Shown: positions 1 to 64,000 of the stretch, piece after piece | Layout of the letters: every line of letters starts with the position of its first letter | How positions within the stretch are numbered: position 1 is the first letter of the stretch | DNA from: an uncultured Pseudomonadota bacterium | GTDB taxonomy: Bacteria > SAR324 > NAC60-12 | Assembly: GCA_913020725.1 (NCBI GenBank) | Contig: CAJWCD010000002.1 | Location: 4,217 to 68,216 of the forward strand | DNA: 64,000 nucleotides | Direction of reading: 5' to 3' | Made by a program: the position numbers and the translations under genes | The notes under the pieces: generated by a model | The model's database searches: none | Seen by the model: the letters and a program-made list of their open reading frames with translations, nothing else | What the model was told of the DNA's origin: nothing

Positions 1-44
1 GCATGAAGTCTCGTTCCAAGTACGGAACTAAGAAGAACCAGTAG
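1..44 (+). CDS. rpsL: 30S ribosomal protein S12, C-terminal end (partial, starts upstream of window)
   Basis: In-frame tail ...MKSRSKYGTKKNQ* immediately upstream of rpsG. S12 C-termini typically read ...RSKYG(A/T)KK. Canonical str-operon order rpsL-rpsG-fusA. Confidence 0.6.
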   Translation, partial: MKSRSKYGTKKNQ

Positions 45-50
45 GACCAC

Positions 51-524
51 ATGTCAAGACGACGCAAGGCGGTACAACGCAAAATCCCCCCGGATCCCAA
101 GCACAACGATGTGCTGGTGAGCAAGTTCATCAACTGCCTGATGCGCAATGGCAAGAAGGGCGCGGCCGAGAAAATCCTCTACGGTGCGTTGGACCTGATC
201 TCGCAGCGTGAGGAAGAGGCCAAGCCGTTAGAGGTGTTTCACGCAGCTATTGAGAACGTCAAGCCGGCCGTGGAAGTTCGCTCTCGCCGTGTTGGAGGCT
301 CGACCTATCAGGTTCCGATGGAAGTCCGCTCTCTCCGCAGTCAATCCTTGTCGATCCGCTGGTTGATCCAGTACGCCAACGCCCGTAGCGGACGTTCGAT
401 GCGAGCCAAGCTCGCCGACGAGTTGATGGATGCTTTCAACAGCCGAGGAACCTCGGTCAAGAAACGCGAGGACATCTTCAAGATGGCCGAAGCCAACAAG
501 GCTTTTGCGCATTACCGCTGGTGA
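51..524 (+). CDS. rpsG: 30S ribosomal protein S7
   Basis: 157-aa ORF with typical S7 sequence ([10 protein letters not shown]..., ...AFAHYRW C-terminus). Sits between S12 and EF-G. Confidence 0.95.
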
Positions 525-569
525 TTCTGTGCTCGTGAATCTCAACTGTCTGCTACGAACGTCCCGGTC

Positions 570-2660
570 GTGAAAACAACTCTCGAACAGCGTAGGAACA
601 TTGGCGTCATGGCCCACATTGATGCCGGCAAGACTACCACGACTGAGCGTATTCTCTACTACACGAAGCGCATCTACAAAATCGGAGAGGTCAATGACGG
701 TGCGGCGACGATGGATTGGATGGAGCAGGAGCAGGAGCGCGGCATCACGATCACCTCGGCGGCCACGACCTGTCCTTGGAAAATCGGTGAACGTGATTAC
801 ACCCTGAACATCATCGACACCCCTGGGCATGTGGACTTCACGGTTGAGGTTGAGCGTTCGCTCCGGGTGCTGGATGGTGCGGTTCTGGTGCTTTGTGGAG
901 TCGCAGGAGTGCAGCCTCAAACCGAGACGGTTTGGCGGCAGGCCCGTCGGTACCAAGTACCAACCATCGCGTTTGTGAACAAGATGGACCGGATGGGCGC
1001 TGATTTCGACAAGGCTGCGAAGTCGATTGAAGATCGGCTGGGGGCCGTTCCGATTCCTGTGCAAATCCCGCTTGGGGCTGAGGATCAGTTTGAGGGCATG
1101 GTTGATCTGGTTGAACTATGCGCCTACCGCTATGGAAACGACAAGACGGGCGAGACGTTTGAGACGATGCAATTGAGCGGAGAGTTGGGCGAGAACGCCA
1201 AGGAACGACGCGCCAAAATGCTCGAACGGCTCTCGTTGTATGACGATGTCCTGTTGGAAAAACTGCTGGACGAGACGGAGCCAACCCTTGAGGAAATCAA
1301 GTCCGCGATCAGGAAAGCGACGTTGACGAACGAGATCGTCCCCGTTTTTTGCGGAAGCGCGTTTAAGAACAAAGGGGTGCAGCCCCTGCTGGATGGGGTG
1401 GTTCACTACCTTCCTTCTCCGGTGGACTTACCTCCAGTAAAAGGCGTTCATCCCCATACCCAAAAGACGGCGGAGCGCAAGCCTGCCACGAATGAACCGC
1501 TTTGTGCACTTGCTTTTAAGGTTGCAACCGATCCTTTCGTAGGTCAACTTTCGTTCGTCCGAGTTTACTCCGGAAGCCTTGAAAGCGGGAAGGCAGTTTA
1601 CAATCCTCGCAAGGGGAAGATGGAGCGCATTGGGCAGATTGTCCGGATGCACGCGAATAAGCGCGAAGATCTGACGGTGCTGGAAACTGGGGACATCGGT
1701 GCTTTGGTCGGAGCTAACCTGATCACGGGAGACACGCTCTGCACCAAGGATCAGCCCTTGGTTTTGGAAACCACCCAGTTTCCGGAACCGGTCATGGATC
1801 TCGCGCTCGAACCTAAGACCAAGGCAGATCAGGATAAGCTGCAACAGGCGCTGAATCGTTTGGGCCAAGAGGATCCGTCCTTCCGCAACCATGTGGATGG
1901 AGAGACAGGGCAGATGCTCATCTCCGGAATGGGGGAACTGCACCTTGAAGTGATCGTGGATCGTCTCCATCGGGAATTCCGGGTGGCCTGCAAGGCGGGA
2001 AAACCGCGTGTCGCCTATCGGGAAACGATTACTCAGCAAGCCTCGGAAGCCGGAAAATTTGACCGAACCCTTGAAGGTAAGCCACAGTTTGTGCAATGCC
2101 AAATTTCAGTGGAACCGATTGAAACGGGCAAAGGCATTGTGTTTGAGAACACAGTTTCGTCGCTTCCGAAAGCGTATGTGGTGGCGGTCGAGCAGAGCAT
2201 CAAGAACGCCTTGAGTAGTGGCGTCCTCGCAGGGTATCCTGTCCTTGGGGTCAAAGCCCGCTTGGAAATGGCAGAATACCAAGAGGAGACAGCAAGCGAA
2301 ACCGCATTTAGTATTGCAGCGGTCAGTGCCGTTCGCAAGGCGATGAATGCTGCACGCCCTACGCCTCTGGAACCTTCGATGAAGATTGAGGTGGTATTGC
2401 CACCAGAATTCCTCGGCGATGTCATCGGCGACCTGAACGGGCGTCGGGGACGAGTCCGAGGCATGGAAGAACGCTCCGGCGCGCAGGTTGTGACCGCAGA
2501 CGCTCCCCTCGCGGAGATGTTTGGCTATGCCACAGGGCTGCGTTCCATGACGCAGGGCAGAGCTTCTTACACGATGCACTTCAGCAGTTATACGCCGGTT
2601 AAGAAGCAACCGACGGAGCGAAGTGTTCAGGAATCCGAGCCGGTTGCCGCCGAAGCTTAG
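570..2660 (+). CDS. fusA: Elongation factor G (GTG start)
   Basis: 696 aa with G1 motif [23 protein letters not shown] and NKMDR motifs. Canonical position after rpsG. Confidence 0.95.
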
Positions 2661-2732
2661 GACTTAAACAAGAAACGGCTGCACCACAGCCCCACTCAAA
2701 CGAGTGAACCTCAGCAAGACAGGAGAACCCAA

Positions 2733-3932
2733 ATGGCACGAGAGAAGTTCGAGCGGTCCAAACCGCATGTGAACGTGGGCACGATTGGACATGTGGACCA
2801 CGGTAAGACGACCCTGACCGCCGCGATCACCAAGGTGCTTGCGCTGAATGGGCAGGCGACAGCAATGGACTACGAACAGATCGATGCAGCCCCGGAAGAA
2901 AAAGAGCGGGGGATCACCATTGCGACCGCCCATATCGAATACCAAACGGACAAACGACACTACGCCCACGTTGACTGTCCCGGACACGCCGATTATGTGA
3001 AGAACATGATCACGGGTGCAGCCCAGATGGACGGTGGTATTCTGGTCGTTTCAGCAGCAGACGGCCCGATGCCCCAGACTCGTGAGCATATCCTGTTGGC
3101 GCGTCAGGTGAACGTTCCTCACTTGGTTGTCTTCATGAACAAAGTGGATCAGGTGGACGACGAGGAACTGCTCGAACTGGTCGAGATGGAAGTGCGTGAG
3201 TTGCTTGACTCCTACGGTTTTCCCGGAGACGACACCCCGATCATCAAGGGTTCGGCGCTGACCGTTCTGGAAACGGACTCCACAGACTCCGGTGCTGACG
3301 TGTACAAGCCGATTGTTGAACTGATGGCGGCCGTGGACGAATACATTCCGGAGCCAATCCGCGACTTGGACAAGCCCTTGCTGATGTCTGTTGAGGACGT
3401 CTTCACGATTTCCGGACGTGGCACGGTGGCCACCGGACGCATCGAACGTGGTGTTGTTAACACCGGCGAAGAGATTGAGATCGTTGGTATCCGCGATACC
3501 CAAAAAACTACGGTCACGGGCGTGGAAATGTTCCGAAAAACCCTTGATACTGGTCAGGCCGGTGACAACGTTGGCTTACTGTTGCGTGGGTTGAAGCGTG
3601 AGGAGTTGGAACGTGGACAGGTCATCTGCAAGCCGGGGACTATCACCCCGCACACCCATTTCAAATCGCAAGTGTATGTCCTCACTAAGGACGAAGGAGG
3701 ACGCCACACGCCGTTCTTCACCAACTACCGCCCGCAGTTCTACTTCCGTACCACCGATGTGACCGGAGTCATCCAACTTCCGGAGAACGTGGAGATGGTG
3801 ATGCCGGGCGACAACGTGGAAATGACAATTGAATTGATCACCCCGATTGCTCTTGAGAAGGAAGTGCGCTTCGCCATCCGCGAAGGAGGTCGGACCATCG
3901 GTTCGGGGGTAGTGACAGAAGTGATCAAGTGA
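2733..3932 (+). CDS. tuf: Elongation factor Tu
   Basis: 399 aa with [23 protein letters not shown] and NKVD motifs. Canonical fusA-tuf-rpsJ arrangement. Confidence 0.97.
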
Positions 3933-3952
3933 TTCGCGACGGGTTCTGATTT

Positions 3953-4264
3953 ATGGAGCAGAAAATTAAGGTCCGGTTCAAGGCCTACGACGACAAGCTT
4001 CTCGACCAAACGGTCGGGGAGATCGTGCACACAGTTCGGCGCACGGGGGCAGATATAGTGGGGCCCATTCCCCTGCCGACACGCATCAGCCGCTACACCG
4101 TGCTGCGTTCCCCGCACGTCGATAAAAAGTCACGGGAGCAGTTCGAGACACGGACTCACAAGCGATTGCTCTACATCAAGGACGCCACTCCTCAGACCAT
4201 GGATGCTCTCATGCGGCTCGATGTCTCTGCAGGGGTGGACATCGCGATCAAGCAAGAAGACTGA
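3953..4264 (+). CDS. rpsJ: 30S ribosomal protein S10
   Basis: 103 aa; [19 protein letters not shown]... is the typical S10 sequence. Confidence 0.95.
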
Positions 4265-4281
4265 CGGCGAGGAGACGGATC

Positions 4282-4902
4282 ATGGCAAAACTGCAAACCA
4301 TCGACACTGTGAAGCAGGTTGTTGGTGAATTAGAGATCGAGGATCAAATTCTGGACACGTCTTATCATCCGCAGGTGGTGAAGGACGCGGTGGTCCACTA
4401 CCTTGCGGGTAAGCGCCAAGGAAGCCACTCCACCAAGACACGAGCTGAGGTGTCCTACAGCACCCGCAAGCTCTATCGCCAGAAGGGAACTGGCAACGCC
4501 CGTGCGGGCAGTGCGAAATCCCCGATCCGCCGACACGGTGGCGTCACCTTTGGCCCCAAGCCACGGGACTACTCCACCAAGCTGAACAAGAAGGTCCGCA
4601 AGCTTGCTTTGCGCTCCCTCTTTGCAGAGAAAGTCCGAAAGGGTTACATTCAGATTTTGGACTCGCTGGAACTAACGGATCACAAGACCCGGAATTTCAA
4701 GAAACTGCTGGGTCAGCTAGTCGAAGGCAAGGTGCTAATCGTGATGGACACGATTTCTGAAAATCTGGAACGTGCCTCTCGGAACCTTCCGGACGTGCAT
4801 GTGATGACGGGCCGGAATGTCAACACCTACGAGTTGATGCGATTTCCGAGTGTGATTTTTGTTAAGGGTGCGCTGGACGACTTCACTCAGAGGCTAAACT
4901 GA
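4282..4902 (+). CDS. rplD: 50S ribosomal protein L4
   Basis: 206 aa with the L4 signature QKGTGNARAGS..SPIRRHGGVTFGPKPRDY. It follows rpsJ directly with only a 17-nt spacer, so there is no L3 gene between them. Confidence 0.93.
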   Translation: MAKLQTIDTVKQVVGELEIEDQILDTSYHPQVVKDAVVHYLAGKRQGSHSTKTRAEVSYSTRKLYRQKGTGNARAGSAKSPIRRHGGVTFGPKPRDYSTKLNKKVRKLALRSLFAEKVRKGYIQILDSLELTDHKTRNFKKLLGQLVEGKVLIVMDTISENLERASRNLPDVHVMTGRNVNTYELMRFPSVIFVKGALDDFTQRLN

Positions 4903-5189
4903 TGAACACATTCGACGTGCTGAAGGGGCCGCATCTAACAGAGAAGTCCCTGATGATCAAGGAAGAGGGCAACCACTTTGTTTTCAAAGTCCACCCCGAT
5001 TCCAACAAGTATCAAATCCGACTGGCGGTCCAGACCGCCTTCAAGGTGGACGTGCTCAAGGTCCGGACGATGAACGTCCGAGGCAAGAAGAAGCGCATGG
5101 GACGGTTCGCCGGCCAGCGCCCGGACTGGAAAAAAGCGATCGTGACCCTCAAGAAGGGGCAGACGATCGAATACTTCGAAGGCGCATAG
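4902..5189 (+). CDS. rplW: 50S ribosomal protein L23
   Basis: 95 aa, typical L23. Overlaps the rplD stop by 1 nt (TGATG coupling). Confidence 0.9.
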   Translation: MNTFDVLKGPHLTEKSLMIKEEGNHFVFKVHPDSNKYQIRLAVQTAFKVDVLKVRTMNVRGKKKRMGRFAGQRPDWKKAIVTLKKGQTIEYFEGA

Positions 5190-5210
5190 CCGAAGCTTCA
5201 CGATTTAATC

Positions 5211-6032
5211 ATGGGAATTAAGCTTTACAAGCCCACCTCACCGGGACGCCGCAACATGAGCGGCTTCGACTTTTCGGAGATCACGACCGCGAAGCCGGAG
5301 AAGAGCCTGCTGCGGCCACTCAAGAAAACCGGGGGTCGGAACAACCTAGGACGGATCACCGTGCGCCACCGCGGAGGCGGACACAAGCGGCGTTACCGTT
5401 TGATCGATTTCAAGCGCGACAAGTTTGACGTGCCGGCCAAGGTGGCGACTATCGAGTATGATCCGAACCGTTCAGCCCGGATCAGCCTGCTGCACTATGC
5501 TGATGGCGAGAAGCGTTACATCATCGCGCCGCAGGGCCTGAACGTGGGCGACGTTGTGGTTGCCGGAGAACAAGTGGACATCAAGCCCGGAAATGCTCTG
5601 CCCTTGCGTGCCATCCCTTTGGGAACGAACCTGCACAACATTGAAATGAAACCCGGCAAGGGTGGCCAACTCATTCGCAGTGCGGGGACCGTTGCTCAGT
5701 TGGTGGCAAAAGACGAGCAGTATGCGCAACTGCGCTTGCGCTCCGGGGAAATCCGCAGGATTCGCATTGAGTGCATGGCCACCGTCGGAGCTGTCAGTAA
5801 CCCGGAAAACATGAACATCAATTTAGGCAAAGCGGGTCGCAATCGTTGGCTCGGACGCCGACCCACGGTGCGTGGCGTTGCCATGAACCCAGTGGACCAC
5901 CCGCATGGTGGTGGTGAGGGCAAGACTTCCGGAGGCCGACACCCGGTCACTCCGTGGGGCAAGCCCACCAAAGGTTACAAGACGCGCAAACGCCGCGATA
6001 CCGACAAGTACATCGTCCGGAGGAGGAAGTAG
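5211..6032 (+). CDS. rplB: 50S ribosomal protein L2
   Basis: 273 aa with [19 protein letters not shown] and [14 protein letters not shown] motifs. Confidence 0.95.
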
Positions 6033-6310
6033 TGCCAAGATCCGTTAAGAAAGGGCCGTTCGTTGATGGCCACTTGGTCAAGAAAGTTGAGGCGGCAAAG
6101 GCCACAGGCAACCGCAGGCTCATCAAAACTTGGTCGCGCCGTTCGGTGATCCTCCCGGAGTTTGTGGGACTCAACATCGCCGTACACAATGGCAAGCAGT
6201 TCATCCCTCTCTATATCACGGAAGAGATGGTCGGCTACAAGCTCGGCGAGTTTTCGCCCACCCGCACCTACCGCGGGCACCAGGGCAAGTCGGATAAGCG
6301 TTCGAGGTAA
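6032..6310 (+). CDS. rpsS: 30S ribosomal protein S19 (GTG start overlapping the rplB stop)
   Basis: The conserved S19 N-terminus [11 protein letters not shown] begins at GTG 6032. The tracked ORF from 5954 is an in-frame upstream extension overlapping rplB. Confidence 0.9.
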
Positions 6311-6312
6311 TC

Positions 6313-6645
6313 ATGACGGCACGGGCAATAGCAAAACGAGTGAGGATCAGTGCGCGGAAGGCGCGGCTGGCCGTGGATTTGATTCGCGGCGAGCGGGTAC
6401 CCCGGGCGATCGCTTATCTTACTCATAGTCCGAATAAGTCCGCCAGCTTAGTGCTGAAGGTGCTCAAGTCCGCCCTCGCCAATGCGGCGTATCAGGACGA
6501 GTCCGCCGATGTGGACAACTACCGAGTCACGGTCGCCTACGTCAACGAAGGCACCACGATGAAGCGCTTCCGTCCTAGGGCCATGGGCCGGGCCGGAGCC
6601 ATCAGGAAACGTACCAGCCACATCACGGTGGAGGTTGGGGAGTGA
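6313..6645 (+). CDS. rplV: 50S ribosomal protein L22
   Basis: 110 aa; RISARKARLAVDLIRG... is typical of L22. Confidence 0.93.
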   Translation: MTARAIAKRVRISARKARLAVDLIRGERVPRAIAYLTHSPNKSASLVLKVLKSALANAAYQDESADVDNYRVTVAYVNEGTTMKRFRPRAMGRAGAIRKRTSHITVEVGE

Positions 6646-6668
6646 ACTGCTGAAACAATAGGAAACGA

Positions 6669-7331
6669 GTGGGTCAGAAAGTCAATCCAATTGGACTGCG
6701 ACTAGGCATCTCCAAGACATGGAACTCGAAGTGGTTCGCGGAGAAGGACTACGCAGAACAACTCAAGCAGGATCTGGATATCCAGAGCTTCATCAAGAAA
6801 CGTCTGCGTCACGCCGCAATCTCGCGGATCGAGGTGGAACGCACGCCCAAGAAGATGAAGGTCAACATCTACACCGCCCGTCCGGGGATCATTATCGGAC
6901 GTAAGGGTGATGAAGTCGAACGGTTGCGCAACGAGTTGAGTGGCAAGATGAAGCGCGACGAGGTGGTCGTGAACATCCGTGAGATCAAGCGTCCGGAGAT
7001 CGACGCGACCTTGATGGCGGAGAACATCGCCAATCAGCTTGAACGCCGCATCGCCTATCGTCGTGCGATCAAGCGGGCGATGGCTTCGGCCATGCGCATG
7101 AACATCGCTGGCTGCAAGATCATGGTCGGCGGACGTCTCAATGGCGCGGAGATCAGCCGTTCCGAATGGGTTCGCGAAGGTCGGGTCCGGCTCCACACGT
7201 TCAAAGCTGATATTGATTATGGAGTTGCCGAAGCCCACACCACCTACGGGCTGATCGGTGTCAAGGTTTGGGTGCATCGGGGTGAGAATTTTGAAGGTTC
7301 CCGCTCCCGCCGCCCCCGCAAAAAGGATTAA
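6669..7331 (+). CDS. rpsC: 30S ribosomal protein S3
   Basis: 220 aa; [24 protein letters not shown] is the conserved S3 N-terminus. Confidence 0.95.
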
Positions 7332-7336
7332 TCATC

Positions 7337-7753
7337 ATGTTGATGCCCAAGCGGACAAAGTACCGCACAAAGATGCGCGACCGTATGAAGCGGAACGCGA
7401 CGACTGGAAATACTGTGAGTTTCGGATCGGTGGCTCTGCAAGCAACGGGTCGTGGCTATGTGAGCAATCGCCAGATCGAGGCGGCTCGCCGTGTGATCGC
7501 CCGGACACTCAAGCGTGGTGGAAAAACGTGGATTCGTATTTTCCCGGACAAGCCAATCACGAGCAAGCCTGCTGAAGTCCGGATGGGAAAGGGAAAAGGT
7601 GCCGTCGATTCATGGGTGGCCGTGGTACGCCCTGGCCGCATCCTTTACGAAATCGACGGAGTTTCGGAAGAAATCGCAATGGAAGCCCTGCGGTTGGCCG
7701 CCTACAAGCTGCCCATCAAGGCTCAGATCATTAAGCGAACGGCGGTAATATGA
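7337..7753 (+). CDS. rplP: 50S ribosomal protein L16
   Basis: 138 aa; [18 protein letters not shown]... is typical of L16. Confidence 0.95.
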
Positions 7754-7980
7754 AAGTAAAGGAACTCCGGGCACTGCCCATCGAGGAGTTGGCCAACCGG
7801 CGCAACGAACTCAAGGAGGAGCACATGCGGCTCCGCTTCAGCAATGTGATCAAACAGTTGGGGGACGTCACCATGATTCGCAAGACCCGCAAGGAAATCG
7901 CGAGGATCAACACCCTCATCACTGAGAAGCAGCGTGACGCCGCTACGGAACAGAACGCTGGCGGAGAGAGACAGACATGA
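7750..7980 (+). CDS. rpmC: 50S ribosomal protein L29
   Basis: 76 aa; [24 protein letters not shown]... 4-nt overlap with rplP. Confidence 0.9.
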
Positions 7981-8222
7981 ATAACCGAAAAGCCCTGAAA
8001 GGGGTGGTCGTCAGCGACAAGATGCAGAAATCCGTGGTGGTGCAGGTGGAAACCCGCGTGAAACACCCGCTGTACAAGAAGACGATCAAGCGCACGAATA
8101 AATTCATAGCGCACGATGAGCGCGAGACGTTCAAGATCGGCGACCCGGTGGAAATCGTGGAGTGCCGACCTCTGAGCCGCCGCAAGCGGCATCGCGTGCT
8201 GTACCCCGCAGACGGAGAGTGA
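7977..8222 (+). CDS. rpsQ: 30S ribosomal protein S17
   Basis: 81 aa; [21 protein letters not shown]... is typical of S17. Confidence 0.9.
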
Positions 8223-8223
8223 A

Positions 8224-8592
8224 ATGATCCAAAATCAAACCGTACTTGAATCGGCGGACAATTCCGGAGCCAAGCGCTTGATGTGTATCAAAGTGCTCGG
8301 TGGCTCCCGCAGGCGTTACGCCCGCGTGGGCGACATCATTGTCGCCTCGGTGAAAGCCTCCCTGCCCAACAGTAAGGTGAAGTCCGGAGATGTCGTCAAG
8401 GCCGTGGTGGTCCGGACCCGCAAGGAGTTCCGGCGCAGTGACGGCACCCACATCAAGTTTGACAGGAACGCCGCTGTCATCATCGACAACAAGCGCGAGC
8501 CAGTGGGCACCCGTATTTTCGGACCGGTTGCCCGCGAGTTACGCGCCGGGAAGTTCATGCGGATCCTCTCGTTGGCTCCGGAAGTGCTGTAG
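8224..8592 (+). CDS. rplN: 50S ribosomal protein L14
   Basis: 122 aa; [28 protein letters not shown] is the conserved L14 N-terminus. Confidence 0.95.
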
Positions 8593-8601
8593 CAGGAAAT
8601 C

Positions 8602-8973
8602 ATGGCATCGAAGAATAAGATTGTGGGGCCAAAAAAGAAAACGCCCCGCAAGCGGCGTGTGCCCATCATTAAACGCGGCGACACCGTGATCGTGACCTCC
8701 GGAAAGGAAAAGGGCAACAAGGGCAAGGTGCTTTCAGTGAACTGGAAGCAGGAGCGCGTGGTTGTGGAAGGACTGAATATGGTGACAAAGCACACCAAGC
8801 CCAATCCGCAGAGCCAGCAAGGGGGGATCACTCGACTGGAGGCGTCGATCCACTACTCCAACATCCAGATTTACAATCCTACGCTCGGACGCGGAGTGCG
8901 TGTCCGGTTGCAGCGCACCGCAGAAGGTGTGCGCCAGCGAGTTTGCGTGAAGACTTCAGAAGTCTTGGGGTGA
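8602..8973 (+). CDS. rplX: 50S ribosomal protein L24 (KOW) with a ~20-aa basic N-terminal extension
   Basis: The conserved L24 core begins around [21 protein letters not shown]. The preceding [19 protein letters not shown] has a good RBS (AGGAAA) upstream, so the extension is probably real. Confidence 0.85.
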
Positions 8974-8974
8974 T

Positions 8975-9520
8975 ATGACACAAAACCATTTACTTGAAAC
9001 CTACGGCTCCAAGGTTGTTCCGCAACTCAAGGAGAAGTTTGAGTACAAAAACCTGCACCAGATTCCGAAGATCGTCAAGGTGACCGTCAGTATCGGATTA
9101 GGAGAGGCCGTACAGAACCCGAAGGTGATTGAAGCTGCGACGGAGCAACTTGCCGCGATTGCCGGGCAACGTCCGGTGGTGACCCGTGCAAAGAAGTCGA
9201 TCGCTGGCTTCAAACTGCGCGAGGGTATGCCCATCGGCTGCATGGTTACACTGCGTCAGAAGCGCATGTGGAACTTCCTCGACAAACTCCTGCATGTTGC
9301 GATGCCGCGAATCCGGGACTTCCGAGGCGTCTCGCCCCGATCGTTTGACGGACGTGGCAACTACTCTCTGGGAATCCAAGAGCAACTGATCTTCCTAGAG
9401 ATGGATTTTGACCAGATCGATAAGGTGCGGGGATTGAACGTCGCCATCACCACGACTGCGAACACTGACGAAGAAGCCCGTGAGCTGATGCAGGGGCTTG
9501 GATTCCCTTTCCGAAATTGA
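8975..9520 (+). CDS. rplE: 50S ribosomal protein L5
   Basis: 181 aa, typical L5 sequence. Confidence 0.95.
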
Positions 9521-9524
9521 CGGT

Positions 9525-9710
9525 ATGGCCAAAACAGCGTTAATTGTGAAGTGCAAGCGTAAGCCCAAGTTTAAAGTGCGGGGCTACAATCGGTGCAACT
9601 ACTGTGGACGTCCACGGGCGTATCTGCGGAGATTCGGTATGTGCCGAATCTGCTTCCGTCTCAAGGCGTCGGCTGGGCTGTTACCAGGGGTGACAAAAGC
9701 CAGTTGGTAA
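9525..9710 (+). CDS. rpsZ: 30S ribosomal protein S14 type Z (zinc-ribbon, 61 aa)
   Basis: [48 protein letters not shown] with four Cys. The tracked ORF from 9498 overlaps the rplE 3' end; ATG 9525 is the likely start. Confidence 0.85.
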
Positions 9711-9740
9711 GAAACAACACGACTAACGAAACAGCTGCTC

Positions 9741-10133
9741 ATGATGACCGACCCTATTGCGGATATGCTCACCCGCATCCGCAACGCCAACCTTCGGAAG
9801 CATCCCGAGGTAGTGATGCCTTCCAGCAAGATGAAGGCCAGCATTGCGCAAGTACTTCAAGAAGAAGGCTTTGTGAATGGAGTTCAGGTGGAAGAAGACG
9901 GGGTGTTCCGTACCCTCAAGATACAGCTTCGCTACTGGCAAGGGGAGCCGGTGATCCGCAAGATCGTCCGGATCAGCAAGCCAGGACTGCGGCAATACAC
10001 CAAAGCCGGAGATCTTCGCTTCGTTGTCAACGGACAGGGGGTCGCCATCGTGTCCACCTCCAAGGGAGTGATGGCCGATCGGCAATGTCGCTCCGAAGGG
10101 ATCGGTGGCGAGTTACTGTGCGAGGTTTGGTAA
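9741..10133 (+). CDS. rpsH: 30S ribosomal protein S8
   Basis: 130 aa; TDPIADMLTRIRNANLRKH is the conserved S8 N-terminus. Confidence 0.93.
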   Translation: MMTDPIADMLTRIRNANLRKHPEVVMPSSKMKASIAQVLQEEGFVNGVQVEEDGVFRTLKIQLRYWQGEPVIRKIVRISKPGLRQYTKAGDLRFVVNGQGVAIVSTSKGVMADRQCRSEGIGGELLCEVW

Positions 10134-10145
10134 GAGAGAAAACAA

Positions 10146-10685
10146 ATGTCACGAACTGCTAAGCGTCCCATCGTCATCTCCAGCGGAGTCACGGTCAACT
10201 ATCAAGATCGGCAACTCTCGGTGAAAGGGCCAAAGGGGGAATTACAGATGAAGGTCCACGAGTATGTGGATCTAGATATGGACGGAGATGCGATCCAAGT
10301 CAAAACCGCAGGCACCTTCCGTAGGAAGGTGCCAATGCTGGGCACCACTCACGCCCTCATCCGGAACATGCTTGAAGGCGTCACTAATGGCTACCAGAAG
10401 CACCTGAATCTGGTGGGCGTCGGCTATCGCGCAGCCGTCAACAACAATGTGCTGGAGATGAGTTTGGGATTCTCCCATCCCGTAAATTACCCTCTTCCGG
10501 ACGGGGTGACGGCAAGTGTCACCACTAACACGAAAATCACGCTTGAAAGCACTGACAAGCAGTTGATTGGGCAGGTGTCCGCTGAAATCCGGAAGTTCCG
10601 CCCACCGGAACCCTACAAGGGCAAGGGCATTCTTTTTGAAGGCGAACGCATCCGCCGCAAGGCCGGCAAGAGCGGGAAGAAATAA
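10146..10685 (+). CDS. rplF: 50S ribosomal protein L6
   Basis: 179 aa; [33 protein letters not shown] is typical of L6. Confidence 0.93.
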
Positions 10686-10690
10686 GCAAC

Positions 10691-11056
10691 ATGGCTAAAG
10701 CATTGAGCCGCGCAGAGGCGCGGAAAATACGACATCGGCGTATTCGTAAGAAGCTTACGGGCACAATACAGCGCCCCCGGCTGACGGTGTTCCGATCCAG
10801 TCGCCACATTTATGTTTCAGCAGTAGACGATGAGGCTGGGCACACCTTGGTGGCGGCGAACACCCTGCAAATCAAGGAAACGCTGAAGGTGAGTGCGGGA
10901 AACAAGGATGCCGCTTACGAGGTGGGCAAGGTGGTCGCTCAGAAGCTGCAAGAGCAGTCGATCAGCGAAGTGGTCTTTGACCGTGGTGGTTACCTTTATC
11001 ACGGTCGGGTGAAATCGCTGGCGGAAGGCGCCCGTGAAGGCGGGTTGAAGTTCTGA
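10691..11056 (+). CDS. rplR: 50S ribosomal protein L18
   Basis: 121 aa, typical L18. Confidence 0.92.
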
Positions 11057-11078
11057 TTGCATTGGACATAGGAAAACG

Positions 11079-11627
11079 GTGGCAGAGAAAAGCAGAGAGA
11101 GAAACAGAGACAAAAGCAGAGAGAGAAACACAGAGAAGGGTGAGAAGAACGAACTGCTCGAGCGGGTGATTCAAGTCAACCGTGTGGCCAAGGTGGTCAA
11201 GGGCGGACGTCGTTTCAGCTTTAGTGCACTGGTGGTGGTTGGTGACGGCAATGGTCGACTCGGACTCGGGCTAGGCAAAGCCGGAGAAGTGACCGAAGCG
11301 ATCCGCAAGGCGATTGCACAGGCCAGCCGAGATTTGGTGACGATCCTCTTGGAGGGCACCTCTATTCCGCATGAAGTCACCTGCAAGTTTGGCGCAGGCA
11401 AGGTGTTGATGAAACCTGCTAGCCAAGGTCATGGAATCATCGCCGCAGGTTCAGTGCGTGCCGTCATGGAAGTGGTTGGGGTGACCGACATTTCAGTGAA
11501 ATGTCTCGGCTCCCGGAACCCGCAGAACCTTGTGCGCTCCACGATCAAGGGGCTTCGCTCGTTGCGTAGCATGGATCAGGCCGCCCGTATGCGCGGCAAA
11601 ACCGTTGAGTACCTGAAGCAGGCCTGA
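11079..11627 (+). CDS. rpsE: 30S ribosomal protein S5 (GTG start) with a repetitive charged N-terminal extension
   Basis: Core reads ...[33 protein letters not shown]. The N-terminus [16 protein letters not shown] is encoded by a 24-nt tandem repeat. Confidence 0.92.
11088..11135 (+). repeat. 24-nt tandem repeat (2 copies, 22/24 identical) inside the 5' end of rpsE
   Basis: AAAAGCAGAGAGAGAAACAGAGAC / AAAAGCAGAGAGAGAAACACAGAG encode KSRERNRD / KSRERNTE. Confidence 0.85.
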
Positions 11628-11631
11628 AACG

Positions 11632-11811
11632 ATGAACAGAATTCGAGTAACGCAAATCCGGAGCCAGATTGGGCACCGACAGAACCAGCGTGAATGCCTC
11701 AAGGGATTAGGGCTGCGGAAGATCGACAGCATGGTCGAACTTCCAAACACCCCGGAAGTCCGAGGGCTGCTCCGCAAAGTAATGCATCTTGTTAAAATCG
11801 AAGAAATCTAA
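11632..11811 (+). CDS. rpmD: 50S ribosomal protein L30 (59 aa, below the ORF-track length cutoff)
   Basis: Manual translation gives MNRIRVTQIRSQIGHRQNQRECLKGLGLRKIDSMVELPNTPEVRGLLRKVMHLVKIEEI, a typical L30. Canonical slot between rpsE and rplO. Confidence 0.8.
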   Translation: MNRIRVTQIRSQIGHRQNQRECLKGLGLRKIDSMVELPNTPEVRGLLRKVMHLVKIEEI

Positions 11812-11819
11812 AATAGACT

Positions 11820-12266
11820 ATGTTTCTGCACGAACTGCCCGCATCGGACAACGCCAAGCGCAAGCGCGTCGGGCGTGGTCCGGGAAGCGGAAAGGGCAAA
11901 ACCTGTGGACGTGGGCACAAAGGTGCCGGTGCCCGGTCAGGTTCAAAGACCAAGCGCGGTTTTGAGGGCGGGCAAACCCCGCTCAACCGGAGGCTTCCGA
12001 AGTTTGGATTCACCAGCCGCAACCGTGAGGTGTTCCAGCTGATCAATTTGGGTCGTCTTGAAAAAAGCGACAAGGTGGTCACAGGTGTGACCCTCACCAA
12101 GACGGAACTCTGCAAATTGGGATTTATCCGCAACGAGAAACGCAAGGTCAAGCTGTTGGCTAAGGGAGAATTCACCAAGACGCTGATGATCACGGTTGAT
12201 GTCGCCAGTGAGCAGGCCGTGGCTTTGGTCCGGCAGGCGGGTGGTGAAGTCGTCACCGCCAAGTAA
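11820..12266 (+). CDS. rplO: 50S ribosomal protein L15
   Basis: 148 aa with a glycine-rich N-region KRVGRGPGSGKGKTCGRGHKG. Confidence 0.92.
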   Translation: MFLHELPASDNAKRKRVGRGPGSGKGKTCGRGHKGAGARSGSKTKRGFEGGQTPLNRRLPKFGFTSRNREVFQLINLGRLEKSDKVVTGVTLTKTELCKLGFIRNEKRKVKLLAKGEFTKTLMITVDVASEQAVALVRQAGGEVVTAK

Positions 12267-12274
12267 GTCAAAAT

Positions 12275-13609
12275 ATGTGGGCAACGATCCAAAACATCTT
12301 CCGGATTGAGGAACTGAGGGAGCGGATCATCTTCACGCTCTTCATGCTCTTCGTCTTCCGCATCGGTGCGCATATTCCCACTCCCGGGATTGACGGCTCC
12401 GCGCTGACGGCCTTCTTTGAGGCGCAACAGGGCTCGATTCTACGCTTCTTCGACATGTTCACGGGGGGGGCGCTTGCTCGCCTGACCGTGTTCGCGCTAG
12501 GAGTGATGCCCTACATCAGTGCATCCATCATCATGCAACTCCTCACGGTCGTCTTTCCGTACTTGGAGCGCTTGTCAAAAGAAGGGGACGCTGGACGCCG
12601 GAAGATCACCGCCTACACGCGTTACGGTACGATCGTGCTCAGCTTGGTTCAGGGCTTCGCCATTTCTGTTGGTTTGGAGAGCATGGCAGCCCCAGACGGT
12701 TCTCCCGTGGTGATCTCCACCATGAGTCCGTGGGGTTTCCGGGCGCTGACCGTGATCACCCTGACTGCTGGAACTGCTTTTCTGATGTGGGTGGGTGAGC
12801 AGATCAACGAGCGCGGTATCGGCAACGGCATCTCGCTGTTGATCTTCGCCGGGATTGTCGTGGACATCCCAGGGGCGATCATCAACTCCATCCAACTGGT
12901 GCAGACCGACCAACTCGCGCCGCTGGTGCTTGGAATTGTCGCAGTGCTGATGGTGGTTGTGATCTTTGCAGTCATCTACATGGAAACAGCGTACCGCAAG
13001 ATTCCGGTCCAGTACGCCAAGCGAATGCAGGGCAACCGCATGTACGGGGGGCAGTCCTCGCATCTGCCGCTTAAGATCAATTCTTCCGGAGTGATCCCGC
13101 CGATTTTTGCATCGTCGATCTTGGCATTCCCTGCGACGATCACGGGTTTCATCGCGGTTCCATGGGTACAGGCGATCAGTGGACAGCTACTACCAGGGCG
13201 ATTACTGTACTCGGTGCTGTTCGTTCTCATGATTTTCTTCTTCTGTTTCTTCTATACCGCGATTCAGTTCAACCCGGTGAAGATCGCTGAAGAGATGAAG
13301 CGCCACGGTGGCTACATTCCTGGAATCCGTCCCGGCAAGAAGACCGCCGAATACGTCAACCTTGTCCTCACACGGCTGACCTTTGGCGGAGCTGTTTACC
13401 TCTCGGCGGTTTGTATCCTGCCGAGCATCCTTTTCGTGATCTTCAACGTGCCCTTCAGTTTTGGTGGCACGGCCTTGCTGATTGTGGTGGGTGTGGGCTT
13501 GGACTTGGTCAACCAGATCGAAGCCCACTTGCTCAACCAAAATTACGATGGTTTCATGAAGAAAACTAAGCGCCGAAACTACGGCGGCACCAGTGCACTG
13601 AGGCTTTAA
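12275..13609 (+). CDS. secY: Preprotein translocase subunit SecY
   Basis: 444 aa, polytopic membrane protein with conserved SecY segments (GIMPYISASIIMQLL...). Canonical position after rplO. Confidence 0.95.
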   Translation: MWATIQNIFRIEELRERIIFTLFMLFVFRIGAHIPTPGIDGSALTAFFEAQQGSILRFFDMFTGGALARLTVFALGVMPYISASIIMQLLTVVFPYLERLSKEGDAGRRKITAYTRYGTIVLSLVQGFAISVGLESMAAPDGSPVVISTMSPWGFRALTVITLTAGTAFLMWVGEQINERGIGNGISLLIFAGIVVDIPGAIINSIQLVQTDQLAPLVLGIVAVLMVVVIFAVIYMETAYRKIPVQYAKRMQGNRMYGGQSSHLPLKINSSGVIPPIFASSILAFPATITGFIAVPWVQAISGQLLPGRLLYSVLFVLMIFFFCFFYTAIQFNPVKIAEEMKRHGGYIPGIRPGKKTAEYVNLVLTRLTFGGAVYLSAVCILPSILFVIFNVPFSFGGTALLIVVGVGLDLVNQIEAHLLNQNYDGFMKKTKRRNYGGTSALRL

Positions 13610-13618
13610 GGAGACCCG

Positions 13619-13732
13619 ATGAAAGTTCGTTCATCGATCAAGAAAATGTGTGAGAAGTGCAGGATCATCCGTCGCCACGGGGTTCTGCGCGTCATCTGTG
13701 AAAACCCGAAGCACAAGCAACGGCAGGGATAG
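13619..13732 (+). CDS. rpmJ: 50S ribosomal protein L36 (37 aa, Zn-ribbon type)
   Basis: Manual translation gives [37 protein letters not shown]. It follows secY directly; no adk, map or infA in between. Confidence 0.8.
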
Positions 13733-13737
13733 GACGC

Positions 13738-14112
13738 ATGGCAAGAATCTCAGGAGTTGACCTCCCGAACAACAAGCGCATCGAAATTGCGCTGACCTAC
13801 ATCTACGGGATTGGCCGCATCAGTGCTACCAAGATCGTTGAGCAGACCAAGATCGACCCGGATTTGCGGGCCAAGAACCTCTCTGATGAGCAGATCAGCC
13901 AGATCCGCGGCGTGATCGAGAGCGACTACATGGTCGAGGGGGATTTGCGTCGCGAGACCAATCTCAACATCAAGCGACTGATGGACTTGGGCAACTATCG
14001 AGGACTGCGGCATCGGCGTGGATTGCCGGTTCGTGGACAGCGCACGAAGACCAACGCCCGTACGCGGAAAGGCCCCCGCCGTTTGGCTGTGGCCTCCAAG
14101 AAGAAAATCTGA
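13738..14112 (+). CDS. rpsM: 30S ribosomal protein S13
   Basis: 124 aa; [26 protein letters not shown] is typical of S13. Confidence 0.93.
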
Positions 14113-14128
14113 GAACGAACCGGACACT

Positions 14129-14512
14129 ATGGCCGTTGCAAAGAAGAAGAAGGAAAAACGAGTTGTTGAACAGGGGCGCATTTACATCAAGGCGACCTTT
14201 AACAACACTATCATCACTGTGACCGACGTGCAGGGAAACGTTGTGGCTTGGTCTACGACCGGAGCCAGTGGGTTCAAGGGATCTCGGAAGAGCACTCCCT
14301 TTGCAGCGAAGGTGACAACCGAAGCAGCGTTGCGCAAAGCCAGTGAAATGGGCATGAAGACCGTTGAGGTCTTTGTGAAAGGTCCTGGAGTTGGCCGCGA
14401 ATCGGCGCTCAGAGCCATCGGCAGTGCCGAGAACTTGAGGATCACATCGATCAGTGACATCACCCCGATCCCCCACAATGGTTGCCGCCCTCCGAAGCAG
14501 CGCCGTACTTAA
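14129..14512 (+). CDS. rpsK: 30S ribosomal protein S11
   Basis: S11 core ...[30 protein letters not shown]... starts at ATG 14129. The tracked ORF from 14018 is an upstream extension overlapping rpsM. Confidence 0.92.
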
Positions 14513-14536
14513 ATAACCGTAGTTAAGGGAACACGA

Positions 14537-15604
14537 ATGTCCGAGACAAGTGAAGTGATTTTGGAATCCACGGAGTCCATGAACACGGGCAGCCGCGATA
14601 TCTCCAAAAATTGGACGGAGATCGCGCAACCCAAACGGATGAGATTTGAACGGGAAACGCTGAGCGAGAGCTACGGCAAGTTTTTCTTGGAACCGCTGGA
14701 GCCAGGGTTTGGCACCACCATTGGTCACTCCTTACGGCGCATCATGCTCTCCTCTATCCGGGGGACCACGGTGTTTGCGGTGCAGATCGAGGGAGTTTCC
14801 CACGAGTTTGGCAACATTCTAGGCGTGTTCGAGGATGTCATCGAAATCCTCCTCAATATCAAGGAGTTACAAATCGAGCAGTTTTCGGACGAGATTGTGG
14901 AAATGGAACTCATCGGCGAAGGACCGTGTGTGCTGACCGGTGCAGACATTGCGACCTTTGAGAAGGCTCGTATCCTCAATCCAGAAACGAAGATCGCCAC
15001 GCTTGAAGAGAACTCGACGATCAGCATGACGATCTACGCCCGCTTCAACAAGGGCTATGTCACCTCCGAGGAAAACCAGAAGGAGGATCTTCCGGTGGGT
15101 ACCATCTATCTGGACGCCAATCACTCGCCGATCCGCCGCATCAAGTATGAGGTGGAGAACGCGATGGTCGAGCAGCGCACGGACTACGACCGGCTGGTGA
15201 TGGAGTTGTGGACCAACGGTTCTGTGCGCCCGCAGGACAGCTTGGCGTATGCCGCCAAGATCCTGAAGGAACACACGGAGGTCTTCATCAACTTTGATGA
15301 AAACAGCCCGGAGGACTTAGATGAGGTGGTTCAGGCTCCCGAGCTCAACGAAAACCTCTGGCGCAGTGTGAGCGAGCTTGAGTTGTCGGTGCGCTCCATC
15401 AACTGCCTCCAGAACGCAAAGATCGAAACCATCGGTGACTTGGTCCAGAAGACGGAACCCCAAATGCTCAAAACCAAGAACTTCGGGCGGAAATCCCTCA
15501 ACGAGATCAAAGAAATTTTGGTTGCGATGGGACTCTCGCTCAGCATGGAATTGGAGGGCTTTGACGCGGCAAACAATCCCTATGAGAAGAACAAGAAGCT
15601 CTGA
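14537..15604 (+). CDS. rpoA: DNA-directed RNA polymerase subunit alpha
   Basis: 355 aa with N-terminal assembly domain and C-terminal alpha-CTD (...[20 protein letters not shown]...). It follows rpsK directly; no rpsD in between. Confidence 0.95.
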
Positions 15605-15613
15605 GTCAATTCA

Positions 15614-16258
15614 ATGCGACACCTGAAGGCAGGACGGCGACTCGGCGTCACCACCGCACACCGCAAGGCGATGATGCGGAACATGGTGACCTCAATCCTT
15701 GAAACAGGACAGGTCACGACCACTTTGGCTCGTGCCAAGGAAGTACGCCGCCCGTTGGAAAAAATGATCACTTTTGCGAAGCGTGGGGATTTGCACGCCC
15801 GCCGCATGACCTTGCGTTTCGTGAAATCGAAACTGGCGATGGCGAACCTGTTCGACGACTTAGCCGGGCGCTACGCCGATCGTCCCGGAGGCTACTGCCG
15901 GATCATCAAGCTCGCCACCACGCGAGCAGGTGATGCTTCCGATATGGCCATTGTCCAACTCATCGGCAGTGAGCGGGACGTGCTTACCGACCTCAAGGAC
16001 GCCAAGAAAAAGCCGAAGCCTGCCAAGAAGTCGAGCAAGACTCTGGAGAAGGTTAGCACCGAGATAAAGGCAGACGAGAAGCCGAAAGCTGAGGTGGCGA
16101 CAGAGGAAACTCCTACCGAGGCAGTTCCGGAAGTAGCTGAGGAAAAAGCCGAAGCGGTGGCTCCGGCAGCAGTTCCTGCCCCAGAGGTGGCCAGTGCAGA
16201 GGACATTCCGGCAGAGGATGCAAAGGCAGACACCAAAGCAACTGAGTCCAAATCGTAA
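15614..16258 (+). CDS. rplQ: 50S ribosomal protein L17 with a ~95-aa low-complexity Ala/Glu/Lys/Pro-rich C-terminal tail
   Basis: N-terminal 120 aa are typical L17 (MRHLKAGRRLGVTTAHRKAMMRNM...). The tail reads KKKPKPAKK...AEEKAEAVAPAAVPAPEV... Confidence 0.9.
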   Translation: MRHLKAGRRLGVTTAHRKAMMRNMVTSILETGQVTTTLARAKEVRRPLEKMITFAKRGDLHARRMTLRFVKSKLAMANLFDDLAGRYADRPGGYCRIIKLATTRAGDASDMAIVQLIGSERDVLTDLKDAKKKPKPAKKSSKTLEKVSTEIKADEKPKAEVATEETPTEAVPEVAEEKAEAVAPAAVPAPEVASAEDIPAEDAKADTKATESKS

Positions 16259-16383
16259 CTCAGTACCGATCACATCCGGAGTTCTGATGCACTCTGGAAT
16301 CATGACATCCTGCCGATGATTTGTGGCAGGTACTCACCCCTTTTGATGCGGGTGCCGTTCAAGACGGTACCCGTTCAGATCCC

Positions 16384-17745
16384 ATGACAACCGTCGCCTC
16401 CAAGCGTATCTATCTGGAAACCCTCGGTTGCTCCAAGAACCGGGTGGATTCCGAGGTCATGCTCGCCCAGCTCACACAGTCCGGGCATGAGCTTGTGGAA
16501 TCCGAACAGAATGCGGAGGTGATTGTGGTGAACACCTGTGGGTTTCTGACTGCTGCCAGTGAGGAATCGGTCAATCGCATTCTCGAACTAAGCAAGCAGA
16601 AATCCTCCGGAAGCTGTGAAAAACTTGTAGCGACCGGATGCCTCACCCAGCGTTACCGCGAAGAATTGTCTCAGGAAATCCCGGAACTTGACGGCTTGTT
16701 GGGTTCGCATGGTTTCGAGCGCATGCCGGAGCTGATCAGCGCGATGTACGAGCATCCGGAGCATCCGCAGATTTTCCTCTCGAAAAAACCCCACTACACG
16801 CATTACGAGCAGCAGGAGCGCATCCAGAGTACACCTCGGCACTTTGCCTATGTGAAGATCGCGGAGGGCTGCTCCAACATGTGCACCTTCTGCAACATCC
16901 CCTACCTGCGAGGCGGGTTCAGCAGCCGCACGGTCGAGACCGTCACGGAAGAAATCCGGGGCTTGGTCGCCAAGGGCGTGCGGGAGATCAACCTGATTTC
17001 GCAGGACACCTCCTCCTACGGACGGGATTTCGGTGATGGCTCGACCGACTTGACCGCCTTATTGCGCTCGATTTCTGGGTTGGACGGTGATTTCTGGGTA
17101 CGGATGTTCTACTGCTATCCGAACACGTTCACGGAAGCAACGCTGGAAATCATGGCGGCGGATGCGCGTTTCTGCCGCTATCTCGACATGCCCTTTCAGC
17201 ATGTGAGCGATGCCGTCCTCAAGCGCATGAACCGCAAGATCACGCGCCGACAAATCGAGGAGCGGATGCAGCTCATCCGCAGTTACCTTCCGGAAGTGGC
17301 GTGGCGCACGACCTTCATCGTGGGTTTTCCCACAGAAACGGAAGCGGATTTTGAGGAACTGCTAGAGTTTGTGCAGGAGGGACACTTCCAGCACGTTGGT
17401 GTGTTTACTTATTCGCACGAAGACAACATCCGCTCGGCGAAATGGGGCGATCCTGTGCCGAACGCGGTCAAACACAAGCGTCGCAAACAGCTCATGGCCG
17501 CACAGCAGGCGATCAGTCTGCAACACAACCAGAACCGCGTGGGGCAATCCATGCGGGTGTTGGTGGACGGTTATAGTGAGGAGACAGATTTACTCTTGCA
17601 GGGGCGCACCGAATTTCAGGGTCCGGACGTGGACGGGGTGGCGTACATCAACGAAGGTACGGCACGTCCGGGATCGTTTCATGAAATCGTAATCACCGAT
17701 GCCCACGCCTATGATCTGGTGGGCCGGATCGTCGAATCCAACTGA
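16384..17745 (+). CDS. rimO: Ribosomal protein S12 methylthiotransferase RimO (radical-SAM MTTase with C-terminal TRAM domain)
   Basis: N-terminal MTTase motif LETLGCSKNRVDSE, radical-SAM CxxxCxxC (CSNMCTFC), C-terminal TRAM-like region. Start set at ATG 16384; the tracked ORF starts at 16321. Confidence 0.8.
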   Translation: MTTVASKRIYLETLGCSKNRVDSEVMLAQLTQSGHELVESEQNAEVIVVNTCGFLTAASEESVNRILELSKQKSSGSCEKLVATGCLTQRYREELSQEIPELDGLLGSHGFERMPELISAMYEHPEHPQIFLSKKPHYTHYEQQERIQSTPRHFAYVKIAEGCSNMCTFCNIPYLRGGFSSRTVETVTEEIRGLVAKGVREINLISQDTSSYGRDFGDGSTDLTALLRSISGLDGDFWVRMFYCYPNTFTEATLEIMAADARFCRYLDMPFQHVSDAVLKRMNRKITRRQIEERMQLIRSYLPEVAWRTTFIVGFPTETEADFEELLEFVQEGHFQHVGVFTYSHEDNIRSAKWGDPVPNAVKHKRRKQLMAAQQAISLQHNQNRVGQSMRVLVDGYSEETDLLLQGRTEFQGPDVDGVAYINEGTARPGSFHEIVITDAHAYDLVGRIVESN

Positions 17746-17755
17746 GGAGAGCAGC

Positions 17756-18508
17756 ATGGCTGGACACAGCAAGTGGAAGAACATTCAGCACCGCAAATCC
17801 GCACAGGACGCCAAGCGCAGCAAGATTTTCACGAAGCTCATCAAGGAACTCACGGTGGCCGCGAGGATGGGCGGTGGTGACGCAGACGCAAACCCGCGAT
17901 TGCGGGTGGCCATCGCGAATGCACGTTCCAGCGGGATGCCCAAGGACAATATTGAGCGGGCCGTCAAGAAAGGCTCCGGAGGGCTTGAAGACGAGCAGTT
18001 CGAGGAAATCCTCTACGAGGGTTATGGCCCCCACAACGTGGCGGTCATCGTCGAAGCCATGACGGACAACCGCAACCGCACCATCGCCTCGGTGCGCTAC
18101 GCCTTCTCCAAGAATGGAGGCAATCTTGGCACGACCAATTCCGTGCAGTACATGTTCGACCGCATTGGGGAAATTCGCATCGGCAAGGACGTGATTGACG
18201 AGGATCGGCTCACTGAACTTGTGCTTGATGCTGGAGCTGAGGACATCGAAACTGACGATACAGAAGAGTTCCGGATTTTGACCACCACCGAAGACTGTGA
18301 AAACGTCCGGAGTTTTTTGGAGGAACAGGAGGTGGCGATGCGCTCGGCGGGCATGGTTTGGAATCCGCAGAACCGGGTGGAGGTTGACGATCCCAAACAC
18401 GCCGAACAGGTCATCCGTTTGATTGACATGCTGGAAGACGATGATGATGTGCAGAGCGTCCACTCCAATTTTGATGTCAGCGAAGCCGTGATCGCCCAAC
18501 TTGGCTGA
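17756..18508 (+). CDS. yebC: YebC/PmpR family DNA-binding transcriptional regulator
   Basis: MAGHSKWKNIQHRK...KIFTKLIKE... is the hallmark YebC N-terminus. Conserved linkage with ruvC. Confidence 0.85.
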   Translation: MAGHSKWKNIQHRKSAQDAKRSKIFTKLIKELTVAARMGGGDADANPRLRVAIANARSSGMPKDNIERAVKKGSGGLEDEQFEEILYEGYGPHNVAVIVEAMTDNRNRTIASVRYAFSKNGGNLGTTNSVQYMFDRIGEIRIGKDVIDEDRLTELVLDAGAEDIETDDTEEFRILTTTEDCENVRSFLEEQEVAMRSAGMVWNPQNRVEVDDPKHAEQVIRLIDMLEDDDDVQSVHSNFDVSEAVIAQLG

Positions 18509-18998
18509 ACCGCTCCGCATCCTTGGGGTTGATCCGGGTAGCGGCAAGACCGGCTATGGAGTGATCGATCATGCTCAGGGCCACAGCCGTCACATTGCCA
18601 GTGGTTTCCTCAAGCTGGATCGCAAACGCCCGCTATCGGAGCGGCTGCTGGCAATTGCGGAAATGCTGCAAGCCTTGATCAAGGAACACCAACCCGATTG
18701 CGGGGTGGTCGAGGAGGTGTTCTTCGCGCACAGTCCGCGCACCGCGATTGTACTGGGACACGTCCGAGGGGTGGCACTGTTGCAATTCGCCGCATTCGGG
18801 ATTCCGATTCACGAATACTCTCCCACCGAGATCAAGCAGGCGATTGTGGGGGTGGGGCGTGCCGAGAAATCTCAGGTGCAGCACATGGTGCGGATCCTTC
18901 TCAACCACCAAGGCACCTTGCAGGAAGATGAAGCCGATGCACTGGCGGTTGCAATCACGCATGCACACAGGATTCTGAACTACCGCATCCGGGACTGA
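18501..18998 (+). CDS. ruvC: Crossover junction endodeoxyribonuclease RuvC
   Basis: LRILGVDPGSGKTGYGVI... is the RuvC catalytic N-terminus. Overlaps the yebC stop; alternative (TTG) start. Confidence 0.88.
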   Translation: MAEPLRILGVDPGSGKTGYGVIDHAQGHSRHIASGFLKLDRKRPLSERLLAIAEMLQALIKEHQPDCGVVEEVFFAHSPRTAIVLGHVRGVALLQFAAFGIPIHEYSPTEIKQAIVGVGRAEKSQVQHMVRILLNHQGTLQEDEADALAVAITHAHRILNYRIRD

Positions 18999-19019
18999 GT
19001 TGAACAGAGCAAGTCCACA

Positions 19020-19637
19020 ATGATCGCATATCTGGAAGGGCAGATACTTTCTACAGATTCCGGGATATTGGTGGTGAAAACCCTGTCCGGAGTCGGCTAC
19101 GCCGCAAACATCCCGCAGCCGTTGCTGGTGCGATTGAAAGTTGGGGATGAGGTGGTGCTGCACGTCCACACACAGGTCCGGGAGGATGAGATTTCACTCT
19201 ACGGATTTGCGACCACTGCCGAGCGGCATTTGTTTGAACTCCTCATCCGAACCTCCGGAGTGGGACCGAAGATGGCGCTGGGGGTGCTGTCCGTCATGCT
19301 GCCGCAGGAGTTGATCGATTCGGTGCAACAGGGGGACGCAAACCGCTTCGCGCAGGTTCCGGGCATTGGCAAGAAAACTGCCACCAAGCTCTGCCTCGAC
19401 ATGCGGGACCAACTCAAGAAACACCCGGTTCCGGGATTGGAAGCAGTCATGGACGGTGTGGCGGATTTCGAGTTGCCCGGAAGAGGACCGGAGTGGGATG
19501 ACGTGTATTCAGTCCTTCGAAACCAAGGTTTTACGGAACGCGAAATCCTGCCGGTGTTGCGGCAGGTGGGCAATGGTGAGCAGTCTTTTGAGGTGCGGTT
19601 GAAAAAAGCACTTTCCTTATTGAACCCATTGCGTTAG
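19020..19637 (+). CDS. ruvA: Holliday junction DNA helicase RuvA
   Basis: MIAYLEGQI... OB-fold N-terminus and HhH region (GVGPKMALGVLS). No ruvB follows. Confidence 0.9.
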   Translation: MIAYLEGQILSTDSGILVVKTLSGVGYAANIPQPLLVRLKVGDEVVLHVHTQVREDEISLYGFATTAERHLFELLIRTSGVGPKMALGVLSVMLPQELIDSVQQGDANRFAQVPGIGKKTATKLCLDMRDQLKKHPVPGLEAVMDGVADFELPGRGPEWDDVYSVLRNQGFTEREILPVLRQVGNGEQSFEVRLKKALSLLNPLR

Positions 19638-19674
19638 AACAAAGCTCGTTTTATTCGAAATTGCAAAAGGGAGT

Positions 19675-20178
19675 ATGGGAAGTTTGAACAAGGTGATGCT
19701 GATTGGCAATCTTGGCAAGGATCCGGAAATTCGCTACACGCAAGCGGGGAGCGCCGTGGCGAATTTTTCGCTGGCTACCACGGATCGCTGGACCGACAAA
19801 CAGGGCAATCGGCAGGAAAAGACCGAGTGGCATGATATCGTTGTCTTTGACCGCTTGGCAGATCTGGCTCAAAACTATTTGAATAAAGGAAAGCCGATTT
19901 ATGTCGAAGGACGGCTCCAAACCCGTAGTTGGGAGGACCAGCAAGGGCAGAAACGCTATCGCACCGAAGTGGTTGCAAACGTGATTCAATTTCTGGATTC
20001 AAAAACATCGGATGGCGATTCGGGCGGTTCCAGAGGAGGCGAAGCTCGTTCTGCCAATCAGCAAAATCCCGGAACGCAAGGGGCTGCAGGTGAAAGCGGC
20101 AGAGACGACCAAGGCGGCAACTCGGTGCAGGAGTCGCGTCCGGATGACGATTTTATCAAGGACGACATCCCTTTTTAG
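19675..20178 (+). CDS. ssb: Single-stranded DNA-binding protein
   Basis: OB-fold N-terminus (NKVMLIGNLGKDPEIRYT), Gly/Gln-rich linker and acidic C-terminal tip DDDIPF. Confidence 0.92.
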   Translation: MGSLNKVMLIGNLGKDPEIRYTQAGSAVANFSLATTDRWTDKQGNRQEKTEWHDIVVFDRLADLAQNYLNKGKPIYVEGRLQTRSWEDQQGQKRYRTEVVANVIQFLDSKTSDGDSGGSRGGEARSANQQNPGTQGAAGESGRDDQGGNSVQESRPDDDFIKDDIPF

Positions 20179-20185
20179 GGGATGA

Positions 20186-20228
20186 GGTTGTAGGGGGGAT
20201 AGCCTACAACCAACAACGTTAGTTTTTG
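20186..20228 (+). terminator. Putative rho-independent terminator downstream of ssb
   Basis: Hairpin GGTTGTAGG-(loop)-CCTACAACC (9-bp stem) followed a few nt later by a TTTTT run. Confidence 0.45.
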
Positions 20229-20317
20229 ATAAGCGAAGAAGGATGCCGGATGGGCTTCCTCCTTTCCTAAACTCACGTTAAACACTAATCAATGATCGGT
20301 CCAAAGACAGGGAAGTC

Positions 20318-23300
20318 ATGCGGATCAAGAGCCTGAGAGTCTCTGGCTTCAAGTCTTTTTGTCATGCGGTGGAGCTGGGCTTCACCGAACACGGCACCAC
20401 CGTGGTGGTCGGTCCCAACGGTTGCGGCAAGAGCAACGTGGTGGATGCGATCCGCTGGGTGCTGGGTGAGCAGCGTCCCAAGCACCTGCGTGGCGGCTCG
20501 ATGGAGGACGTCATCTTCGCCGGGTCTGCCTTCCAGAAGCCTCTCGGTATGGCCGAGGTGACGCTCACCTTCGCCAATCCCACCGGAGACACCCTTTCCC
20601 GTTTCAACGAATATTCCGAAATCGCGGTCACGCGCCGCCTCTACCGCTCTGGCGAGAGCGTGTACATGATCAACAAAACTCCGGTGCGCCTCATGGACAT
20701 CCGAGAGTTGTTCATGGACACCGGCATTGGCAGCACGGGGTACTCGATTGTCGAACAGGGGCGTGTGGGGGAGATTGTCAGCGCGAAGCCGGCGGAGCGC
20801 CGCACCCTCATTGATGACGCCGCCGGGATCGTCAAGTACCGCACAAAGCGACAGGCGGCGGAGCGGCGGTTAGAGGAAACAGGCCAGAACCTGCTGCGCG
20901 TCAACGATGTCCTAGGGGAGTTGCAGGATCGGGAAGAAGGTCTCCGGGAGCATGTCGAGAATGCACAAACCTATCTGGACCTCCAGAGTCAATGCCGTTC
21001 AACCGAGCAAAATCTGCTCGTGGTTCGTTGGTATGAGGTGGGCCTTCAGGAGGAAAAACTGGATGCCAAAGTTGCCGAAGAACAGCAACGCCAGCAGGAT
21101 TTGCAGACCGAGAAATCCGTGGTTGAGACCGATCTGCAACGCCTCAGCCTAGAGCAAACTCAACGTACCGACCAACTCACCCGCAAGCGCGAAGCGTTGT
21201 TTCAGAAGGAACGCGATATTCAGGAAGCCGAGAACCAGCGACGGTTGGAACAGCAAACCATCGAAAATGCTCGGGAGCAACAAGGGCGGCAGGAACAGGA
21301 GCTTAATGAGTTGCAGGAGCGGCTGGCGCGGTTGGAAGGCGCGGTGCAAGACGCTTCCGGACAGTTTGAAACGTTGACCGAAAAACGTGAGGTTCTGGAA
21401 ACCGAAGTTGCCGAAATCGAACGGGCGCGTACGGAGCAGAATGACGTGTTGCAGGAGGTGACCAGCGTGTTGCAGTCCTTGCAAAAGCGCCTGCTCAAGC
21501 TCCACATGGAACTGACGAACCAGACGAACCAGCGCAATTTTCTGGAAGAACGGTTAACGCAGTTTCAGGAACGGCTCCAGCGTTTGCAAGGGCAACGCGA
21601 CGCCAACGCCGAACTGGTGCGTCAGGCGGAGGATCGCGCCCACGCCAGCCGGCAACAGCTGGGATCGCTGCAAGCCAAGCAAACAACGCTGGAAACACGA
21701 GTCGAAGCCTTGGGACTGAGCTCCTCCCAGCAGGAAAGCGACCTCGACGAATTGGATCAGCGCATCCGGGAGCTTCGTTTTCAGCATGGTGCCTCCCGTT
21801 CCCGTTTGGAATCACTCCAGCAGATTCAGGGGCAGTACGAGGATTTCAGCGACAGCGTCCAGCAGTTCATGGAACGACTCCGCGAGCAACCGCAACTCCG
21901 GGAGCAGTGGGGCCTCCGGGGGCTGTTGGCGGATCATTTGATCGCTGAACCAGAATGGCTGGAACAGGTCGCGCCTGTCTTGTCGGAGGTGCTGGATTGG
22001 ATCGTCGTGGAGCGTTCCGCGCAGCTTCCGGAACTGGCCGGGTTCTGTCAGCAGGAGGGTTTTGGCACCCTGCGTTTTCTGGCGCTCGACCGACTGCCCA
22101 GTGTTCCGGAAGCGACCTTGCCGGGCGTCTCGCTCAACGATCACCTCAGTTACCGGGAACCCCTTGAGGAATGGGGACGCCGTTTTTTCCAGCGTTTCCG
22201 GATGGACGAATCCGGAGTGTGGTCGCACCTTCGGGAGGCATGGTCGGACGGTTCTGTAATTTGGGTGGGGCCGGATGGTGTCCGGATTGACGAGGTGACG
22301 GTGCAAACGGGTTCGGTGCAGGAAGGCTCGCTGGGTTTTCTTGCCCGCCAGCAGGAGATTGAACAACTGGAGCAGCAGACCTCCGGACTCTCCGAGGGCA
22401 TCACGGAACAAGAGGGGCAGCAGAAAACATTGCGTGAAGCGTGGGGCCAGACGCAGGAGGCGTTGGAACAGGTGCAGTCGGAGCAGCGCGAGCAGGAGTT
22501 GGAGGTCCTCGGCCACACCAAGGAACTGGAGCATCACCAGCTTGAACTGAATCGTGCCCGACAAACGTCCAAACAGTTCGATTCCGACCTGCGGCAGCTT
22601 CAGGAGGAAATCTCCGGAGCCGAGTCCCGCTATGAAAACACGACCAAGCTGCTGGGTGAACTGGAAGTCGAACGACAGGAATTGGAGACGACTGCCGAAA
22701 CTCAACAGGAACGCATTCAGTCCCAAAGTCGCCGGGTTGAGGATGCAGCGGAGGATTTGCTGCAACGGCGGATCGCGTTCACCGAGGTGATGGAACAGCA
22801 GAAGACCGCCGAGGCCACGCACGTTCGCCTGTGCCAAGAGCATAGTGAGTCCCACCAACGTCTGCAATTACTGGATTCCGGACAATCAGAAAATAATCGC
22901 CGTCTCACGCAAAGCCGTGAGCGCATTGAGACGATTGACGCTTCATTCGGGGGCTTGTTGCAGTCGCGGGATACGCTCAAGGTCGAGTTAGATTCGGAAA
23001 CAGTTCAGCATGTTGAACAGACGGAGCAGCAAAACGAACTCACTCGGACGCTGCAAGCCAAGCAAAAGACACTGGAAACCGTGGTCAGTGCTGCTCACGA
23101 CACCTCGCTCAAGCTCGCGGAATTCCGGATGCAGCGCGAGCAACTGGAAATGCAACTGCGCGATTTCACCGAGCAAGTTCCGGCAACGCTGGTGCAGGGA
23201 CTCGATTTGGAGAACCTGAAGGTGCGCGAACTCTCCCGCGAGGTCCAGCGACTCAAGGCCAAGCTCAACGCACTGGGGCCAGTCAACCTCGCGGCTCCGG

Positions 23301-23887
23301 ACGAACATGCGGCCTTGGTGGAGCGACTGCAATTTCTCACGGAGCAGTCCGAGGATTTGCAGAAGGCAGTGGACGACCTCAAGCGCACAATCCGCGACAT
23401 CAACGTCGAGTCGCGCCGTCGCTTTCGGGAGATGTTCGATCAGGTGAACGAGCATTTCGGGGAGGTCTTCACCAAGCTCTTCGATGGGGGTGAGGCACGG
23501 ATGGTGCTGACCGAGTCCGAGGATTTGCTAGATGCAGGCATCGACATCGTAGCCCAGCCTCCGGGCAAGAAGCTCCAGAACATCAACTTGCTCTCCGGGG
23601 GTGAGAAGGCACTCACGGCGATCTCGCTGATTTTTGCGATCTTCCTCATCAAACCCAGCCCGTTCTGCCTGCTTGACGAGGTGGACGCTCCACTGGATGA
23701 CGCGAACGTGGGGCGTTTCAACAACCTCATCCGGCAGCTTGCCGACAAATCGCAGTTCATCATCATCACCCACAACAAAAAAACGATGGAGCTGGGCGAT
23801 CGACTCTACGGCGTGACGATGGAGGAACCGGGCATTTCCAAGACTGTCTCCGTCCATTTCCAAACTGCCGAACGCATGGTGGCGTGA
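20318..23887 (+). CDS. smc: Chromosome segregation protein SMC (canonical condensin-type)
   Basis: 1189 aa with Walker A VVGPNGCGKSNVVDAIRWVLGEQ, long coiled coils, central hinge, and C-terminal LSGGEKALTAISLIFAIF...LLDEVDAPLD. Confidence 0.93.
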   Translation: MRIKSLRVSGFKSFCHAVELGFTEHGTTVVVGPNGCGKSNVVDAIRWVLGEQRPKHLRGGSMEDVIFAGSAFQKPLGMAEVTLTFANPTGDTLSRFNEYSEIAVTRRLYRSGESVYMINKTPVRLMDIRELFMDTGIGSTGYSIVEQGRVGEIVSAKPAERRTLIDDAAGIVKYRTKRQAAERRLEETGQNLLRVNDVLGELQDREEGLREHVENAQTYLDLQSQCRSTEQNLLVVRWYEVGLQEEKLDAKVAEEQQRQQDLQTEKSVVETDLQRLSLEQTQRTDQLTRKREALFQKERDIQEAENQRRLEQQTIENAREQQGRQEQELNELQERLARLEGAVQDASGQFETLTEKREVLETEVAEIERARTEQNDVLQEVTSVLQSLQKRLLKLHMELTNQTNQRNFLEERLTQFQERLQRLQGQRDANAELVRQAEDRAHASRQQLGSLQAKQTTLETRVEALGLSSSQQESDLDELDQRIRELRFQHGASRSRLESLQQIQGQYEDFSDSVQQFMERLREQPQLREQWGLRGLLADHLIAEPEWLEQVAPVLSEVLDWIVVERSAQLPELAGFCQQEGFGTLRFLALDRLPSVPEATLPGVSLNDHLSYREPLEEWGRRFFQRFRMDESGVWSHLREAWSDGSVIWVGPDGVRIDEVTVQTGSVQEGSLGFLARQQEIEQLEQQTSGLSEGITEQEGQQKTLREAWGQTQEALEQVQSEQREQELEVLGHTKELEHHQLELNRARQTSKQFDSDLRQLQEEISGAESRYENTTKLLGELEVERQELETTAETQQERIQSQSRRVEDAAEDLLQRRIAFTEVMEQQKTAEATHVRLCQEHSESHQRLQLLDSGQSENNRRLTQSRERIETIDASFGGLLQSRDTLKVELDSETVQHVEQTEQQNELTRTLQAKQKTLETVVSAAHDTSLKLAEFRMQREQLEMQLRDFTEQVPATLVQGLDLENLKVRELSREVQRLKAKLNALGPVNLAAPDEHAALVERLQFLTEQSEDLQKAVDDLKRTIRDINVESRRRFREMFDQVNEHFGEVFTKLFDGGEARMVLTESEDLLDAGIDIVAQPPGKKLQNINLLSGGEKALTAISLIFAIFLIKPSPFCLLDEVDAPLDDANVGRFNNLIRQLADKSQFIIITHNKKTMELGDRLYGVTMEEPGISKTVSVHFQTAERMVA

Positions 23888-25173
23888 TGCAGGTGAAGCT
23901 TTTTCACGGGTTTGACGAATTCCGGAAAACCTTTGGGACGATGGAACCTTCACCGGATGTTGCCGAAACCGTCGGGGCGATTCTCAAGGATGTCCGCAGT
24001 CGAGGCGATGCAGCGGTGCAGGAGTACACCGCGCGTTTTGACGGTGTGCATGTGGAGGACTTCCGGGTTCCGGAACCACAACTTCAGCAAGCACTCGATG
24101 CGGTTGATGTGGAACTCCGGAACGTGTTGGAGCGAGCAGCCGCGAACATTCGTCGCTTCCACGAACGCCAGAAAACCGACAGTCAACTCGACTTCAGTCC
24201 GGACGGCACCATCCTTGGCTGGAAGGTGACGCCCGTGGACAGTGCCGGAGTGTACATTCCGGGCGGGCGGGCATTTTACCCGTCGTCGCTGCTGATGAAT
24301 GTCATTCCCGCGCAAGTTGCCGGGGTGCCGCGCATTGCGATGGTTTCGCCTCCAGGAAAGGACGGACGCCCCCACGAACTCGTGATGGCGTGTGCCACTC
24401 TGCTGGGAGTGAACGAACTCTACGCAGTCGGCGGCGCCCAAGCGGTCGGTGCCTTGGCGTATGGCACAGATTCACTCCCGAAGGTCGTCAAGATCACCGG
24501 ACCCGGCAACGCCTACGTCGCCGAAGCCAAGCGGCAGGTGTACGGGATCGTCGGCATCGATTCGTTCGCGGGGCCGAGCGAGATCATGATCGTCTGCGAC
24601 CGCGAGGACGTGCCGACCGAATACCTCGTCCGCGATCTGCTCTCGCAGGCCGAACACGATCCGGAAGCCGGGGCGATTCTGGTCACGACCTCCGCGACTC
24701 AAGCCGCAGCGGTGCGGAAACGCCTGCTCGAGTTGGTGCCCACGCTGCCCCGGCGGGAAATTCTGGAAGCCTCTTTTTCCCACCGCTCCGCCTTGATCGT
24801 GGTGGAATCACTGAAGGAAACCTTTGAGGTGGTCAACGAACTGGCGCCGGAACACCTCGAACTGCTCACTCAAAACCCACTGGAAGACATCGCCCAGATC
24901 CGCAATGCCGGAGCGATTTTCCTAGGGGCCGACACTCCGGAACCTGTGGGGGATTACTTTGCCGGACCCAACCACACGCTGCCCACCTCCGGCTGCGCGA
25001 AATTCGCCTCACCATTGGGGGTGCAGGATTTCGTCAAGACCAGTTCGATCCTCCGCTACTCCCCGCAGCGCCTCCGGGAGGATGGCCCTGCCATCATCCG
25101 CTTCGCCGAGGCAGAACATCTCCACGCCCACGCCGCTGCAATCCGGGTGCGGTTGGAGAGCATGGATTCCTGA
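23884..25173 (+). CDS. hisD: Histidinol dehydrogenase
   Basis: 429 aa. The VGAILKDVRSRGDAAVQEYTARFDGV and GGAQAVGALAYGT...GPGNAYV motifs match HisD. Overlaps the smc stop by 4 nt. No other his genes adjacent. Confidence 0.92.
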   Translation: MMQVKLFHGFDEFRKTFGTMEPSPDVAETVGAILKDVRSRGDAAVQEYTARFDGVHVEDFRVPEPQLQQALDAVDVELRNVLERAAANIRRFHERQKTDSQLDFSPDGTILGWKVTPVDSAGVYIPGGRAFYPSSLLMNVIPAQVAGVPRIAMVSPPGKDGRPHELVMACATLLGVNELYAVGGAQAVGALAYGTDSLPKVVKITGPGNAYVAEAKRQVYGIVGIDSFAGPSEIMIVCDREDVPTEYLVRDLLSQAEHDPEAGAILVTTSATQAAAVRKRLLELVPTLPRREILEASFSHRSALIVVESLKETFEVVNELAPEHLELLTQNPLEDIAQIRNAGAIFLGADTPEPVGDYFAGPNHTLPTSGCAKFASPLGVQDFVKTSSILRYSPQRLREDGPAIIRFAEAEHLHAHAAAIRVRLESMDS

Positions 25174-25200
25174 AGAGGATCACGCCAAAGGAGTTTTTCA

Positions 25201-26361
25201 ATGGATTTCACCCTGAGCGAAGAACAAACCGCATTACAGGAAATGGCCCGGAAGTTCGCGGCATCCGAACTTGGAGAAACCGCCCACGAGGTGGAGGAGC
25301 AAGATCAACCTCCGAGCAAAGAGGTTGTCCGGAAGTTCGCACAGCAGGGGTTGCTGGGTATCAATCTGGACGCCGTTTACGGCGGCGGAGGTTTGGGGCA
25401 TTTCGAAGCCGTGCTGGTCTTGGAGGAAATGGCCAAGCAATCGATTGCCGTTGCCTTTCCAGTGTTTGAATCCTGCTTCGGACCCACCTTGGCGATTGCT
25501 CACTTTGGTCCAGAGGAAATGCGCAAACGCCTACTTCCGCAAGTGTGTGCAGGCGAGGCGATTGTCGCGGTCGCGATGTCAGAACCAAACGCGGGATCAG
25601 CACTCACGGACTTGACGACGAAGGCGGAGCAGCGCGGAAGCGAGTGGGTGCTGTCCGGCATGAAACGCTGGTGTTCCGGAGCGAACCACGCAGATTACTA
25701 TGTCGTCTATTGCCGTATGTCGGATGCACCCGGAGCGAAGGGGATCGGAGCCGTGCTGGTTTCCAAGGAGCAGTCCGGCATCAGTTTTGGTCAATGTGAA
25801 CACCACATGGGGTTCCGGGGGGTGCCGTCGGCAGACATATTCTTTGATGATCTGGTGGTGCCGAAGGAAAACGTGATCATTGCAGCGGGTGGTTTTCCAA
25901 AGCTGATGGAAGCGTTTGACCTCGAACGCTGCGGCAACACCACTATGAGCCTCGCACTAGCCCAAAGCGCCTTCGATTATGCCCTTGATTATGTACAAAA
26001 ACGCCAGCAATTTGGAAAACCGATCGTGGAATTTCAGGCTGTGCAGTTGCAACTTGCTGAGATGAAAATGAAGGTTGATGCCTCACGGATGCTGCTTTAC
26101 CGGGCAGTAGTCAATGCACAACAAGGGTTGCCTTCGGTTGGCGAAAGCTCGATCGCCAAATGCTTTGCCAACGAGATGGTGCGCGAGGTCACGGGCAAGG
26201 CTGTGCAGTTGCTGGGCGGCTATGGCTACTCTAAGACCTACCCACTCGAACAAAAAATGCGAGATGCGTGGGGCTGGGGCATCGCTGGAGGCACCATTGA
26301 CATCCAAAAGATCAACATCGCCTCCGCACTCGTGGGACAACGCTTTGATCAAAGACGTTGA
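25201..26361 (+). CDS. Acyl-CoA dehydrogenase family protein
   Basis: 386 aa with typical ACAD N-terminus (FTLSEEQTALQEMARKFAASEL), middle beta-domain and C-terminal helical domain. Confidence 0.85.
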   Translation: MDFTLSEEQTALQEMARKFAASELGETAHEVEEQDQPPSKEVVRKFAQQGLLGINLDAVYGGGGLGHFEAVLVLEEMAKQSIAVAFPVFESCFGPTLAIAHFGPEEMRKRLLPQVCAGEAIVAVAMSEPNAGSALTDLTTKAEQRGSEWVLSGMKRWCSGANHADYYVVYCRMSDAPGAKGIGAVLVSKEQSGISFGQCEHHMGFRGVPSADIFFDDLVVPKENVIIAAGGFPKLMEAFDLERCGNTTMSLALAQSAFDYALDYVQKRQQFGKPIVEFQAVQLQLAEMKMKVDASRMLLYRAVVNAQQGLPSVGESSIAKCFANEMVREVTGKAVQLLGGYGYSKTYPLEQKMRDAWGWGIAGGTIDIQKINIASALVGQRFDQRR

Positions 26362-27053
26362 CCGCGGAAAAACCCTTCTCGGGATGACGCATTCGTCACC
26401 TCCTGCTTGACATAGAGCGGGTGAACGTGGTCAAAATCCGGAAGCACGCCTTGGTTGAGCAGCATTGCTCCCACTTGGTTGAGCAACGCGGGGTCCGGAA
26501 ACGAACTCCGCTGACGATTGGGATTCACTGGATGCTTTGGTTCCGGAAGTTGAGCATAGCGATTGACGCTTAAACGATGTAGCAAGACGGGTCCGGTCAG
26601 GTGCGAAAGCAAGGCCGCACCGTCCCTGACGTGTTCGATGTCACCAAGCCGCACCGGAGTTCCTGCTTTGCCTTCGTAACGTGCCCGGAAAAGCTCGTGG
26701 CGTGTGCAGTTGAGTAGCACCTCAAACGGCTCCGGGACTCCATCCACTTGAGCGGCGAGTACATCCAATGACGGTACCGGAATCAACGGAATTTCACAGG
26801 CTTGCGCAAAAGTCTTGGCAAAAGACAGCCCGATGCGAACCCCTGTGTAGGATCCCGGCCCTTGATTCACTACAATGGCAGAGATGTCCGTTTTCTGGAG
26901 GTCAACCGCACTCAACAGCAAATCGAGCGTGGGCAGCAACAGCTTGGAATTGCTGCGCCGGGAGCGAGCGAAATGGCTCGCCAGCACTTCCCCGTCGTGG
27001 CTGAGGCAGTAGCCCAAGTGCCCAAAAGCGGTGTCAACGGCAAGCAGGATCAC
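26349..27053 (-). CDS. tsaB: tRNA threonylcarbamoyladenosine biosynthesis protein TsaB (YeaZ)
   Basis: MILLAVDTAFGHLGYCL...DISAIVVNQGPGSYTGVRIGLSFAKTFA is the hallmark inactive-Kae1-like TsaB. Overlaps the convergent acyl-CoA dehydrogenase 3' end by 13 nt. Confidence 0.85.
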   Translation of the reverse strand: MILLAVDTAFGHLGYCLSHDGEVLASHFARSRRSNSKLLLPTLDLLLSAVDLQKTDISAIVVNQGPGSYTGVRIGLSFAKTFAQACEIPLIPVPSLDVLAAQVDGVPEPFEVLLNCTRHELFRARYEGKAGTPVRLGDIEHVRDGAALLSHLTGPVLLHRLSVNRYAQLPEPKHPVNPNRQRSSFPDPALLNQVGAMLLNQGVLPDFDHVHPLYVKQEVTNASSREGFFRGQRL

Positions 27054-27679
27054 GGTAATTTGTGGAGACGATTCAGAATTCCGGAAAATTCCGGAGCAGC
27101 ACTGCTCAACTTTGCCTTGCGAATCTCGCTCCCGGAAACTCCAATCTCAAGGTGCAGCACGGGTTCGTCCGCAGTAAGCCACGACTGGATCAGCTTTGGC
27201 CACTCCACCAACGAAACCCCATCCGGAGGCAAGAGGTCATCCCGATCAAAGTCGTCAAGTTGTTCGGGTTGTTCCAGTCGGAAGAGATCCACATGGGAAA
27301 CCGGCAGTCGTCCGGGATAGAAGTTGGCAATGGTGTATGTGGGCGAAACCACCATCGTTTCCGGAACATCAAGCCCAGTGCAGATGCCCTTGGCAAGGGT
27401 GGTTTTGCCCGCGCCCATTGGCCCATCCAGCAGCACGATGGCTCCGGGAAAGAGCGCGGAGCCGAGCTGGTTCCCGAATTTCAGAGATTCTTCAAGCGAA
27501 GACAAACACCGCTCCACCAGCACAGCCAAGGTCAATGTCGGGAAAATTGTTGCTGAATTGCCGTGCGCTCGGACATTATGAGGAGCTGGACGAAGGAGAC
27601 GAGACGACTCGGCAGTGGGATGTGCGTGATTTGTCGCTGACCTTGCACTCCCGGAAACGCTGCCAAGTGGTGTGCGCAA
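27050..27679 (-). CDS. tsaE: tRNA threonylcarbamoyladenosine biosynthesis ATPase TsaE (YjeE); true start probably about 27523 (GTG/TTG)
   Basis: P-loop LLDGPMGAGKTTL plus ...SPTYTI..YPG...HVDLFRL match TsaE. The P-loop lies at residue ~86 of the maximal ORF, whereas TsaE normally has ~40 residues before it. The first ~50 codons (TTG start) are probably not translated. Confidence 0.75.
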   Translation of the reverse strand: MRTPLGSVSGSARSATNHAHPTAESSRLLRPAPHNVRAHGNSATIFPTLTLAVLVERCLSSLEESLKFGNQLGSALFPGAIVLLDGPMGAGKTTLAKGICTGLDVPETMVVSPTYTIANFYPGRLPVSHVDLFRLEQPEQLDDFDRDDLLPPDGVSLVEWPKLIQSWLTADEPVLHLEIGVSGSEIRKAKLSSAAPEFSGILNRLHKLP

Positions 27680-28203
27680 CCGCCGAGCAAGAAGAGGTAG
27701 TATGGCGTTTGCTGCATCTCAAGCTCAAGCCCAAAGCAGGAGGACTGGCCACTGCTTCTGGAGTGCATCCCTGCACCGACGAGCAAATTTGGCAACGACT
27801 CAGCCCCGGAGCATCGCTACGGGAAAGCCTTGCCTCCAAGCTTTTTGAAGAGCGCCCCTGGCTGGGGGGGCGCCGCTGGTTTGTGAACACGCTGATGGAC
27901 CATCTGGAAATGACTCCGGAAATGCAGCGGAGCAGTCCGAGCCGTCTGAAGGGCGAGATGCGTGACCGCTTCCAACTGGTTTTGCTGATTGCGGCGCGGA
28001 CTCGGCTGGTGCTGCTGCGCAAATTGCTGAAGAGTCCGGATCGCAGGGTGCAAGAGTTGCTTGGCCAGTGGGCACTAGGTTATTTGGGGGGGATTTTTGC
28101 CTTTGGCGAAAACCTTCCGTTTGCCTGCACTCACCGGCTGCATGTTGTTGCCGATGGCCGTTGCCGCTTTGAAGACCTGACCTCTGCTGTTGAACCTTCC
28201 TGA
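27535..28203 (+). CDS. Hypothetical protein (no recognisable family), translationally coupled to dnaG; start uncertain
   Basis: Open frame runs 27196-28203; first ATG is 27535 (AAGG 3 nt upstream). Its stop overlaps the dnaG start (TGATG). The 5' part overlaps the maximal tsaE ORF on the other strand. Confidence 0.4.
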   Translation: MSGKLLLNCRALGHYEELDEGDETTRQWDVRDLSLTLHSRKRCQVVCATAEQEEVVWRLLHLKLKPKAGGLATASGVHPCTDEQIWQRLSPGASLRESLASKLFEERPWLGGRRWFVNTLMDHLEMTPEMQRSSPSRLKGEMRDRFQLVLLIAARTRLVLLRKLLKSPDRRVQELLGQWALGYLGGIFAFGENLPFACTHRLHVVADGRCRFEDLTSAVEPS

Positions 28204-29963
28204 TGCGTTTCTCCCAAGATTTCATTCGCAAAGTCGAGGACGCCACCGATCTGGTTGGGTTGATCCAAGACCAAGGGGTTGCCTTGCGCAAGGCTGGAAC
28301 CTCCTTCAAGGCGTGTTGCCCCTTTCACAACGAAAAGACACCCTCCTTCAACGTCAACCCGCAGCGTGGGTTTTTTCATTGCTTCGGGTGCAATGTTGGT
28401 GGAGGGGCGGTGAAGTTCCTCATGTTGCACGAGCGCGTGAGTTTCGTGGAAGCGATCACGGAACTCGCCCGCAAGGCCGGTATTGCCTTGGAGGGGGAAT
28501 CCGGCCCCCGCAAGCGAGACGATGCCGACGAAGGCATGGCGTGCCTCAAGCAGGCGCAAACCTTCTTCTGTCAGCAGTTACGGGAACCCGGCGGGGAGGA
28601 AGCTCGGAACTACCTCGAAGAACGCAAGGTGCCCACAGCATTGCAAGAGCGTTTTGCGCTGGGTTATGCTCCGGACGACTGGCAAGGGCTGCTGCGGCAC
28701 CTGCAAACGCGCAGCATCCCGAACGGCTTGGTCGTCAGGGTCGGACTGGCTAAAACCAGCGAACGTTCCGAACGCCCCTACGACCGCTTCCGGAACCGCC
28801 TGATCTTCCCCATCCGTGATCCTCGTGGACGCTGCATCGCGTTTGGCGGTAGAATCCTTGGTGCCGAGGACGGCCCGAAGTACTTGAACAGTCCGGAAAC
28901 CGATTACTACCACAAGAGCCAAATCCTCTACGGGTTGTACGAAGGTTTGGACTCCATCCGCCGTAGCCGCAAACTGCTCGTGGTTGAGGGCTACCTCGAT
29001 GTCATGCGGCTGCACGAATATGGCATTGGCGAGGCGGTTGCACCATGTGGAACCGCGCTCACCCCCAAGCACGTTCAGGTTGCAGAACGCTATGCGGACG
29101 TGGTGACGTTGCTCTTCGACGGTGACGAAGCCGGACGCAACGCGGCCCTCAAGAACGCGAGGCTCTTTCTCGCCAGCAAGGCCGAGGCACAGGTCGTCAC
29201 CCTGCCGCTTGGCGAGGACCCGGACACGTTCCTGTTGAAAAACGGGGCCGAGGCCATGCGCGATCTGCTTGCAGACGCTAAGCCGCTGCTAGAGTTTTTG
29301 GTACAGGAAACGCTCTCCCGGATGCCCGATTCCGTGCAAGGCCGGATGCGGGCGGTGGAGGAACTGGTCCCGCTGCTGGCGCAAATCCCCCAGCAGGACC
29401 GTCGGCAGCTCACGCTGGTTGCACTTGCGGATCAGCTCAAGGTCAGTCCGGAGGTGTTGTTGAGAAAACTGCCGGAATCGTTGCATTCCGAAAATGAAAA
29501 TGCTAAACCTATCCATTCTGCACACACCGAGAGTAGTCGTACAGACGAATGGTGGGTCGTGCAAGCGTTGCTGGCTCAGGGGCAGTTATGGTCCTTGGCC
29601 CGTCAGTACCTTCTCCCTGAAGAGATGCAGGACACCCGACTCCGGCACATCTACTCGCGCCTGATGCAACTACCTCCAGACCTGCTGCACCCCCTTGACC
29701 CTTCCGGAGTTGAACGTCAGGATCCCGAACTGCATCGCGATCTGGCCCCGCTGTTGGCCGAGGATTTTCTGGAGCGTAATCTCGAATCGCAGTTCCGCTG
29801 GTCCGTCCGGCGGCTCAAGGAACGCTCACTCAAGTTGCGCTATCAGGAAAAAAGTGCGGGTCTGGTCGAGGAAGACCGCCTGCGGGCCGGAATGGAACTC
29901 CGGCGCTTGAACGCTCAGTTGCAGCAGTTGCTGCCTCAAGCGGAAACGATGCAAGCCCCGTGA
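28203..29963 (+). CDS. dnaG: DNA primase
   Basis: N-terminal zinc-binding [32 protein letters not shown] domain ([21 protein letters not shown]). Confidence 0.93.
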
Positions 29964-31801
29964 ACCCGACCAAGGCAGGCGACATGAACCACCTCAGCGT
30001 TATACCCTCATCCTTTACGGCACCGGGAACTCCCGGAGAACTGGGTCGCAACGAAATCCGTGTGGTGCGGGGATTGGTGGCTGAAGGGCGCGAGCAGGGT
30101 TACCTCAGCCTCGATAACATCAATCAGCAGCTTGCCGACTCGACTCCGAACCCGGAACAGGTGGAACAGATCCTCAACATCCTCTCCGAAATGGATATTG
30201 ACGTGATAGACGGAGGTCGCAAGATCAACCTTAGTCAACACGACTACGACCCCGAATTAGAGGATGAATTTTTCGGAGAAGACGGACTTGACCTCGACCC
30301 CGGCACTGACACGGCCACCGAGGATCCGGTGCGCATGTACCTCCAGGAGATGGGGGCTATCAGCCGACTCACCCGCGCCGGCGAGGTGGAGGTCGCACAG
30401 CGTATCGAGGAGGGCCAGCAGAAGGTGATCGAGATTCTGGCGCAATCCAACCTGATCGCCCTCCAGCTCATCGAGACCAACAAGCGGCTCAAAAGCCAGA
30501 AACTGCGGGCGCGGCAGCTAATCTCCGGACTCGATGAGGACGACAACGTGATCGAAGACGATGCTGCCGCTTCCGAAAAACTCAGTGAACAATTGGACGT
30601 GATGCAACAGCAGCATGAAGCGGCAATAGCACTGCGCCAAAATGCTGGAAAAATGCTGAGCAAGAGCGACAAGGCCAAACTCGCTGGATACGAAAGCAGG
30701 ATTCACGAGGTCATCCGCTCCATCAGTTTCAATTCGCGGCAATTGGAGGAGATGTGTCAAAACCTTTTCCAGTACAAGCACAAGATCGACCTCACCAGCC
30801 AGCAGGTGGAGTGCCACTTCAAGGAGCTGCGCCTACCGCCTGAGCAGGCGGACGAGCTCTTCCGGCAGTATCGGCAAGCTGGAGTGCGCAAGCGCAAACG
30901 TGTGGCATCGGAAATCACCGAGCAGACGGGACTGCGTTTCAGTGTCGCCAATCGCTGCTACGAAAAGATCGAGTCCGGACGCTGCCGCATTGCTGCCATG
31001 ACGGAGCGGGTGTTGCTGAGCCGGGAGGCGTTTGTGGAGCAGGTGAAGGAATTGCGTCGTACCGAATTGCAGGTCAAGCAGGCGAAATCGGACCTAGTGG
31101 GTGCAAACTTGCGACTCGTGATCAGCATTGCCAAGAAATACACGAACCGAGGCTTGCAGTTCCTTGACCTCATTCAGGAAGGCAACATTGGCCTGATCAA
31201 GGCGGTGGATCGATTTGAGTACCGCCGGGGTTTCAAATTCTCGACCTACGCGACGTGGTGGATTCGGCAATCGATCACGCGGGCACTTGCAGATCAGGCT
31301 CGCACCATCCGGATTCCGGTTCACATGATTGAGGCGATCAACAAGCTCTCTCGCCTGACCCGGATGTTGGTGCAGGAGTATGGGCGTGAGCCGACCGCCG
31401 ATGAAATTTCTGATCACTTGGGCATGCCCTTGCATCGAATCCGGAAAGTGCTTAAAGTCGCGAGGGAACCCGTTTCGCTGGAGACGCCAGTTGACGATGA
31501 TAACGATTCCCCACTCAGCAGTTTCATTGCTGATGAAAAAGCAGACAATCCTGACGATGCCACGTTTTATACCCACATGAAGGAAAAAACCCGGGAGGCG
31601 CTCAACTCCCTGAGCATCCGGGAGGAAAAAGTGTTGCGGCTCCGTTTTGGCCTTGACGAGGTGAAAGAGTACACGCTGGAGGAAGTCGGACAGGATTTCG
31701 AGGTCACCCGCGAACGTATCCGGCAGATCGAATCCAAGGCGCTACGCAAGCTCCGGCATCCTTCGCGCTCCAAATACCTCCGCCCCTTCTACGAAGGCTG
31801 A
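29960..31801 (+). CDS. rpoD: RNA polymerase sigma factor RpoD (sigma-70)
   Basis: 613 aa with regions 1.2, 2 (...[32 protein letters not shown]), 3 and 4 (...[27 protein letters not shown]). GTG 29960 overlaps the dnaG stop; an ATG at 29984 is an alternative start. Confidence 0.93.
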
Positions 31802-31807
31802 CCCGGA

Positions 31808-34696
31808 ATGCCCGTGCAACGCTTGCTGTCCCATTTTCTCCGCACCCTTTTAGTGCTTGGGGTGCTACTGATCCTGATCGGTGTTGAAACTACTCCTGTG
31901 TTCGCACAAGCTGCGGAGGTTCAACAGATCGAACTAGTCCGGCGTGGACGGCAGCTCAGCATCCGGTTGTTCCTCAACCAGCCCCCGGTTTACCAGATCT
32001 CGGAAAATCTGGACGCCCACACCCTCGTCGTCAAGTTTCGCAACACCAAACCCAGCTTCCCGGACGGCAACTCGGTCAAGCTCTTCAACGACTCACAGGT
32101 GGAGGGGGTGCGCTTCTTGGAGGTGGGTCCGGACCTCTGGGCGCAGTTCAAGTTTCGGACAGCGGGGCTGGTGTTTGACATCGATCCCCCGGAAGTGCCG
32201 AACATCCTGCAACTCACTTTCCGCCCCTCCAAGCAGCTTGAGCCGCTGCCGCCCATCGAACCTGGGGCCAAGGTGCGACTGTTGGCAACGAATTTCCGCT
32301 CCGTTACTGCGGAGGGTGGGCTGTCTGGACACACACGCCTCACCCTGATTTTCTCGGAAGCCCCACGGCTTTTCATGCAGCAGCACGGTAGGGAAATCGA
32401 GTTGCGTTTCCCGGACACCCTGCCCGCTGAGGATTATGAAACGCCGGAGTTTGAAGATGGGAGAGTGCGCTTGGAGAGTCTAGATTCGGATGAAAGCCAG
32501 ATTTTCCTGACTCTGGCCATGCTGGGGGCGGAGTCTCGGGTGGAGCGCAACCTGCGGGAAACCCCTCCACGCTGGGAGGTGGATGTGTACGGCGTGGCTG
32601 CAGCTGCTCCGGAACCGGAGCCGGAGGGTGAGCTTTCCCCGGAGGAGGAACTGCGCCTGCGCAACGAGCGCGCCATTGTCAAAAACCGTAAGATTCAGGT
32701 TCAGAATTTCTACCAACAAGGCGAGAACGCCTTCCGGAAGGGCGACTATGAAGGAGCGGTTGGTTTCTTCAAGCAGTCCTACTCGGCGGCAAAGAATAAT
32801 GTGGGGGTGTTTGAGGACACGATGGAGCCTGCGGCCATCCGGGCGCTCTACCGCAAGGCTGACACGATCTACACGATGCTGGAGCGCCGCCGGGGGCGCA
32901 ATTTCCACGAGGCGATTGACGCTTACCTCACGGCCCTGCGCGTGTCGGAGGATTACGGACTCATCGAAGACCTCGCCCCACATGCTTATTTCCGGATTGG
33001 ACGCAGCTACCAGCGCATGAAATTCACGCAGGAAGCGAACACCAGTTTCGAAAAACTCAAGAGCAAATTCCCCACTTCGCTGGAGGCGAGCGAGGCGAAT
33101 TTCTGGAAGGCGCTCAACCAGATCGAACGCCGGGATTGGGAGCAGGCGATCAAGGATTTCGAGGAGTACCTGCAAGTGACACCGAATCCGCGCTTCCTCG
33201 CCGAAACCCACTACCGCATGGCGCAGGCGTACTACCACTTGGATCGGCCCATCATCGCCAAGGAGCATTTCGACAGCGCCCGCGATCTGGACCCGCAGTA
33301 CGTGCTGGAAGACCCCACGCTGCTCTTCCACATGGGTGAAACGTATTACGAGAACGCAGATTTCATGACCGCCCGCGAAGCGTTCCGCGCCCTGCTAGAG
33401 CGTTACCCCAAGCAGGATTTCACCAAGCTCGTGGCCCTGCGGCTAGGGGATTTCCTGCGGGACGAGGGCAAGGAGGAACAGGCGATCCGGGCCTACGAAA
33501 AGGCGATCAACAGCTACTCCCGCGAAATCGTCCTGCTCGGCAAACTCCGCATCGCCAACATTCAGGCAACCCGGCCCTATTCGGACGAGTATCTGGAGGC
33601 CATTGACCTCTACGATGAAATCGTGCGGCTCTATCCGGATGCGCCGCAGTCGGAGGAAGCTCTGCTACGCAAGGGGTTGACCCTCACGCTTTACGGAATG
33701 TACAAGCCCGCGATTGAGGAATTGGAGAAGTACCAAGAGAAGCACCCGCTCAGTCCTTACGTCCGACGCGGCGTCGTCCGAGAAAACATTGACGAGAACC
33801 TCAAGGGGTTGATTGACGACCAGTTCCAGCGGCAGGAGTTGTTGGAACTCATTGCCAACTACCGCGACTACAAGGCGAAGTACTTGCTCAACTTCCGTTT
33901 CGATTCCACCCTCTTTCAGGTTGCGGTCGCACACCAGCGCCTTGGGTTTTACGAGGAAGCCCTCGATTTGCTCAAGTTTCTCGACTCGCGGGTACAGGGC
34001 ACAATGCTCGAACTGGCCCGGCTGCAAACGGCGTTGGCCCTCGTCGAGAAGGGCGATCCCTCGCTCTCACGGGATCAGCTCACTCGCTTTCTCGCGGACT
34101 ATCCGGACAGCCTCTATGACGCCGATGCCCGCTTCAGCCTCGCGCAGGTTTACCGTCAGGCGAAGGAGTACGACAAGGCTCGTATTGTTTACGAACAGAC
34201 CATCCAGAAGTATGACGACGACGAGGACCCTTTGCGGATGGAGGTGGTCCCGGAACTCTGGTACGAGCTTGGGCAGATGTACGAGGAGATTGGCCGTTAC
34301 GCCGAATCCGGACGCGCCTACCGCGAAGCGATTACAAAGTACCGACACCCCGTGACTGCGCAGGACACCCCGCAGTTCATCATTGACAGCCACTTCCGGG
34401 CCGGGGAAATGCTCACCAAGGTCCAAAGCGATCAGGAAGCGCTACGGCTCTACCAAAATGCCGTGGCGAACTACGCTGAACGCGAAGGCCCGGAAACCCG
34501 CAAACAGGTCAACTGGGCACGTTACCAAATCGGAGTGATCCAAGCTCGGCTCGGTATGGAGAAAGAAGCTCTCGAAACCTTCCGGCAGTTGGTTGCAAGC
34601 CCGGAAGGCGAAGGGGAAATGTGGAAACGCCTCGCCAGTCAAAACCATCAGAACCTCACCCAGCAACTCTCCTACCAGCAGTACCTCAATCAGTAA
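31808..34696 (+). CDS. Large secreted/membrane-anchored tetratricopeptide-repeat (TPR) protein
   Basis: 962 aa. N-terminal hydrophobic signal/anchor (LLVLGVLLILIGV...AQA), then many TPR-like repeats (W/Y..A...Y..G.Y..A spacing). Starts 7 nt after the rpoD stop. Confidence 0.8.
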   Translation: MPVQRLLSHFLRTLLVLGVLLILIGVETTPVFAQAAEVQQIELVRRGRQLSIRLFLNQPPVYQISENLDAHTLVVKFRNTKPSFPDGNSVKLFNDSQVEGVRFLEVGPDLWAQFKFRTAGLVFDIDPPEVPNILQLTFRPSKQLEPLPPIEPGAKVRLLATNFRSVTAEGGLSGHTRLTLIFSEAPRLFMQQHGREIELRFPDTLPAEDYETPEFEDGRVRLESLDSDESQIFLTLAMLGAESRVERNLRETPPRWEVDVYGVAAAAPEPEPEGELSPEEELRLRNERAIVKNRKIQVQNFYQQGENAFRKGDYEGAVGFFKQSYSAAKNNVGVFEDTMEPAAIRALYRKADTIYTMLERRRGRNFHEAIDAYLTALRVSEDYGLIEDLAPHAYFRIGRSYQRMKFTQEANTSFEKLKSKFPTSLEASEANFWKALNQIERRDWEQAIKDFEEYLQVTPNPRFLAETHYRMAQAYYHLDRPIIAKEHFDSARDLDPQYVLEDPTLLFHMGETYYENADFMTAREAFRALLERYPKQDFTKLVALRLGDFLRDEGKEEQAIRAYEKAINSYSREIVLLGKLRIANIQATRPYSDEYLEAIDLYDEIVRLYPDAPQSEEALLRKGLTLTLYGMYKPAIEELEKYQEKHPLSPYVRRGVVRENIDENLKGLIDDQFQRQELLELIANYRDYKAKYLLNFRFDSTLFQVAVAHQRLGFYEEALDLLKFLDSRVQGTMLELARLQTALALVEKGDPSLSRDQLTRFLADYPDSLYDADARFSLAQVYRQAKEYDKARIVYEQTIQKYDDDEDPLRMEVVPELWYELGQMYEEIGRYAESGRAYREAITKYRHPVTAQDTPQFIIDSHFRAGEMLTKVQSDQEALRLYQNAVANYAEREGPETRKQVNWARYQIGVIQARLGMEKEALETFRQLVASPEGEGEMWKRLASQNHQNLTQQLSYQQYLNQ

Positions 34697-34983
34697 CGAG
34701 TTTGGTAGTGGTATGCGACTTTTTCAGCAAGCCCTAACTCGATCTTCCTCGGATAGTCTTTGGGACTCTCAATCTCAAAACCTTCATCCAATTTGGGGAC
34801 GCTTAATAAAAATTCCTTAAAGCTGGGTAGATTGGTGGTTAGCTCTTCATACGCTTGGGTCGAGAGTACGACCACGGCTTTTTCACCGCGACGAGTCACA
34901 TACTGAGGGCCATGCCGCAAAGCATCGTCCACGACTTTGCTGAACTGAGCCTTGGCAACCTGTAATTTCCATGTAGCGCCCAT
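34690..34983 (-). CDS. Phd/YefM-family (VapB-type) antitoxin, orphan
   Basis: WKLQVAKAQFSKVVDDALRHGPQYVTRRGEKAVVVLSTQAYEEL is the Phd/YefM antitoxin fold. The C-terminal toxin-binding-like tail is LPSFKEFLLSVPKLDEGFEIESPKDYPRKIEL. No toxin ORF downstream, which is the convergent 3' end of the TPR gene. Confidence 0.7.
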   Translation of the reverse strand: MGATWKLQVAKAQFSKVVDDALRHGPQYVTRRGEKAVVVLSTQAYEELTTNLPSFKEFLLSVPKLDEGFEIESPKDYPRKIELGLAEKVAYHYQTRY

Positions 34984-35448
34984 ACCGTCTCCTTGATTTG
35001 TTGATCTTCATGAACAGCCTAGTCAGGCTAGTCACTTGATGGATGCTCATCAAGATGTTTCTGTTGCTGGCTGATTGATCCGGAAATCAAGCTGCTGGAA
35101 GCCTTGTCCTGCAAGACGGGGAGTGGGGCTGCTAAGTCACTACTGCGGGGGCGATGAAGTCCGCATCGCTCCGTTTGACATGATCGCTTTCCCGCTCTCC
35201 AGCCTGTGGGGCGGAGTGATTGCCATGTCAGTTAACGAAACTAACGAAGTCCGCTATGAACACATAACTTTTTATAAAAATCGATTTTTTTCAAATCGCA
35301 CAGCATTGTTACAATCTCCTTCTTATTGAAAGCAAAGAACGCAGCAGTGTAAGGCGACTGTGGCCAGTCGAGCAAAGGTGATGGAAATCCGTGGTGGCGC
35401 AGACGGGTCATAAAATCATAGCTAGAAGAGCAGCTTGTGCTTCCGGGC

Positions 35449-35476
35449 TTGAGTTCCCGCGACATTCCGCTAGACT
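35449..35476 (+). promoter_or_regulatory. Candidate sigma-70 promoter for skp (TTGAGT-16 nt-TAGACT)
   Basis: -35/-10-like hexamers with a 16-nt spacer about 25 nt upstream of the skp ATG (35504). An AGGA RBS sits 5 nt before the ATG. Confidence 0.3.
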
Positions 35477-35503
35477 CAATCCGGTATGGAACTCAGGACG
35501 TTT

Positions 35504-36028
35504 ATGCAAAAGCAACATCTGGTGCTCTGGCTGGTGGTGGCTCTGTTAGGGGGCGCGTCTCCGGCGTGGGCTTTCAAGATCGGGGTGGTGGACCTCAACC
35601 GTGCGCTCAACGAATCGGAATCCGGTATCCGCTCCCGGAACGTGCTGGAAGCACGGGGGCGTCAGAAGCAGAAGGAGTTTGAGGTGGAGGAGGAGGAGTT
35701 GCGGCAGTTGGGGGAGGAATTGCGCAACAACCCTTTGCTCACCAAAACAGCACGACAGCGTAAGGAGCAGGAGTTGCAGCAACGCCAGCAGCAGTTGCAG
35801 GAGCAGGCGCGGCAGTTCGAGCAGGAGTTGCGTGGGCAGGAGCGTCAGTTGACCGAGGCCATTTTCAACGAGTTGAAGGGGTCAATCCGCACGGTTTCGA
35901 TGCGCGAGAAGTTCGACCTTGTGCTGGAGCGCAACGCCACTCAGGTGATCCTTTACATGCAGGAGGACACCACCGACCTCACCCAGAAGGTGATTGACCA
36001 CTACAACGCCCTCAAAGCATCGGAGTGA
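35504..36028 (+). CDS. skp: Periplasmic chaperone Skp/OmpH
   Basis: Signal peptide MQKQHLVLWLVVALLGGASPAWA, then KIGVVDLNRAL and a coiled-coil Q/E/R-rich body typical of OmpH/Skp. Canonical position upstream of fabZ, but lpxD/lpxA are absent. Confidence 0.8.
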   Translation: MQKQHLVLWLVVALLGGASPAWAFKIGVVDLNRALNESESGIRSRNVLEARGRQKQKEFEVEEEELRQLGEELRNNPLLTKTARQRKEQELQQRQQQLQEQARQFEQELRGQERQLTEAIFNELKGSIRTVSMREKFDLVLERNATQVILYMQEDTTDLTQKVIDHYNALKASE

Positions 36029-36031
36029 CCC

Positions 36032-36463
36032 GTGACCAAGGACATTGAAGCGATCCGCAAGATTCTGCCGCACCGCTACCCCTTTTTGATGATTGATCGC
36101 GTACTGGAGGTGCGCGAGGGGGAATTTTGCAAGGCAGTCAAGAATGTCACCATCAACGAGCCAATCTTTCAGGGGCACTTCCCGGAAATGGCGGTGTTTC
36201 CTGGGGTGCTGCAACTGGAGGCGATGGCGCAGACGAGCGCGTTCATCATTGATTCCGTGATGCAGGAAGACCACGGACTGATGGCGTTCTACGCCGGAGT
36301 CAACAATGCGAAATTCCGCAAGCAGGTGGTGCCTGGAGACCAGTTGGTGATCGAATCCACCCTCGCCAACCGCAAGAAGAATTTTTGGGTGTTCAACGCC
36401 AAAGCGCTGGTGGAGGGCAAGGTGGTCGCCCAGGCTGAAGTCCGTTTGATGGGGTCACCATGA
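36032..36463 (+). CDS. fabZ: 3-hydroxyacyl-ACP dehydratase FabZ
   Basis: ILPHRYPFLMIDRVLE...GHFPEMAVFPGVLQLEAMAQ is the hot-dog fold FabZ signature. GTG start. Confidence 0.92.
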   Translation: MTKDIEAIRKILPHRYPFLMIDRVLEVREGEFCKAVKNVTINEPIFQGHFPEMAVFPGVLQLEAMAQTSAFIIDSVMQEDHGLMAFYAGVNNAKFRKQVVPGDQLVIESTLANRKKNFWVFNAKALVEGKVVAQAEVRLMGSP

Positions 36464-36744
36464 GTGCATTCAGCGTTAAGGAAGTCCGCAAGATCGCCAA
36501 GCTCGCATCGCTGGAACTGACTTCAGAGGAGGAGCAGGAATTCGCCCAGCAGTTCGGCACCATCCTCGAATACTTTGAAAGGCTCAACGCCGTTGAGCTT
36601 CCGGAAAATTCGGAAGCCCTCAATCCCATCCTCGCCCCGCGTGTCCGTGAAGACCGCGCCGTTGATTCCCCGGTCACGCCGGAACAGTTCAGCCCCTACC
36701 TGGAAAACCGCTTCTTCAAGGTGCCCCGGGTCATTGATGCGTGA
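36460..36744 (+). CDS. gatC: Asp-tRNA(Asn)/Glu-tRNA(Gln) amidotransferase subunit C
   Basis: 94 aa; VRKIAKLASLELTSEEEQEFAQQFGTILEYFERLNAVEL is typical of GatC. Confidence 0.88.
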   Translation: MSAFSVKEVRKIAKLASLELTSEEEQEFAQQFGTILEYFERLNAVELPENSEALNPILAPRVREDRAVDSPVTPEQFSPYLENRFFKVPRVIDA

Positions 36745-36747
36745 CCG

Positions 36748-37854
36748 ATGCCGGGGACGCCGCTGCCGCTCCGGCTGGGCATCCTTGGGCTGGTTCTCGG
36801 ACTCCACGCCGCGCTAATTCCGCTCTTGCCGCAGTGGTTTCGCCCACCGCCACCCCCGGAAAATTCCCTGCTCATCGAACTGGAACGCTGGACGCCACCC
36901 ACGCCTGTTCTGCCTGATTTCCAACCGGAACCACCGTCGCAGCAGCTCACGGCTTCATCGTCTGCGGAGCAAACACCCATCCCGGAACCTCCCGTCGAGG
37001 AACTGGAAACGGATCAATTGGAAGACCTGATTCAGGAAACTCCGGCGGAACTGCTCAGTATGAAGCAGCTCAAGAGTGCCGTCCGCCGCTCCGAACCTCA
37101 GCTTCCCGCGCCGGAACCCCAGCCTGCGGAAAAATCGACGGTTCAGCCTCCCGCCGAAGCTGAAACCTCCCCACCGGAATCAACTGAACCGGGCACCGAT
37201 TCTGCCGAAGCTGAGGAAAACTTGCTGGCACGACTGGAACCACAGATGCCGAATCCGGCCTTGAGTCCGGGGCAGCCCTCGCTTCCACCCAAGCCACAGC
37301 AAGCCGTAGCGATTCCACTGGCTTCCAAAACGCCGCTGCTTCCGGAGCAGTGGTTTTTGCGCGAAGGCATGTCGGTGCCGCTCAAACTCCCGGAACCCTC
37401 CGGACCACTCCAAGTCGGAGGGGAATTGCCCAAACCCACGCTCCTCTCCGTTTCTCCAAATCGCAAATCCGCGCTCCCGCCCCCGCCGGGAGCGGGAGAC
37501 TCCGGACGATCCGGCGGGGGTTTCTTCACGCTCAGTTCCTACGACTGGCCCTACGAGTCGTACATGGGGCGCTGGGCGCAGACCCTCCAATACACTTGGA
37601 ACAACAATCCACCGCTCGACTACGCCCACGGGCTGCGTCCGCAGGGGGGCGATGTGTTTGTGCTGGTGCGCGTTGACCGCTCCGGCACCTTGGAATCCTA
37701 CGAAATCACCAACGTGATCCTCGCTTCTCCGGAAATGGAGGCCTCCGTGATCTCGGCCCTGTTGGCATCCGGGCAACTGTCTGCGCTGCCGGATGATTTC
37801 GGGGAGGACGAACTGGTGGTTCACTTCCGCTTCATCTACCCGCCCCTGCGTTGA
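36748..37854 (+). CDS. TonB-family protein (N-terminal anchor, long Pro-rich spacer, TonB-like C-terminal domain)
   Basis: N-terminal hydrophobic helix LRLGILGLVLGLHAALIPLL, then ~230 aa of P/E/A/Q-rich low complexity, then a C-terminus GGDVFVLVRVDRSGTLESYEITNVILASPEMEASVISALLASGQLSALP...LVVHFRFIY resembling the TonB C-terminal domain. Confidence 0.6.
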   Translation: MPGTPLPLRLGILGLVLGLHAALIPLLPQWFRPPPPPENSLLIELERWTPPTPVLPDFQPEPPSQQLTASSSAEQTPIPEPPVEELETDQLEDLIQETPAELLSMKQLKSAVRRSEPQLPAPEPQPAEKSTVQPPAEAETSPPESTEPGTDSAEAEENLLARLEPQMPNPALSPGQPSLPPKPQQAVAIPLASKTPLLPEQWFLREGMSVPLKLPEPSGPLQVGGELPKPTLLSVSPNRKSALPPPPGAGDSGRSGGGFFTLSSYDWPYESYMGRWAQTLQYTWNNNPPLDYAHGLRPQGGDVFVLVRVDRSGTLESYEITNVILASPEMEASVISALLASGQLSALPDDFGEDELVVHFRFIYPPLR

Positions 37855-37978
37855 ATCCGGGGGAATCGTCTTGTGAGGCGGAGAGCCGCTTGGTAGCCTG
37901 CTTGCTTGCATACCGATGCGGGGATTCTCGGTACGCGCACTCCAAAATCTGACGAAAAATCACCCCCCTGACCCTTCC

Positions 37979-38272
37979 ATGACCGGACAACAGAAACGCT
38001 ACCTGCGCGGACTCGCCCACGCCCTCAAACCCGTGGTCAACATTGGCAAATCCGGACTCACAGATGAGGCGTTCAAGCAGATCGAGGCCCGCTTGCTCAC
38101 CAACGAATTGATCAAGGTCAAAGTGATGGAACACAGCCCTTTCTCCCAGAAGGAGTGTGCCGCCAAGCTTGATGGACGCGAGGAGGTTGCGGTGGTGCAA
38201 GTGATCGGCAAGACAATCGTCCTCTATCGCCCCCATCTGGAAGAACCGATGATCACACTGCCAGGGGAGTGA
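37979..38272 (+). CDS. yhbY: Ribosome assembly RNA-binding protein YhbY (CRS1/YhbY family)
   Basis: LTGQQKRYLRGLAHALKPVVNIGKSGLTDEAFKQIEARLLTNELIKVKV is the YhbY family signature. Start set at ATG 37979 (tracked ORF from 37916). Confidence 0.8.
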   Translation: MTGQQKRYLRGLAHALKPVVNIGKSGLTDEAFKQIEARLLTNELIKVKVMEHSPFSQKECAAKLDGREEVAVVQVIGKTIVLYRPHLEEPMITLPGE

Positions 38273-38363
38273 CCGCCATGCGCCAAGGAGGAAGTAGGTC
38301 AGAACGAACTGACACTGGGCGAGATTTACGACAAGTCAACTTCCCGGAGCTTCAAGAAACGGC

Positions 38364-40304
38364 ATGAGCGAGACCTTCTACGTCACCACCCCGATTTACT
38401 ACGTCAACAGCCACCCGCACATTGGGCACGCCTACACGACGATTGCCGCCGATGTGTTCACGCGCTACCGGCGGCTTTTTGGCGAAGAGGCGTATTTCCT
38501 GACGGGGACGGACGAACACGGGCAGAAGATTGCGGAATCGGCGGCGCAAGCCGAGATTGATCCGCAGGAGTTCGTGGACCGGATGGCGGGCGAGTTCCGG
38601 GACATGTGGCCCTCCCTGCACATTGCACACGATCAGTTCATCCGCACGACCGATCCGGAACACAAATCCGCAGTGCAGGCGGTGCTTCAGAGAATCCATG
38701 ACCAGGGCGAAATCTACCTCAAGGAGTACGAAGGGCTGTACTGCGTCGGTTGCGAACGTTTTCTTGATGAATCGGAACTGACGCCGGAAGGCGATTGTCC
38801 GGATCACCAGAAGCCACCTCAGCCGCACAAGGAGCAGAACTACTTCTTCCGGATGAGCGCCTATCAGGCTTGGCTGGTGCAGTTGCTGGAAAACAATCCC
38901 GAACTGGTGTACCCCGGACGCTACCGCAACGAACTGCTGCGCTTCTTGGAAGCTCCCCTGCAAGACCTCTGCATTTCACGTCCGAAAAGCCGCTTGAGTT
39001 GGGGAATCGAACTGCCCTTCGACAAGGAGTTTGTCACCTACGTCTGGTTCGATGCGTTGCTCAACTACCCCAACGCCCTTGGCTGGCCGGATGCCCCGCG
39101 CTACCAAAAATTCTGGCCGCACTGCCACCACATCATCGGCAAGGACATTCTCAAGACGCACGGCATCTATTGGCCGTGCATGCTCAAAGCGGCGGGGATT
39201 CCCGTGTTTCAAAAACTGGTGGTTCATGGACACTGGGTGATCGGCGGCAGCAAGATGAGCAAGTCGCTCGGCAATGTTGTCAATCCACTGGACATGAAGG
39301 ATCGCCTCGGTGTGGATGCGCTGCGCTACTTCCTGCTCCGCGAAATGAGCTTTGGGGAGGACGCGAACTTCACGGAAGCCCTCGCGCTCGCTCGCTACAA
39401 CGGAGACCTCGCCAACAACCTCGGCAACCTCATCAGCCGCTCAATCACGCTCGCTCGCAAGAATTTTGACGGACAGGTGCCCCCGTGTGGAGAATTAGCC
39501 GAGTTGGAAACCAACTTGCGGCATGAGTTCACAGCAGGCGTGGGGCGCGTCCGGGAATTGGTGTGTGCCTTCCAACCGCATCGGGCGCTTGAGTTGGTGA
39601 CACAACTCAGCAGCGCGGTCAACAAGTACATTGACGAACACAAGCCGTGGAAGTTGGCGAAGGAACCAGAACAGTGTGAACTCCTCGGAACCGTGCTGTA
39701 CTCCGCGCTGGATTCCGCCCGCATCCTCGTGGGGTTGCTCCAGCCAGTGATGCCGGAGAAGATGGCAGAGGCGCAGCGACTGCTTGGCCTGCCTGTGCAA
39801 CCGCTTGCGTTTGACCAGCTTGTCCCCGGAACGCTGGAGTCGGGAACTCCACTTCCGGAGCCAACTCCGCTCTTTCCCAAGTTGCAGTCGGCTCCGGCGG
39901 AATCCACGCCCAAGCCGACCAAAAAACAGCAGTCCGCAGTGGCTCCGAAACCAAAGGCGGACGAATCAAATTCCGGAAACGAAATCGGCATCGACACCTT
40001 CCAGCAGATTGAACTGAAGGTCGGAATCGTCCGGGAGTGCCGACGCATGGAAAAATCGGACAAGCTGCTGGTCTCGCAGATTGATCTCGGCGAGGGTCGG
40101 TTGCGCAGCATCGTCTCCGGAGTGGCGGAGTTCTACACACCGGAACAGATGGTCGGCAAGCGCGTTGTGGTCGTGGCGAACCTCAAACCCGTGAAGCTGC
40201 GCGGCGAGCTTTCGGAAGGCATGGTGCTCGCATCGGACGATGGCACGACAATCACTGTGGTGGAGGCACCCCAAGCAGCGGCTCCGGGCACGGTGGTGCG
40301 CTAG
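38364..40304 (+). CDS. metG: Methionine--tRNA ligase with C-terminal tRNA-binding (Trbp111-like) domain
   Basis: HIGH motif (PIYYVNSHPHIGHAYT), zinc knuckle CxxC...CPDH, KMSKS, and C-terminal ...VGKRVVVVANLKPVKLRGELSEGMVLA. Confidence 0.95.
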   Translation: MSETFYVTTPIYYVNSHPHIGHAYTTIAADVFTRYRRLFGEEAYFLTGTDEHGQKIAESAAQAEIDPQEFVDRMAGEFRDMWPSLHIAHDQFIRTTDPEHKSAVQAVLQRIHDQGEIYLKEYEGLYCVGCERFLDESELTPEGDCPDHQKPPQPHKEQNYFFRMSAYQAWLVQLLENNPELVYPGRYRNELLRFLEAPLQDLCISRPKSRLSWGIELPFDKEFVTYVWFDALLNYPNALGWPDAPRYQKFWPHCHHIIGKDILKTHGIYWPCMLKAAGIPVFQKLVVHGHWVIGGSKMSKSLGNVVNPLDMKDRLGVDALRYFLLREMSFGEDANFTEALALARYNGDLANNLGNLISRSITLARKNFDGQVPPCGELAELETNLRHEFTAGVGRVRELVCAFQPHRALELVTQLSSAVNKYIDEHKPWKLAKEPEQCELLGTVLYSALDSARILVGLLQPVMPEKMAEAQRLLGLPVQPLAFDQLVPGTLESGTPLPEPTPLFPKLQSAPAESTPKPTKKQQSAVAPKPKADESNSGNEIGIDTFQQIELKVGIVRECRRMEKSDKLLVSQIDLGEGRLRSIVSGVAEFYTPEQMVGKRVVVVANLKPVKLRGELSEGMVLASDDGTTITVVEAPQAAAPGTVVR

Positions 40305-40312
40305 AAATTCAA

Positions 40313-40341
40313 TTGACAATCGCAGGGTCTGGTGAAATACT
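40313..40341 (+). promoter_or_regulatory. Candidate sigma-70 promoter upstream of nuoA (TTGACA-17 nt-AATACT)
   Basis: Perfect -35 hexamer TTGACA 17 nt upstream of an A/T-rich -10-like hexamer, in the metG-nuoA intergenic region. Confidence 0.3.
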
Positions 40342-40387
40342 GCGAAGACTTTAATTGGATCCGTCTGTCCATCTCAAAAAACGTTGC

Positions 40388-40750
40388 ATGACCATCACTA
40401 ACGATTATCTCCCCATCCTGATCCTGATTCTTGTGGGTGCAGGCCTTGCGGGGATGTTCACCATCATTGGTTTGGTGGTCGGCCCCAAGCTGCGTACCCG
40501 TGAGAAGGCGGCCCCATTCGAGTCCGGCTTCATCGGCAAAGGCATGGAGGGCCATCGCTACGACGTCAAGTTCTTCATGACTGCGTTGGTCTTTTTGGTT
40601 TTTGACGTGGAGATTGTCTTTCTCTACCCGTGGACGGTGCAACTCCGTGAGTTGGGCTGGTTCGGGTTCATCGCGAGCATGGTGTTCATTTCGGTGCTGA
40701 CGCTTGGGTTGGTTTACGATTGGAAGAAAGGTGCACTCGAATGGGAGTGA
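40388..40750 (+). CDS. nuoA: NADH-quinone oxidoreductase subunit A
   Basis: Three TM helices and the conserved ...FESGF...RYDVKFF..AL.FLVFDVE..FLYPW motif. Start taken at ATG 40388 (tracked ORF from 40355). Confidence 0.88.
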
Positions 40751-40775
40751 CGAAACAACGATATTAGGAGACGAT

Positions 40776-41480
40776 ATGGCTGCGGCAAACTACGGAGATT
40801 TTCTGACCACCACCTTCGACAACGTGGTGAACTGGTCGCGAAAATTCTCGCTGTTCCAGTACCCCTTTGTGACGGCGTGTTGCGGGATGGAGTACATGGC
40901 GGCAGCGTGTTCGCATTATGATATTGCACGCTTCGGTGCAGAAATCCCACGCTTTTCGCCAAGGCAGTCGGATGTCCTCTGGGTGGTCGGCACGATCACG
41001 CACAAGATGGCTCCGGTGCTGAAGACGATCTACGACCAGATGGCCGAGCCGAAGTGGGTGATAGCCTTTGGCGCCTGTGCGTCATCCGGGGGTTTTTACC
41101 AGAACTACTCGGTGCTTCAGGGCATTGATCGCCTGATTCCGGTCGATGTGTACATCGCCGGCTGCCCCCCGCGTCCGGAAGCCGTGCTTGACGGTCTGAT
41201 GGAGTTGCAGCATCGCATCCAGAACGATGGGCCGACCGTCGAGAGCGGGATGCTCAACCCGTCCATGGCGCGGCACCGCGAGCAGAAACTCGACCACCTC
41301 AGTCGCTACTTCGAGATCCCGGACAAGCAACTGTTGGAAAACACTCAGAATCCCAAAAGCAACCGCAGCACCAAACCCGGCTATGTGTATTCCGATGAAA
41401 ACGTGGTCGTGCGCCCGCACATGGGTTACGACTCGCCTGCTGACCAGCGCAAGAAAGAGGCACTCCGCGAAGAGTCCTGA
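40776..41480 (+). CDS. nuoB: NADH-quinone oxidoreductase subunit B (N2 Fe-S), with ~80-aa C-terminal extension
   Basis: [17 protein letters not shown] and [11 protein letters not shown] cluster ligand motifs. The extra C-terminal tail ...[37 protein letters not shown] is not typical of NuoB. Confidence 0.9.
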
Positions 41481-41512
41481 TCCTGCGGAAAAACTCGTCC
41501 TGACCCACGCAC

Positions 41513-42061
41513 ATGACTGAAACCACCACGGTTCCGGAGTCCGAAACTCCGAGGGCGCTCACGGCCCTGCTCCAGCAGCAGTTTCCGGACACGCTCATTG
41601 ATTTCCACAATCACCGCGGCGATGAAACGGTCCGGGTCAAGCGCGAGGCGATTGTGTCCGTCTGCCAGTTCTTGCGCGATGATCCCCGTTGCAAGTTCGA
41701 ATTGATGGTTGACCTGACCGCAGTGGATTATTTTGAACAACACCGCGAACCGCGCTTTGAGATGGTGTATCACTTCAAATCGCTCACCCACGGACACCGC
41801 TTGCGTGTCAAGACTCCGGTTCCGGAGGACGATTGCCGGGTGGATTCGATCCACGAACTTTGGGAAGCGGTCAACTGGTATGAGCGTGAGTGCTGGGACA
41901 TGTTCGGCATCGAGTTCACGGGGCATCCGAACCTCACGCGCCTGCTCATGTACGAGCAGTTCGAAGGGCATCCCCTGCGTAAAGACTACCCCATGGATCG
42001 CCAGCAACCTATTATAGAACTGCGCGAGATTGACGAACGAAATCAGTACGGAAGGGCATGA
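41513..42061 (+). CDS. nuoC: NADH-quinone oxidoreductase subunit C
   Basis: 182 aa with the 30-kDa subunit motif ...WYERECWDMFGIEFTGHPNLTRLL. Confidence 0.88.
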   Translation: MTETTTVPESETPRALTALLQQQFPDTLIDFHNHRGDETVRVKREAIVSVCQFLRDDPRCKFELMVDLTAVDYFEQHREPRFEMVYHFKSLTHGHRLRVKTPVPEDDCRVDSIHELWEAVNWYERECWDMFGIEFTGHPNLTRLLMYEQFEGHPLRKDYPMDRQQPIIELREIDERNQYGRA

Positions 42062-43287
42062 GCATGGAGAGCGCACTCGCAGAACCTCAACTTTCTAGAC
42101 TCCCCCTCGAAGCCGAAGAGGATACTTCGATCATGGCGATTGAGGTGGGGCCGGCGCATCCCGCGATGCATGGAATCGTGCGCTTCACCACCTATGTGGA
42201 TGGCGAGACAATCGTGGACATGGTTCCGGAAATCGGCTACTTGCACCGGGGCTTTGAGAAGGAATCCGAAAACTCAAAGTGGATTCAGGTCATCCCCTAC
42301 ACCGACCGCCTCAACTACGTCTCGCCTCTGCTCAACAACATCGGCTACTCGATGGCCGTGGAAAAGCTCTTCGGGGCCGAGGTGCCACGGCGGGCGGAGT
42401 ACACCCGTGTCATCATGGGAGAAATCTCCCGGATCACCGATCACCTCACCTGCGTTGGCGCGGCGGCGATGGAAGTGGGTGCGTTCACCTTCTTCCTCTG
42501 GTTCATCAAGGCCCGCGAATACCTCTGGGAACTCATCGAGCAGGTCAGCGGGGCGCGGATGACGACGAACTGGACGCGCTTCGGCGGCAACGCCACCGAC
42601 CTTCCGGACGGCTTCCTCGACGACTTGCAGGAACGGCTCGACAAGGTCAAGGACATCCTCGACGAGTGCGACAAGCTGCTCTCGAAAAACAAGATTTTCA
42701 TTGACCGCGTCAAGGACGTGGGGACGATCTCGAAGGAAGACGCGCTTTCCTTCGGGTTCTCCGGGCCAATGCTGCGTGCTTGCGGGGTGCCGTTTGACGT
42801 GCGGCGCTCCGATCCCCACTCGGTCTATGACGAACTCGATTTCGAGATTCCGGTCGGCACTGTGGGCGACTGCTTCGACCGCTACCTCGTTCGCATGGAA
42901 GAGATGCGCCAGAGCATCTCCATCATCGAGCAGGCGGCGGACAAGATGCCCTACGGCCCGATCATGACCGACCAGCGCTGGGTTGACTATCCGGACAAGA
43001 AGGAGGTGTACGGCAACATCGAGGGATTGATCGAACACTTCAAGATGGTCATGGAAGGGCACCAGCCTCCGAAAGGCGAGGCCTATGTAGCCGTCGAGGG
43101 CGGCAACGGCGAGGTCGGTTTTTATGTCGTCTCAGACGGCTCCGGAGACCCCGTGCGAGTGCGGTTGCGCCCTCCGTGCTTCAACTATGTTCAGGCCATG
43201 AGGCACATGACCATCGGCCACTACATTGCCGACATCGTGCCCATCTTCGGCTCCATCAACATGATCGGCGGGGAGTTAGATCGCTAA
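42058..43287 (+). CDS. nuoD: NADH-quinone oxidoreductase subunit D (49 kDa)
   Basis: 409 aa with GPAHPAMHGI...PEIGYLHRG...RxxYV..L motifs. Overlaps the nuoC stop. Confidence 0.93.
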   Translation: MSMESALAEPQLSRLPLEAEEDTSIMAIEVGPAHPAMHGIVRFTTYVDGETIVDMVPEIGYLHRGFEKESENSKWIQVIPYTDRLNYVSPLLNNIGYSMAVEKLFGAEVPRRAEYTRVIMGEISRITDHLTCVGAAAMEVGAFTFFLWFIKAREYLWELIEQVSGARMTTNWTRFGGNATDLPDGFLDDLQERLDKVKDILDECDKLLSKNKIFIDRVKDVGTISKEDALSFGFSGPMLRACGVPFDVRRSDPHSVYDELDFEIPVGTVGDCFDRYLVRMEEMRQSISIIEQAADKMPYGPIMTDQRWVDYPDKKEVYGNIEGLIEHFKMVMEGHQPPKGEAYVAVEGGNGEVGFYVVSDGSGDPVRVRLRPPCFNYVQAMRHMTIGHYIADIVPIFGSINMIGGELDR

Positions 43288-43312
43288 AGAATGCTCTGCC
43301 TAAACGGATTCC

Positions 43313-43489
43313 GTGGTCTTTGTTCCCCATGCAGAAAGTGAGTATCAACGACTTGTCGCTGTATTGGATAATTTGATTGATGAAGTGGGTGAAGATGAGA
43401 ATCCTCCCTTGGTTTCCTTGATGGAAGTCGTTGGAGTTCTGATCGAGAAGTATGAGGATGAGCATGTTCCAGAATTGTCAAAAATCTAG
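43313..43489 (+). pseudogene. Remnant of a HigA-family (COG5499-type) antitoxin, N-terminal domain only, truncated before the HTH
   Basis: 58-codon frame ...HAESEYQRLVAVLDNLIDEVGEDENPPLVSLMEVVGVLIEKYEDEHVPELSKI*. It matches the conserved N-terminal module of HigA-like antitoxins (I.tEaeYeaAL..i..L.da.pgt.egd.L..L..LIE.YE..HyPI). No HTH domain follows. Confidence 0.4.
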
Positions 43490-43507
43490 AAGTTGTTAAT
43501 ATCCGAG

Positions 43508-44116
43508 ATGCGAACAGACACGATCACTATCCCCGCCCGTCGCGGCAAGGCCGCACAGGTCAAAGCCGGACAAGGCGTGAAAGTGATCAACACGCATGGG
43601 GCGCAGGTGGTGGACACTTGGGCGTTCCGAGCCGATGACCTGACCGAGTTCATGTCGATGGAACACAGCCGACCCTACTTCATGAAACTGCGCCCAGAAG
43701 CGGGCGACACGCTCGTGACCAACCAGCGTCGTCCAATCCTGACTTTGATCGAGGACACCTCCGGAGGCATTCATGACACCCTGATGGCGGCGTGTGACAA
43801 CCCACGCTTTGGCTTGCTCGGCTGCACGGAGTACCATGACAACTGCACCGATAACCTCGCTGCCGGGATGCAGGAGCTTGGACTCAAAGAGCCGGAAACT
43901 CCGAGTCCGCTCAACCTTTTTATGCACATTCCGTGGACGGTGGAGGGCGGCTTGGCATGGGAAGCTCCGGTTTCGACTCCGGGAAGCTATGTGGTGCTAC
44001 GGGCGGAGATGGACTTGGTGGTCGCGTTTTCGGCGTGCCCCCAAGACATTCTGCCGATCAACGGCGTGATGCGAGCGCCCACTGAGGCACACTTTCAAAT
44101 CCTCGACAACCTGTGA
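43508..44116 (+). CDS. DUF1989 (urea-carboxylase-associated family) protein
   Basis: TITIPARRGKAAQVKAGQGVKVINTHGAQVVDTWAF..., HDTLMAACD and YHDNCTDNL match what I recall of the DUF1989 family. Inserted between nuoD and nuoH. Confidence 0.55.
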   Translation: MRTDTITIPARRGKAAQVKAGQGVKVINTHGAQVVDTWAFRADDLTEFMSMEHSRPYFMKLRPEAGDTLVTNQRRPILTLIEDTSGGIHDTLMAACDNPRFGLLGCTEYHDNCTDNLAAGMQELGLKEPETPSPLNLFMHIPWTVEGGLAWEAPVSTPGSYVVLRAEMDLVVAFSACPQDILPINGVMRAPTEAHFQILDNL

Positions 44117-44144
44117 ACCCTTTGCCGCAAGGCAGAGAACGTAA

Positions 44145-45218
44145 ATGAATCCACTGCTTGAAATCCTCTCGATTCCGCTAGTCCAGACGATCCTGAAGAT
44201 CATGTTCATGATCATGATCTTCGCCATGCCGCTCGGCACTCTGATGACGCTGATGGAGCGCAAGTGGAGCGCCATGGTGCAAGATCGGGTAGGACCGAAC
44301 CGGGCGAACGTTGGGAACTTCCGGGGGCGCGGACTCGCTCATATTGCGGCGGACGCACTCAAGTCCATCTTCAAGGAAGACACGATACCGGAAGGCTCAG
44401 ATCGCTTCCTCTACTTGATCGCACCCTTCTTCGGATTGATCGCCGGGGTTTCGGTTTTTGCGATTGTGCCCATCGCCGCACCGATTGGAAACTTCACCTT
44501 TCAGATCACGGATATTGAACCCGGATTGCTCTTCATCTTCGCCATCACCTCCCTGAGCGTCTATGGCGCGGTCCTCGCCGGAGCCAGTTCCAACAGCAAG
44601 TTCGCCTTACTCGGCGGCATCCGAGCCTCAGCGCAGATGATCTCCTATGAAGTCTTCATGGGTCTCGCGCTCATGGGCATCTTCATGGTCTATGGCTCCA
44701 CCCGCGTCAGCGAAATCGTGGACGGCCAGAACGCCTACTGGTTTGGAAGCTTGATTCCAAAATGGGGAATCCTAACCCAACCGCTCGGCTTCCTACTCTT
44801 CACCACGGCTTTGGTCGCAGAAACCAAGCGGGCGCCGTTTGACGCTCCGGAAGGCGAATCCGAAATTGTCGCGGGCTACTTTTTAGAGTATTCTGGAATG
44901 CGCTGGTCGGCGTTCATGCTTGCCGAGTACCTTGCCATCGTCGGAGTTGCTGCACTTCTCACCACGCTCTTCTTCGGCGGCTACCATGTCCCGTGGCTCC
45001 ACCTTTGGGAGAGTGCTCCGGTCTGGTTGGTGCGAGTGCTTCAGTTCACCAAGTTCACCGCGTTTGTGCTCTTCTGTTGCTGGTTCCAGATTCAACTGCG
45101 CTGGACGGTGCCGAAATTCCGCTTCGACCAAACGATGGCCCTCGGCTGGAAAAAACTGCTACCGCTTTCGTTGGCGAACACCGTGGCCACAGCGGCCATC
45201 ATCCTGATTTTTGTCTGA
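44145..45218 (+). CDS. nuoH: NADH-quinone oxidoreductase subunit H
   Basis: 357 aa polytopic protein with ...MERKWSAMVQDRVGPNR... and ...AETKRAPFDAPEGESEIVAGY... motifs. Confidence 0.92.
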   Translation: MNPLLEILSIPLVQTILKIMFMIMIFAMPLGTLMTLMERKWSAMVQDRVGPNRANVGNFRGRGLAHIAADALKSIFKEDTIPEGSDRFLYLIAPFFGLIAGVSVFAIVPIAAPIGNFTFQITDIEPGLLFIFAITSLSVYGAVLAGASSNSKFALLGGIRASAQMISYEVFMGLALMGIFMVYGSTRVSEIVDGQNAYWFGSLIPKWGILTQPLGFLLFTTALVAETKRAPFDAPEGESEIVAGYFLEYSGMRWSAFMLAEYLAIVGVAALLTTLFFGGYHVPWLHLWESAPVWLVRVLQFTKFTAFVLFCCWFQIQLRWTVPKFRFDQTMALGWKKLLPLSLANTVATAAIILIFV

Positions 45219-45226
45219 GAAAATTT

Positions 45227-45805
45227 ATGGAACTGAAAGTCAAACAGATGCAACGGGTGGACGGATTCAAGGAATCCCTCTACCTGCCCGCGCTCTTCAT
45301 GGGATTCCGCCTGACCGTCCGCCACTTCTTCCGCAACCTTTTTGGGTCAAAGGATGTGGTCACGGTGCAGTATCCGGAAGAGCATCGCCCGGTTTCGGTG
45401 CGCTGGCGTGGACGGCATCGGCTCACACGCCGGGAAGACGGCTTCCTCAAATGTGTAGCCTGCTACATGTGCGAAACGGTGTGTCCGGCAAAGTGCATCC
45501 ACATTGACGCGGGAGATCATCCGGACCTCTCGGTGGAGAAATACCCCGTACACTTCGACATTGATGAACTGCGTTGCGTCTTCTGCGGACTCTGCGTGGA
45601 GGCGTGTCCGAAGGAGGCGATTCGGATGGACACCGGTGTGATCTCGATGGCCTTTACATCGCGGAACCCCTTCGATTTTACCCGTGATTTGCTCAAGGAT
45701 GAGTACCAACCCAATGAGGTGACCAAATTCTCGGACGCGGACCTCCCGCAGCCCAAATCCCAAGCAGAGGCGCTTCCTAATTCGGTTGGTCTTCCTGCGG
45801 CATAA
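45227..45805 (+). CDS. nuoI: NADH-quinone oxidoreductase subunit I (2x[4Fe-4S] ferredoxin), with ~50-aa C-terminal extension
   Basis: Two CxxCxxCxxxCP motifs (CVACYMCETVCP, CVFCGLCVEACP). Start set at ATG 45227; the tracked ORF from 44993 overlaps nuoH. Confidence 0.9.
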   Translation: MELKVKQMQRVDGFKESLYLPALFMGFRLTVRHFFRNLFGSKDVVTVQYPEEHRPVSVRWRGRHRLTRREDGFLKCVACYMCETVCPAKCIHIDAGDHPDLSVEKYPVHFDIDELRCVFCGLCVEACPKEAIRMDTGVISMAFTSRNPFDFTRDLLKDEYQPNEVTKFSDADLPQPKSQAEALPNSVGLPAA

Positions 45806-45853
45806 TTCGACAGCGGGGCCAAGCATCCGCTCCCGCTCTCCCAAGTTTTCCTA

Positions 45854-47482
45854 TTGACTGGCGAGTCCTTCACTCCGTACGAACAAGCGCGGCTTGCGCC
45901 TTACGTCACCAACACGGACCGCTCCATCTTTGCGCTCACGAACCTCCCAGAGGTGATCAAGGGTGCCCTCTTTTCACGCTACTCCCGTTCCACGCTGGGG
46001 CTGCGGCGTCTCCTGCTCCGGGAATTCATTGACGACGATGCGGCTGAATTCTCCGCAATCCAAGGTGGCATAGGAAACATCGCACAAGACACTGCGCTGG
46101 CGGTTGGACGTGCGCAGTCGTTCTACGACCGCATCCTCGACGGCTACGGGGACGACTCCATTGGCGAACTCGGCGGGGCGCATCTTGCGGTGGAGGAAGT
46201 CTCGATTCTGGCCACCAAAACACTGGAAGACGCTCGCATCGGCGGTTCACCGCTGGAGAAATCGACGCGCTACGTTTCCTTCGGGCAGAAAGTTGCGGGC
46301 GATTACCGTTTCTACAAAGAGCCGCGACTGCTCGACTCCCGACACCGCGAACGCTACCTGAACGCCTGCCGGACGCTGTTTGACACCTACGATCAACTCA
46401 ACGAACCGATCCGCGAGTACGTCCGCAGCCGCTTGCCCCGTGATCCAAACACCCCGGAGGCCGCTTACGAACGTTCCGTCCGCGCCTTGGGCTTTGACTT
46501 CATCCGGGGGCTGTTGCCCGCTGCGACCCTCACGAACATGGGGGTGTTCGGCAATGGGCGCTTCTTTGAAAGCCTCATCTCCCGGCTCCACATTGAACCT
46601 CTCCAGGAATTTCAGGACATCGCCCAAGCTTCTTGGGAAGAGTTGGCAAAGGTGGCCCCGTCCTTCATCCGTCGTGCCCATCCGGATCATCGGCACTTTC
46701 AAGGCTACGCCGCATTCATGGAAGCTCAACGGCAAAAAATTCAGTCGGTTGCCGAGCAGCTTGAACAGGGAAGTGCAGAGCCGCTTTCTCTCCCTGCCGG
46801 AACCTCCGGGGAGGTGCGTTTGGTGGAATGGGACGCTGACGCCGAGATCAAACTGCTGGCGGCCTTGCTGTACGAACACACGGCGTTGCCGCTCCAGCAG
46901 GTGCAGGAGCAGGTTCGGCAACTGCCCGATGCCGAGCGCGAACGCATTGTCCGGGAAAGCATCGCCCTGCGCGAACACCGACGACACAAGCCGCCACGGG
47001 CACTGGAGCGTGTGTTCTACACCTTCGATTTGTTGGGCGATTATGGCATGTACCGCGACTTGCATCGTCACCGGATGCTCACGCAATGGCGGCAACCGCT
47101 GACCACGCGGTTCGGTTACAACACCCCTGTGGAACTGGAAGACGCCGGACTCGCCCAGCCCTACCACGCTGCAATGGCACAGGCGGCAGCAACATTTGAA
47201 GCAATTGCGGTGGACTATCCGCACGAAGCCCAATATGTCGTGCCGATGGCCTACCGCATCCGCTGGGCGATGCATATCAATCTGCGAGCGTTGCTGTGGC
47301 TTGTTGAATTGCGCAGCACACCGCAAGGTCATCCCGGCTACCGCCACATCGCGCAGGAACTCTTCCGGGAGGTAAAACGCGTACAACCTCGGTTGGCCGA
47401 GTGGATGAAGTTTGTTGACCTTGGCAACTACGCCTTGGGTCGCCTTGATGCCGAAGTCCGGCAGGAATCCAAGTCACCGTGA
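45854..47482 (+). CDS. Long-form ThyX-like protein (FAD-dependent thymidylate synthase family fold, apparently duplicated, non-canonical motifs)
   Basis: 542 aa, TTG start. The second half has ThyX-like ...LHRHRMLTQWRQPLTTRFGYN (compare RHRx7SxRY) and ...WAMHINLRALLWLVELRSTPQGHPGYRHIAQ (compare the NaRSLmnFlnLR..hAqwEI motif). The first half has a ThyX-like N-terminus and a compressed SRHRERY. Confidence 0.55.
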   Translation: MTGESFTPYEQARLAPYVTNTDRSIFALTNLPEVIKGALFSRYSRSTLGLRRLLLREFIDDDAAEFSAIQGGIGNIAQDTALAVGRAQSFYDRILDGYGDDSIGELGGAHLAVEEVSILATKTLEDARIGGSPLEKSTRYVSFGQKVAGDYRFYKEPRLLDSRHRERYLNACRTLFDTYDQLNEPIREYVRSRLPRDPNTPEAAYERSVRALGFDFIRGLLPAATLTNMGVFGNGRFFESLISRLHIEPLQEFQDIAQASWEELAKVAPSFIRRAHPDHRHFQGYAAFMEAQRQKIQSVAEQLEQGSAEPLSLPAGTSGEVRLVEWDADAEIKLLAALLYEHTALPLQQVQEQVRQLPDAERERIVRESIALREHRRHKPPRALERVFYTFDLLGDYGMYRDLHRHRMLTQWRQPLTTRFGYNTPVELEDAGLAQPYHAAMAQAAATFEAIAVDYPHEAQYVVPMAYRIRWAMHINLRALLWLVELRSTPQGHPGYRHIAQELFREVKRVQPRLAEWMKFVDLGNYALGRLDAEVRQESKSP

Positions 47483-47584
47483 GTCCGGAAGCCGCTTTCC
47501 CGAGTTGCCTTTCTCGTCGGTTGTTGGTTATGTTAGTAATTTGTTGCTGCCTCCCGTGGTGGAACACGCACCCACAAACAGAGC

Positions 47585-48832
47585 ATGGATAAACCCAAAC
47601 ATATCGTCCTGACCTCTCATCCGGGACGCGAGGAACAACGCGGCCCGAAAATCCAATGGGGGGAGGCCGACCCCAAAGTGCGAGGGCCAGTGATCGGCTC
47701 GGTGCAAAACCCGGCCAAGCGCAACGTCATCGGCGCGCACTCCGGCTCGTACGCCATCTACCGTGCCCTTGCGGTGGCGTCCGGACAACTGGATGCGGAT
47801 CATGTTCCGGACCTCACGGACACCACCCCGATTGTTCCCTTGGGGCCGCATCCGCAGTGGCATGATCCGGACAAGATTGTTGCGCTCGATCCTTTCGGGC
47901 ATCTCATTGGAGAGGTGTTTGCGGATGAATTGAAATCCGGTCTCGACATCCGCCCGACGATTGCAGTGACGCGGGCGCGGCTGCACCTTCCGGAATTCCA
48001 GATGGCGGTGAAGGAAGGCCGCATGATTCCGGACGGCAAAATCCTGCTGAAGTCCGGCGAGGTCAGCGTGACGAAAGTCGCGGTCGAACCGGTCTGGCAC
48101 CTTCCGGGCGTGGCGAAGCGTTTTGACATTGGCGAGTCGCAGTTGCGCCGCAGCCTCTTTGAGCAAACCGGAGGCATGTTTCCGGAACTGGTGACTCGCC
48201 CCGACCACCATGTTTTCCTTCCGCCCATCGGCAGCATCACGATCTATGTCGTCGGCGACCTCGCGGCGGTCACGGACCCGAAACGCAAACTGGCCTGCCG
48301 CGTCCACGACGAGTGCAACGGCTCGGATGTGTTCGGCTCCGACATCTGCACCTGCCGCCCCTACCTCATTCACGGCATCGAGGTCTGCGTGGAAACCGCG
48401 CAACAGGGCGGTGCAGGCGTAATCGCGTATTTCCGCAAAGAAGGCCGTGCTTTGGGCGAAGTCACGAAATTCCTCGTTTACAATGCTCGCAAGCGGCAGG
48501 AAGGCGGGGACCGTGCCGAAACCTACTTTGAGCGCACCGAATGCATCGCAGGGGTGCAGGACATGCGCTTTCAGCAACTCATGCCGGACGTGCTGCACTG
48601 GTTGGGCATCACCCACATCGACCGCCTTGTTTCGATGAGCAACATGAAATACGACGCCATCGCGGGGCAGGGCATCACGGTCGGGGAGCGCGTGGCGATT
48701 CCGGACGATCAGATTCCAGACGACGCCAAGGTTGAGATTGACGCGAAAAAAGCGGCGGGCTACTTCACTCCGGAAGCGGTGGATTCGAGTTCGCTTGGGG
48801 AAACCACCGGACGCGACTTGGGAGAGTTTTGA
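47585..48832 (+). CDS. GTP cyclohydrolase II family protein with ~230-aa N-terminal extension (URC1-like)
   Basis: C-terminal domain ...CRVHDECNGSDVFGSDICTCRPYL...IAYFRKEGRALG...LGITHIDRLVSMSN has RibA zinc-ligand cysteines and the R/K-E-G-R motif. 415 aa matches the URC1 architecture, not plain RibA. Confidence 0.7.
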   Translation: MDKPKHIVLTSHPGREEQRGPKIQWGEADPKVRGPVIGSVQNPAKRNVIGAHSGSYAIYRALAVASGQLDADHVPDLTDTTPIVPLGPHPQWHDPDKIVALDPFGHLIGEVFADELKSGLDIRPTIAVTRARLHLPEFQMAVKEGRMIPDGKILLKSGEVSVTKVAVEPVWHLPGVAKRFDIGESQLRRSLFEQTGGMFPELVTRPDHHVFLPPIGSITIYVVGDLAAVTDPKRKLACRVHDECNGSDVFGSDICTCRPYLIHGIEVCVETAQQGGAGVIAYFRKEGRALGEVTKFLVYNARKRQEGGDRAETYFERTECIAGVQDMRFQQLMPDVLHWLGITHIDRLVSMSNMKYDAIAGQGITVGERVAIPDDQIPDDAKVEIDAKKAAGYFTPEAVDSSSLGETTGRDLGEF

Positions 48833-48834
48833 GC

Positions 48835-50079
48835 ATGGACGCCCAGGAAGCAGTCGCGCACTTGCGCTCTCCTGCAACGATTCGGGAACGCTGCCGAATG
48901 GTGTACGAGGCCGCACGGTCGGATCAGCTCGAACACTTTCGGTTGGTTCCGGAACGACTGCCCGATGCTGTGGAAACCGTGGTTGCGGAAATCCGCAAAA
49001 ACTACCCCGCGCTCGACATTCCGTACCACAGCCGCTGGCGGCATTTTGTGATTGATCGCGTGGATCATGCCACTCCCGTGCTGCGGCCACGGGTGGAAAC
49101 CGATGCTCGTGAGCGCCTGCGGGTGCAGTTTGAACTTGCCGTCACCAGTGTGTTGCTGGACGCCGGAGCCGGAGCCGGCTGGTGTTTTCAGAATCCCTTA
49201 GATCGGCGTTCGCACGGACGCTCCGAAGGACTCGCCCTCGCCAGCTTTTACCTGTTTGCGGATGGTGCATTTTCGAGCAATCCCGACCATCCGTTTCGGG
49301 CCGATGCCGAAGGACTCCGGAACTTTAGCGCGGACAAACTGGCAGAGGGGTTTCAGGTTTCTGCCGACAACCCGCTGGTGGGCTTGGAGAAACGGGCGGA
49401 ACTGCTCCGCAAGCTGGGAGAGGCGCTGACCACCCGCCCAAGTCAATTTGGCGGCGCACCTGCACGCATCGGCGATCTCGCTGATTGGTTCTGGGGTGAG
49501 GCAACACCCAACGATCAGGGCACGCGTTCGCTTCCAGCAGCAGCCATCCTGCGGGTCTTGCTCGACAGTTTCAGCAGCATTTGGCCCTCGCGTTTGGAAA
49601 TTGATGGGCAGCCGCTCGGTGATGTTTGGCGGTATCCGGTGGTGCAGACAAACGACCTCACCAACGGACTGATTCCCTTTCACAAACTCTCGCAATGGCT
49701 GGCGTATTCACTGGTGGAACCGTTGGAGGAATCCGGCCTCCGCATTGTGGAACTGGATGCGCTCACCGGACTTCCGGAATACCGCAACGGCGGGCTGTTC
49801 GTGGACCTTGGAGTGCTGGAACCCAAGCACCCGGAGGTGCTGGAAACCGTGCATTCGGTGGATTCGGAGGCGATCGTCGAGTGGCGGGCGCTCACCGTCT
49901 GTTTGCTTGATGAAATCGCCAAAGGGGTCCGTGTTGAGTTGGGGTGCACTCCGGAAACGCTACCCCTGAGCCGCATTCTGCAAGGTGGAACTTGGAGTGC
50001 CGGACGTGCTCTTGCCCAAGCCAAACGTCCGGGAGGGGTGCCGCCAATCCAAATTGAAAGCGACGGCACTGTGTTCTGA
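48835..50079 (+). CDS. Hypothetical protein, possibly DUF1688/URC4-like (assigned from genomic context)
   Basis: ~415 aa, no family I can confirm by eye. Abuts the URC1-like gene (stop/start 2 nt apart) and precedes upp, the arrangement reported for bacterial URC1-URC4 pairs. Confidence 0.4.
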
Positions 50080-50107
50080 TTTTCGTTCACTCATTCAGGA
50101 GAATTCC

Positions 50108-50740
50108 ATGTCTGAAAACTTTATCCACATCAAGCACCCGCTCGTTCAGCACAAGCTCTCGCTGATGCGCAAAAAGGACACCTCCACCAAAGGATTCCGC
50201 GACCTCATCCGCGAGGTTGGAATGCTGCTGGCTTATGAGGTGACGAAGGATTTGCCGCTCAAGTATGAGGAGATCGAGACTCCGTTGCAGAAGATGAACG
50301 CCCCCTTTCTTGGCGGCAAGAAGCTCTGCCTTGTGCCAATTCTACGAGCCGGAATGGGATTGCTTGACGGTTTTTTGGCGATGATTCCTGCCGCTCGTGT
50401 AGGGCATATCGGACTCTACCGCGATCCAGAAACCCTCGTAGCCGTCGAGTACTACCTCAAACTTCCGGATTCCGTGGATGAGCGGCTTGTGATCGTCATT
50501 GATCCGATGCTTGCCACAGGACATTCCGCAGCCGCAGCCGTTTCCCGGATCAAGGAAAGCGGCGCGACCTCCATCCGTTTCGTCTGCCTGCTCGCTGCTC
50601 CGGAAGGCATCCGGTACTTCAACAAGGAGCATTCTGATGTCCCAGTTTATGCTGCGGCTTTGGACGAACGACTCAACGATCACGCCTACATTCTCCCCGG
50701 ACTCGGAGATGCTGGAGACCGGATTTTCGGTACCAAGTGA
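50108..50740 (+). CDS. upp: Uracil phosphoribosyltransferase
   Basis: Near-colinear with E. coli Upp: ...[13 protein letters not shown]..., ...[19 protein letters not shown]..., ...[17 protein letters not shown]. Confidence 0.93.
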
Positions 50741-50768
50741 ACCCTGAGTTTGACCTAGGAACGAAACA

Positions 50769-51395
50769 ATGAGGCTGCAAGTCGCCTTTGATCTGCTCAG
50801 TTTGGAGGAGGTACTGGCATTGTTGGAGGAAGTGCATGACCTTGTGGATATCGTGGAAATTGGCACCCCACTGATTCTCAAGGAGGGCTTGAAGGCGGTC
50901 ACGAAGATCAAGGAATGCTACCCGGATCAGGTGGTGCTCGCTGACCTGAAGATCATGGATGCGGGTGCCCTTGAAGCGGAAATCGGGTTTGATGCGGGAG
51001 CAGACATGATCACTGTGCTGGGGCTGGCTTCACGGACGACCAAGAGCGCGGCGAAAAGCACGGCTGAGCAACATGGAGGAAAGATCGTCGTTGACCTGAT
51101 CAACCACCCACATCCTGTGCAGGAATGGGAGGAACTCCGCAAAATCGGTATGGATTTCTGTTGTATCCACACGGCACATGATGATGCACAACAGCACAAC
51201 ACGCCGTTGGAAACACTAGAAAATTTTCACAAAGTCCATGGGGGGAGCAGGGTCGCAGTTGCCGGAGGTGTTAAACCGTCCCTAATTCGTGAGATGAAAT
51301 CCTTTCCGCCGGAGATCGTCGTGGTCGGAAGCTATATTACTGGTGCGGAGGATGCCCGCGAAGCAGTCCAAAAAATTAGAAAAGCGATGGATTGA
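50769..51395 (+). CDS. hxlA: 3-hexulose-6-phosphate synthase / KGPDC-like (OMP-decarboxylase suprafamily)
   Basis: MRLQVAFDLLSLEEVLALLEEV...VDIVEIGTPLILKEGLKAV...ADLKIMDAG is the HPS/KGPDC family pattern. Confidence 0.7.
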   Translation: MRLQVAFDLLSLEEVLALLEEVHDLVDIVEIGTPLILKEGLKAVTKIKECYPDQVVLADLKIMDAGALEAEIGFDAGADMITVLGLASRTTKSAAKSTAEQHGGKIVVDLINHPHPVQEWEELRKIGMDFCCIHTAHDDAQQHNTPLETLENFHKVHGGSRVAVAGGVKPSLIREMKSFPPEIVVVGSYITGAEDAREAVQKIRKAMD

Positions 51396-51958
51396 GGATG
51401 AACTTTGCAGATTATTCCTCAACTGTGTTGAAAGAAATTGAACAGACTCTCAAGCAAGTTGAGGGGTCGAAGCTGTCAGAATTTTCTGTTCAACTGTGGC
51501 AGTCGCCCAAGGTCTTTGTGGCCGGCGCCGGCAGAACCGGTCTAGTCATGCGTTGTTTTGCAATGCGCTTGATGCATTTGGGGTTGTATGTTCAAATTCT
51601 TGGTGACACCCTTACTGGTGCCATGAAAAAGGAGGATTGCTTGCTGATCGGTTCCGGCTCCGGAGAAACCCCTAGTTTGGTGAGCATTGCTGAAAAAGCG
51701 CAGGAACTGGGAGTCCGGATTGTCCTGTTCGGCATCAATCCAGATTCCAGCATCGGAAAATTGGCATCAGATTGTCTGAGGATTCCGGCACCCTCGCCAA
51801 AACTGAATCACGCAGCTGCTTGCCATTCGATTCAGCCCATGGGTTCACTCTTTGAGCAGAGTCTGTTGCTCACCTTGGATTCTCTTGTAGGCGTGATGAT
51901 GCATCAAAAAGGCATGAACTCGAAGAGCATGTTTTTGAACCATGCGAATGTGGAATAA
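51392..51958 (+). CDS. hxlB: 6-phospho-3-hexuloisomerase-like SIS-domain protein
   Basis: SIS domain (...KVFVAGAGRTGLVMRCFAMRLMHLG...LLIGSGSGETPSLV...). 4-nt overlap with the preceding HPS-like gene. Lower GC (~43%). Confidence 0.7.
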   Translation: MRMNFADYSSTVLKEIEQTLKQVEGSKLSEFSVQLWQSPKVFVAGAGRTGLVMRCFAMRLMHLGLYVQILGDTLTGAMKKEDCLLIGSGSGETPSLVSIAEKAQELGVRIVLFGINPDSSIGKLASDCLRIPAPSPKLNHAAACHSIQPMGSLFEQSLLLTLDSLVGVMMHQKGMNSKSMFLNHANVE

Positions 51959-52107
51959 ACCGCATTCTGAAAACAACATTAAGGAGAGCCTATGCTTTGA
52001 ACACTTGTCTTCATTTTATTAGTCAGCGAGGAATTGAATTGATGCCCGGATTCGGAATCCGTGTTTCACTGGCTGACCCTCTATCATGCAACTCTAAGGA
52101 GTGACTT

Positions 52108-53586
52108 ATGAAACTGTTATTTAAGAAATTATTGGGGATCTTTGTCCCTTTCATGTTACTTGCCAGCGGACCGGTTCATGCCGGAAAATTTGACGGCATC
52201 ACGATTCGGGTGCTCTCAAGACCTGGTCCAGTCATCTCAGGTGCTGTTGACATGCGTGGCAAGAAGTTCACCGAACTTACCGGCGCCAAGGTCATTGTTC
52301 TGGAGTTGCCGTTCTCCGAACTGTTTAACAAGGTGCTCACAGACTGGTCTCAGGGCACGAACTCGATTGACGCAGCGGTGACTTCTTCTGCGTGGGTTCC
52401 GGAACTTGTTGATATGGGGCTGGTCGCAGACCTCAGCGATTTCGTTGCGAATGACCCAGGCCTAAAATTAGATGACATCACCGAGTATTTCCGTGAGTTC
52501 AACCAGAAAGTCAATGGCAAGACTTACACCCTGACTCTGGATGGTGATTTCCACATGTTCTATTATCGCACGGATGTGTTGAATCGCTTCAGCCAGGAGC
52601 CACCGACGACTTGGGACGAATGGTTCGAAGTGGCGAAGGCAATCCATGGTAAGGACTACAACGGCGATGGCGAACCCGACTATGCGTCCTGCGCGTTCAA
52701 GAAACGATCTGCGCAGAGTTACTTCACGATCTGGTCCGTAGCGTCGGCCTTTATTCAGACCAAAGGAACTTCGCAAGGGGTGTTCTTTGATACCAAAACC
52801 GGTAAACCGTCGCTGCCCAATCCAGGATTTGCAGAAGGTTTGCGCGTTTACAAAGAGATGGGCAAATACGGTCCGGCTGACGAGTTGAACATGGACATTG
52901 CCGATATCCGTGCGCTGTATCTGGCCGGGCGTTGTGCGATGGTGATCGAGTGGGGCGACACTTCTCCGCTGGCACTGGAAAGCGATACGGTAAGAAATCT
53001 CTGGGGAGCATCCCAGATGCTGGGCAGCACCAGAGTGTGGAATCGTGACACCAACAGGCTTGAGCAGTGTAATCCCACGCTTTGCCCACACGCGATTAAC
53101 GGTGTCAATCACGCACCATTCGGAGCGTTTGGTGGCTGGTCTGCGTATATCAACAAAAACGCCGATCCGAAAGTCATTCAGGCCGCGTATGAGTTTTTCT
53201 CCTACATGAATGCACCGGAGCAATCGAACATCGATGTCACGCAAGGTTGGACAGGATTCAATCCTTATCGCACATCGCAGTTTGAAGATATCGACAACTG
53301 GTTGGAAGCAGGTTTCACCAGAGCTTCGGCAGCTGCGTACCTGAACGGTATGAAGCAAAGTTTGAGCAACCCGAACTTCGTTTCCGATCTCCGTATTCCG
53401 GGAGCCGCGCAATATACCAGCGTGATTCTCGATACTGAACTAGCGCGCTATCTAGCCGGTGAGATCAACGAAGAACAGACCATGGCCAACATCGCGGAAG
53501 CCTGGGAAGAGGTTACCGAAGACTTTGGGCGTGAGAAGCAGATGAAACTGTATCGGGCTACGCTGGGCCTCAAGGCCAATTATTAG
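52108..53586 (+). CDS. ABC transporter substrate-binding protein (family 1, carbohydrate-type)
   Basis: 492 aa with signal peptide MKLLFKKLLGIFVPFMLLASGPVHA and an extracellular solute-binding fold. Good RBS AAGGAG. Confidence 0.8.
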   Translation: MKLLFKKLLGIFVPFMLLASGPVHAGKFDGITIRVLSRPGPVISGAVDMRGKKFTELTGAKVIVLELPFSELFNKVLTDWSQGTNSIDAAVTSSAWVPELVDMGLVADLSDFVANDPGLKLDDITEYFREFNQKVNGKTYTLTLDGDFHMFYYRTDVLNRFSQEPPTTWDEWFEVAKAIHGKDYNGDGEPDYASCAFKKRSAQSYFTIWSVASAFIQTKGTSQGVFFDTKTGKPSLPNPGFAEGLRVYKEMGKYGPADELNMDIADIRALYLAGRCAMVIEWGDTSPLALESDTVRNLWGASQMLGSTRVWNRDTNRLEQCNPTLCPHAINGVNHAPFGAFGGWSAYINKNADPKVIQAAYEFFSYMNAPEQSNIDVTQGWTGFNPYRTSQFEDIDNWLEAGFTRASAAAYLNGMKQSLSNPNFVSDLRIPGAAQYTSVILDTELARYLAGEINEEQTMANIAEAWEEVTEDFGREKQMKLYRATLGLKANY

Positions 53587-53620
53587 CACTTGCCGATAAC
53601 AGTGAGTTTTTGTTTGTAGC

Positions 53621-54796
53621 GTGACTGCACCGCATCAAATGCAGGGCAGGGGCCAGCCGGAGTCAACAACTCCGGCTGGTTCGCTTGTTTCCTCGGCCAC
53701 GGGTTCAAACCTGAGCGAGTGGGTGGATCGTCACTCACGACAGTTGTTCATTTTTCCCGCCGTCTTTCTAATCCTAGTTTTTTCCATCTTTCCACTGGTT
53801 GCCTCGCTCCTGATCACATTCACTCGCATTCGACCCAGAGCGGGGGGATATCAGATTCGCTGGGTCGGGTTCAAAAACTTCAAAAAATTATTTACAGGGT
53901 CGGAGCAGTATCACCTGCTTGGAACGTTCGAGGGCATCGGTATTTTCGGATGGGTGGTGATCGTTGTTACTGCTGTGGCAATGATTTACTGGCTCTACAG
54001 ATATTCGCAGCAGGACTTTCGGCTCGTAGGGTTTGCCGGAAGACTAATCACGGCGAGTGCTACTTTTGGAATAGCGGTGTTATTTGGTGCGACTCTGTTC
54101 AGTGGCAATAATTTTGGCACGATACCGATGACACTCATTTATGTCCTGCTCGGTTGCTCGGTGCAGTTCTTGATCGGATTGGGGTTGGCCTATTTGTGTT
54201 CGCTGCCCATCGCCGGGCGCGCATTCTTCCGGGTCGTCTTTTTCGTTCCATTGATGATCACACCGGTTGGCATCGCATACCAGTGGCGGATGCTGGCGGA
54301 CATGCGGTTAGGGCCAGTCACACCGCTGTGGCACTGGGCAGGGCTGGGTGAATTTGCTTGGGGATCGAATGCGCTGGCGGCGCGGCTCATGGTCATGGTC
54401 GCTGATGGTTGGATGTGGATACCTTTCATGTTTGTGGTGATGCTTGCCGCATTGGAAACCGTGTCGCGTGACCAAGTTGAGGCTGCGGAAGTGGACGGAG
54501 CAGGAAAGTGGTTCATTTTTCGAGACATCACTTGGCCGCAGATTGCCCCGGTGGCAGGCACGGTTGTGCTGATTCGCTGGATCGAGGGCTTCAAGCTGGT
54601 TGACATTCCCAATGTCATGACCAACGGAGGTCCCGGCATTGCGACCGAAACCTTAACGATGCATTCGTGGACGCGCTGGCGATCACTGGATTTCGCCGGC
54701 TCATCGGCAGTGGCGTACACATTGTTGGTTGTCGCCGTGATCATCTGTGTTTCGTTTTTTAACTTTGTCATTCGCAAGCATGCTCACAGATTATGA
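53621..54796 (+). CDS. ABC transporter permease (MalF/UgpA-like)
   Basis: Polytopic membrane protein with N-terminal extension. Precedes a second permease and an ATPase. Confidence 0.8.
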   Translation: MTAPHQMQGRGQPESTTPAGSLVSSATGSNLSEWVDRHSRQLFIFPAVFLILVFSIFPLVASLLITFTRIRPRAGGYQIRWVGFKNFKKLFTGSEQYHLLGTFEGIGIFGWVVIVVTAVAMIYWLYRYSQQDFRLVGFAGRLITASATFGIAVLFGATLFSGNNFGTIPMTLIYVLLGCSVQFLIGLGLAYLCSLPIAGRAFFRVVFFVPLMITPVGIAYQWRMLADMRLGPVTPLWHWAGLGEFAWGSNALAARLMVMVADGWMWIPFMFVVMLAALETVSRDQVEAAEVDGAGKWFIFRDITWPQIAPVAGTVVLIRWIEGFKLVDIPNVMTNGGPGIATETLTMHSWTRWRSLDFAGSSAVAYTLLVVAVIICVSFFNFVIRKHAHRL

Positions 54797-56022
54797 ATAG
54801 CAGCGCTGAGCCCGGTTTTGTAGGACGCCGCAGCCGTTGGTTCGAACCGGCGGGCATTGGCAAATTATCTCCCGGTGGAAAACTGATCACCTATTTCTTT
54901 TTGCTGCTGTGGGCATTCGTGGTCTTGTTTCCGATCTATTGGCTTTTGATAACGGCGTTCAAACTGCCACCCGATGTCAACAATGGCCCAGCCTATCTTC
55001 CTTGGATCGATTTTCAACCGTCTCTGCATGCTTGGAGGAACATATTTGTCGAGGATTTTGCAGATACATTCCGTTCCTACAGTAATTCGATCATCATCTC
55101 GTTTTTCTCTACGATACTGTGTGTGATCATCGGCTCATTGGCGGCTTATGCACTGGTTCGGATTCAATACAAACCAAAGTTCGGCTCCATTTTGCTGTTT
55201 GTTCTCAGTCTGGTAGGCGCGTTTATCGCGGTCGGACAGTGGGGAATAGACTGGCGATTCGGTGTGACGGCAGGATTGGCGGTCTTTTTTCTGTTGTGGC
55301 GGGCAACCGTGCGGAGACATTTGAGCGACCGGCAGATGTCGCTGGCACTTGGCGTGTTGCTCGTGGTCGCAGCAAGCTCGTTTTTCGCCGCAAGTTTGTC
55401 CGCCGAGTTCGCCGAATACGGACGCCCGGGATCGATTATTCTTGTGTTGCTGGTGATTGGGTGGAGTACGGCGCACTGGCTGAAAAGCTCAATCGGCAAC
55501 GCGGATATTCTGTTCTGGATCATCTCCCAGCGCATCCTGCCCCCGGTTGTGGTCGTGTTACCCATCTACATCATGTTTCAGCGTATCGGTCTGCTCGATA
55601 CCCACCTCGCGTTGATCCTTACCTATGCCGTTGTCAATCTACCGATCGTCGTGTGGTTGATGCACGATTTTATCTCCACCATTCCCCTAGATCTTGAGGA
55701 AAGTGCGCAGTTGGACGGCGCATCGCGTTTGCAGATTTTCTGGGAAATCGTTTTACCGTTATCCAGACCGGGGCTTGCGGCGACCACACTGCTGACATTG
55801 ATTTTGTCTTGGAATGAGTACCTGCTGGCAACATTTCTTTCTACTACCAAGGCGCAAACCATGCCGTTAATGGTCGCCGCCCAGATCACTCAGGAGCGGG
55901 GAATCTACTGGTGGAACATGGCGGTCGTGATCATTATCATGATCATTCCCGTGGTTGCCATGGCGTTCGTGCTGCAGCGGTTCATCGCGAAGGGAGTGCT
56001 GCTCGGAGCTGTAAAGGGATGA
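54793..56022 (+). CDS. ABC transporter permease (MalG/UgpE-like) with N-terminal extension
   Basis: EAA-loop region ...LEESAQLDGASRLQIFWEIVLPLSRPGLAATTLL... 409 aa, longer than the typical ~280. Confidence 0.85.
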   Translation: MNSSAEPGFVGRRSRWFEPAGIGKLSPGGKLITYFFLLLWAFVVLFPIYWLLITAFKLPPDVNNGPAYLPWIDFQPSLHAWRNIFVEDFADTFRSYSNSIIISFFSTILCVIIGSLAAYALVRIQYKPKFGSILLFVLSLVGAFIAVGQWGIDWRFGVTAGLAVFFLLWRATVRRHLSDRQMSLALGVLLVVAASSFFAASLSAEFAEYGRPGSIILVLLVIGWSTAHWLKSSIGNADILFWIISQRILPPVVVVLPIYIMFQRIGLLDTHLALILTYAVVNLPIVVWLMHDFISTIPLDLEESAQLDGASRLQIFWEIVLPLSRPGLAATTLLTLILSWNEYLLATFLSTTKAQTMPLMVAAQITQERGIYWWNMAVVIIIMIIPVVAMAFVLQRFIAKGVLLGAVKG

Positions 56023-56059
56023 CTAAACTAATGCAAAAGGGATGACTAAACTAATGCAA
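56014..56059 (+). repeat. Perfect 23-bp tandem duplication (AAGGGATGACTAAACTAATGCAA x2) across the permease stop / ATPase start junction
   Basis: Read directly: ...gta|aagggatgactaaactaatgcaa|aagggatgactaaactaatgcaa|gaag... Copy 1 holds the permease stop (TGA) and a dead-end ATGACTAAACTAATGCAAAAGGGATGA mini-ORF. Copy 2 holds the ATPase start. Confidence 0.9.
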
Positions 56060-57151
56060 GAAGATCCGAAGCAGTCCGCAGGCAATGCCAAGCGATTGAC
56101 GATCACGGGCTTGAACAAATGGTTCGATCAGGTTCATGTGGTCAAGGACTTGAACATTGATGTGGAACCCGGTGAGTTTCTGGTGTTGCTTGGTCCGTCG
56201 GGTTGCGGAAAGACAACGGCGCTGCGCATGATCGCGGGCCTCGAAGCGGTAGCCAGCGGTGCGATCGTGATCGGGGATACAGAGATCACGAATCTACTGC
56301 CGAAGTATCGGAATATTGCGATGGTCTTTCAGTCGTATGCGCTGTATCCGCACAAAACCGTGGTGGAAAATATCGGCTTTCCTTTCAAAGTCCGTGGCAT
56401 AAAAGGGGAGGTTCGCGATGCCGCAGTCCGGGATGCTGCGGCGCAAGTGCATATGGAATCGATGCTGGACCGATATCCTCGGCAGTTGTCTGGCGGCGAA
56501 CGTCAACGAGTAGCTCTCGCCCGTGCGATCGTGCGCCGTCCGGACGTATTCCTGATGGACGAACCGTTGTCCAATCTCGATGCGAGGTTGCGTATCTATA
56601 TGCGTGCGGAATTGAAACACATGCAACATGAACTCGGCACGACGACAATCTATGTTACCCATGACCAAGTAGAAGCGATGACGCTCGCACACCGGGTTGT
56701 CATCATGAATCACGGTGAGTTACAGCAGATTGGAACGCCGCTGGAGGTGTACAACAATCCGAGCAACACATTCGTTGCTGGTTTCATGGGATCGCCGCCG
56801 ATGAACCTGATTAACGGTAATATTTCCCAAGGGAGTTTTCAGACTGAGGGCATGAACATTCCAATGAATGGGAAGCTACAGGATGGCGCTGTGGTGTTAG
56901 GGTTTCGTCCGGAGGACGCTGACATCGTGGACTCCGGCCAAGGGCATTTCAATGCTCGCGTCTTCACCGTTGAACTGGCAGGGGATTACACTCTGGTTAC
57001 GGTTGTGTTTGGAGACAACAGCGTGACTGTGAAGATGCCTTCAGACTATGACGCCGCGTATGACAGTGAAGTGGCAGTCCGTTTCTCTATGGAAAAAACC
57101 TTGTTCTTCGACGCAAAGTCGGGCGAACGCCTTGAACTGGGCGGATCGTAA
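56042..57151 (+). CDS. ABC transporter ATP-binding protein (MalK/UgpC-type)
   Basis: Walker A LLGPSGCGKTT, Q-loop, signature LSGGERQRVALARAIV, Walker B FLMDEPLSNLD, and a C-terminal TOBE-like regulatory domain. Confidence 0.9.
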   Translation: MTKLMQEDPKQSAGNAKRLTITGLNKWFDQVHVVKDLNIDVEPGEFLVLLGPSGCGKTTALRMIAGLEAVASGAIVIGDTEITNLLPKYRNIAMVFQSYALYPHKTVVENIGFPFKVRGIKGEVRDAAVRDAAAQVHMESMLDRYPRQLSGGERQRVALARAIVRRPDVFLMDEPLSNLDARLRIYMRAELKHMQHELGTTTIYVTHDQVEAMTLAHRVVIMNHGELQQIGTPLEVYNNPSNTFVAGFMGSPPMNLINGNISQGSFQTEGMNIPMNGKLQDGAVVLGFRPEDADIVDSGQGHFNARVFTVELAGDYTLVTVVFGDNSVTVKMPSDYDAAYDSEVAVRFSMEKTLFFDAKSGERLELGGS

Positions 57152-57204
57152 CCTGCACAAACGGCTCGCTTGCTCAGCATGCCCAATCTCCACATCAGCT
57201 AGCA

Positions 57205-58128
57205 ATGAGTTCCGCACGACTCGGTTTCATCGGCGTTTCCACAGCACAATCTCTCGTCAATGAACTGTTTCCGAGGTGGTCCAAAACCCTTGGCCTCGGA
57301 ATCGGCGAGGTGGTGGGGATTGACCTGCCCGTCAATCTCACCGGAGACGCGATTCGCAGTGCGGTGTTGCGCATCCGGGAGGATACTTCCGTGTCCGGAG
57401 CTTTGGTGACCACGCACAAGGTTGCCGTTTGGGAACACACCCGCGATCTTTTCAAGAAGTTCGACGAACACGCCCAGCGGCTTTGCGAAGTTAGTTGTCT
57501 CTCCCGGAATCCTCAAGGTGACTTGGTGGGCCATGCCAAGGATCCGATCACTGCCGGACTGGCATGGGATCAGGTTGTGTCCTCCTACCACTGGTCCCGG
57601 CATCCGGAAGCAGAATTGCTGATTCTCGGATCCGGAGGCGCAGGGGTGGCTCTTGCGTGGAATGTGCTACAGCGTGAATCTGCTCCCCGGATGGTGACAC
57701 TCACTGAACTGAATCCGGAACGCCTGCTCGCGGCCAAGTCGCACCTTCAGAAATTTGATCGCTCACAAGTCCATGTCAGTCTCACGGGCACCCCTGCTGT
57801 AGCAGACCGTCATCTGGGGCACCTTCCTCCGCATAGTGTGGTGGTCAATGCCACGGGACTTGGCAAGGACCGCCCCGGTTCTCCGCTCACTGATGCAGCC
57901 CAGTTTCCAAAGCACGGGATTGTCTGGGAGTTCAACTATCGGGGAGAGCGGCAGTTTCTCACGCAAGCTCAGGAGCAGATGCAAGCTCAGCAACTCCAAA
58001 TTGTGGACGGCTGGGATTATTTTCTGCTGGGTTGGGCACATGTCAGCGCAGAGGTTTTCCATTTTGATTTGACTCCGGAGTGCTTCCAAACCCTTAAGGA
58101 AACTGCGCAACCCCTTCGCCCCATTTGA
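57205..58128 (+). CDS. Shikimate/quinate 5-dehydrogenase family protein
   Basis: N-terminal substrate domain (GFIGVSTAQS...ALVTTHKV) and Rossmann motif ILGSGGAGVALAWNV match the AroE family. Confidence 0.7.
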   Translation: MSSARLGFIGVSTAQSLVNELFPRWSKTLGLGIGEVVGIDLPVNLTGDAIRSAVLRIREDTSVSGALVTTHKVAVWEHTRDLFKKFDEHAQRLCEVSCLSRNPQGDLVGHAKDPITAGLAWDQVVSSYHWSRHPEAELLILGSGGAGVALAWNVLQRESAPRMVTLTELNPERLLAAKSHLQKFDRSQVHVSLTGTPAVADRHLGHLPPHSVVVNATGLGKDRPGSPLTDAAQFPKHGIVWEFNYRGERQFLTQAQEQMQAQQLQIVDGWDYFLLGWAHVSAEVFHFDLTPECFQTLKETAQPLRPI

Positions 58129-58129
58129 G

Positions 58130-58714
58130 ATGATCCCTCCGATCCGTGCCAACTTTGACGCCACGACGGGCCACTTTCCCCAAGCCACTGGCCACTACCA
58201 AAAAACGCTCGAGGATTTGGCAGGGCTCTACTACGATCAGGATGCGTTTGCGGCACTACTGCAGGAGTGGAAGGGTCGATTCGTTTATGAAGTTTGGGAG
58301 CATCGGGCTTCTAAGGATTCTGGTGATTTGGTTTTTGGAACCAGCGTCATGCAACCCGGGCAGGTCGGGAACGAATTTTTCCTGACGAGAGGGCACCAGC
58401 ATCTCCTTGCTGACCGTGCCGAAACCTACTACTGTCTGTCTGGTAGCGGATTAGTGCTGATGGAAAGCCCCGCGGGGGAAGCCAAGGTGCTGGAGCAGGT
58501 TCCGGGGCAACTGGTCTATGTCCCGCCGCACTGGATTCACCGCAGCATCAACACCGGAGATTCCGTGCTGACCACCTTGTTCTGCTACAACGCCGATGCA
58601 GGACAAGACTATGAGATCATCCGGAAGCGTGGAGGAATGCGAAAACTCATAGTCACAGACGGCAACGGCGGTTGGGCGCTTGCAGACAACCCCAACTATG
58701 TCAGTCCTTCCTGA
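58130..58714 (+). CDS. Cupin-type glucose-6-phosphate isomerase (archaeal-type cPGI)
   Basis: Cupin PGI signatures ...FFLTRGHQH...ETYYCLSG... and ...YVPPHWIHRSINTGD. Starts 2 nt after the preceding stop. Confidence 0.7.
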   Translation: MIPPIRANFDATTGHFPQATGHYQKTLEDLAGLYYDQDAFAALLQEWKGRFVYEVWEHRASKDSGDLVFGTSVMQPGQVGNEFFLTRGHQHLLADRAETYYCLSGSGLVLMESPAGEAKVLEQVPGQLVYVPPHWIHRSINTGDSVLTTLFCYNADAGQDYEIIRKRGGMRKLIVTDGNGGWALADNPNYVSPS

Positions 58715-59016
58715 CTCCCAAGTAGTTGATTAGTAGGCAGTTAATGCGATCTCTACGAGATTTGCTATCGCACCTACACAGCTCTTTTCGAGAGCTCTGA
58801 CGACTCGAATTGAATCCAGAAAGCAATGCCAAAATTCGTGAATTTGTTTTGAACATGAGTTTGGGATCAGCAAACAGAGGTGCGACCAGTCGATTCCCAC
58901 CCTTTGAAAAGGAGGATCAAGGGAGATTTTGAAGCAGAAACGTTTTGAAAACCCACTGCCTCACTTTTCGAAATGAGGGCCTTGATCCAAAACTCACATT
59001 ATTGAGAAAAATTAAG

Positions 59017-60060
59017 ATGCTAACCACATTCGATCCGCAACAGGCATGGCATTTTTATCGCCAGATGCGGCGTATTCGGGTTTTTGAAGAACGGGTGGGA
59101 GAACTGTTTATGCGTGGAGGCACGGCAGGTTCGATGCTGCACCTCTCAATCGGAGAGGAATCTGCTGCTGTTGGAGTGGGAGAGGCAATGCGTCAGGGTG
59201 ATGGCTTCACGACACACCACCGTGGACACGGCATCTTCCTCGCCCGAGGCGCAGACCCCAAACGCATGATGGCAGAAATCGGCGGCAAAGCGGAGGGATA
59301 CTGCCGAGGCAAAGGCGGGTCCATGCACATTGCCGACAGAAAATTGGGGCATCTCGGAGCAAACGCGATTGTTGGCGGAGGCATCACCCATGTCGTCGGT
59401 GCTGGCCTGTCCTATCAACTCCAGCAGACCGGGCAGGTTGCCGTGGCTTTTTTTGGAGACGGCGCGATGCAACAAGGAGGGTTGTACGAGAGCATGAACC
59501 TTGCGGCACTCTGGAAACTTCCGGTCATCTTCGTCTGCATCAACAACGAATACGGGATGGGAACCCGTCTGGATCAAGCCAGTGCGTCCTTGGAGTTTGC
59601 CCGGAGAGCCGAGACTTTTGGACTGGAGGGACGAGAAGTGGACGGATTGGAAGTGATCCAGATCTATCGCATTGCGCGAGTGCTGCTTGAAGGGGCAAGA
59701 CAGGGGCGTCCAGCGTTTTTGAAGATCAACTGCTACCGCTTTTTTGGTCACGCCCGCATGGACAAGAGCCCTTATCGGAAGGAGGAGGAGGAGGAATCCG
59801 GACGAAAGAAGGATGCTCTTGAACACCTCGGGCAACTCATGACGCGCGAGGAATGGGCGACTGCAACCGAGTTTGAAGAGACAGACAACGAGGTTGGTGT
59901 AGAAATGGACGAAGCCATGGATTATGCCTTGAAGACGGCTGATCCGGAACTGCCCCAAAGGTTTGAGGATGTGTTCTCCCGCGAGACTCCACAGCCGGTT
60001 CCGGTCGATGATCGCATCCGCAAGACGATGCTTTCCCCCGTGCTAGCAGGTTCACAATGA
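59017..60060 (+). CDS. acoA: TPP-dependent acetoin/pyruvate dehydrogenase E1 alpha subunit
   Basis: TPP-binding region ...GGKAEGYCRGKGGSMHI...GDGAMQQGGLYESMNLAALWKLPVIFVCINNEYGMGT. Start taken at ATG 59017 (tracked ORF from 58945). Confidence 0.8.
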   Translation: MLTTFDPQQAWHFYRQMRRIRVFEERVGELFMRGGTAGSMLHLSIGEESAAVGVGEAMRQGDGFTTHHRGHGIFLARGADPKRMMAEIGGKAEGYCRGKGGSMHIADRKLGHLGANAIVGGGITHVVGAGLSYQLQQTGQVAVAFFGDGAMQQGGLYESMNLAALWKLPVIFVCINNEYGMGTRLDQASASLEFARRAETFGLEGREVDGLEVIQIYRIARVLLEGARQGRPAFLKINCYRFFGHARMDKSPYRKEEEEESGRKKDALEHLGQLMTREEWATATEFEETDNEVGVEMDEAMDYALKTADPELPQRFEDVFSRETPQPVPVDDRIRKTMLSPVLAGSQ

Positions 60061-61031
60061 CTGAAACAACCTACCGCGAAGCCCTGAGGCTCGCCCTGCA
60101 AGAGGCCATGCGAGAGGATGCATCCATTCTCGTCATCGGGGAGGATGTGGGACGCTACGGAGGCGCCTACGGAGTCACGAAGGGGATGCTGGAGGAGTTC
60201 GGCGAGTCACGCATCCGCGACACTCCGATTTCGGAAGAGGGCATTGTTGGAGCCGCAGTCGGAACTGCAATGACAGGACTGCGCCCGGTTGTGGAATTGA
60301 TGTATGTGGATTTTGTGATGTTGGCGATGGATCAGCTTGCCAATCAAGCCGCAAAAATCCGCTACATGTTCGGCGGTCAGATTGGAGTGCCCATGGTGTT
60401 GCGGGCACAGGGAGGCACAGGGCGTTCCGGTGCAGCTCAACACTCGCAGAGTCTGGAAGCTTGGATGATGCACACGCCCGGATTGCATGTTGCTATGCCT
60501 GCGACGGTGACCGATGCTTATGTCCTGCTTCGACATTCGTTGACCCTTCCGGATCCTGTTGTCTTCCTTGAACACAAGGGACTCTACACCATGAAAGGGG
60601 AGTTAACTCCGGAAATTGCACTGCCATGGGGCCAAGCGGAGATTCGACGGAAAGGAACGGACTTCACGCTCATCACCTACTCCCGGATGGTCCACCGCGC
60701 CCTTGAGGCGGCAGACAGCCTTGCCGTTAACGGTATCCACGCCGAGGTCATTGACCTCCGGACCCTGCACCCTCTCGACATGGAAACGGTCACTACTTCT
60801 GTTGCGAAAACAGGCCGCGCCTTAGTTGTCACGGAAGACTGCCTCACTGCAGGAGTCAGTGCAGAACTCGCTGCCTGCATCATGGAAGGGGCTTTCGATT
60901 ATCTGGAAGAACCGGTGCTGCGGCTTGCAGGTGAAGACATTCCTATTCCGGTGGCTGCTGGTTTGGAGGCCGAAGCTGTGCCGAACGTCGAGCGCATCGT
61001 CGAAACCGCGAAACTGCTGTTGCGACAATGA
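60057..61031 (+). CDS. acoB: Acetoin/pyruvate dehydrogenase E1 beta subunit
   Basis: 324 aa transketolase-like beta subunit (...VIGEDVGRYGGAYGVTKGMLEEFG...). 4-nt overlap with acoA. Confidence 0.85.
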   Translation: MTETTYREALRLALQEAMREDASILVIGEDVGRYGGAYGVTKGMLEEFGESRIRDTPISEEGIVGAAVGTAMTGLRPVVELMYVDFVMLAMDQLANQAAKIRYMFGGQIGVPMVLRAQGGTGRSGAAQHSQSLEAWMMHTPGLHVAMPATVTDAYVLLRHSLTLPDPVVFLEHKGLYTMKGELTPEIALPWGQAEIRRKGTDFTLITYSRMVHRALEAADSLAVNGIHAEVIDLRTLHPLDMETVTTSVAKTGRALVVTEDCLTAGVSAELAACIMEGAFDYLEEPVLRLAGEDIPIPVAAGLEAEAVPNVERIVETAKLLLRQ

Positions 61032-62440
61032 AAGAGAAAATCCTCTCCCTTCCCCGGATGGGGGAGACAATGGAGGAGGGCACGGTACTCACTTGGCTCA
61101 AGTCAGCCGGGGATTCCTTCCGTCGAGGCGAGGTTTTGCTGGAGTTGGAAACCGACAAGATGGTGGTTGAGGTTCCGGCTCTTGAGGATGGATCGTTACT
61201 GGAAATCCTTGCCCCAGAGGAGTCGAAAGTAGAAATCGGTACCGCGCTTGCCCGGGTTCTTGGTGTGGAGGACTCTGGTACCGAACCGCCGGGAGCAGCA
61301 CTCAGCCCGGAAACAACTTCTCTGGCTCCAGACGCGAATCCGAGTGTGGATTCGAGAGGCATGGCCTCGGTTACTCTACAGACGGCTGTGCCTATTTCGA
61401 AAACGGCGATGACTCCGGATGCAGCAGCGGAAGTGGCCGAGCCTACACAGGGTCGTTTTCGTGCATCACCCGCCGCACGCCGTCTGGCGCAAAGGCACGA
61501 TATTTCCCTCGCGGCTGCTGCTGGCACAGGACCGTTGGGGCGTATTACGCGCGCGGATATCGAACAGCTGATTGACTCCGCAAACTCTGCCAGAAATCTC
61601 CCGGCGTTGGAGTCAGTTGCTCCAGAATCTTCGGTGTCCGAACATTGGTGCGAACTGGGAAGCCTCCGGATACGCTACATCCGCAAGGGGGTTCCGGAGC
61701 AGACTCCGCTTTTGTTCATTCACGGATTCGGGTCCGACCGCCACACTTGGCGCTACAACCTTGGTGTCCTCTCGAAGCACCGTGAGGTGTGGGCATTGGA
61801 CCTTCCGGGACACGGTGATTCTTCAGGGATCGGAGCGTTAGGGGCCTCTCAACCATTGGGGATTCCGGAATATGCAGAGATCGTCGTGCAATTTCTTGCA
61901 GCGCAGAACCTTGCGCGGGTCCATCTCATTGGCCATTCGCTGGGCGGAGGTGTTGCTTTACAGCTTGCTGTGCGGCAACCTCAGGTGCTCGCGAGCCTTG
62001 CCTTGCTGGCACCAATTGGACTTGGTCGCGAGATCAACCGGGATTTCATCGAGGGCTTCATTTTGGCAACAACTCGTACAGCCCTAACCGATTTATTGCA
62101 TCGGCTTTTCTACAGCGGGACATGGGTGAATGCTTCGTTACTGGACTCGCTGGAGGAGCAACGCCGTGATCCGGGAAGGCTCGGTGCCCTGAGGAAGACC
62201 GCGCAGGCCCTTCATGATAATGGAGTGCAGCACTGGCAGATCCGTGAACAGCTCTCTGGATTGCCGATGCCAGTGAAGGTGATCTGGGGACGCGAGGACC
62301 AAGTGATCCCCTCCGCACACGCTTGGGGGCTTCCGGGGGAGATCGCGGTCCACCTGTTTCCGGAAACCGGACACATGGCCCATGTCGAACAGTCCGTCGC
62401 AGTGAACCGCCTGCTCGAAGAATTGGTCGCGTTCGAGTAA
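61028..62440 (+). CDS. acoC: Acetoin dehydrogenase E2 component AcoC-type: lipoyl domain + E3-binding domain + alpha/beta-hydrolase domain
   Basis: N-terminal lipoyl domain (...LELETDKMVVEVPA...), PSBD (SPAARRLAQRHDISLAAAAGTGPLGRITRADIE), then alpha/beta-hydrolase (HGFGSD...IGHSLGG) in place of the catalytic acyltransferase domain. Confidence 0.7.
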   Translation: MKEKILSLPRMGETMEEGTVLTWLKSAGDSFRRGEVLLELETDKMVVEVPALEDGSLLEILAPEESKVEIGTALARVLGVEDSGTEPPGAALSPETTSLAPDANPSVDSRGMASVTLQTAVPISKTAMTPDAAAEVAEPTQGRFRASPAARRLAQRHDISLAAAAGTGPLGRITRADIEQLIDSANSARNLPALESVAPESSVSEHWCELGSLRIRYIRKGVPEQTPLLFIHGFGSDRHTWRYNLGVLSKHREVWALDLPGHGDSSGIGALGASQPLGIPEYAEIVVQFLAAQNLARVHLIGHSLGGGVALQLAVRQPQVLASLALLAPIGLGREINRDFIEGFILATTRTALTDLLHRLFYSGTWVNASLLDSLEEQRRDPGRLGALRKTAQALHDNGVQHWQIREQLSGLPMPVKVIWGREDQVIPSAHAWGLPGEIAVHLFPETGHMAHVEQSVAVNRLLEELVAFE

Positions 62441-62475
62441 ATCCGGCACAACTTCACCCCAGCAGTGTAGAGCCG

Positions 62476-63408
62476 ATGATTTTGTGTTGCGGAGAAGCCC
62501 TGATCGATTTCATGCCGTTCCGGGACTCTGAAGCTCAAACCGCTTATCGATCCTGTCCCGGAGGCTCTCCACTCAACACCGCCGTGGCGCTAGGACGGCT
62601 TGGTACATCGGTTGGGTTCTTGAGTGGAATTTCGCAGGATTTCTTCGGCAATCTCCTAGTTTCGCACCTTGAGGAAAGTGGGGTCAACTGCTCCCTGCTC
62701 TGCCGCGTGGATCACGACACCACGCTGGCTTTCGTAAGTGCGAAATCCGCGGCTGGCGAGGTAGAATACGCCTTCTACGCCAAAGAAACCGCAGACCGAT
62801 CCCTCAAACTGACGGACCTTCCATCCTGTTTACCCGAGTCTGTCCGTGCCCTGCAATTCGGTTCAGTTTCTCTCGTCATGGAGCCGACCGCCTCGACCCT
62901 CGAGGCTCTGATGCTCCGGGAGTCTCCGCACCGACTTATCTCTCTGGATCCGAACATCCGTCCCAACCTAATTCCGGATCGGACTGCCTATCGGATGCGT
63001 TTCGAGGGCTGGCTTGCACAGGTTCATCTGCTCAAGGCAAGTGTGACCGACCTTGCATGGATCTATCCCGGCGAGAACTTTTCAGAGGTCATCAGCCGGA
63101 TTATGTCACGGCGTGTACAGGCGGTCTTTTTGACCGATGGAGAGAAAGGCGCTTGGGTCTACACCCGTAATCAGCGGGTTTTCGCGGAGGCCGTTTCCGT
63201 CAATGTTCTCGATACCGTGGGTGCCGGAGATTCTTTCCACGCCGCAATCCTTCACAAGCTTGCGGAACTGAACTATCTCGACCCCGGAGGGTTGGATCGG
63301 ATTGGCGATGAGGATTTGGGCATCTGTCTGCGCTTCGCGAACAAGGTCGCCGCGCTCACCTGCACTCGCGCTGGTGCCGATCCTCCTCGCAAGTCAGAGG
63401 TTGTTTGA
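62476..63408 (+). CDS. PfkB-family carbohydrate kinase (fructokinase-like)
   Basis: ...ILCCGEALIDF...GGSPLNTAVALGRLG... and C-terminal DTVGAGDSF are PfkB signatures. Start at ATG 62476 (tracked ORF from 62323 overlaps acoC). Confidence 0.8.
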   Translation: MILCCGEALIDFMPFRDSEAQTAYRSCPGGSPLNTAVALGRLGTSVGFLSGISQDFFGNLLVSHLEESGVNCSLLCRVDHDTTLAFVSAKSAAGEVEYAFYAKETADRSLKLTDLPSCLPESVRALQFGSVSLVMEPTASTLEALMLRESPHRLISLDPNIRPNLIPDRTAYRMRFEGWLAQVHLLKASVTDLAWIYPGENFSEVISRIMSRRVQAVFLTDGEKGAWVYTRNQRVFAEAVSVNVLDTVGAGDSFHAAILHKLAELNYLDPGGLDRIGDEDLGICLRFANKVAALTCTRAGADPPRKSEVV

Positions 63409-63594
63409 GTATGCAAAAACCGCTGGACTCGTTTGTCAAAGAATCTCAATCTGCTATCGTTCTTCTTGATTGAACTGCTGTAATCGCTCATTAGACCCCT
63501 CAAGCTTGCTGGTTTGAAAGGTTCTGACACTAACGCAACTCACCTTTTTCACCAGACGCTGAGTTGCACTTACGAATTGAACCCACGCCTACAG

Positions 63595-64000
63595 ATGACC
63601 GAACTTTTCAAAAAAACTGCTACTGAAGTTGTTGAACTCCTGAAAGCAGGAGAGATAACTCCAGCAGAACTTCTTGAGGTTGCTATTTCACGAATCGAAG
63701 CTGTCGATGGGCAAATCAACGCACTGCCGATAAGATGTTTTGATCGTGCACAGGAGCAAGCGAAGCAGATGGTTCGTCCAAGCGATGATTCCTCTCGCGG
63801 GCATTTGTATGGATTGCCCATCGCAGTGAAAGACTACAACGATGTCGGCGGTGTGCTGACCACCTACGGCTCTCCGATTTATGCTGAAAATGTTCCGGAT
63901 AAGTCAGACACTACAATAGCTCATTTGGAAAAAAACGGGGCGATTCCGATAGCAAAATCGAATGTTCCGGAATGGGCCGGAGGTCATACTTTCAATCCAA
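63595..64000 (+). CDS. Amidase-signature family protein (5' part; continues beyond the window)
   Basis: Manual translation gives MTELFKKTATEVVELLKAGEITPAELLEVAISRIEAVDGQINAL...GLPIAVKDYNDVGGVLTTYGSP..., a GatA/amidase N-terminus. Lower-GC region. Confidence 0.65.
   Translation, partial: MTELFKKTATEVVELLKAGEITPAELLEVAISRIEAVDGQINALPIRCFDRAQEQAKQMVRPSDDSSRGHLYGLPIAVKDYNDVGGVLTTYGSPIYAENVPDKSDTTIAHLEKNGAIPIAKSNVPEWAGGHTFNP

Follow-up and report, generated by a model that had tools for sequence, protein, structure and literature searches.

The canonical nuoA-N operon of E. coli, Thermus and Paracoccus carries 14 complex I genes. Spero et al. 2015 (PMC4453560) reported that 86% of the genomes with complex I have the nuo genes colocalised; the split nuo arrangement of SAR324 therefore belongs to the known non-colocalised minority. 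SAR324 bacteria encode the same subunit families as the canonical operon and keep its order inside each block, and nuoC and nuoD are likewise separate genes, translationally coupled in the locus described here. In contrast to the canonical operon, the SAR324 genes lie in at least three blocks, with EFG-JKL preceding ABCD-HI where the two are linked, five or six unrelated genes between the linked blocks, and nuoM and nuoN presumably elsewhere. SAR324 NuoG is also short (530-546 aa), and NuoB bears a tail of about 70 extra aa. Complex-I-like enzymes of 11 subunits without the N-module form another described group (Moparthi & Hagerhall 2011, PMC3144371). In these enzymes (cyanobacterial/chloroplast NDH-1, Bacteroidota, Desulfitobacterium) nuoD is followed by nuoH as in SAR324, but SAR324 keeps nuoEFG. 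Cyanobacterial NDH-1 genes are likewise scattered over several loci.

Gene content of the locus

The window, the whole 64-kb stretch of DNA analysed, derives from a marine bacterium of the SAR324 cluster. Its NuoD is 97% and 95% identical to those of the SAR324-type MAG loci L001 and L008, respectively, and 76-85% identical to those of about 35 further SAR324 loci. ORF and Pfam analyses gave the order nuoA-B-C-D, a 58-codon ORF, a DUF1989 gene, nuoH-I, ThyX-like, URC1-like, DUF1688 and upp, all on the forward strand (Table 1); the starts of nuoA, nuoB and the DUF1989 gene were taken from gene calls on identical contigs. The Q-module subunits NuoB, NuoC, NuoD and NuoI with their Fe-S motifs are all encoded in the window, score far over the Pfam and NCBIfam cut-offs and have complex-I chains as PDB homologues, and the genes of the membrane subunits NuoA and NuoH (Oxidored_q4 and NADHdh) adjoin them. 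A tblastn search for NuoE-G and NuoJ-N identified no further nuo gene in the 64-kb window, in agreement with a sequence-only reading of this DNA that had described the locus as devoid of nuoEFG and nuoJ-N.

The same gene junctions were present on at least 24 plus 17 contigs that had been assembled independently, from different samples, and therefore the gene order is not an assembly artefact. Over the first 10.5 kb of the window, one contig overlaps it with 99.6% identity, and composition is even across the locus except for the 177-bp ORF. ORFs, Pfam and independent contigs thus confirm the succession of nuoABCD, HigA remnant plus DUF1989, nuoHI and catabolic genes that had been read from the sequence.

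Table 1. Features of the SAR324 nuoABCDHI locus, in window coordinates.
Feature	Position	Strand	Evidence or remark
Sigma-70-like promoter match between metG and nuoA	40313-40341	+	consensus match only; TTGACA-17-AATACT, TG extended
nuoA, 120 aa	40388-40750	+	Pfam Oxidored_q4, E 5.9e-33
nuoB, 234 aa	40776-41480	+	Pfam Oxidored_q6; C-terminal tail about residues 155-234
nuoC, 182 aa	41513-42061	+	Pfam Complex1_30kDa, E 4.9e-49
nuoD, 409 aa	42058-43287	+	Pfam Complex1_49kDa, E 9.4e-110; overlaps nuoC by 4 bp
Insert, 857 bp, nuoD stop to nuoH start	43288-44144	+	5-127 bp here in other SAR324 loci
58-codon ORF, 5'-truncated half-HigA	43313-43489	+	GTG start, GC 0.42
DUF1989 gene, 202 aa, intact	43508-44116	+	Pfam DUF1989 (PF09347), E 7e-50
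nuoH, 357 aa	44145-45218	+	Pfam NADHdh, E 2.4e-98
nuoI, 192 aa	45227-45805	+	Pfam Fer4 family; PDB NuoI/TYKY matches
ThyX-like tandem-Thy1 protein, 542 aa	45854-47482	+	Pfam Thy1, E 2.5e-39, 2 stretches
URC1-like, GTP_CH_N + GTP_cyclohydro2	47585-48832	+	Pfam (PF12471 + PF00925)
DUF1688 (URC4-like)	48829-50079	+	Pfam
upp, uracil phosphoribosyltransferase	50108-50740	+	Pfam UPRTase, E 1.4e-73

Gaps from nuoA to nuoI range from -4 to 32 bp, those around the insert being 18-28 bp, and no intergenic terminator-like site was found at the locus. Sigma-70-like matches number 7 in the region against 5.4 expected, one good match lying before nuoA. Given the short gaps, the lack of terminators and this promoter match, transcription of nuoA through at least nuoI as a single unit is plausible; it could be divided at 43475-43502, where a weak promoter-like match lies.

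Despite its Pfam Thy1 match, the ThyX-like protein scores only 61.8 bits against TIGR02170 (thyX; cut-off 87.9). The URC1-like and DUF1688 genes (47585-50079) occur only in the window's group and in L002, and the distance from the ThyX-like gene to upp is 41-162 bp in other SAR324 loci; the pair is a second lineage-specific insertion at this position. A URC uracil-catabolism pathway of Lachancea kluyveri (URC1, URC4, URC6) was reportedly described by Andersen and colleagues in 2008. Judged by their domains, the window has probable counterparts of URC1, URC4 (DUF1688) and URC6 (UPRTase) in a row, but the urea amidolyase (URC3,5) is absent from the window.

Homology of the window's NuoB to solved structures stops at residue ~150-162 of 234, leaving about 70-80 residues past the end of every solved homologue in the PDB, and NCBIfam NuoB models match residues 8-152 only. 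After the GCPPRP motif, NuoB continues for 96-101 aa in the main SAR324 clades versus 22-42 aa in outgroups, with the tail motifs ENxQNPKSNR...KPGY and MGYDSP. The tail is thus real, lineage-specific and conserved in SAR324, and the earlier claim of an ~80-aa C-terminal extension stood, at about 70-80 aa, when conservation in SAR324 relatives was checked. Cyanobacterial NuoB (NdhK) has a long C-terminal tail too (PDB 6hum_K, 237 aa, with the alignment ending at residue 172), but there is no detectable sequence similarity between the two tails. The ~50-aa extension also claimed for NuoI was not recovered; this protein is of ordinary length (192 aa versus 180 aa in E. coli and 182 aa in Thermus), with a similar residue number after the second Fe-S motif.

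Distribution of complex I genes in SAR324

The nuoD-nuoH gap is at most 250 bp in 36 of the 39 SAR324 loci holding both genes, and nuoEFG lie between them in none of the 39. Directly 3' of nuoI, 26 of 30 SAR324 loci carry the ThyX-like gene. Both the nuoD-nuoH adjacency and the nuoI-ThyX-like order reach lineages with only 68-80% NuoD identity. The corresponding gap in alphaproteobacterial outgroups is about 4 kb and is filled by nuoEFG. The window's nuo unit sits in a conserved SAR324 setting, with skp-fabZ-gatC ... yhbY-metG upstream and the ThyX-like gene and upp downstream; a low-GC SAR324 clade has pdxH between nuoH and nuoI. L011, one of the related loci, clearly went into an archaeal bin by mistake. 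With the nuoD-nuoH and nuoI-ThyX-like junctions conserved in such proportions, the split long predates the insert, and by this synteny it is an old, phylum-wide SAR324 trait and no product of insertion. The proposals that the HigA remnant and DUF1989 stand in place of nuoEFG and that the operon was recently rearranged are therefore not upheld; the split is shared by the relatives, the outcome that the sequence-only reading had itself named as pointing to a lineage trait.

Further nuo genes were located in SAR324 relatives. One strand of the low-GC clade carries nuoEFG-JKL, the five housekeeping genes skp-fabZ-gatC-yhbY-metG, nuoABCDH-pdxH-I, the ThyX-like gene and upp. In GCA_015231885.1, nuoEFGJKL is on contig 1 (L176) and nuoABCDHI on contig 2 (L020), and GCA_015231825.1 shows the same split over contigs (L178 and L023); neither assembly showed any nuo cluster besides these two partial sets, which complement each other. 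In a SAR324 clade with a GC of 0.50, nuoEFGJKL is followed by rpoBC. Every SAR324 clade examined has nuoEFG, which share one cluster with nuoJKL, itself without A, B, C, D, H or I, and SAR324 NuoF contains all four Pfam NuoF domains. In the 14-subunit enzyme, the membrane arm includes NuoJ, NuoK and the three antiporter-like subunits NuoL, NuoM and NuoN; genes for the last two turned up in none of the SAR324 loci examined.

The window's own genome was read to about 10 kb upstream. Contigs L197-199 carry nuoEFGJKL at a GC of 0.571 and a GC3 of 0.73, and are tied to this genome by composition only, with a tetranucleotide correlation to the window of r = 0.97, the same level as for loci that overlap the window or bear its exact proteins (0.96-0.99). 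We infer that the window's genome holds a second unit, nuoEFGJKL. A partly relocated NDH-1, one of two options raised from the sequence, proved to be the right reading, as SAR324 relatives hold nuoEFGJKL apart from nuoABCDHI.

The insert between nuoD and nuoH

The 857-bp insert occurs only where NuoD identity reaches 95% or more, namely in the window and near-identical contigs, in L008 and, as remnants, in L001. In L008, a threonine-dehydratase-like gene and a DUF4258/YgiT toxin-antitoxin pair lie upstream of DUF1989. In L001, a 123-bp stretch of 85% identity corresponds to the DUF1989 3' end and the adjoining nuoH start. L001 alone also has, at the same site, a remnant of the HigB N-terminus that matches, at 56% over 32 aa, the truncated HigB preceding half-HigA genes in other places, a likeness to higB-higA modules. 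The content of the nuoD-nuoH junction varies among near-identical genomes. From these comparisons, only the 857-bp insert is recent, and an insertion marked by a toxin-antitoxin scar, as had been suspected, is found between nuoD and nuoH and is absent from other SAR324 loci.

The 58-codon ORF is 49% identical over 51 aa (E 9e-17) to residues 22-72 of a plasmid HigA. It is a copy, without the first 17 codons, of a widespread and conserved 75-aa family that corresponds to the HTH-less N-terminal half of HigA, has more than 3,000 members and is about 80% identical between phyla; both stop at about residue 72 of the 133-aa HigA. A C-terminally decayed HigA gene was rejected as an explanation because the ORF's stop is the family's normal end. 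The antitoxin remnant proposed earlier was thus right as to HigA homology, which covers the N-terminal half, while the truncation lies at the start and not at the C-terminus. The ORF is compositionally foreign (GC3 0.41 versus 0.68-0.81 in its neighbours), has no visible Shine-Dalgarno sequence upstream and gave no HTH match in the Pfam search. Type II higB-higA modules (plasmids CP042210.1 and NZ_CP092201.1) share the HigA N-terminal homology with it, but the ORF is without the C-terminal helix-turn-helix half and the window without a toxin gene; no HigB gene precedes the ORF in the window, where the nuoD stop is only 25 bp away. Elsewhere, related 75-aa genes have higB pseudogenes upstream, higB-higA pairs are also seen, and the 75-aa relative has matches in 72 plasmid records, in genes labelled HigA or HTH protein. 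The 75-aa family evolves under purifying selection, with its higB in decay; a role as a new kind of free-standing antitoxin or regulatory protein is conceivable but doubtful.

The DUF1989 domain covers positions 2-168 of the 168 in the profile. The protein remains below the NCBIfam cut-offs for UAAP2 (103.5 bits versus 284.7) and UAAP1 (70 versus 206), and a match to the N-domain of TMAO demethylase is also below cut-off. Homologues with 73-81% identity occur in many phyla. The urea-amidolyase-associated proteins UAAP1/UAAP2 share the DUF1989 domain, but the window's gene is under the equivalog cut-off and has no urea carboxylase neighbour; no urea carboxylase was found in the window or beside the DUF1989 homologues.

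Origin and meaning of the split

Probably, judging from gene content, synteny, homologies and an age ranking of events that are all shown, the SAR324 complex I genes were split and permuted along module lines, with two younger insertions on top. Unit 1, nuoABCDHI, would provide the quinone-reducing Q-module and its membrane partners NuoA and NuoH, unit 2, nuoEFGJKL, the NADH-oxidising N-module and part of the membrane arm, and nuoM and nuoN would lie at yet another site. The two or three gene units would build one enzyme, most likely an ordinary NADH-oxidising complex I whose subunits stem from at least three transcription units. Between nuoD and nuoH, the window's species group would have received a cassette of a decaying higB-higA-type module and DUF1989, now reduced to the 5'-truncated half-HigA ORF and the intact DUF1989 gene; the other younger event would be the insertion of URC1-like and DUF1688 beside upp.

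That a contiguous nuoA-N operon was broken recently, with the HigA remnant and DUF1989 replacing nuoEFG and catabolic genes replacing nuoJ-N, is suggested by toxin-antitoxin debris sitting exactly at the canonical nuoEFG position, the place that these genes fill in the alphaproteobacterial outgroups. It is nevertheless highly improbable, for the SAR324-wide gene order extends far beyond the few genomes bearing the insert and the split is far older than the insert. Absence of nuoEFG from 64 kb and direct nuoD-nuoH adjacency, as in the 11-subunit operons L075, L077 and L078, would fit an N-module-less enzyme fed by ferredoxin or a different electron donor, the type known from cyanobacteria, Bacteroidota and Desulfitobacterium. 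This option, also raised from the sequence, is contradicted by SAR324 relatives, in which NuoE, NuoF and NuoG are encoded beside nuoJKL, complementing nuoABCDHI in two assemblies, and by nuoEFG on contigs of window-like composition (L197-199); we regard it as improbable. A chimeric or mis-binned assembly might be suspected from the metagenomic source and the mis-binning of L011, but deserves practically no credence when the junctions recur on 41 or more contigs that stem from many samples and assemblers, the 99.6% overlap spans 10.5 kb and composition is uniform outside the 177-bp ORF.

DUF1989, perhaps with the small ORF, might instead be a recruited functional accessory of complex I, expressed with it: the gene is intact, host-like in codon composition (GC3 0.72), separated from nuoH by 28 bp and retained on over 40 contigs as well as in L008. 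We consider this very unlikely, as L001, the closest relative, lost DUF1989 yet kept nuoD and nuoH, and the SAR324 assembly of L015 has a 74%-identical homologue at an unrelated locus. Homologues elsewhere adjoin arginase-family genes and resemble urea-amidolyase-associated and TMAO-demethylase domains, and the PDB search, indirect for this point, returned no complex I structure with a DUF1989-type subunit. Somewhat less unlikely, though still doubtful, is a distinct SAR324 complex I variant with module-wise permuted genes, selected interleaving and the NuoB tail, together with, as a separate matter, half-HigA as a new kind of free-standing protein. If so, interleaving with skp-fabZ-gatC-yhbY-metG (pdxH in one clade) would be kept by selection for staged or co-regulated assembly, and the NuoB tail of about 70 aa would be a built-in accessory element on the Q-module.

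On the module-wise split that we favour, the locus is largely ordinary, an inherited split whose recent part is a toxin-antitoxin remnant and one metabolic gene. SAR324 is a very abundant deep-ocean lineage, and pathway callers expecting a contiguous nuoA-N could mis-score its respiration; a SAR324 locus that looks N-module-less or broken is one third of a split complex I gene set. Two modest leads emerge, the conserved tail of NuoB and the half-HigA family. The locus also illustrates, with dated events, that an essential respiratory operon can tolerate insertions in its interior, toxin-antitoxin debris and DUF1989 here and pdxH in a sister clade.

Gene order of the nuo locus and its conservation in SAR324

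The gene order that the sequence-only reading had reported for the nuo locus was borne out by the ORF list and Pfam scans, with every gene on the + strand. Identical junctions occur on at least 41 independent contigs, and the gene order is therefore no assembly artefact. Upstream of nuoA the window carries skp, fabZ, gatC, a gene for a 368-aa protein, yhbY and metG; hps and phi are the next genes downstream of upp. Searching the 64-kb window by tblastn with queries from several lineages identified no gene for NuoE, F, G, J, K, L, M or N. The remaining content comprises ribosomal-protein genes, smc, hisD, dnaG, rpoD, an ABC sugar transporter and acetoin-dehydrogenase-like genes. The segment at 50769-56000 (hps-phi through the ABC sugar transporter) has a GC content of 0.49-0.54 versus about 0.57-0.60 upstream, and may have been acquired separately.

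Genes of the nuo locus and its downstream flank (window positions)
Feature	Position	Strand	Basis or remark
nuoA	40388-40750	+	ORF list and Pfam
nuoB	40776-41480	+	ORF list and Pfam
nuoC	41513-42061	+	ORF list and Pfam
nuoD	42058-43287	+	4-bp overlap with nuoC
58-codon ORF	43313-43489	+	ORF list; no usable Pfam match
DUF1989 gene	43508-44116	+	ORF list and Pfam
nuoH	44145-45218	+	ORF list and Pfam
nuoI	45227-45805	+	ORF list and Pfam
ThyX-like, 542-aa protein with two Thy1 stretches	45854-47482	+	ORF list and Pfam
URC1-type GTP-cyclohydrolase-II-like protein	47585-48832	+	ORF list and Pfam
DUF1688	48829-50079	+	ORF list and Pfam
upp	50108-50740	+	ORF list and Pfam

Neighbouring genes between nuoA and nuoI are separated by -4 to 32 bp, also on either side of the insert between nuoD and nuoH. 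A good promoter match precedes nuoA (40313-40341), a weaker one lies at 43475-43502, and no terminator-like sites were found between the genes. These signals make it likely that transcription runs from nuoA at least as far as nuoI.

A NuoD scan with one genome per species yielded about 40 SAR324 cluster loci, many still labelled Deltaproteobacteria, whose NuoD proteins are 68-97% identical to that of the window; the closest are loci L001 (97%) and L008 (95%). The window's proteins were then mapped on all loci. The nuoD-nuoH gap is at most 250 bp in 36 of the 39 SAR324-type loci that have both genes, and none of the 39 has nuoEFG between them; alphaproteobacterial outgroups carry the expected nuoEFG block of about 4 kb at this position. 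Of the 30 loci whose sequence extends far enough, 26 have the ThyX-like gene 17-108 bp past nuoI (334 bp in a single locus, with a partial match), and none has nuoJ directly after nuoI. In most SAR324 clades nuoA is preceded by yhbY-metG. Because the tight nuoD-nuoH junction and the ThyX-like gene after nuoI recur across SAR324 loci, the order nuoABCDHI followed by ThyX-like is conserved phylum-wide and the split is a lineage trait. The sequence-only reading had instead proposed a recent rearrangement in which an insertion displaced nuoEFG and nuoJ-N, and had named beforehand a gene order shared by relatives as the outcome that refutes it; relatives do share this order. Its relocated genes, recent insertion and toxin-antitoxin debris all stand, but it was mistaken about cause and age, as the insertion did not displace nuoEFG or nuoJ-N.

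Several features of individual loci were also recorded. The ThyX-like protein scores below the thyX equivalog cut-off. Insertion of the URC1-like and DUF1688 (URC4-like) genes between ThyX-like and upp is confined to the window's group and L002 (window 47585-50079; L002 11391-13859; L008 15750-18241); together with upp, these genes resemble the core of the URC pathway by which yeast degrades uracil. In a low-GC clade (L007, L010, L013, L014, L016, L017, L019, L021, L033, L038 and L055), pdxH, for a pyridoxamine-5'-phosphate oxidase above the NCBIfam cut-off (for example L016 12301-12939), lies between nuoH and nuoI, a second, independent insertion within the nuo block. SAR324 nuoB-C-D, with 82% NuoD identity, also occur on L011 (JAKURE010000070.1), a contig of 2.3 kb whose bin is labelled 'Halobacteriales archaeon'; this is probably bin contamination. 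L035, a deep-branching, high-GC relative, has tandem NuoB-like matches (6254-6715 and 6965-7348), which may reflect a duplication or a split of nuoB. In the outgroup loci L039, L040, L042, L044 and L051 (labelled as two Anaeromyxobacteraceae, one Myxococcales and two unclassified bacteria), a NuoG-like match stands alone in a nuoD-nuoH gap of about 1.7-2 kb, with no NuoE or NuoF match.

Location of nuoEFG and nuoJKL

SAR324 relatives carry nuoEFG and nuoJKL. The low-GC clade has NuoG-, NuoK- and NuoL-like genes upstream of yhbY; reading the ORFs and scanning metagenomes with the NuoG of this clade revealed one array, all on the same strand, of nuoE-F-G-J-K-L, skp-fabZ-gatC-yhbY-metG, nuoA-B-C-D-H-pdxH-I, ThyX-like and upp. 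Other SAR324 clades interrupt such an array at differing points: nuoEFGJKL-skp-fabZ-gatC followed by unrelated genes (L130 type, L176, L178), nuoEFGJKL-rpoB-rpoC (L179-182), or ilvBN(-), nuoEFGJKL, variable genes and pabB(-) (L197-199). In assembly GCA_015231885.1, contig 1 holds nuoEFGJKL (L176) and contig 2 nuoABCDHI (L020); GCA_015231825.1 is split in the same way (L178 and L023). The two sets are complementary and do not overlap, an argument for a single enzyme built from both. Queries for nuoM and nuoN (alphaproteobacterial and Firmicute) gave only cross-matches on nuoL in all loci searched, and a full 14-gene set is thus not demonstrated. SAR324 NuoG is short, at 530-546 aa, and falls just under the NCBIfam NuoG cut-off (L016 13-1644; L176 11280-12872; L197 11389-13029).

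For the window's own species group, the composition of L197-199 (GC 0.571, GC3 0.73, tetranucleotide correlation to the window 0.97) makes these contigs the probable second nuo locus; the correlation is 0.96-0.99 for known same-population loci and 0.03-0.84 for other SAR324 clades. The first genes of the window are rpsG-fusA-tuf, and nuoL-rpoB-rpoC occurs in one clade, so a nuoEFGJKL-rpoBC arrangement just upstream of the window was considered; it was ruled out by contigs encoding exactly the window's RpsG, on which leuS, leuA, dcd and murJ lie upstream of rpsL, and the 10 kb upstream of the window contain no nuo gene. The GARP/FYMINK amino-acid ratio proved unreliable as a proxy for high-GC NuoF homologues, as the homologue P0149 scored high yet came from contigs of GC 0.50; best-hit bookkeeping was used in its place.

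Complex I consists of an N-module, a Q-module with NuoH and an antiporter-like arm, and the boundaries of the SAR324 nuo blocks match this modular picture.

The nuoD-nuoH insert and the half-HigA family

The tight nuoD-nuoH junction is departed from only in the window and its near-identical contigs, in L008 and in L001. The insert is young because it is limited to these genomes, all with NuoD identity of at least 95%. L008 carries at this site (9793-11364) a threonine-dehydratase-like PLP enzyme, a DUF4258 toxin and a YgiT/MqsA-like antitoxin, with DUF1989 next. In L001, a 123-bp stretch of 85% identity runs from the 3' end of DUF1989 into the start of nuoH, and therefore most of DUF1989 has been deleted there. 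A peptide in the L001 spacer aligns with HigB N-termini, at 34% over 29 aa with a plasmid HigB and at 56% over 32 aa with a truncated HigB upstream of related small genes; Pfam gave no HigB match, and the peptide is, by pairwise alignment only, a putative HigB fragment. The site is variable in content and seems to gather mobile cargo.

The DUF1989 gene is intact and host-like in composition. Among curated families it comes closest to the urea-amidolyase-associated proteins and the TMAO demethylase N-domain, in every case below cut-off. Homologues of 73-81% identity occur across many phyla, some adjoining an arginase-family gene, and in the assembly that includes SAR324 locus L015 a 74%-identical copy lies in an unrelated place. 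No link to complex I was seen, and DUF1989 is best regarded as a metabolic passenger gene.

The 58-codon ORF had no usable match in Pfam, NCBIfam or a family-profile search of PDB sequences, and its HigA homology emerged solely when annotated plasmids were searched by tblastn. Its homologues number more than 3,000; the closest ones from outside SAR324 (Poribacteria, Zixibacteria and others) have 79-86% identity and a typical length of 75 aa. This half-HigA family, about 80% identical among SAR324, Poribacteria and Zixibacteria, matches the first ~70 residues of 133-aa plasmid HigA antitoxins encoded directly after higB, and all members share the same C-terminal end. Calling the ORF a HigA remnant was thus right as to homology, but the HTH half is absent from the entire family and its absence is not local decay; all that is missing from the window copy is the first 17 codons, and these would overlap the nuoD 3' end. 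On Poribacteria-like contigs (L160-L167, half-HigA gene at 3001-3228), higB upstream of the half-HigA gene is a pseudogene or stump; a DUF123 gene begins 16 bp downstream. The window ORF differs from a Poribacteria-like copy at 32 codons synonymously and 10 non-synonymously (72% nucleotide identity), a ratio indicative of purifying selection on the family. Within-population counts of synonymous and non-synonymous changes for this small ORF held too little variation, and the contigs had been chosen by exact protein identity. The ORF has a GC3 of 0.41 versus about 0.7-0.8 in its surroundings; it starts with GTG, and no ribosome-binding site is visible.

Subunit lengths and relation to known complex I gene sets

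The NuoB extension noted earlier is real and conserved: 96-101 residues follow the GCPPRP motif in the main marine SAR324 clades, whereas one clade has 49-53, deep lineages have 39-46 and outgroups 22-42. The added segment bears conserved motifs, and the match to solved NuoB structures and NCBIfam models ends at residue ~150-162 of 234. NuoI, for which an extension had also been proposed, has none that is unusual: its 192 aa compare with 180 aa in E. coli and 182 aa in Thermus, with a similar tail past the second cluster motif.

The nuo genes are colocalised in 86% of complex-I genomes (Spero et al. 2015, PMC4453560), and SAR324, with its non-colocalised genes, belongs to a known minority. Enzymes of 11 subunits without the N-module are well described (PMC3144371, PMC11238625); SAR324 lies outside this class because it keeps nuoEFG. 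In the literature on SAR324 NADH dehydrogenase and nuo, no description of its nuo gene order was found. The locus adds one more example of a divided nuo gene set, with minor lineage-specific variations.

Follow-up and report, generated by a model that had tools for sequence, protein, structure and literature searches.

A predicted tandem-domain thymidylate synthase gene adjoining a putative URC uracil-catabolism module in a SAR324 bacterium

Genes downstream of nuoI

The window, by which we mean the whole 64,000-nt stretch of SAR324 DNA that was analysed, carries a run of nuo genes followed by four further genes on the same strand. The 40 kb upstream consists of housekeeping genes (SecY, RpoA, SMC, DnaG, RpoD, MetRS). 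The features are as follows.

40355..45805, + strand: nuoA-B-C-D, a DUF1989 insertion (43493-44116) and nuoH-I; open reading frames outside the URC module
45854..47482, + strand: thyX, 542 aa, TTG start; predicted tandem-domain (pseudo-dimeric) flavin-dependent thymidylate synthase
47483..47584, + strand: thyX-urcA spacer, 102 nt; left edge of a variable slot, as read from the sequence
47585..48832, + strand: urcA/URC1 homologue (gene 2), 415 aa; GTP_CH_N plus GTP-cyclohydrolase-II-like domain, putative UTP cyclohydrolase
48829..50079, + strand: URC4 homologue (DUF1688; gene 3), 416 aa, TTG start; PF07958 over its full length
50108..50740, + strand: upp (gene 4), 210 aa; uracil phosphoribosyltransferase, URC6 equivalent (TIGR01091)

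All four co-oriented open reading frames that the first-pass annotation placed after nuoI are present at these positions, and the gaps from nuoI through thyX, urcA and URC4 to upp are, in order, 48, 102, -4 and 28 nt. The annotation had gene 3 beginning 2 nt beyond the stop of gene 2; this is true of an alternative in-frame ATG at 48835, but with the TTG start the first 4 nt of the gene are shared with gene 2. An AGGAGA was found 5' of upp. An Rfam search of 38-56 kb, thyX-urcA spacer included, returned no family, and a scan for promoters and terminators gave no more than shuffled sequence would, with neither the thyX-urcA nor the urc4-upp spacer holding a site. The thyX-urcA spacer is a possible internal promoter region. 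Because the gaps are short and the stretch from thyX to urcA showed neither promoter nor terminator, a transcript shared by thyX and the URC genes is conceivable in the present SAR324 lineage, and in that case dTMP synthesis and uracil catabolism would come under shared regulation.

The DUF1989 gene had been linked to the URC genes through urea, a proposed product of the pathway. It matches its Pfam family with 169 bits, but its scores against the UAAP1 and UAAP2 equivalogs (103.5 vs 284.7 bits and 70 vs 206 bits) lie far below the cut-offs. The order nuoABCDHI-thyX occurs without DUF1989 in four SAR324 lineages (L081, L083, L091 and L093), among them L081, which is URC-positive. The proposed link is thus unsupported; the DUF1989 gene is an insertion particular to the lineage and has no relation to URC.

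The tandem ThyX family

The 542-aa protein matches Pfam Thy1 (PF02511) in two stretches (135.5 bits), in agreement with the two ThyX-like halves noted at first reading. AF2 on the single sequence gave an unusable model (pLDDT 37); when it was rerun with a 70-sequence alignment, two ThyX domains were predicted with pLDDT 93 and pTM 0.91, as would be expected of a pseudo-dimeric ThyX. All 50 of the 50 matches listed by Foldseek against the PDB are ThyX/FDTS, with a TMt of about 0.7 per half, and both halves would share the fold of the canonical homotetrameric enzymes (T. maritima TM0449, M. tuberculosis Rv2754c, H. pylori). At the sequence level, phmmer searches of PDB sequences with the full protein and with its N-half found nothing meaningful and profiles were needed; PDB sequence and profile searches found no solved structure of any tandem-family member.

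Across the tandem family R128, S137, R139, Y140, E385, R405, H406, R478, R487 and H493 are invariant (70/70) and R407 is kept in 69/70, and profile alignments map these conserved residues onto the M. tuberculosis and T. maritima enzymes. The motif is partitioned: the C-half contributes RHR (405-407), R487 and H493, and the N-half S137, R139, Y140 and R218. The first-pass annotation read the motifs otherwise, and its reading needs correction. The C-half spacing given as x7 is in fact RHR-x9-TTRF, whose TTRF part varies among family members, and the S-x-R-Y that was thought to be replaced by a non-canonical motif is S137-T-R139-Y140 in the N-half, with all three named residues kept in 70/70. The N-half SRHRERY is present in the sequence as described but is unconserved, its R, H and R occurring in 10/70, 12/70 and 12/70 members.

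Equivalents of the canonical RHR, S-x-R-Y, R147, N163/R165, R174, H178 and E58 all occur, invariant save at R407, somewhere in the tandem chain. What distinguishes it from canonical ThyX is that a single 542-aa chain of two domains divides these elements: the N-half is without R78/H79, and the C-half has no S-x-R-Y loop and carries Gln in place of R147. The halves have thus specialised, the N-half retaining the substrate loop S-x-R-Y and an R147-equivalent arginine, and the C-half the R-H-R, E58 and the residues equivalent to R174 and H178. The ThyX active site is formed where three subunits meet (PMC5954106), which makes complementary halves of this kind plausible. A dimer of such chains would restore the canonical pseudo-tetramer, two of whose active sites would be complete and would convert dUMP to dTMP; from the fold prediction and residue conservation we infer both this activity and a dimer with only two complete sites. 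The wider proposition, that the double-length family is an obligate pseudo-heterodimer whose motif was partitioned after internal duplication, leaving two rather than four sites per dimer, we rate at even odds. No description of a ThyX motif partition was found in the literature examined. The Chlamydia trachomatis enzyme (CT632), which we take to be about 529 aa long and biochemically active, may be a known case with the same double-length architecture, and we mention it as a lead only. In structure and evolution the split-motif tandem ThyX is something of a minor curiosity; if undescribed, it could bear on ThyX-targeted inhibitors.

The family, named FAD-dependent thymidylate synthase in databases, is widespread: at E <= 1e-30 it runs to about 735 clusters (50% identity), with members from SAR324, small-genome CPR lineages, Chloroflexi, Armatimonadota and archaea. 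Relatives at 36-40% identity lie in the contexts RNR-ThyX-SHMT, Dcd-Dut-ThyX-AAA-Tmk and DnaB-polIIIbeta-ThyX-polIIIalpha. Scored against the equivalog for canonical single-domain ThyX (TIGR02170), the present protein reaches 61.8 bits, below the cut-off of 87.9, and to judge by its sequence it belongs to a divergent tandem subfamily rather than to the canonical form. That score would also suit a paralogue of altered specificity, unrelated to URC and not the cell's thymidylate synthase. UMP-methylating ThyX homologues do exist, such as PolB (PMC5003785), likewise a flavoenzyme of the ThyX family with uridine nucleotides as substrates, and the tandem halves are not alike in the substrate loop or at the position of R147. 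However, PolB is a single-domain protein of an antibiotic biosynthetic cluster, whereas the tandem family is found in dTMP-synthesis or DNA-replication contexts, of which RNR-ThyX-SHMT and Dcd-Dut-ThyX-Tmk point to dUMP -> dTMP. The residues equivalent to S-x-R-Y, RHR and R174 do not vary (save for the single exception at R407), the position of the gene is kept within a housekeeping region, and the family occurs in CPR and small archaeal genomes, where a thymidylate synthase is needed. We consider a PolB-like UMP C5-methylase very improbable. Most likely, thyX is the organism's ordinary double-domain thymidylate synthase and not a new URC step.

thyX and the slot upstream of upp

The first-pass annotation had raised the possibility that the ThyX-like protein takes part in the URC pathway. 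It would then be an additional enzyme devoted to a variant of that pathway, and might act on UMP, dUMP or a thymine-derived nucleotide so as to supply or prolong the ring cleavage carried out by URC1. Its gene lies directly 5' of urcA on the same strand across the 102-nt gap with no terminator detected, the thyX-URC neighbourhood recurs in one further SAR324 lineage (L081), and the protein falls below the thyX equivalog cut-off, all of which would fit such a role. The comparative data nevertheless largely refute it. We took as our sample 80 URC1 loci from cyanobacteria, proteobacteria and Legionella. A ThyX-family open reading frame was found by tblastn near URC1 in 0/80 of them, and profile-HMM searches of 1.11 Mb around URC1 genes gave 0 matches, so that the conserved ThyX partner expected under that proposal does not appear. 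The distant relatives with dTMP or DNA-replication neighbours are never beside URC genes, and the catalytic motif elements are present and conserved as described above.

The arrangement within SAR324 also argues against a URC role. The frame nuoI-thyX-[slot]-upp is common to SAR324 relatives with or without URC1 and URC4, and four lineages without these two genes keep thyX after nuoI. The slot between thyX and upp is empty in three lineages, and in one it holds YHYH, an unknown gene and a methyltransferase. In L081 it holds an unknown 173-aa gene, URC1 and URC4, so that an unrelated gene intervenes between thyX and URC1. The 173-aa slot proteins of L081 and L093 are unrelated to each other, and no remnant of either gene was found in the thyX-urcA spacer of the window. 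Weighing this, we regard participation of the tandem ThyX in a variant URC pathway as a long shot.

The Upp at the right-hand side of the slot is 75-81% identical to other SAR324 Upps, those of relatives lacking URC1 and URC4 included, and 59-68% identical to Upps from other bacterial URC clusters; on these identities upp is the resident, vertically inherited SAR324 copy. In the window the variable slot that separates thyX from this resident upp is taken up by the URC1-URC4 pair, which reproduces the usual URC1-URC4-Upp order.

The URC module and its neighbour

Gene 2 has the URC1 architecture that the first-pass annotation recognised. In Pfam it matches GTP_CH_N (PF12471, 281.6 bits) and GTP_cyclohydro2 (PF00925, 54.8 bits), the latter in the C-terminal half together with the three zinc cysteines, and in NCBIfam it matches PRK07198 (NF005536) with 734.7 bits against a cut-off of 403. 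It is 65-71% identical to homologues from 80 bacterial genomes and aligns over residues 6-412 of 415 with the solved bacterial homologues 7EJ3/7EEV (586.8 bits). The stretch RVHDECNGSDVFGSDICTCRPYL is identical in 7EJ3/7EEV. The zinc motif E-C-x10-C-x-C lies inside a 23-residue stretch identical to the solved homologue, and ECNGSDVFGSDICTC, with the cysteine triad C-x10-C-x-C, is identical in 7EJ3. No sequence-level difference between gene 2 and these homologues was detected that would set it apart from a bacterial UTP cyclohydrolase, and we assign it that activity as putative.

The solved homologues belong to a protein family reported as UTP cyclohydrolase, and PMC12507026 cites Zhang et al. 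2021 ('UTP cyclohydrolase', ACS Catal 11:8895) as a reference for the URC pathway. NCBIfam and the PDB label the family 'GTP cyclohydrolase II', and with the PF00925 match and its zinc cysteines this could suggest a riboflavin-pathway enzyme (RibA/RibBA) brought beside its neighbours by chance rather than a uracil-catabolic module, a reading to which we give almost no credence, given RibA/RibBA scores of 34-57 bits against cut-offs of 148-764, an N-domain that is GTP_CH_N and not DHBP synthase, the UTP-cyclohydrolase family of the solved homologues, DUF1688 and Upp neighbours at most URC1 loci, and fungal orthologues that are induced by uracil. Family membership rules out RibA/RibBA as the identity of gene 2.

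Gene 3 is a full-length DUF1688 (PF07958; 480.4 bits, residues 12-416 on model positions 2-420 of 420), which bears out its tentative assignment as URC4; no solved relative of it was found. The fourth gene is indeed a uracil phosphoribosyltransferase, scoring 247 bits for Pfam UPRTase, 278.1 bits for TIGR01091 (cut-off 208.35) and 285.8 for NF001097 (cut-off 114). Among the 80 loci, 66 have URC4 immediately downstream of URC1 and 49 have Upp, the latter having the order seen here, and when neighbours were clustered, antisense shadow open reading frames set aside, nothing besides URC4 and Upp occurred in more than 16 loci. By family membership and gene order, genes 2-4 are thus a canonical URC1-URC4-Upp module, as the first-pass annotation proposed.

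The URC core cluster of L. kluyveri, S. pombe and bacteria consists of the same three protein families, with the GTP_CH_N plus GCH II architecture of URC1 and its zinc motif in common. In S. pombe the trio urg1-urg3-urg2 is clustered and uracil-induced (PMC2174524), and the trio is conserved across fungi and bacteria, bacterial clusters having been noted (PMC3869809). The cluster is therefore not new, a bacterial URC1-URC4-UPRT cluster being already reported in the same source, which cites Andersen et al. 2008. The present locus differs in that Upp is a resident SAR324 gene with URC1-URC4 in a variable slot 5' of it, and in that no transporter, regulator or urea-utilisation genes lie nearby; no urease, urea amidolyase or urea carboxylase was found in the window.

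The chemistry we propose draws by analogy on yeast genetics and on work on UTP cyclohydrolase. Genetics in Lachancea kluyveri by Andersen et al. in 2008 is said to lie behind the URC pathway (URC1-URC4-URC6(UPRT)), and the ring-opening step follows a UTP cyclohydrolase reaction reportedly described by Zhang et al. in 2021. Upp would convert uracil and PRPP to UMP, which housekeeping kinases encoded elsewhere would take to UTP. The URC1/UrcA homologue, as a zinc cyclohydrolase, would open the uracil ring hydrolytically, and the products of ring opening would be a ribosylurea phosphate together with a three-carbon acid (malonate semialdehyde or 3-hydroxypropionate). The putative DUF1688/URC4 protein would then release urea from (phospho)ribosylurea as a nitrogen source.

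Our preferred reading, to which we assign a probability of roughly 85%, is that two functionally separate units adjoin here, a tandem thyX and a canonical URC module, and that the adjacency of the module to thyX and the nuo genes is positional and not functional. The locus adds SAR324, an abundant deep-ocean lineage, to the known bearers of the URC module for uracil catabolism, and little else about the module is new. Its presence suggests that some SAR324 populations can use uracil or nucleotides for nitrogen, and the trait is accessory, differing among lineages at a single chromosomal slot. The locus also carries a caution, in that the tight co-orientation of a gene with those of a related pathway, as with ThyX beside pyrimidine genes, reflects conserved synteny here and not a common pathway. 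GC and GC3 per gene give no signature of recent transfer for URC1 or URC4; both values are lower only in a sugar island downstream.

The four-gene locus and its URC module

In this window from a bacterium of the SAR324 cluster, four co-oriented ORFs follow MetRS and a run of genes in the order nuoA-B-C-D-(DUF1989)-H-I, and the 40 kb upstream is housekeeping in character (SecY, RpoA, SMC, HisD, DnaG, RpoD, MetRS). The positions are exactly those of the first-pass annotation, and each identity guessed there was borne out by Pfam and NCBIfam profiles.

The four genes, with window positions and profile matches
45854-47482, co-oriented: gene 1, ThyX-like, 542 aa; Thy1 in two stretches, 135.5 bits (Pfam)
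47585-48832, co-oriented: gene 2, URC1/UrcA homologue, 415 aa; GTP_CH_N 281.6 bits and GTP_cyclohydro2 54.8 bits
48829-50079, co-oriented: gene 3, DUF1688, 416 aa; DUF1688 480.4 bits, full length
50108-50740, co-oriented: gene 4, UPRTase/Upp, 210 aa; TIGR01091 278 bits against a cut-off of 208

Gene 3 overlaps gene 2 by 4 nt, although with the ATG at 48835 as its start 2 nt would separate the two; AGGAGA lies upstream of upp. Genes 2-4 had been read as a bacterial URC-type module, and both the relatives of gene 2 and the gene order in other bacteria uphold that reading. Gene 2 scores 734.7 bits against PRK07198 (NCBIfam) and 586.8 bits, across residues 6-412, against the solved bacterial proteins 7EJ3 and 7EEV (423-425 aa); RVHDECNGSDVFGSDICTCRPYL, the stretch bearing the zinc Cys triad, is identical between gene 2 and the solved homologue. 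Identification of gene 2 as RibA or RibBA was rejected, every such NCBIfam model falling far under its cut-off. When one genome per species was scanned, at least 599 URC1 relatives were retrieved; the best 80 share 65-71% identity and represent cyanobacteria, alpha-, beta- and gammaproteobacteria, and Legionella. The DUF1688 gene lies directly after URC1 in 66 of these 80 loci, with Upp after it in 49, and clustering of all neighbouring ORFs found no further URC partner present in more than 16.

UTP ring-opening activity was reportedly assigned to bacterial URC1 homologues in a 2021 paper in ACS Catal. That UTP-cyclohydrolase paper is the URC-pathway reference cited in PMC12507026. The same trio as genes 2-4 is also clustered in S. 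pombe, as the uracil-induced urg1/urg3/urg2 (PMC2174524), and the yeast pathway runs from uracil through UMP and ribosylurea to urea and 3-hydroxypropionate (PMC7530994). Since the cluster is known in bacteria and fungi (PMC3869809, citing Andersen et al. 2008) and the yeast pathway has been described, the URC reading is correct but not new; the module in the window is already known, and nothing in that part is novel.

Family membership and gene order of the URC genes were observed directly, and the chemistry of their steps in the window is putative, imported from the literature. Upp would convert uracil to UMP, kinases encoded elsewhere would carry UMP to UTP, the URC1/UrcA homologue would open the ring by zinc-dependent hydrolysis, and the DUF1688 protein would release urea; thyX would supply dTMP independently of the URC genes.

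Two neighbouring genes seen in other loci may be mentioned here. Upstream of URC1, 11 of the 80 loci (6496-7857 in L055, and ten others) carry an ORF of one family, about 412 aa long; its N-terminus presumably resembles phosphopentomutase (DeoB), which, if true, would fit ribose phosphate recycling. In L081, the URC-positive SAR324 relative, an ADP-ribosylglycohydrolase-family gene (12692-13723) follows upp and has no equivalent in the window; that it is a candidate for cleaving the ribosyl-urea N-glycosidic bond is pure speculation.

The variable slot between thyX and upp

The frame MetRS-nuoABCDHI-thyX-[slot]-upp is common to the SAR324 lineages examined, and the slot alone varies.

Contents of the slot in SAR324 lineages
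P0011, P0043, P0091: empty
P0009: YHYH, unknown gene, methyltransferase
P0007: unknown 173-aa gene, URC1, URC4
Window 47483-50107: URC1, URC4

With Upps of these SAR324 relatives the window Upp shares 75-81% identity, and with those of other bacterial URC clusters only 59-68%; upp is therefore a resident gene. URC1-URC4 is an accessory pair directly upstream of it, with no sign of recent transfer of the two genes in GC3. Beside the URC pair an unrelated, membrane-like ORF of 173 aa is present or absent.

The nuo cluster at 40355-45805 consists here of nuoA-B-C-D-H-I only, without nuoEFG or nuoJ-N, and four SAR324 loci (L081, L083, L091, L093) keep the same short cluster with thyX after it. It takes lineage-specific insertions of single genes: in the window DUF1989 separates nuoD from nuoH, and other SAR324 lineages have instead a PNPOx-family gene that separates nuoH from nuoI. 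The earlier suggestion that the DUF1989 gene is tied to urea and the URC pathway did not survive: the gene is missing from L081, its protein scores far under the UAAP cut-offs (NCBIfam), and no urease or urea amidolyase occurs within the window.

The ThyX-like gene had been proposed as a new URC step, and here the comparative data point the other way. Searched by tblastn with the 542-aa protein, none of the 80 loci gave a match, and tandem-ThyX family profile HMMs, sensitive enough to pick up canonical ThyX in the PDB (E 1e-7 to 1e-13), found no ThyX-family ORF in their 1.11 Mb. Conversely, URC genes occur in none of five contexts of distant tandem-ThyX members (35-49% identity), and thyX keeps its position in SAR324 lineages that have no URC1/URC4. 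The gene is thus not supported as a URC partner, and a shared pathway is unlikely. Because a sequence scan detected no promoter or terminator in the thyX-URC region, and no RNA family was found there, thyX may be co-transcribed with the URC genes.

A ThyX motif split between two halves

What remains curious at this locus is the tandem ThyX itself. Its closest homologues are SAR324 or 'Deltaproteobacteria' MAG proteins (62-99% identity), and the wider family comprises 735 clusters at 50% identity (E <= 1e-30), mostly of 500-570 aa, from Woesebacteria (CPR), one archaeal MAG, Chloroflexota, Armatimonadota and SAR324, all named FAD-dependent thymidylate synthase. The five contexts examined were ribonucleotide reductase-ThyX-SHMT, dCTP deaminase-dUTPase-ThyX-AAA-thymidylate kinase, DnaB-Pol III beta-ThyX-Pol III alpha, and two that were uninformative. 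In one locus (L094 1-9551) a 516-aa tandem ThyX lies between the Pol III beta and alpha genes, beside DnaB and an endonuclease VII gene, and may be on a phage or other mobile replicon.

AlphaFold modelled the 542-aa protein from a 70-sequence alignment with pLDDT 93 and pTM 0.91, and all 50 Foldseek PDB matches listed are ThyX/FDTS, each over one half (TMt about 0.7); the PDB searched held no solved structure of the tandem architecture. Against TIGR02170 the protein scores 61.8 bits, below the equivalog cut-off of 87.9; it belongs to a divergent tandem subfamily and is not a canonical ThyX.

Residues were mapped by profile alignment to ThyX of M. tuberculosis (N-half) and of T. maritima and H. 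pylori (C-half), with column counts (n=70). The T. maritima numbers are those of the TM0449 sequence; the PDB mutant names E144R, R174K, H53A/D, S88A, R90A and Y91F agree with them. The N-half retains R128, the third Arg of an RHR whose first Arg and His are gone, together with the S88/R90/Y91 loop as S137-T-R139-Y140 (S137, R139 and Y140 each 70/70) and the R147 equivalent R218 (67/70). The C-half carries R405-H406-R407 (70, 70 and 69 of 70), E385 (E58), N476/R478, R487 (R174) and H493 (H178), with E385, R478, R487 and H493 invariant. It has no S-x-R-Y loop, and its R147 position is occupied by Gln. The ThyX motif is complete in the tandem protein but partitioned between the halves, with RHR, R174 and H178 confined to the C-half and S-x-R-Y and R147 to the N-half. 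Since the ThyX active site lies at an interface of three subunits (PMC5954106), we infer that complementary halves could rebuild two complete sites per dimer. The motifs first picked out, 'SRHRERY' and 'TTRF', are not conserved among the 70 sequences, and the spacing given as RHR-x7-TTRF is actually RHR-x9-TTRF.

The island downstream of upp

An island at 50769-63408 starts directly after upp (28-nt gap) and has a lower GC3, 0.55-0.64 against about 0.7.

Genes of the island
RuMP pathway: 3-hexulose-6-phosphate synthase, 6-phospho-3-hexuloisomerase
Sugar ABC transporter: SBP, two permeases, MalK-like ATPase
Other: unknown 307-aa protein, cupin-type glucose-6-phosphate isomerase, 2-oxoacid dehydrogenase E1 alpha/beta, PfkB kinase

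At 61028-62440 an E2-like protein has lipoyl and E3-binding domains and a C-terminal alpha/beta-hydrolase replacing the usual acyltransferase domain, an architecture known from AcoC-type acetoin dehydrogenase components.

Follow-up and report, generated by a model that had tools for sequence, protein, structure and literature searches.

One gene in the window (the 64-kb stretch of SAR324 DNA analysed here as a whole) encodes a ThyX-like protein of 542 aa, against 216-270 aa for canonical ThyX, and this raises the question of whether the protein is a complete flavin-dependent thymidylate synthase of unusual length or a relative whose catalytic residues have been replaced. The original prediction, which saw two ThyX-like halves with altered motif residues, had offered both answers: a pseudo-dimeric long-form ThyX, or a paralogue that has taken on another role, for instance in the adjacent URC-like pathway. 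The predicted open reading frame and its TTG start (Table 1) agree with those of related loci. TTG is the sole in-frame start at this site in four close relatives (L001-L003 and L008), a GTG is also present upstream of the TTG in L004, and more distant loci have an ATG 1-3 codons from the TTG start position. A 542-aa protein that is 99% identical to the window ThyX is already contained in public data.

The protein is a member of a large, already annotated subfamily of long-form ThyX. In a profile search we detected proteins that are 43-52% identical to it over 97-100% of the query and are named FAD-dependent thymidylate synthase; they come from cultured cyanobacteria (Fischerella, Chroococcus, Aphanothece, and Tumidithrix), Chloroflexus, Roseiflexaceae, and DPANN archaea. 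A representative library clustered at 50% identity gave 4403 matches (735 at E < 1e-30), and most of the top matches were 500-600 aa long. The family spans SAR324, cyanobacteria, Chloroflexi, CPR bacteria, DPANN archaea, and phages. The annotated long forms (~535-565 aa), which also occur in Woesebacteria, Dormibacteria, and the phages Tunturi_5 (gp50) and Ma-LMM01, belong to the same family as the SAR324 protein and nothing essential is distinct between them; the SAR324 copy follows nuoI, and URC1/URC4 genes come after thyX in the SAR324 lineage only. An exact-sequence look-up of the Fischerella long-form protein returned no record. Literature searches for duplicated, fused, or pseudo-dimeric ThyX retrieved nothing relevant, which is no proof of novelty, and those combining SAR324 with thymidylate synthase retrieved nothing useful.

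Both halves of the protein have the ThyX fold. The Pfam family Thy1 (PF02511) matches it with an E-value of 2.5e-39 and a score of 135.5 bits (cutoff 24.8); of the two matching stretches, the better covers residues 327-512. When the full protein was compared directly with PDB using phmmer, the only match was marginal (E 0.38). Using profiles built separately for the N and C halves from 126 relatives, we found that the N-half profile alone, run against the whole PDB, retrieves Mycobacterium tuberculosis ThyX (E 9.5e-12) and that the C-half profile matches Thermotoga maritima TM0449 (E 1.3e-14; the TM0449 sequence used is 100% identical to PDB 1kq4/1o26). The full-length AF2 model has a pLDDT of 93.4 and a pTM of 0.91, and in Foldseek searches of this model against PDB the matches listed were all single-domain ThyX chains, with a TM score of about 0.7 on the target. 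A separate AF2 model of the N half (pLDDT 86.9) has 2af6_A as its best Foldseek match (TMt 0.61, rmsd 2.9 A), the listed matches again all being ThyX, and the atypical ThyX of Corynebacterium glutamicum (PDB 3fnn, 3ge9), which also has the ThyX fold, is among its better structural matches. The fold of canonical ThyX/FDTS (T. maritima TM0449, PDB 1o26; M. tuberculosis, PDB 2af6/3gwc) is thus common to the two halves, as had been predicted, and they are equally conserved: compared with the query, the 126 relatives average an identity of 0.40 in each half. We found no long form among solved structures; every ThyX chain retrieved has 216-270 aa.

The proposed tandem duplication is backed by the fold and by the hhalign comparison of the N half with the C half (86% probability, E 5e-6, 15% identity), but direct BLAST of one half against the other gave no duplication signal (best E 0.064). 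The duplication is ancient and is seen only at the profile and fold level.

Table 1. Features of the long-form thyX gene, its product, and its immediate locus. Positions are those of the window; Tm, T. maritima; Mtb, M. tuberculosis.
Feature	Residues	Position	Strand	Canonical ThyX equivalent	Remark
nuoI-like 2x[4Fe-4S] gene		45230..45805	+		directly upstream of thyX, 48-nt gap; conserved neighbour across SAR324
Long-form thyX ORF	542 aa	45854..47482	+		TTG start; stop codon included
N-terminal ThyX-fold half	1-306	45854..46771	+	without R78/H79 and H178 equivalents	proposed substrate-loop donor
G99-D100-D101-S102	99-102	46148..46159	+	G-H-x-S/T (Tm H53..T55, Mtb S71)	alignment to Mtb ThyX
E135-K-S137-T-R139-Y140	135-140	46256..46273	+	Tm E86, S88, R90, Y91; Mtb Q103, S105, R107, Y108	true S-x-R-Y half
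S162-RHRERY168	162-168	46337..46357	+		variable helix; chance RHR
R218	218	46505..46507	+	Tm R147, Mtb R172	N half only; Q460 in C half
Inter-domain linker	~307-320	46772..46813	+		least confident model part; AF2 pLDDT 63 for 311-320
C-terminal ThyX-fold half	321-542	46814..47479	+		proposed flavin-binding half
R382-A-L-E385	382-385	46997..47008	+	R382 at FAD-phosphate Ser/Thr position (Tm T55); E385 at Tm E58	
R405-H406-R407	405-407	47066..47074	+	Tm R78-H79-R80	genuine RHR; C-half profile alignment
T417-T418-R419-F420	417-420	47102..47113	+		beside S-x-R-Y loop deletion; not conserved
N476-x-R478 ... E485-L486-R487 ... G492-H493	476-493	47279..47332	+	Tm N163, R165, L173, R174, H178	flavin/uracil-binding helix
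R236 (N half), R478 (C half)				R165 / R190	
R244 (N half), R487 (C half)				R174 / R199	
N234 (N half), N476 (C half)				N163	
S243 (N half), L486 (C half)				L173	
E248 (N half), H493 (C half)				H178	
URC1-like (GTP_CH_N+GCHII), DUF1688/URC4-like, and UPRTase genes		47585..50740	+		downstream of thyX

The second part of the question concerns the residues themselves. The N half aligns with M. tuberculosis ThyX without a gap through the motif and carries the S-x-R-Y loop, in which S137 is invariant in the 126 relatives and E135, R139, and Y140 are kept in 122, 125, and 124 of them. R218 is conserved in 123 of 126. In the segment that corresponds to canonical G-H-x-S/T, G99 (124/126) and S102 (125/126) are conserved and D100 is Asp in 110 relatives and His in 15; at the position of T. 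maritima H53, the N half has Asp and the C half has Pro. The positions that would hold RHR are occupied in this half by D126 (Asp in 73, Arg in 24, Trp in 13), A127 (mixed Gly, Ala, Ser, and Arg), and R128 (125/126). The N-half equivalents of the C-terminal helix residues are degenerate: N234 is kept in 77 of 126, R236 is Arg in 72 and Gln in 51, S243 is mixed, R244 is Lys in 63 and Arg in 41, and E248 is Ser in 62 and His in 37.

A different string, SRHRERY, had been taken as the motif of the first half. It does lie at residues 162-168, but on a variable helix where R163 is present in only 20 of the 126 relatives, H164 in 22, and R165 in 17, Y168 being the sole conserved residue. Chance alone would give a protein of this composition about 0.16 RHR triplets, and on these grounds we ruled out SRHRERY as the N-half ThyX motif.

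The genuine RHR is found in the C half, with R405 present in all 126 relatives, H406 in 121, and R407 in 123; R382 (125/126) and E385 (126/126) are similarly conserved. The C-terminal helix that had been recognised from the sequence is real: N476 (115/126), R478 (121/126), L486 (121/126), R487 (124/126), and H493 (119/126) all align with their T. maritima equivalents. At T. maritima L87-S88-G89-R90-Y91, both independent alignments place a deletion of ~5 residues in the C half. The strings RHRMLTQWRQPLTTRF (residues 405-420) and INLRALLWLVELRS (residues 475-488), which the original prediction had quoted, are both present at these residues. The Ser-to-Thr and Tyr-to-Phe substitutions that it derived are a mis-registration, the intact S-x-R-Y being in the N half. 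T417 and F420 were ruled out as substituted catalytic residues by the loop deletion and because T417 (Thr in 68, Ser in 21, Gly in 17), R419 (Arg in 27), and F420 (Leu in 57, His in 34, Asn in 11, Phe in 7) are not conserved among the 126 relatives.

The RHR-x7-S-x-R-Y motif, which is contiguous in canonical ThyX, is in this form absent from either half and is complete only across both: in the N half the S-x-R-Y loop comes after D126-A127-R128, and the C half has RHR without that loop. Judging from the alignments, the catalytic motif is split between the halves and nothing catalytic appears to be substituted; the catalytic mutations were only apparent and come from a misaligned motif. Correctly placed against T. 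maritima and M. tuberculosis ThyX, all catalytic residues are conserved, which is one half of what the original prediction had named as refuting it, and the residue set is the same as in the canonical enzyme (RHR, E-x-S-x-R-Y, the R147 equivalent, N-x-R, L-R, and H). The same split motif is common to the 126 aligned relatives and the Tunturi_5 protein.

We therefore consider it probable (about 0.8) that the window protein is a long, internally duplicated ThyX (EC 2.1.1.148) that makes dTMP from dUMP, CH2-THF, and NADPH and whose halves keep complementary parts of the active site. The two folds, the presence of all catalytic residues across the halves, and the annotated family all support the pseudo-dimeric long form that was one of the two original proposals. 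The gene most likely encodes a normal DNA-precursor enzyme, a housekeeping long-form ThyX, and its FAD-, CH2-THF-, and NADPH-dependent chemistry is presumably the same as that of canonical ThyX.

How two incomplete halves could work together is suggested by the canonical enzyme. Known ThyX proteins are 222 homotetramers in which each of the four sites uses three subunits (PMC3498832, PMC11940539). In M. tuberculosis numbering, subunit A supplies RHR and R199 (T. maritima R174), subunit B supplies S71 and R190 (T. maritima T55 and R165), and subunit C supplies S105, R107, and Y108 (T. maritima S88, R90, and Y91) to the same active site (PMC6514825, section 3.1). The last three are kinetically important, as their mutation slows methylene transfer, by >100-fold for Y91A (PMC8316439). 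Among the 126 relatives, only the C half keeps the residues with the subunit-A role near-invariant, and only the N half those with the subunit-C role. Because the RHR/R174 and S-x-R-Y sets of the canonical enzyme come from different subunits, a fused chain can still form a complete site.

We propose that one C half and one N half would build a composite active site, with the C half as the flavin side (RHR 405-407, N476, R478, L486, R487, and H493) and the N half contributing the substrate loop E135-S137-R139-Y140 plus R218. The C half is also the probable source of the subunit-B role, since R478 is near-invariant and the N-half R236 is found in only 72 of 126. A homodimer of such chains may mimic the canonical tetramer, with the two C halves probably paired around the flavins and each N half capping one site. 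Two of the four sites would then be complete per homodimer, which would correspond to about one FAD per 542-aa chain. The predicted assembly is thus a homodimer with two complete sites, in contrast to the canonical homotetramer with four.

If the C half alone were catalytic and assembled like a normal ThyX, the N half would be a degenerate pseudo-enzyme with a regulatory or scaffolding part. The stronger Pfam and TIGRFAM matches do fall in the C half, which also has the RHR and the R174/H178 helix, but it is without the S88/R90/Y91 loop that is important for the kinetics (PMC8316439), and the N half keeps precisely this loop invariant while being as conserved overall as the C half. We regard a C half acting by itself as extremely improbable. 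In a further elaboration of the composite site, long-form ThyX would be an obligate asymmetric pseudo-heterodimer of a flavin-binder half and a loop-donor half, and the two degenerate pseudo-sites could have been re-used as allosteric sites for a nucleotide or for folate/NADPH. The invariant residues of the pseudo-sites are, in the N half, S44, R45, S102, S117, and R128 and, in the C half, R373, R376, and R382. This elaboration is speculative and seems to us rather doubtful; if it is true, specialisation after the ancient duplication left half as many catalytic sites for each fold unit.

The gene neighbourhood bears on the other original proposal. Thymidylate synthase genes other than this thyX were absent from the window (no second thyX or thyA within the 64 kb), as had been noted, and the adjacent URC-like genes are indeed there, with URC1-like, DUF1688/URC4-like, and UPRTase genes following thyX. 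The gap between nuoI and thyX contains no promoter- or terminator-like site. In the SAR324 loci the order nuoD, nuoH, nuoI, thyX-long is conserved and upp (UPRTase) is directly next in most, including most of the ~25 SAR324 loci other than those with URC genes. URC1-like and DUF1688/URC4-like genes separate thyX from upp only in the window and in two close relatives, L002 and L003, and they are absent beside thyX-long from the other SAR324 loci and from the CPR, Chloroflexi, Dormibacteria, archaeal, and phage loci examined. This restriction to three loci indicates that the URC genes go with upp and not with thyX, and a functional link between thyX and URC1/URC4 was rejected.

Outside SAR324, the long form has other neighbours. 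A Woesebacteria-type contig encodes dcd, dut, thyX-long, a ClpB-like gene, and tmk in this order, and in the jumbo phage Tunturi_5 a dUTPase, a helicase, and a dCMP deaminase precede a "thymidylate synthase" of 518 aa whose motif is split in the same way. The Dormibacteria locus has dnaX, ybaB, and recR, then thyX-long. Natural fusions were also detected among the cluster representatives, one of dUTPase with long ThyX (703 aa) and one of thymidylate kinase with long ThyX (741 aa). Through these neighbours and fusions, the long form appears to be connected with the supply of dUMP and the use of dTMP.

A ThyX paralogue with a changed function could, for example, bind or modify nucleotides for URC-like uracil catabolism or use a substrate other than dUMP. 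Such a protein would fit the position of the URC1-like, URC4-like, and UPRTase genes, which come directly after thyX on its own strand, as well as the score for the NCBIfam thyX equivalog model TIGR02170 (61.8 bits, below the cutoff of 87.9, with the best stretch at residues 438-517 in the C half). However, every known dUMP- and FAD-binding residue is kept across the two halves, the URC1/URC4 adjacency is confined to the three loci named above with no URC genes nearby in distant lineages, and orthologues have dUTPase, dCTP/dCMP deaminase, and thymidylate kinase as neighbours or fusion partners. A change of function is thus very unlikely, and the original suggestion of a paralogue tied to the URC-like genes is not supported.

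The protein could also be a real ThyX that is auxiliary or non-essential, if the main work falls to a ThyA or a short ThyX that is encoded elsewhere in the genome. The window covers just 64 kb, and C. glutamicum offers a precedent: according to the titles of PDB 3fnn and 3ge9, its single-domain ThyX is dispensable for thymidylate synthesis, so that the ThyX fold alone is no proof of an essential role. Against this, thyX stays at a single syntenic position in SAR324 even among loci as far diverged as 60% identity, and its catalytic residues are invariant in both halves. The long form is also carried by DPANN archaea and a Woesebacteria-type bacterium, lineages that are generally reported to have small genomes. 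In addition, ThyX and ThyA counts are near-complementary in several phyla, for example 23 + 8 of 31 in Cyanobacteria, where long and short forms are pooled (PMC5954106, COG table). We consider an auxiliary role unlikely and retain the housekeeping long-form ThyX as the preferred reading.

Counted against the long-form ThyX reading were the sub-cutoff TIGR02170 score, the fact that no long form turned up among solved structures, the Asp and Pro at the H53 position, and the dispensable ThyX of C. glutamicum.

The ThyX of Chlamydia trachomatis (CT632) has ~529 aa, about double the canonical length, and is an active FDTS; its biochemical characterisation was reportedly carried out by Griffin et al. 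in 2005. If CT632 has the same architecture as the window protein, it is an experimental precedent for the long form. A review describes the ThyX sequences of chlamydiae as very divergent (PMC6171736).

The long form is very common, yet we found no solved structure for it. Such a structure would show the route from a 222 homotetramer with shared sites to a fused dimer with half the sites, and it would have relevance for ThyX inhibitor design if pathogens carry the long form. The split motif also has a practical consequence for annotation, as checks for the RHRx7S motif and the TIGR02170 cutoff miss or mis-score long-form proteins. The complementary split of active-site residues between the two halves is itself of modest interest. 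In one locus (L037), a 298-aa N-half ORF overlaps a 238-aa C-half ORF; we rejected this arrangement as a natural two-gene split, as it looks like a frameshift in one assembly.

Long ThyX relatives from the search of the representative protein library include two natural fusions, one joining an N-terminal dUTPase to the long ThyX (P0144, 703 aa) and the other an N-terminal thymidylate kinase (P0265, 741 aa). Three further relatives are extended (P0187, 717 aa; P0270, 667 aa; P0195, 640 aa), and their extra regions have no Pfam match. On a SAR324-like contig (locus L037), the long thyX appears as two overlapping ORFs located after a nuoI-like gene, corresponding to the N half (298 aa) and the C half (238 aa) and overlapping by 35 nt. 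This arrangement probably reflects a frameshift or an assembly error, while the two ORFs may instead represent a genuinely split, two-subunit form.

Hypothetical proteins of the Vibrio phages vB_VmeM-Yong (MK308674-MK308677; hits H2-H5) align with the N half alone, over residues 70-232 (26% identity, E 2e-4), and could represent N-half-like ThyX domains that stand alone in jumbo phages. Two viral "thymidylate synthase" models in BFVD, A0A7D4 (Microcystis phage LMM01, 491 aa) and A0A6B7EUB9 (461 aa), align with the query over its full two-domain length, with 539-542 columns and E-values of 7e-18 and 8e-16. Cyanophages thus have shorter two-domain ThyX forms as well.

The gene order of the nuo cluster leading into thyX is common to the SAR324 loci. 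The cluster looks partial in the window; nuoE-G were not seen between nuoD and nuoH, where the DUF1989 gene lies, and nuoJ-N were not seen after nuoI among the window genes, annotated to ~56 kb. Among the related loci, the DUF1989 gene is found only in L002, a close SAR324 relative that also has URC1 and URC4. Since DUF1989 proteins are commonly annotated as urea-carboxylase-associated, this gene may go with the URC-like genes.

Features of the window and of locus L037
Feature	Location	Strand	Remarks
368-aa ORF	window 36748-37854	+	upstream of metG
nuo cluster	window 40704-45805	+	nuoB, nuoC, nuoD, (DUF1989), nuoH, nuoI, then thyX
DUF1989 gene	window 43493-44116	+	PF09347, E 7e-50
URC1-like, DUF1688/URC4-like and UPRTase genes	window 47585-50740	+	
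OMPdecase-family gene, then SIS-domain gene	window 50769-51958	+	
Long thyX as two ORFs	L037 3001-4579		SAR324-like contig

Downstream of thyX, the URC1-like gene (domains GTP_CH_N and GTP cyclohydrolase II), the DUF1688/URC4-like gene and the UPRTase gene together make up a uracil catabolism cluster of the bacterial URC type. Of these, URC1 and URC4 are inserted between thyX and upp, an arrangement that only the closest relatives share. The UPRTase ORF as listed overlaps the end of URC4 by ~95 nt and its Pfam match begins at residue 49, thus its true start probably lies further downstream. No Pfam family matches the 368-aa ORF at E 1e-5. Finally, the OMPdecase-family and SIS-domain genes look like a hexulose-phosphate synthase and phosphohexulose isomerase (RuMP) pair; the genes that come next belong to a sugar-type ABC transporter (SBP_bac_8 and two permeases).

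What the first reader, a model, noticed from the sequence alone, without database searches (positions are those of the whole stretch)
50700..58900. Lower-GC island: HPS-like/PHI-like + sugar ABC transporter + AroE-like dehydrogenase + cupin-type PGI, contiguous with the URC-like genes
GC falls from ~58-60% to ~43-50% across this block; for example 51421-51480 is 43% against 55% at 3001-3060. It contains genes with an archaeal or methylotroph flavour: 3-hexulose-6-P synthase-like (OMP-decarboxylase suprafamily) and SIS-domain PHI-like genes with a 4-nt overlap, a cupin-type phosphoglucose isomerase rarely seen in bacteria, a full family-1 ABC importer and an AroE-family dehydrogenase. Together HPS + PHI + PGI form a formaldehyde/ribulose-5-P to fructose-6-P to glucose-6-P route, or its reverse for pentose formation. 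The position directly after upp, plus an OMPDC-fold enzyme, also allows a speculative link to processing of ribosylated URC-pathway intermediates. No integrase or transposase is in the window, so the mobilisation mechanism is not visible.
Basis: partly seen in the sequence, partly recalled or inferred. Interest (0 to 1): 0.55.

Follow-up and report, generated by a model that had tools for sequence, protein, structure and literature searches.

The report
SAR324 sugar-uptake operon with formaldehyde-fixing enzymes
This stretch of an uncultured deep-ocean SAR324 bacterium is a recurring, uncharacterised sugar-import and breakdown gene cluster with the two formaldehyde-fixing RuMP enzymes built in; it is unrelated to the uracil-degradation genes next to it and may show how these abundant bacteria use methylated sugars.

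Summary
The gene calls are right. HxlA and HxlB both score above their curated cut-offs. A complete CUT1 ABC importer, an AroE-fold dehydrogenase and a cupin PGI follow. The GC dip is real but modest: 52.5% against 56.8%. It is confined to HxlA through the ATPase (51.8%). There is no tRNA, flanking repeat or detected mobility gene.

The source is a SAR324 bacterium. HxlA-HxlB-SBP-permease-permease-ATPase recurs in three other marine lineages, labelled SAR324 where a taxon name exists (GC 34-42%). A PhyH-type Fe/2-oxoglutarate oxygenase lies beside it wherever upstream DNA is held. AroE-like, cupin, FGGY, PfkB and AcoC genes recur nearby in shuffled orders. The unit therefore probably runs from 50769 to 63408.

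AroE-like plus cupin PGI is itself a widespread bacterial pairing (59 of 83 loci). The URC link fails: none of 80 URC4 loci carries these genes.

The best model is inferred, not shown. An imported carbohydrate, possibly O-methylated, releases formaldehyde. HxlAB captures it as fructose-6-P and the cupin PGI passes it on to glucose-6-P. The window itself lacks PhyH. I rate this a new variant of a known kind, of moderate interest.

The parts
47585..50740 (+). Upstream neighbours, not part of the unit: URC1-like (47585-48832), DUF1688/URC4-like (48829-50079) and upp (about 50108-50740)
   Evidence: Pfam GTP_CH_N + GTP_cyclohydro2, DUF1688 and UPRTase. The triad is conserved in 41-43 of 80 metagenome loci, and none of those carries the sugar-block genes. 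Only 28 bp separate upp from hxlA.
50769..51395 (+). hxlA, 3-hexulose-6-phosphate synthase
   Evidence: TIGR03128, 230 bits against a cut-off of 200. Best PDB matches are 3F4W and 3AJX (HPS), E about 1e-40, against 1e-20 for KGPDC. Asp, His and Ala occupy KGPDC positions 112, 139 and 169.
51392..51958 (+). hxlB, 6-phospho-3-hexuloisomerase (start is TTG 51392 or ATG 51398)
   Evidence: TIGR03127, 208.7 bits against a cut-off of 160. Best PDB match is 1M3S, B. subtilis YckF/HxlB, E 2e-42. Start codons were read.
52108..53586 (+). Periplasmic substrate-binding protein of a CUT1-type ABC importer (492 aa, Sec signal peptide ending VHA|G)
   Evidence: SBP_bac_1/SBP_bac_8. The N-terminus was read. 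It is 83% identical to the SBP of low-GC SAR324 locus L179 and 74-76% to stand-alone transporters L176 and L177. PDB sequence matches are weak (E >= 7e-11), so no substrate call is possible.
53621..54796 (+). ABC permease 1 (start uncertain; public gene calls use 53639)
   Evidence: BPD_transp_1. A 14-bp-stem hairpin at 53650-53682 overlaps the 5' end of the ORF.
54793..56022 (+). ABC permease 2
   Evidence: BPD_transp_1. Best NCBIfam match is the archaeal GlcU-type permease, 120 bits, below its cut-off.
56042..57151 (+). ABC ATPase, MalK/UgpC type (start 56042 or 56054)
   Evidence: ABC_tran + OB_MalK + TOBE_2. UgpC subfamily, 424 bits against a cut-off of 432. An exact 23-nt tandem duplication lies at 56013-56058, across the permease 2/ATPase junction.
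57205..58128 (+). AroE-fold NAD(P) dehydrogenase of an uncharacterised subfamily; not a shikimate dehydrogenase orthologue
   Evidence: No Pfam hit, and at most 31 bits to aroE models. The AF2 model has pLDDT 94.7. Foldseek top hits are shikimate DH 3TOZ and 5-ketofructose reductase 7COK (TM about 0.7). The profile hits 1NVT at 1e-8 and 7COK at 3e-8, with K72 and D113 aligned to the catalytic Lys and Asp.
58130..58714 (+). Cupin-type phosphoglucose isomerase
   Evidence: PF06560, E 6.6e-44. It matches 1J3P (T. litoralis PGI) at E 3e-45. H89, H91, E98 and H137 are invariant in alignment A2. A homologue is present in 59 of 83 AroE-like loci, on the same strand in 58.
58945..62440 (+). Acetoin-dehydrogenase-type complex: E1 alpha (58945 or 59017 to 60060), E1 beta (60057-61031), AcoC-type E2 (61028-62440). 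Membership of the unit is probable but not certain.
   Evidence: E1_dh; Transket_pyr + Transketolase_C; Biotin_lipoyl + E3_binding + Abhydrolase. AcoC equivalog NF011457, 364 bits against a cut-off of 307. An AcoC-like fragment (45% identity) followed by PfkB lies directly upstream of the PhyH/AroE-like/HxlAB cluster in L187. A roughly 300-bp AT-rich gap precedes E1 alpha.
62323..63408 (+). PfkB-family sugar kinase, fructokinase-like (public gene calls start at 62476)
   Evidence: PfkB. Best NCBIfam match is fructokinase, 147 bits, below its cut-off. It is 59% identical to the PfkB beside the cluster in L187. PfkB genes also flank the cluster in L182, L185, L188, L062, L081 and L023.

Best explanation
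Window 50769-63408 of a SAR324 bacterium is a lineage-specific arrangement of a recurring marine carbohydrate-utilisation cluster. It is not an accessory to the URC genes.

**Shown**
- The genes are a true HPS/PHI pair, a complete CUT1 ABC importer, an AroE-fold dehydrogenase, a cupin PGI, an acetoin-dehydrogenase-type complex and a fructokinase-like PfkB.
- The core HxlA-HxlB-SBP-permease-permease-ATPase is conserved in three other marine lineages, which carry SAR324 labels where a taxon name is available.
- In those lineages a PhyH-family Fe(II)/2-oxoglutarate oxygenase always lies beside hxlA where upstream DNA is held. AroE-like, cupin, FGGY, PfkB and AcoC genes recur around the core in different orders.

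**Inferred mechanism**
1. The binding protein and importer take up a free carbohydrate or polyol, possibly an O-methylated sugar of marine dissolved organic matter.
2. An oxygenase step releases formaldehyde. PhyH would do this in the relatives; the enzyme is not present in this window.
3. HxlA condenses the formaldehyde with ribulose-5-P, and HxlB isomerises the product to fructose-6-P.
4. The sugar skeleton is processed by the (probably NAD-dependent) AroE-like dehydrogenase and phosphorylated by PfkB.
5. The cupin PGI converts fructose-6-P to glucose-6-P for Entner-Doudoroff or pentose-phosphate metabolism.

The GC step inside the block reflects its mosaic origin. HxlAB and the transporter resemble low-GC relatives. 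AroE-like and the cupin resemble high-GC relatives.
For: **Identity of the parts:**

**Organism:** NCBI names for identical proteins are SAR324 cluster bacterium, Deltaproteobacteria bacterium or Ca. Lambdaproteobacteria.

**Conserved core with PhyH:**
- L179/L180: PhyH, LacI, HxlA, HxlB, SBP, permease.
- L182-184: PhyH (opposite strand), AroE-like, HxlA, HxlB, SBP, permease, permease, ATPase.
- L185/186: PhyH, HxlA, HxlB, SBP and onward.
- L187: AcoC-like, PfkB, PhyH (opposite strand), AroE-like, HxlA, HxlB, SBP and onward.
- L188: HxlA, HxlB, SBP, permease, permease, ATPase, PfkB, then cupin, AroE-like and FGGY on the opposite strand. L189: PhyH, HxlA, HxlB.
- These loci are 34-42% GC. L179 and L188 proteins carry SAR324 labels in NCBI, though the L188 SBP cluster is also labelled Rhodobacterales and Neomarinimicrobiota. 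No taxon name was found for the L182/L187 lineage.
- The PhyH proteins are orthologous (61-80% identity).

**Independent recruitment.** The window's AroE-like protein is 62% and 53% identical to those of L007 and L013. It is only 39-41% identical to the AroE-like genes beside HxlA in L182, L187 and L188.

**Chloroflexota.** Loci L040 and L062 again place HxlAB beside a long-SBP CUT1 transporter with FGGY, AroE-like and cupin genes. L062 also has a PhyH-family ORF.

**Sugar-type regulation.** The L179 regulator is most like fructose-responsive LacI/FruR proteins.

**Precedent.** In Zobellia, hxlA and hxlB detoxify the formaldehyde made by oxidative demethylation of 6-O-methyl-galactose and are induced by porphyran (PMC9400963).

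**Composition.** The GC step is shown.
Against: - The window's 64 kb holds no PhyH, FGGY or LacI homologue (tblastn to E = 1). The proposed formaldehyde-producing step is therefore not encoded here.
- No substrate can be read from the SBP.
- PhyH-family enzymes catalyse many reactions other than demethylation. Their nearest solved relatives (SnoK, EvdO2, EctD) are only distantly similar (E >= 5e-7).
- The closest SBP homologues outside the cluster are stand-alone transporters with no linked enzymes: L176 at 76%, L177 at 74% and L178 at 59%.
- The roles of the AroE-like enzyme and of the Aco complex in the model are not specified by any data.
- upp and hxlA are only 28 bp apart. Co-transcription with the URC genes in this lineage cannot be excluded.
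- All evidence is comparative. Nothing has been measured.
Confidence: 0.45

Rival explanations
1. Direct 3-hexulose route with no free formaldehyde. The imported hexitol or ketohexose is oxidised or rearranged (by the AroE-like dehydrogenase, or by a GMC oxidoreductase or ketose 3-epimerase in relatives) to a 3-ketohexose. It is then phosphorylated by PfkB or FGGY to D-arabino-3-hexulose-6-P. HxlB isomerises this to fructose-6-P, and the cupin PGI converts it to glucose-6-P.
For: - The neighbouring genes are ketose-centred. They include a fructokinase-like PfkB, a FruR-like LacI and a psicose-3-epimerase-like AP_endonuc_2 protein in L185.
- GMC oxidoreductases lie in L062 and L023.
- The nearest structural relatives of the AroE-like enzyme include 5-ketofructose reductase.
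- This model works without PhyH, which the window lacks.
Against: - It gives HxlA no role, yet HxlA always accompanies HxlB.
- Cleaving the intermediate with HxlA would generate toxic formaldehyde.
- To my knowledge no free 3-hexulose or C3-specific hexitol dehydrogenase of this fold is known.
- The conserved PhyH is left unexplained.
Confidence: 0.15
2. Two unrelated functions lie side by side. HxlAB is SAR324's general formaldehyde detoxification or assimilation module, serving its C1 metabolism. The ABC importer, AroE-like enzyme, cupin PGI and PfkB form an ordinary fructose- or polyol-type utilisation operon, comparable to polyol operons with a dehydrogenase and a fructokinase.
For: - Each module exists alone elsewhere. 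The AroE-like/cupin/FGGY triad occurs without HxlAB in 81 of 83 loci.
- The transporter occurs alone in L176-L178.
- The three parts of the window block have different nearest relatives.
- SAR324 is described as having C1 metabolism (PMC4705458).
Against: - The HxlAB-transporter adjacency survives divergence to 52-64% HxlA identity, a GC range of 34-57%, two SBP types (47-49% identical to each other) and repeated rearrangement of the flanks.
- In L179 a sugar-type LacI regulator sits directly upstream of hxlA, rather than a formaldehyde sensor.
- The adjacency reappears in Chloroflexota.
Confidence: 0.2
3. Oxidative (dissimilatory) RuMP-type cycle. HxlA, HxlB and the cupin PGI feed glucose-6-P (or an analogue) to the AroE-like enzyme, which acts as a sugar-phosphate 1-dehydrogenase. 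The widespread FGGY, AroE-like, cupin, lactonase, 2-hydroxyacid-dehydrogenase and KDPG-aldolase cluster would then be an alternative phosphosugar oxidation pathway.
For: - Across 83 loci, ORF clustering finds the AroE-like gene with a PTE-family hydrolase in 31, a 2-hydroxyacid dehydrogenase in 33 and a KDPG-aldolase-like gene in 16. tblastn finds FGGY in 57-58 and the cupin in 59.
- MBL-fold hydrolases take the same position in Marinovum and S. meliloti.
- Glu at the end of the second Rossmann strand (TLTE) suggests NAD and a catabolic direction (inference).
Against: - There is no evidence that the enzyme accepts phosphosugars.
- The window has no lactonase, 2-hydroxyacid dehydrogenase or KDPG aldolase in the cluster.
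- Known members of the fold act on unphosphorylated cyclic substrates.
Confidence: 0.1
4. This is a horizontally acquired, archaeal- or methylotroph-flavoured island whose OMPDC-fold enzyme and sugar genes process ribosylated intermediates of the adjacent URC uracil-degradation pathway, or run the RuMP route in reverse to make pentoses.
For: - The block lies directly downstream of URC1-URC4-upp, with a 28-bp gap.
- The HxlA-ATPase segment has lower GC.
- The cupin PGI family was first characterised in archaea.
Against: - 0 of 80 URC4 loci carry any of the block's genes, and 0 of 83 AroE-like loci carry URC genes.
- In other lineages the same core sits next to PhyH, LacI and enolase instead.
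- HxlA has HPS-type residues.
- There is no tRNA, flanking repeat or detected mobility gene.
- The cupin's nearest relatives are bacterial.
Confidence: 0.05

Closest known systems
RuMP formaldehyde-fixation pair HxlA/HxlB (B. subtilis hxlAB, Mycobacterium gastri rmpAB), and its coupling to methoxy-sugar demethylation in Zobellia galactanivorans (PMC9400963)
   Same: - HPS and PHI are adjacent and probably translationally coupled. Both score above the curated equivalog cut-offs.
- They are embedded in carbohydrate-utilisation genes of a marine heterotroph.
- In relatives an oxygenase gene lies beside them.
   Different: - The oxygenase in the relatives is a PhyH-type Fe/2-oxoglutarate enzyme, not a P450 with ferredoxin and reductase. 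It is absent from this window.
- Uptake is by a CUT1 ABC importer rather than a Bacteroidetes PUL.
- There is no HxlR or FrmR-type regulator. One relative has a FruR-like LacI.
- Neither the substrate nor formaldehyde release has been demonstrated.
Cupin-type phosphoglucose isomerases (Pyrococcus furiosus and Thermococcus litoralis cPGI; bacterial cPGIs of Ensifer meliloti and Salmonella, the latter recalled from memory of Hansen et al. 2005)
   Same: - PF06560 domain.
- 43% identity to the T. litoralis enzyme and 45% to the E. meliloti pSymB protein.
- His/His/Glu/His metal site and other invariant residues are kept. The AGQDY motif is shared with the E. meliloti protein.
   Different: - Here it is the 3' partner of an AroE-like dehydrogenase inside catabolic clusters (59 of 83 loci), not a stand-alone glycolytic enzyme.
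- Its activity and its specificity (glucose-6-P versus mannose-6-P or other sugar phosphates) are untested.
Shikimate dehydrogenase (AroE/YdiB) superfamily, including 5-ketofructose reductase of Gluconobacter (PDB 7COK)
   Same: - Two-domain AroE fold (TM about 0.7).
- Catalytic Lys/Asp dyad and a GxGGxG Rossmann loop.
   Different: - 15-21% identity to any solved member.
- It fails all Pfam and NCBIfam shikimate dehydrogenase models.
- It has its own invariant motifs (TTHK, GHAKD, NATGLGKDRPGSP, WEFNYRG, DGWxYFxxGW).
- Its genomic context is sugar catabolism, not aromatic amino-acid synthesis.
Polyol/sugar CUT1 ABC utilisation operons with dehydrogenase plus PfkB/FGGY kinases (e.g. Pseudomonas fluorescens mtlEFGKDYZ, recalled from memory)
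   Same: One SBP, two permeases and a MalK-type ATPase, followed by an oxidoreductase and sugar kinases that deliver fructose-6-P.
   Different: - The SBP (492 aa) and permeases (391 and 409 aa) are unusually long.
- The dehydrogenase has the AroE fold.
- HxlAB and a cupin PGI are included.
Acetoin dehydrogenase complex AcoABC
   Same: - The E2 has a lipoyl domain, an E3-binding domain and an alpha/beta-hydrolase fold, and scores above the AcoC equivalog cut-off (364 against 307).
- The E1 beta scores above its subfamily cut-off.
   Different: - No E3 (AcoL) or AcoR is in the window.
- It sits inside a sugar cluster, and AcoC-PfkB recurs beside the HxlAB cluster in L187.
- Its substrate here is unknown.
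URC pyrimidine-degradation pathway (URC1, URC4, URC6/upp of Lachancea kluyveri)
   Same: URC1-like, DUF1688/URC4-like and upp genes lie immediately upstream on the same strand.
   Different: They do not co-occur with the sugar block in other genomes (0 of 80). The adjacency is specific to this lineage.

Membership tests
[quoted passage not shown] | Score above the curated equivalog cut-off | tested here: met
   230 bits against a cut-off of 200
[quoted passage not shown] | HPS-type rather than KGPDC-type residues at KGPDC positions 112, 139 and 169 (Asp, non-Arg, Ala; the criterion is recalled from Yew et al. 2005) | tested here: met
   Asp, His and Ala, read from the alignment to KGPDC chain 1XBY. 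Hits to HPS structures reach 1e-40, against 1e-20 for KGPDC.
[quoted passage not shown] | Mg-dependent condensation of formaldehyde with ribulose-5-P | not testable with these tools
   Needs an enzyme assay
6-phospho-3-hexuloisomerase (HxlB, TIGR03127) | Score above the curated cut-off, and adjacency to HPS | tested here: met
   208.7 bits against a cut-off of 160. It lies directly after hxlA. It matches 1M3S (B. subtilis YckF) at 2e-42.
Cupin-type phosphoglucose isomerase (PF06560) | Pfam gathering score, and the His-His-Glu-His metal site | tested here: met
   149.8 bits against 20.7. H89, H91, E98 and H137 are invariant in A2.
Cupin-type phosphoglucose isomerase (PF06560) | Glucose-6-P/fructose-6-P isomerase activity | not testable with these tools
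   Inferred only from 43-45% identity to the T. litoralis enzyme and to the E. meliloti pSymB protein; that the latter is characterised is recalled from memory
Shikimate dehydrogenase (AroE) orthologue | Match to the Pfam Shikimate_dh_N/Shikimate_DH or NCBIfam aroE models at their cut-offs | tested here: not met
   No Pfam hit. 22-31 bits against cut-offs of 200-413. No PDB hit by phmmer.
AroE/SDH structural superfamily | Two-domain fold with the catalytic Lys/Asp dyad and a glycine-rich NAD(P) loop | tested here: met
   Foldseek E 1e-17, TM about 0.7. K72 and D113 align to the catalytic residues.
CUT1 (family-1 SBP) carbohydrate ABC importer | SBP_bac_1/8 protein with a signal peptide, two BPD_transp_1 permeases and a MalK-type ATPase with OB/TOBE domains | tested here: met
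Genomic island (horizontally acquired block) | Atypical composition | tested here: inconclusive
   A 4-point GC drop and the lowest GC in the window, but only for 50769-57151. Tetranucleotide z = -2.3, in a permease-rich segment.
Genomic island (horizontally acquired block) | Integrase or transposase, a tRNA target, or flanking direct repeats | tested here: not met
   No tRNA and no flanking repeats. No mobility genes among the roughly 32 ORFs scanned between 20 and 64 kb; not every ORF of the window was scanned.
Genomic island (horizontally acquired block) | Variable presence or position among relatives | tested here: inconclusive
   - Same-species contigs from several oceans are identical in synteny.
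- A divergent SAR324 lineage has the core at another locus.
- The parts have different nearest relatives.
- Intermediate relatives could not be sampled.
URC-pathway accessory genes | Co-occurrence with URC1 and URC4 across genomes | tested here: not met
   0 of 80 URC4 loci and 0 of 83 AroE-like loci
Methoxy-sugar demethylation coupled to RuMP detoxification (Zobellia type) | A demethylating oxygenase encoded with or near hxlAB | tested here: not met
   No P450 or PhyH in the window. PhyH is present beside hxlA in the three related lineages.
Acetoin dehydrogenase complex | AcoC-type E2 and E1 alpha/beta at the curated cut-offs | tested here: met
   AcoC 364 against 307. E1 beta 383 against 321. 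E1 alpha is below its cut-off (310 against 394).

The most novel reading that the evidence does not exclude
SAR324, one of the most abundant deep-ocean lineages, carries a previously undescribed pathway. An ABC-imported O-methylated (or otherwise C1-bearing) sugar from marine dissolved organic matter is demethylated by a PhyH-type Fe/2-oxoglutarate oxygenase. The formaldehyde is captured on the spot by an operon-encoded RuMP pair. A new AroE-fold sugar dehydrogenase and a bacterial cupin PGI complete entry into central metabolism. The FGGY/AroE-like/cupin triad found in many phyla would then mark a wider, still unnamed sugar-catabolic pathway.
Probability: 0.25. Interest if true: 0.75.

Novelty: new variant of a known kind. 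Interest (0 to 1): 0.55.

Why it matters
SAR324 is ubiquitous in the dark ocean and has no cultured representative, so its carbon sources are inferred from genomes.

A conserved operon that joins a sugar importer to formaldehyde-fixing enzymes, and in most lineages to an oxygenase, gives a concrete and testable handle on how these cells might use methylated sugars or related components of dissolved organic matter. It would also explain why non-methylotrophs keep RuMP genes.

Separately, the AroE-like dehydrogenase family has no Pfam model and no characterised member, yet it is linked to a cupin PGI and an FGGY kinase in dozens of genomes, including cultivable Microbacterium, Paenibacillus, Sinorhizobium and Marinovum. 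Those organisms are practical routes to discovering its function.

The result also corrects two tempting misreadings: a link to the URC pathway, and an archaeal-type genomic island.

Tried and rejected
- **URC link rejected.** A metagenome scan with URC4 gave 80 loci. URC1-URC4-upp is conserved in them, but none has any gene of the block.
- **Relatives lacking the block could not be tested.**
- **Urea carboxylase guess was wrong.** I first took the 1189-aa ORF at 20318 for urea carboxylase. It is SMC, and the upstream region is housekeeping.
- **Fuconate lead dropped.** A Paraburkholderia plasmid has a 49.5%-identical SBP beside L-fuconate dehydratase. L179 has an 'enolase-like' gene near the cluster, but that gene is true glycolytic enolase.
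- **No substrate from the SBP sequence.** PDB matches are E >= 7e-11 and go to sophorose-, trehalose/maltose- and sulfoquinovosyl-glycerol-binding proteins. That is too weak for a call.
- **Promoter and terminator scan uninformative.** Counts were at or below shuffle expectation.
- **SBP identity is not evidence of recent transfer.** SBP identity of 83% to L179, against 52% for HxlA, looked like recent transfer. But SBPs are also far more conserved than HxlA among the other lineages (81% against 57%), so I do not use it as proof.
- **Literature searches found no description of this cluster.** Searches covered URC1/URC4, SAR324 with hexulose or RuMP, the shikimate-dehydrogenase family with FGGY, and PhyH with hexulose-6-phosphate.
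- **No PhyH relative on plasmids.** A tblastn search of the plasmid collection with a PhyH orthologue gave no match.

Full report
**1. Observation**

- HxlA: 50769-51395, TIGR03128, 230 bits against a cut-off of 200.
- HxlB: 51392-51958, TIGR03127, 208.7 against 160.
- Importer: a 492-aa family-1 solute-binding protein, two BPD_transp_1 permeases and a MalK/UgpC-type ATPase (52108-57151).
- A 307-aa protein with no Pfam hit and only 23-31 bits to aroE models (57205-58128).
- A cupin GPI: PF06560, E 6.6e-44, 58130-58714.

The GC dip exists but is smaller than stated.
- The block is 52.5% GC against 56.8% for the rest. 1-kb windows run from 49.5% to 56.6%.
- It is the lowest-GC 8.2-kb block of the window.
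- Gene-level GC and GC3 are significantly lower (p = 8e-5 and 0.003).
- The low part is only HxlA through the ATPase (51.8%). AroE-like plus cupin (56.4%) and the genes downstream (56.8%) are host-like.
- The tetranucleotide signature is most deviant at 52-58 kb (z = -2.3). That segment is mostly permease genes, and the ribosomal-protein region deviates almost as much.

There is no tRNA and no flanking repeat. None of the roughly 32 ORFs I scanned between 20 and 64 kb is a mobility gene, though I did not scan every ORF. The surrounding DNA is core chromosome: the ribosomal-protein operon (EF-Tu at 2733-3932 is named as such), SMC, hisD, dnaG, rpoD, metG and nuo genes.

**2. Organism**

Proteins identical to those of the window are named SAR324 cluster bacterium, Deltaproteobacteria bacterium or Ca. 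Lambdaproteobacteria in NCBI. They occur on contigs from several ocean metagenomes with identical synteny from thyX to an amidase gene.

**3. Identity of the individual parts**

*HxlA* matches HPS structures (3F4W, 3AJX) at about 1e-40, against 1e-20 for 3-keto-L-gulonate-6-P decarboxylase. It has Asp, His and Ala at KGPDC positions 112, 139 and 169. The HPS-type pattern is Asp, non-Arg, Ala, a criterion I recall from Yew et al. 2005.

*HxlB* is closest to B. subtilis YckF/HxlB (2e-42).

*The cupin* matches T. litoralis PGI at 3e-45 and keeps the His/His/Glu/His metal site. It shares the AGQDY motif with the E. meliloti pSymB cupin PGI.

*The AroE-like protein* was modelled with high confidence (pLDDT 94.7).
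- Its best structural matches are shikimate dehydrogenases and the 5-ketofructose reductase of Gluconobacter (TM about 0.7, 15-21% identity).
- A family profile aligns K72 and D113 with the catalytic Lys and Asp of AroE.
- It is therefore an AroE-fold oxidoreductase of a distinct subfamily without a Pfam model. It is not a shikimate dehydrogenase.

*Downstream genes* are an acetoin-dehydrogenase-type E1 alpha/beta and an AcoC-type E2 (364 bits against a cut-off of 307), followed by a fructokinase-like PfkB.

**4. The URC link fails**

URC1-like, DUF1688/URC4-like and upp genes precede hxlA.
- In 80 metagenome loci found with URC4, the URC1-URC4-upp triad is common (41-43 loci). None contains HxlA, HxlB, this SBP, the AroE-like gene or the cupin.
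- None of 83 AroE-like loci contains URC genes.

The adjacency is peculiar to this lineage. With only 28 bp between upp and hxlA, read-through transcription is possible here.

**5. What recurs instead**

*(a) An AroE-like, cupin and FGGY triad in many phyla.* Eighty GTDB loci found with the AroE-like profile, plus three from exact-protein look-ups, span Actinomycetota, Bacillota, Chloroflexota, Pseudomonadota, Verrucomicrobiota, Atribacterota and others.
- By tblastn, a cupin PGI homologue is present in 59 of 83 loci. It is on the same strand in 58 and within 300 bp in 22.
- An FGGY kinase is present in 57-58 of 83.
- Other frequent partners are a 2-hydroxyacid dehydrogenase (33), a PTE-family hydrolase (31), a GntR regulator (23), a Zn-ADH (21) and a KDPG-aldolase-like gene (16), along with CUT2 or CUT1 transporters.
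- Annotated examples are Marinovum algicola pMaD8 and S. meliloti Ak57.

AroE-like plus cupin 'PGI' is thus a widespread and, as far as I could find, uncharacterised catabolic pair. The cupin is not rare in bacteria.

*(b) The core HxlA-HxlB-SBP-permease-permease-ATPase in three other marine lineages of 34-42% GC.* L179 and L188 proteins carry SAR324 labels, although the L188 SBP cluster is also labelled Rhodobacterales and Neomarinimicrobiota. I found no taxon name for the L182/L187 lineage.

| Loci | Gene order |
|---|---|
| L179-181 | enolase, PhyH, LacI, HxlA, HxlB, SBP, permeases |
| L182-184 | PhyH (opposite strand), AroE-like, HxlA, HxlB, SBP, permease, permease, ATPase |
| L185/186 | PhyH, HxlA, HxlB, SBP and onward |
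| L187 | AcoC-like, PfkB, PhyH (opposite strand), AroE-like, HxlA, HxlB, SBP and onward |
| L188 | HxlA, HxlB, SBP, permease, permease, ATPase, PfkB, then cupin, AroE-like and FGGY on the opposite strand |
| L189 | PhyH, HxlA, HxlB |

- The L179 enolase is a true glycolytic enolase.
- L182-184 also have PfkB, FrlB-like SIS, AKR and FGGY genes nearby.
- L185/186 also have a psicose-epimerase-like gene, Dak1/2, PfkB and FGGY.
- A PhyH-family oxygenase lies beside hxlA in every locus that holds upstream DNA. The four PhyH proteins compared are orthologous (61-80% identity).

*(c) Chloroflexota.* Two loci (L040, L062) again place HxlAB against a long-SBP CUT1 transporter with FGGY, AroE-like and cupin genes. 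L062 also has a PhyH-family ORF and a GMC oxidoreductase.

**6. Mosaic structure**

| Part of the window block | Nearest relative found |
|---|---|
| HxlA | L182 lineage, 64% |
| SBP | L179 lineage, 83% (type A; 47-49% to the type B SBP of the other lineages) |
| AroE-like | L007 (62%) and L013 (53%); only 39-41% to the AroE-like genes beside HxlA in L182, L187 and L188 |
| Cupin | L013, 64% |

L007 and L013 are high-GC loci at about 61% GC.

AroE-like genes of different subfamilies have therefore been recruited independently next to the same core. This argues for a functional connection. It also explains the GC step at about 57.2 kb.

SBPs are generally far more conserved than HxlA among these lineages. 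The 83% figure alone therefore does not prove recent transfer.

AcoC-PfkB flanks the cluster both here and in L187 (45% and 59% identity). The unit probably extends to 63408.

**7. Mechanism**

*Shown:* the identities and the synteny above.

*Inferred:* the only known physiological role of a bacterial HxlA/HxlB pair is formaldehyde fixation. Its conserved embedding between an oxygenase gene and a sugar importer, under a FruR-like LacI regulator in L179, suggests that breakdown of the imported compound releases formaldehyde.

The precedent is Zobellia. There, hxlAB detoxifies formaldehyde from P450-catalysed demethylation of 6-O-methyl-galactose and is induced by porphyran (PMC9400963).

Methylated sugars are reported components of marine high-molecular-weight DOM. 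That statement rests on my own knowledge and was not checked here.

The neighbouring genes all centre on ketoses and fructose-6-P. They include a fructokinase-like PfkB, a psicose-epimerase-like gene, FrlB/FrlD-like genes, PHI and PGI. This fits delivery of fructose-6-P and its conversion to glucose-6-P by the cupin PGI.

*Weak points:*
- The window has no PhyH, FGGY or LacI.
- The SBP ligand cannot be predicted.
- The closest SBP homologues outside the cluster are stand-alone transporters.
- The roles of the AroE-like enzyme and the Aco complex are open.

*Rivals:* a direct 3-hexulose route, two unrelated modules side by side, and an oxidative RuMP-type cycle with the AroE-like enzyme as a phosphosugar dehydrogenase. 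All three are kept, with stated probabilities.

**8. Novelty and verdict**

I found no description of this cluster in the searchable literature. The parts are known kinds of enzymes. The combination is a new variant of sugar catabolism coupled to formaldehyde capture, and the AroE-like family is uncharacterised.

The RuMP route is plausible, the island idea holds only in a weak mosaic sense, and the URC link is unsupported. Interest is moderate at 0.55. A specialist in marine carbon cycling would find the conserved hxlAB-importer-oxygenase linkage in SAR324 worth testing, but all the evidence is comparative.

Noticed in passing
window 56013-56058: An exact 23-nt tandem duplication (AAAGGGATGACTAAACTAATGCA, two copies) spans the stop codon of permease 2 and both candidate ATG starts of the ATPase (56042 and 56054).
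   Followed up: no
window 53650-53682: A strong hairpin (14-bp stem, 9 G-C pairs) lies just after the SBP gene and inside the longest-ORF start of permease 1. It may be an SBP-distal mRNA stabiliser or attenuator. The true permease start may lie downstream.
   Followed up: no
window 45854-47482: A double-length ThyX (542 aa, two Thy1 stretches) lies directly upstream of the URC1-like gene.
   Followed up: no
window 47585-50740; loci L093-L172: URC1-like, DUF1688/URC4-like and upp form a conserved bacterial gene triad. It is intact in 41-43 of 80 metagenome loci found with URC4. This is a bacterial counterpart of the yeast URC pathway.
   Followed up: partly
window 42058-45218: A DUF1989 gene (43493-44116) sits between nuoD-like (42058-43287) and nuoH-like (44145-45218) genes. 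DUF1989 is, as I recall, usually associated with urea carboxylase.
   Followed up: no
loci L013-L092, L173, L174: A widespread cluster occurs in many phyla, including cultivable Microbacterium, Paenibacillus, Sinorhizobium and Marinovum. It combines FGGY kinase, an AroE-like dehydrogenase, a cupin PGI, a 2-hydroxyacid dehydrogenase, a PTE- or MBL-type hydrolase and a KDPG-aldolase-like gene. I found no description of it in the searchable literature, and its substrate is unknown.
   Followed up: partly
loci L009/L010, L013, L014, L174: Some AroE-like genes sit beside DeoC-like aldolase, a 792-aa aldehyde dehydrogenase and nucleoside-catabolism genes (PNP, cytidine deaminase, Bmp-type ABC transporter). 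This hints at a deoxyribose- or ribose-related role in those members.
   Followed up: no
loci L182-L189 compared with L179 and the window: The transporter's SBP is far more conserved between lineages (81-92%) than the adjacent HxlA (55-57%). There are two SBP types, 47-49% identical to each other, in the same operon architecture. This suggests either strong constraint or exchange of the transporter genes between these lineages.
   Followed up: partly
L062 11599-13455: An EcoRV-type restriction endonuclease and a D12-class adenine methyltransferase are inserted between the cupin gene and a sulfatase in the Anaerolineae locus.
   Followed up: no
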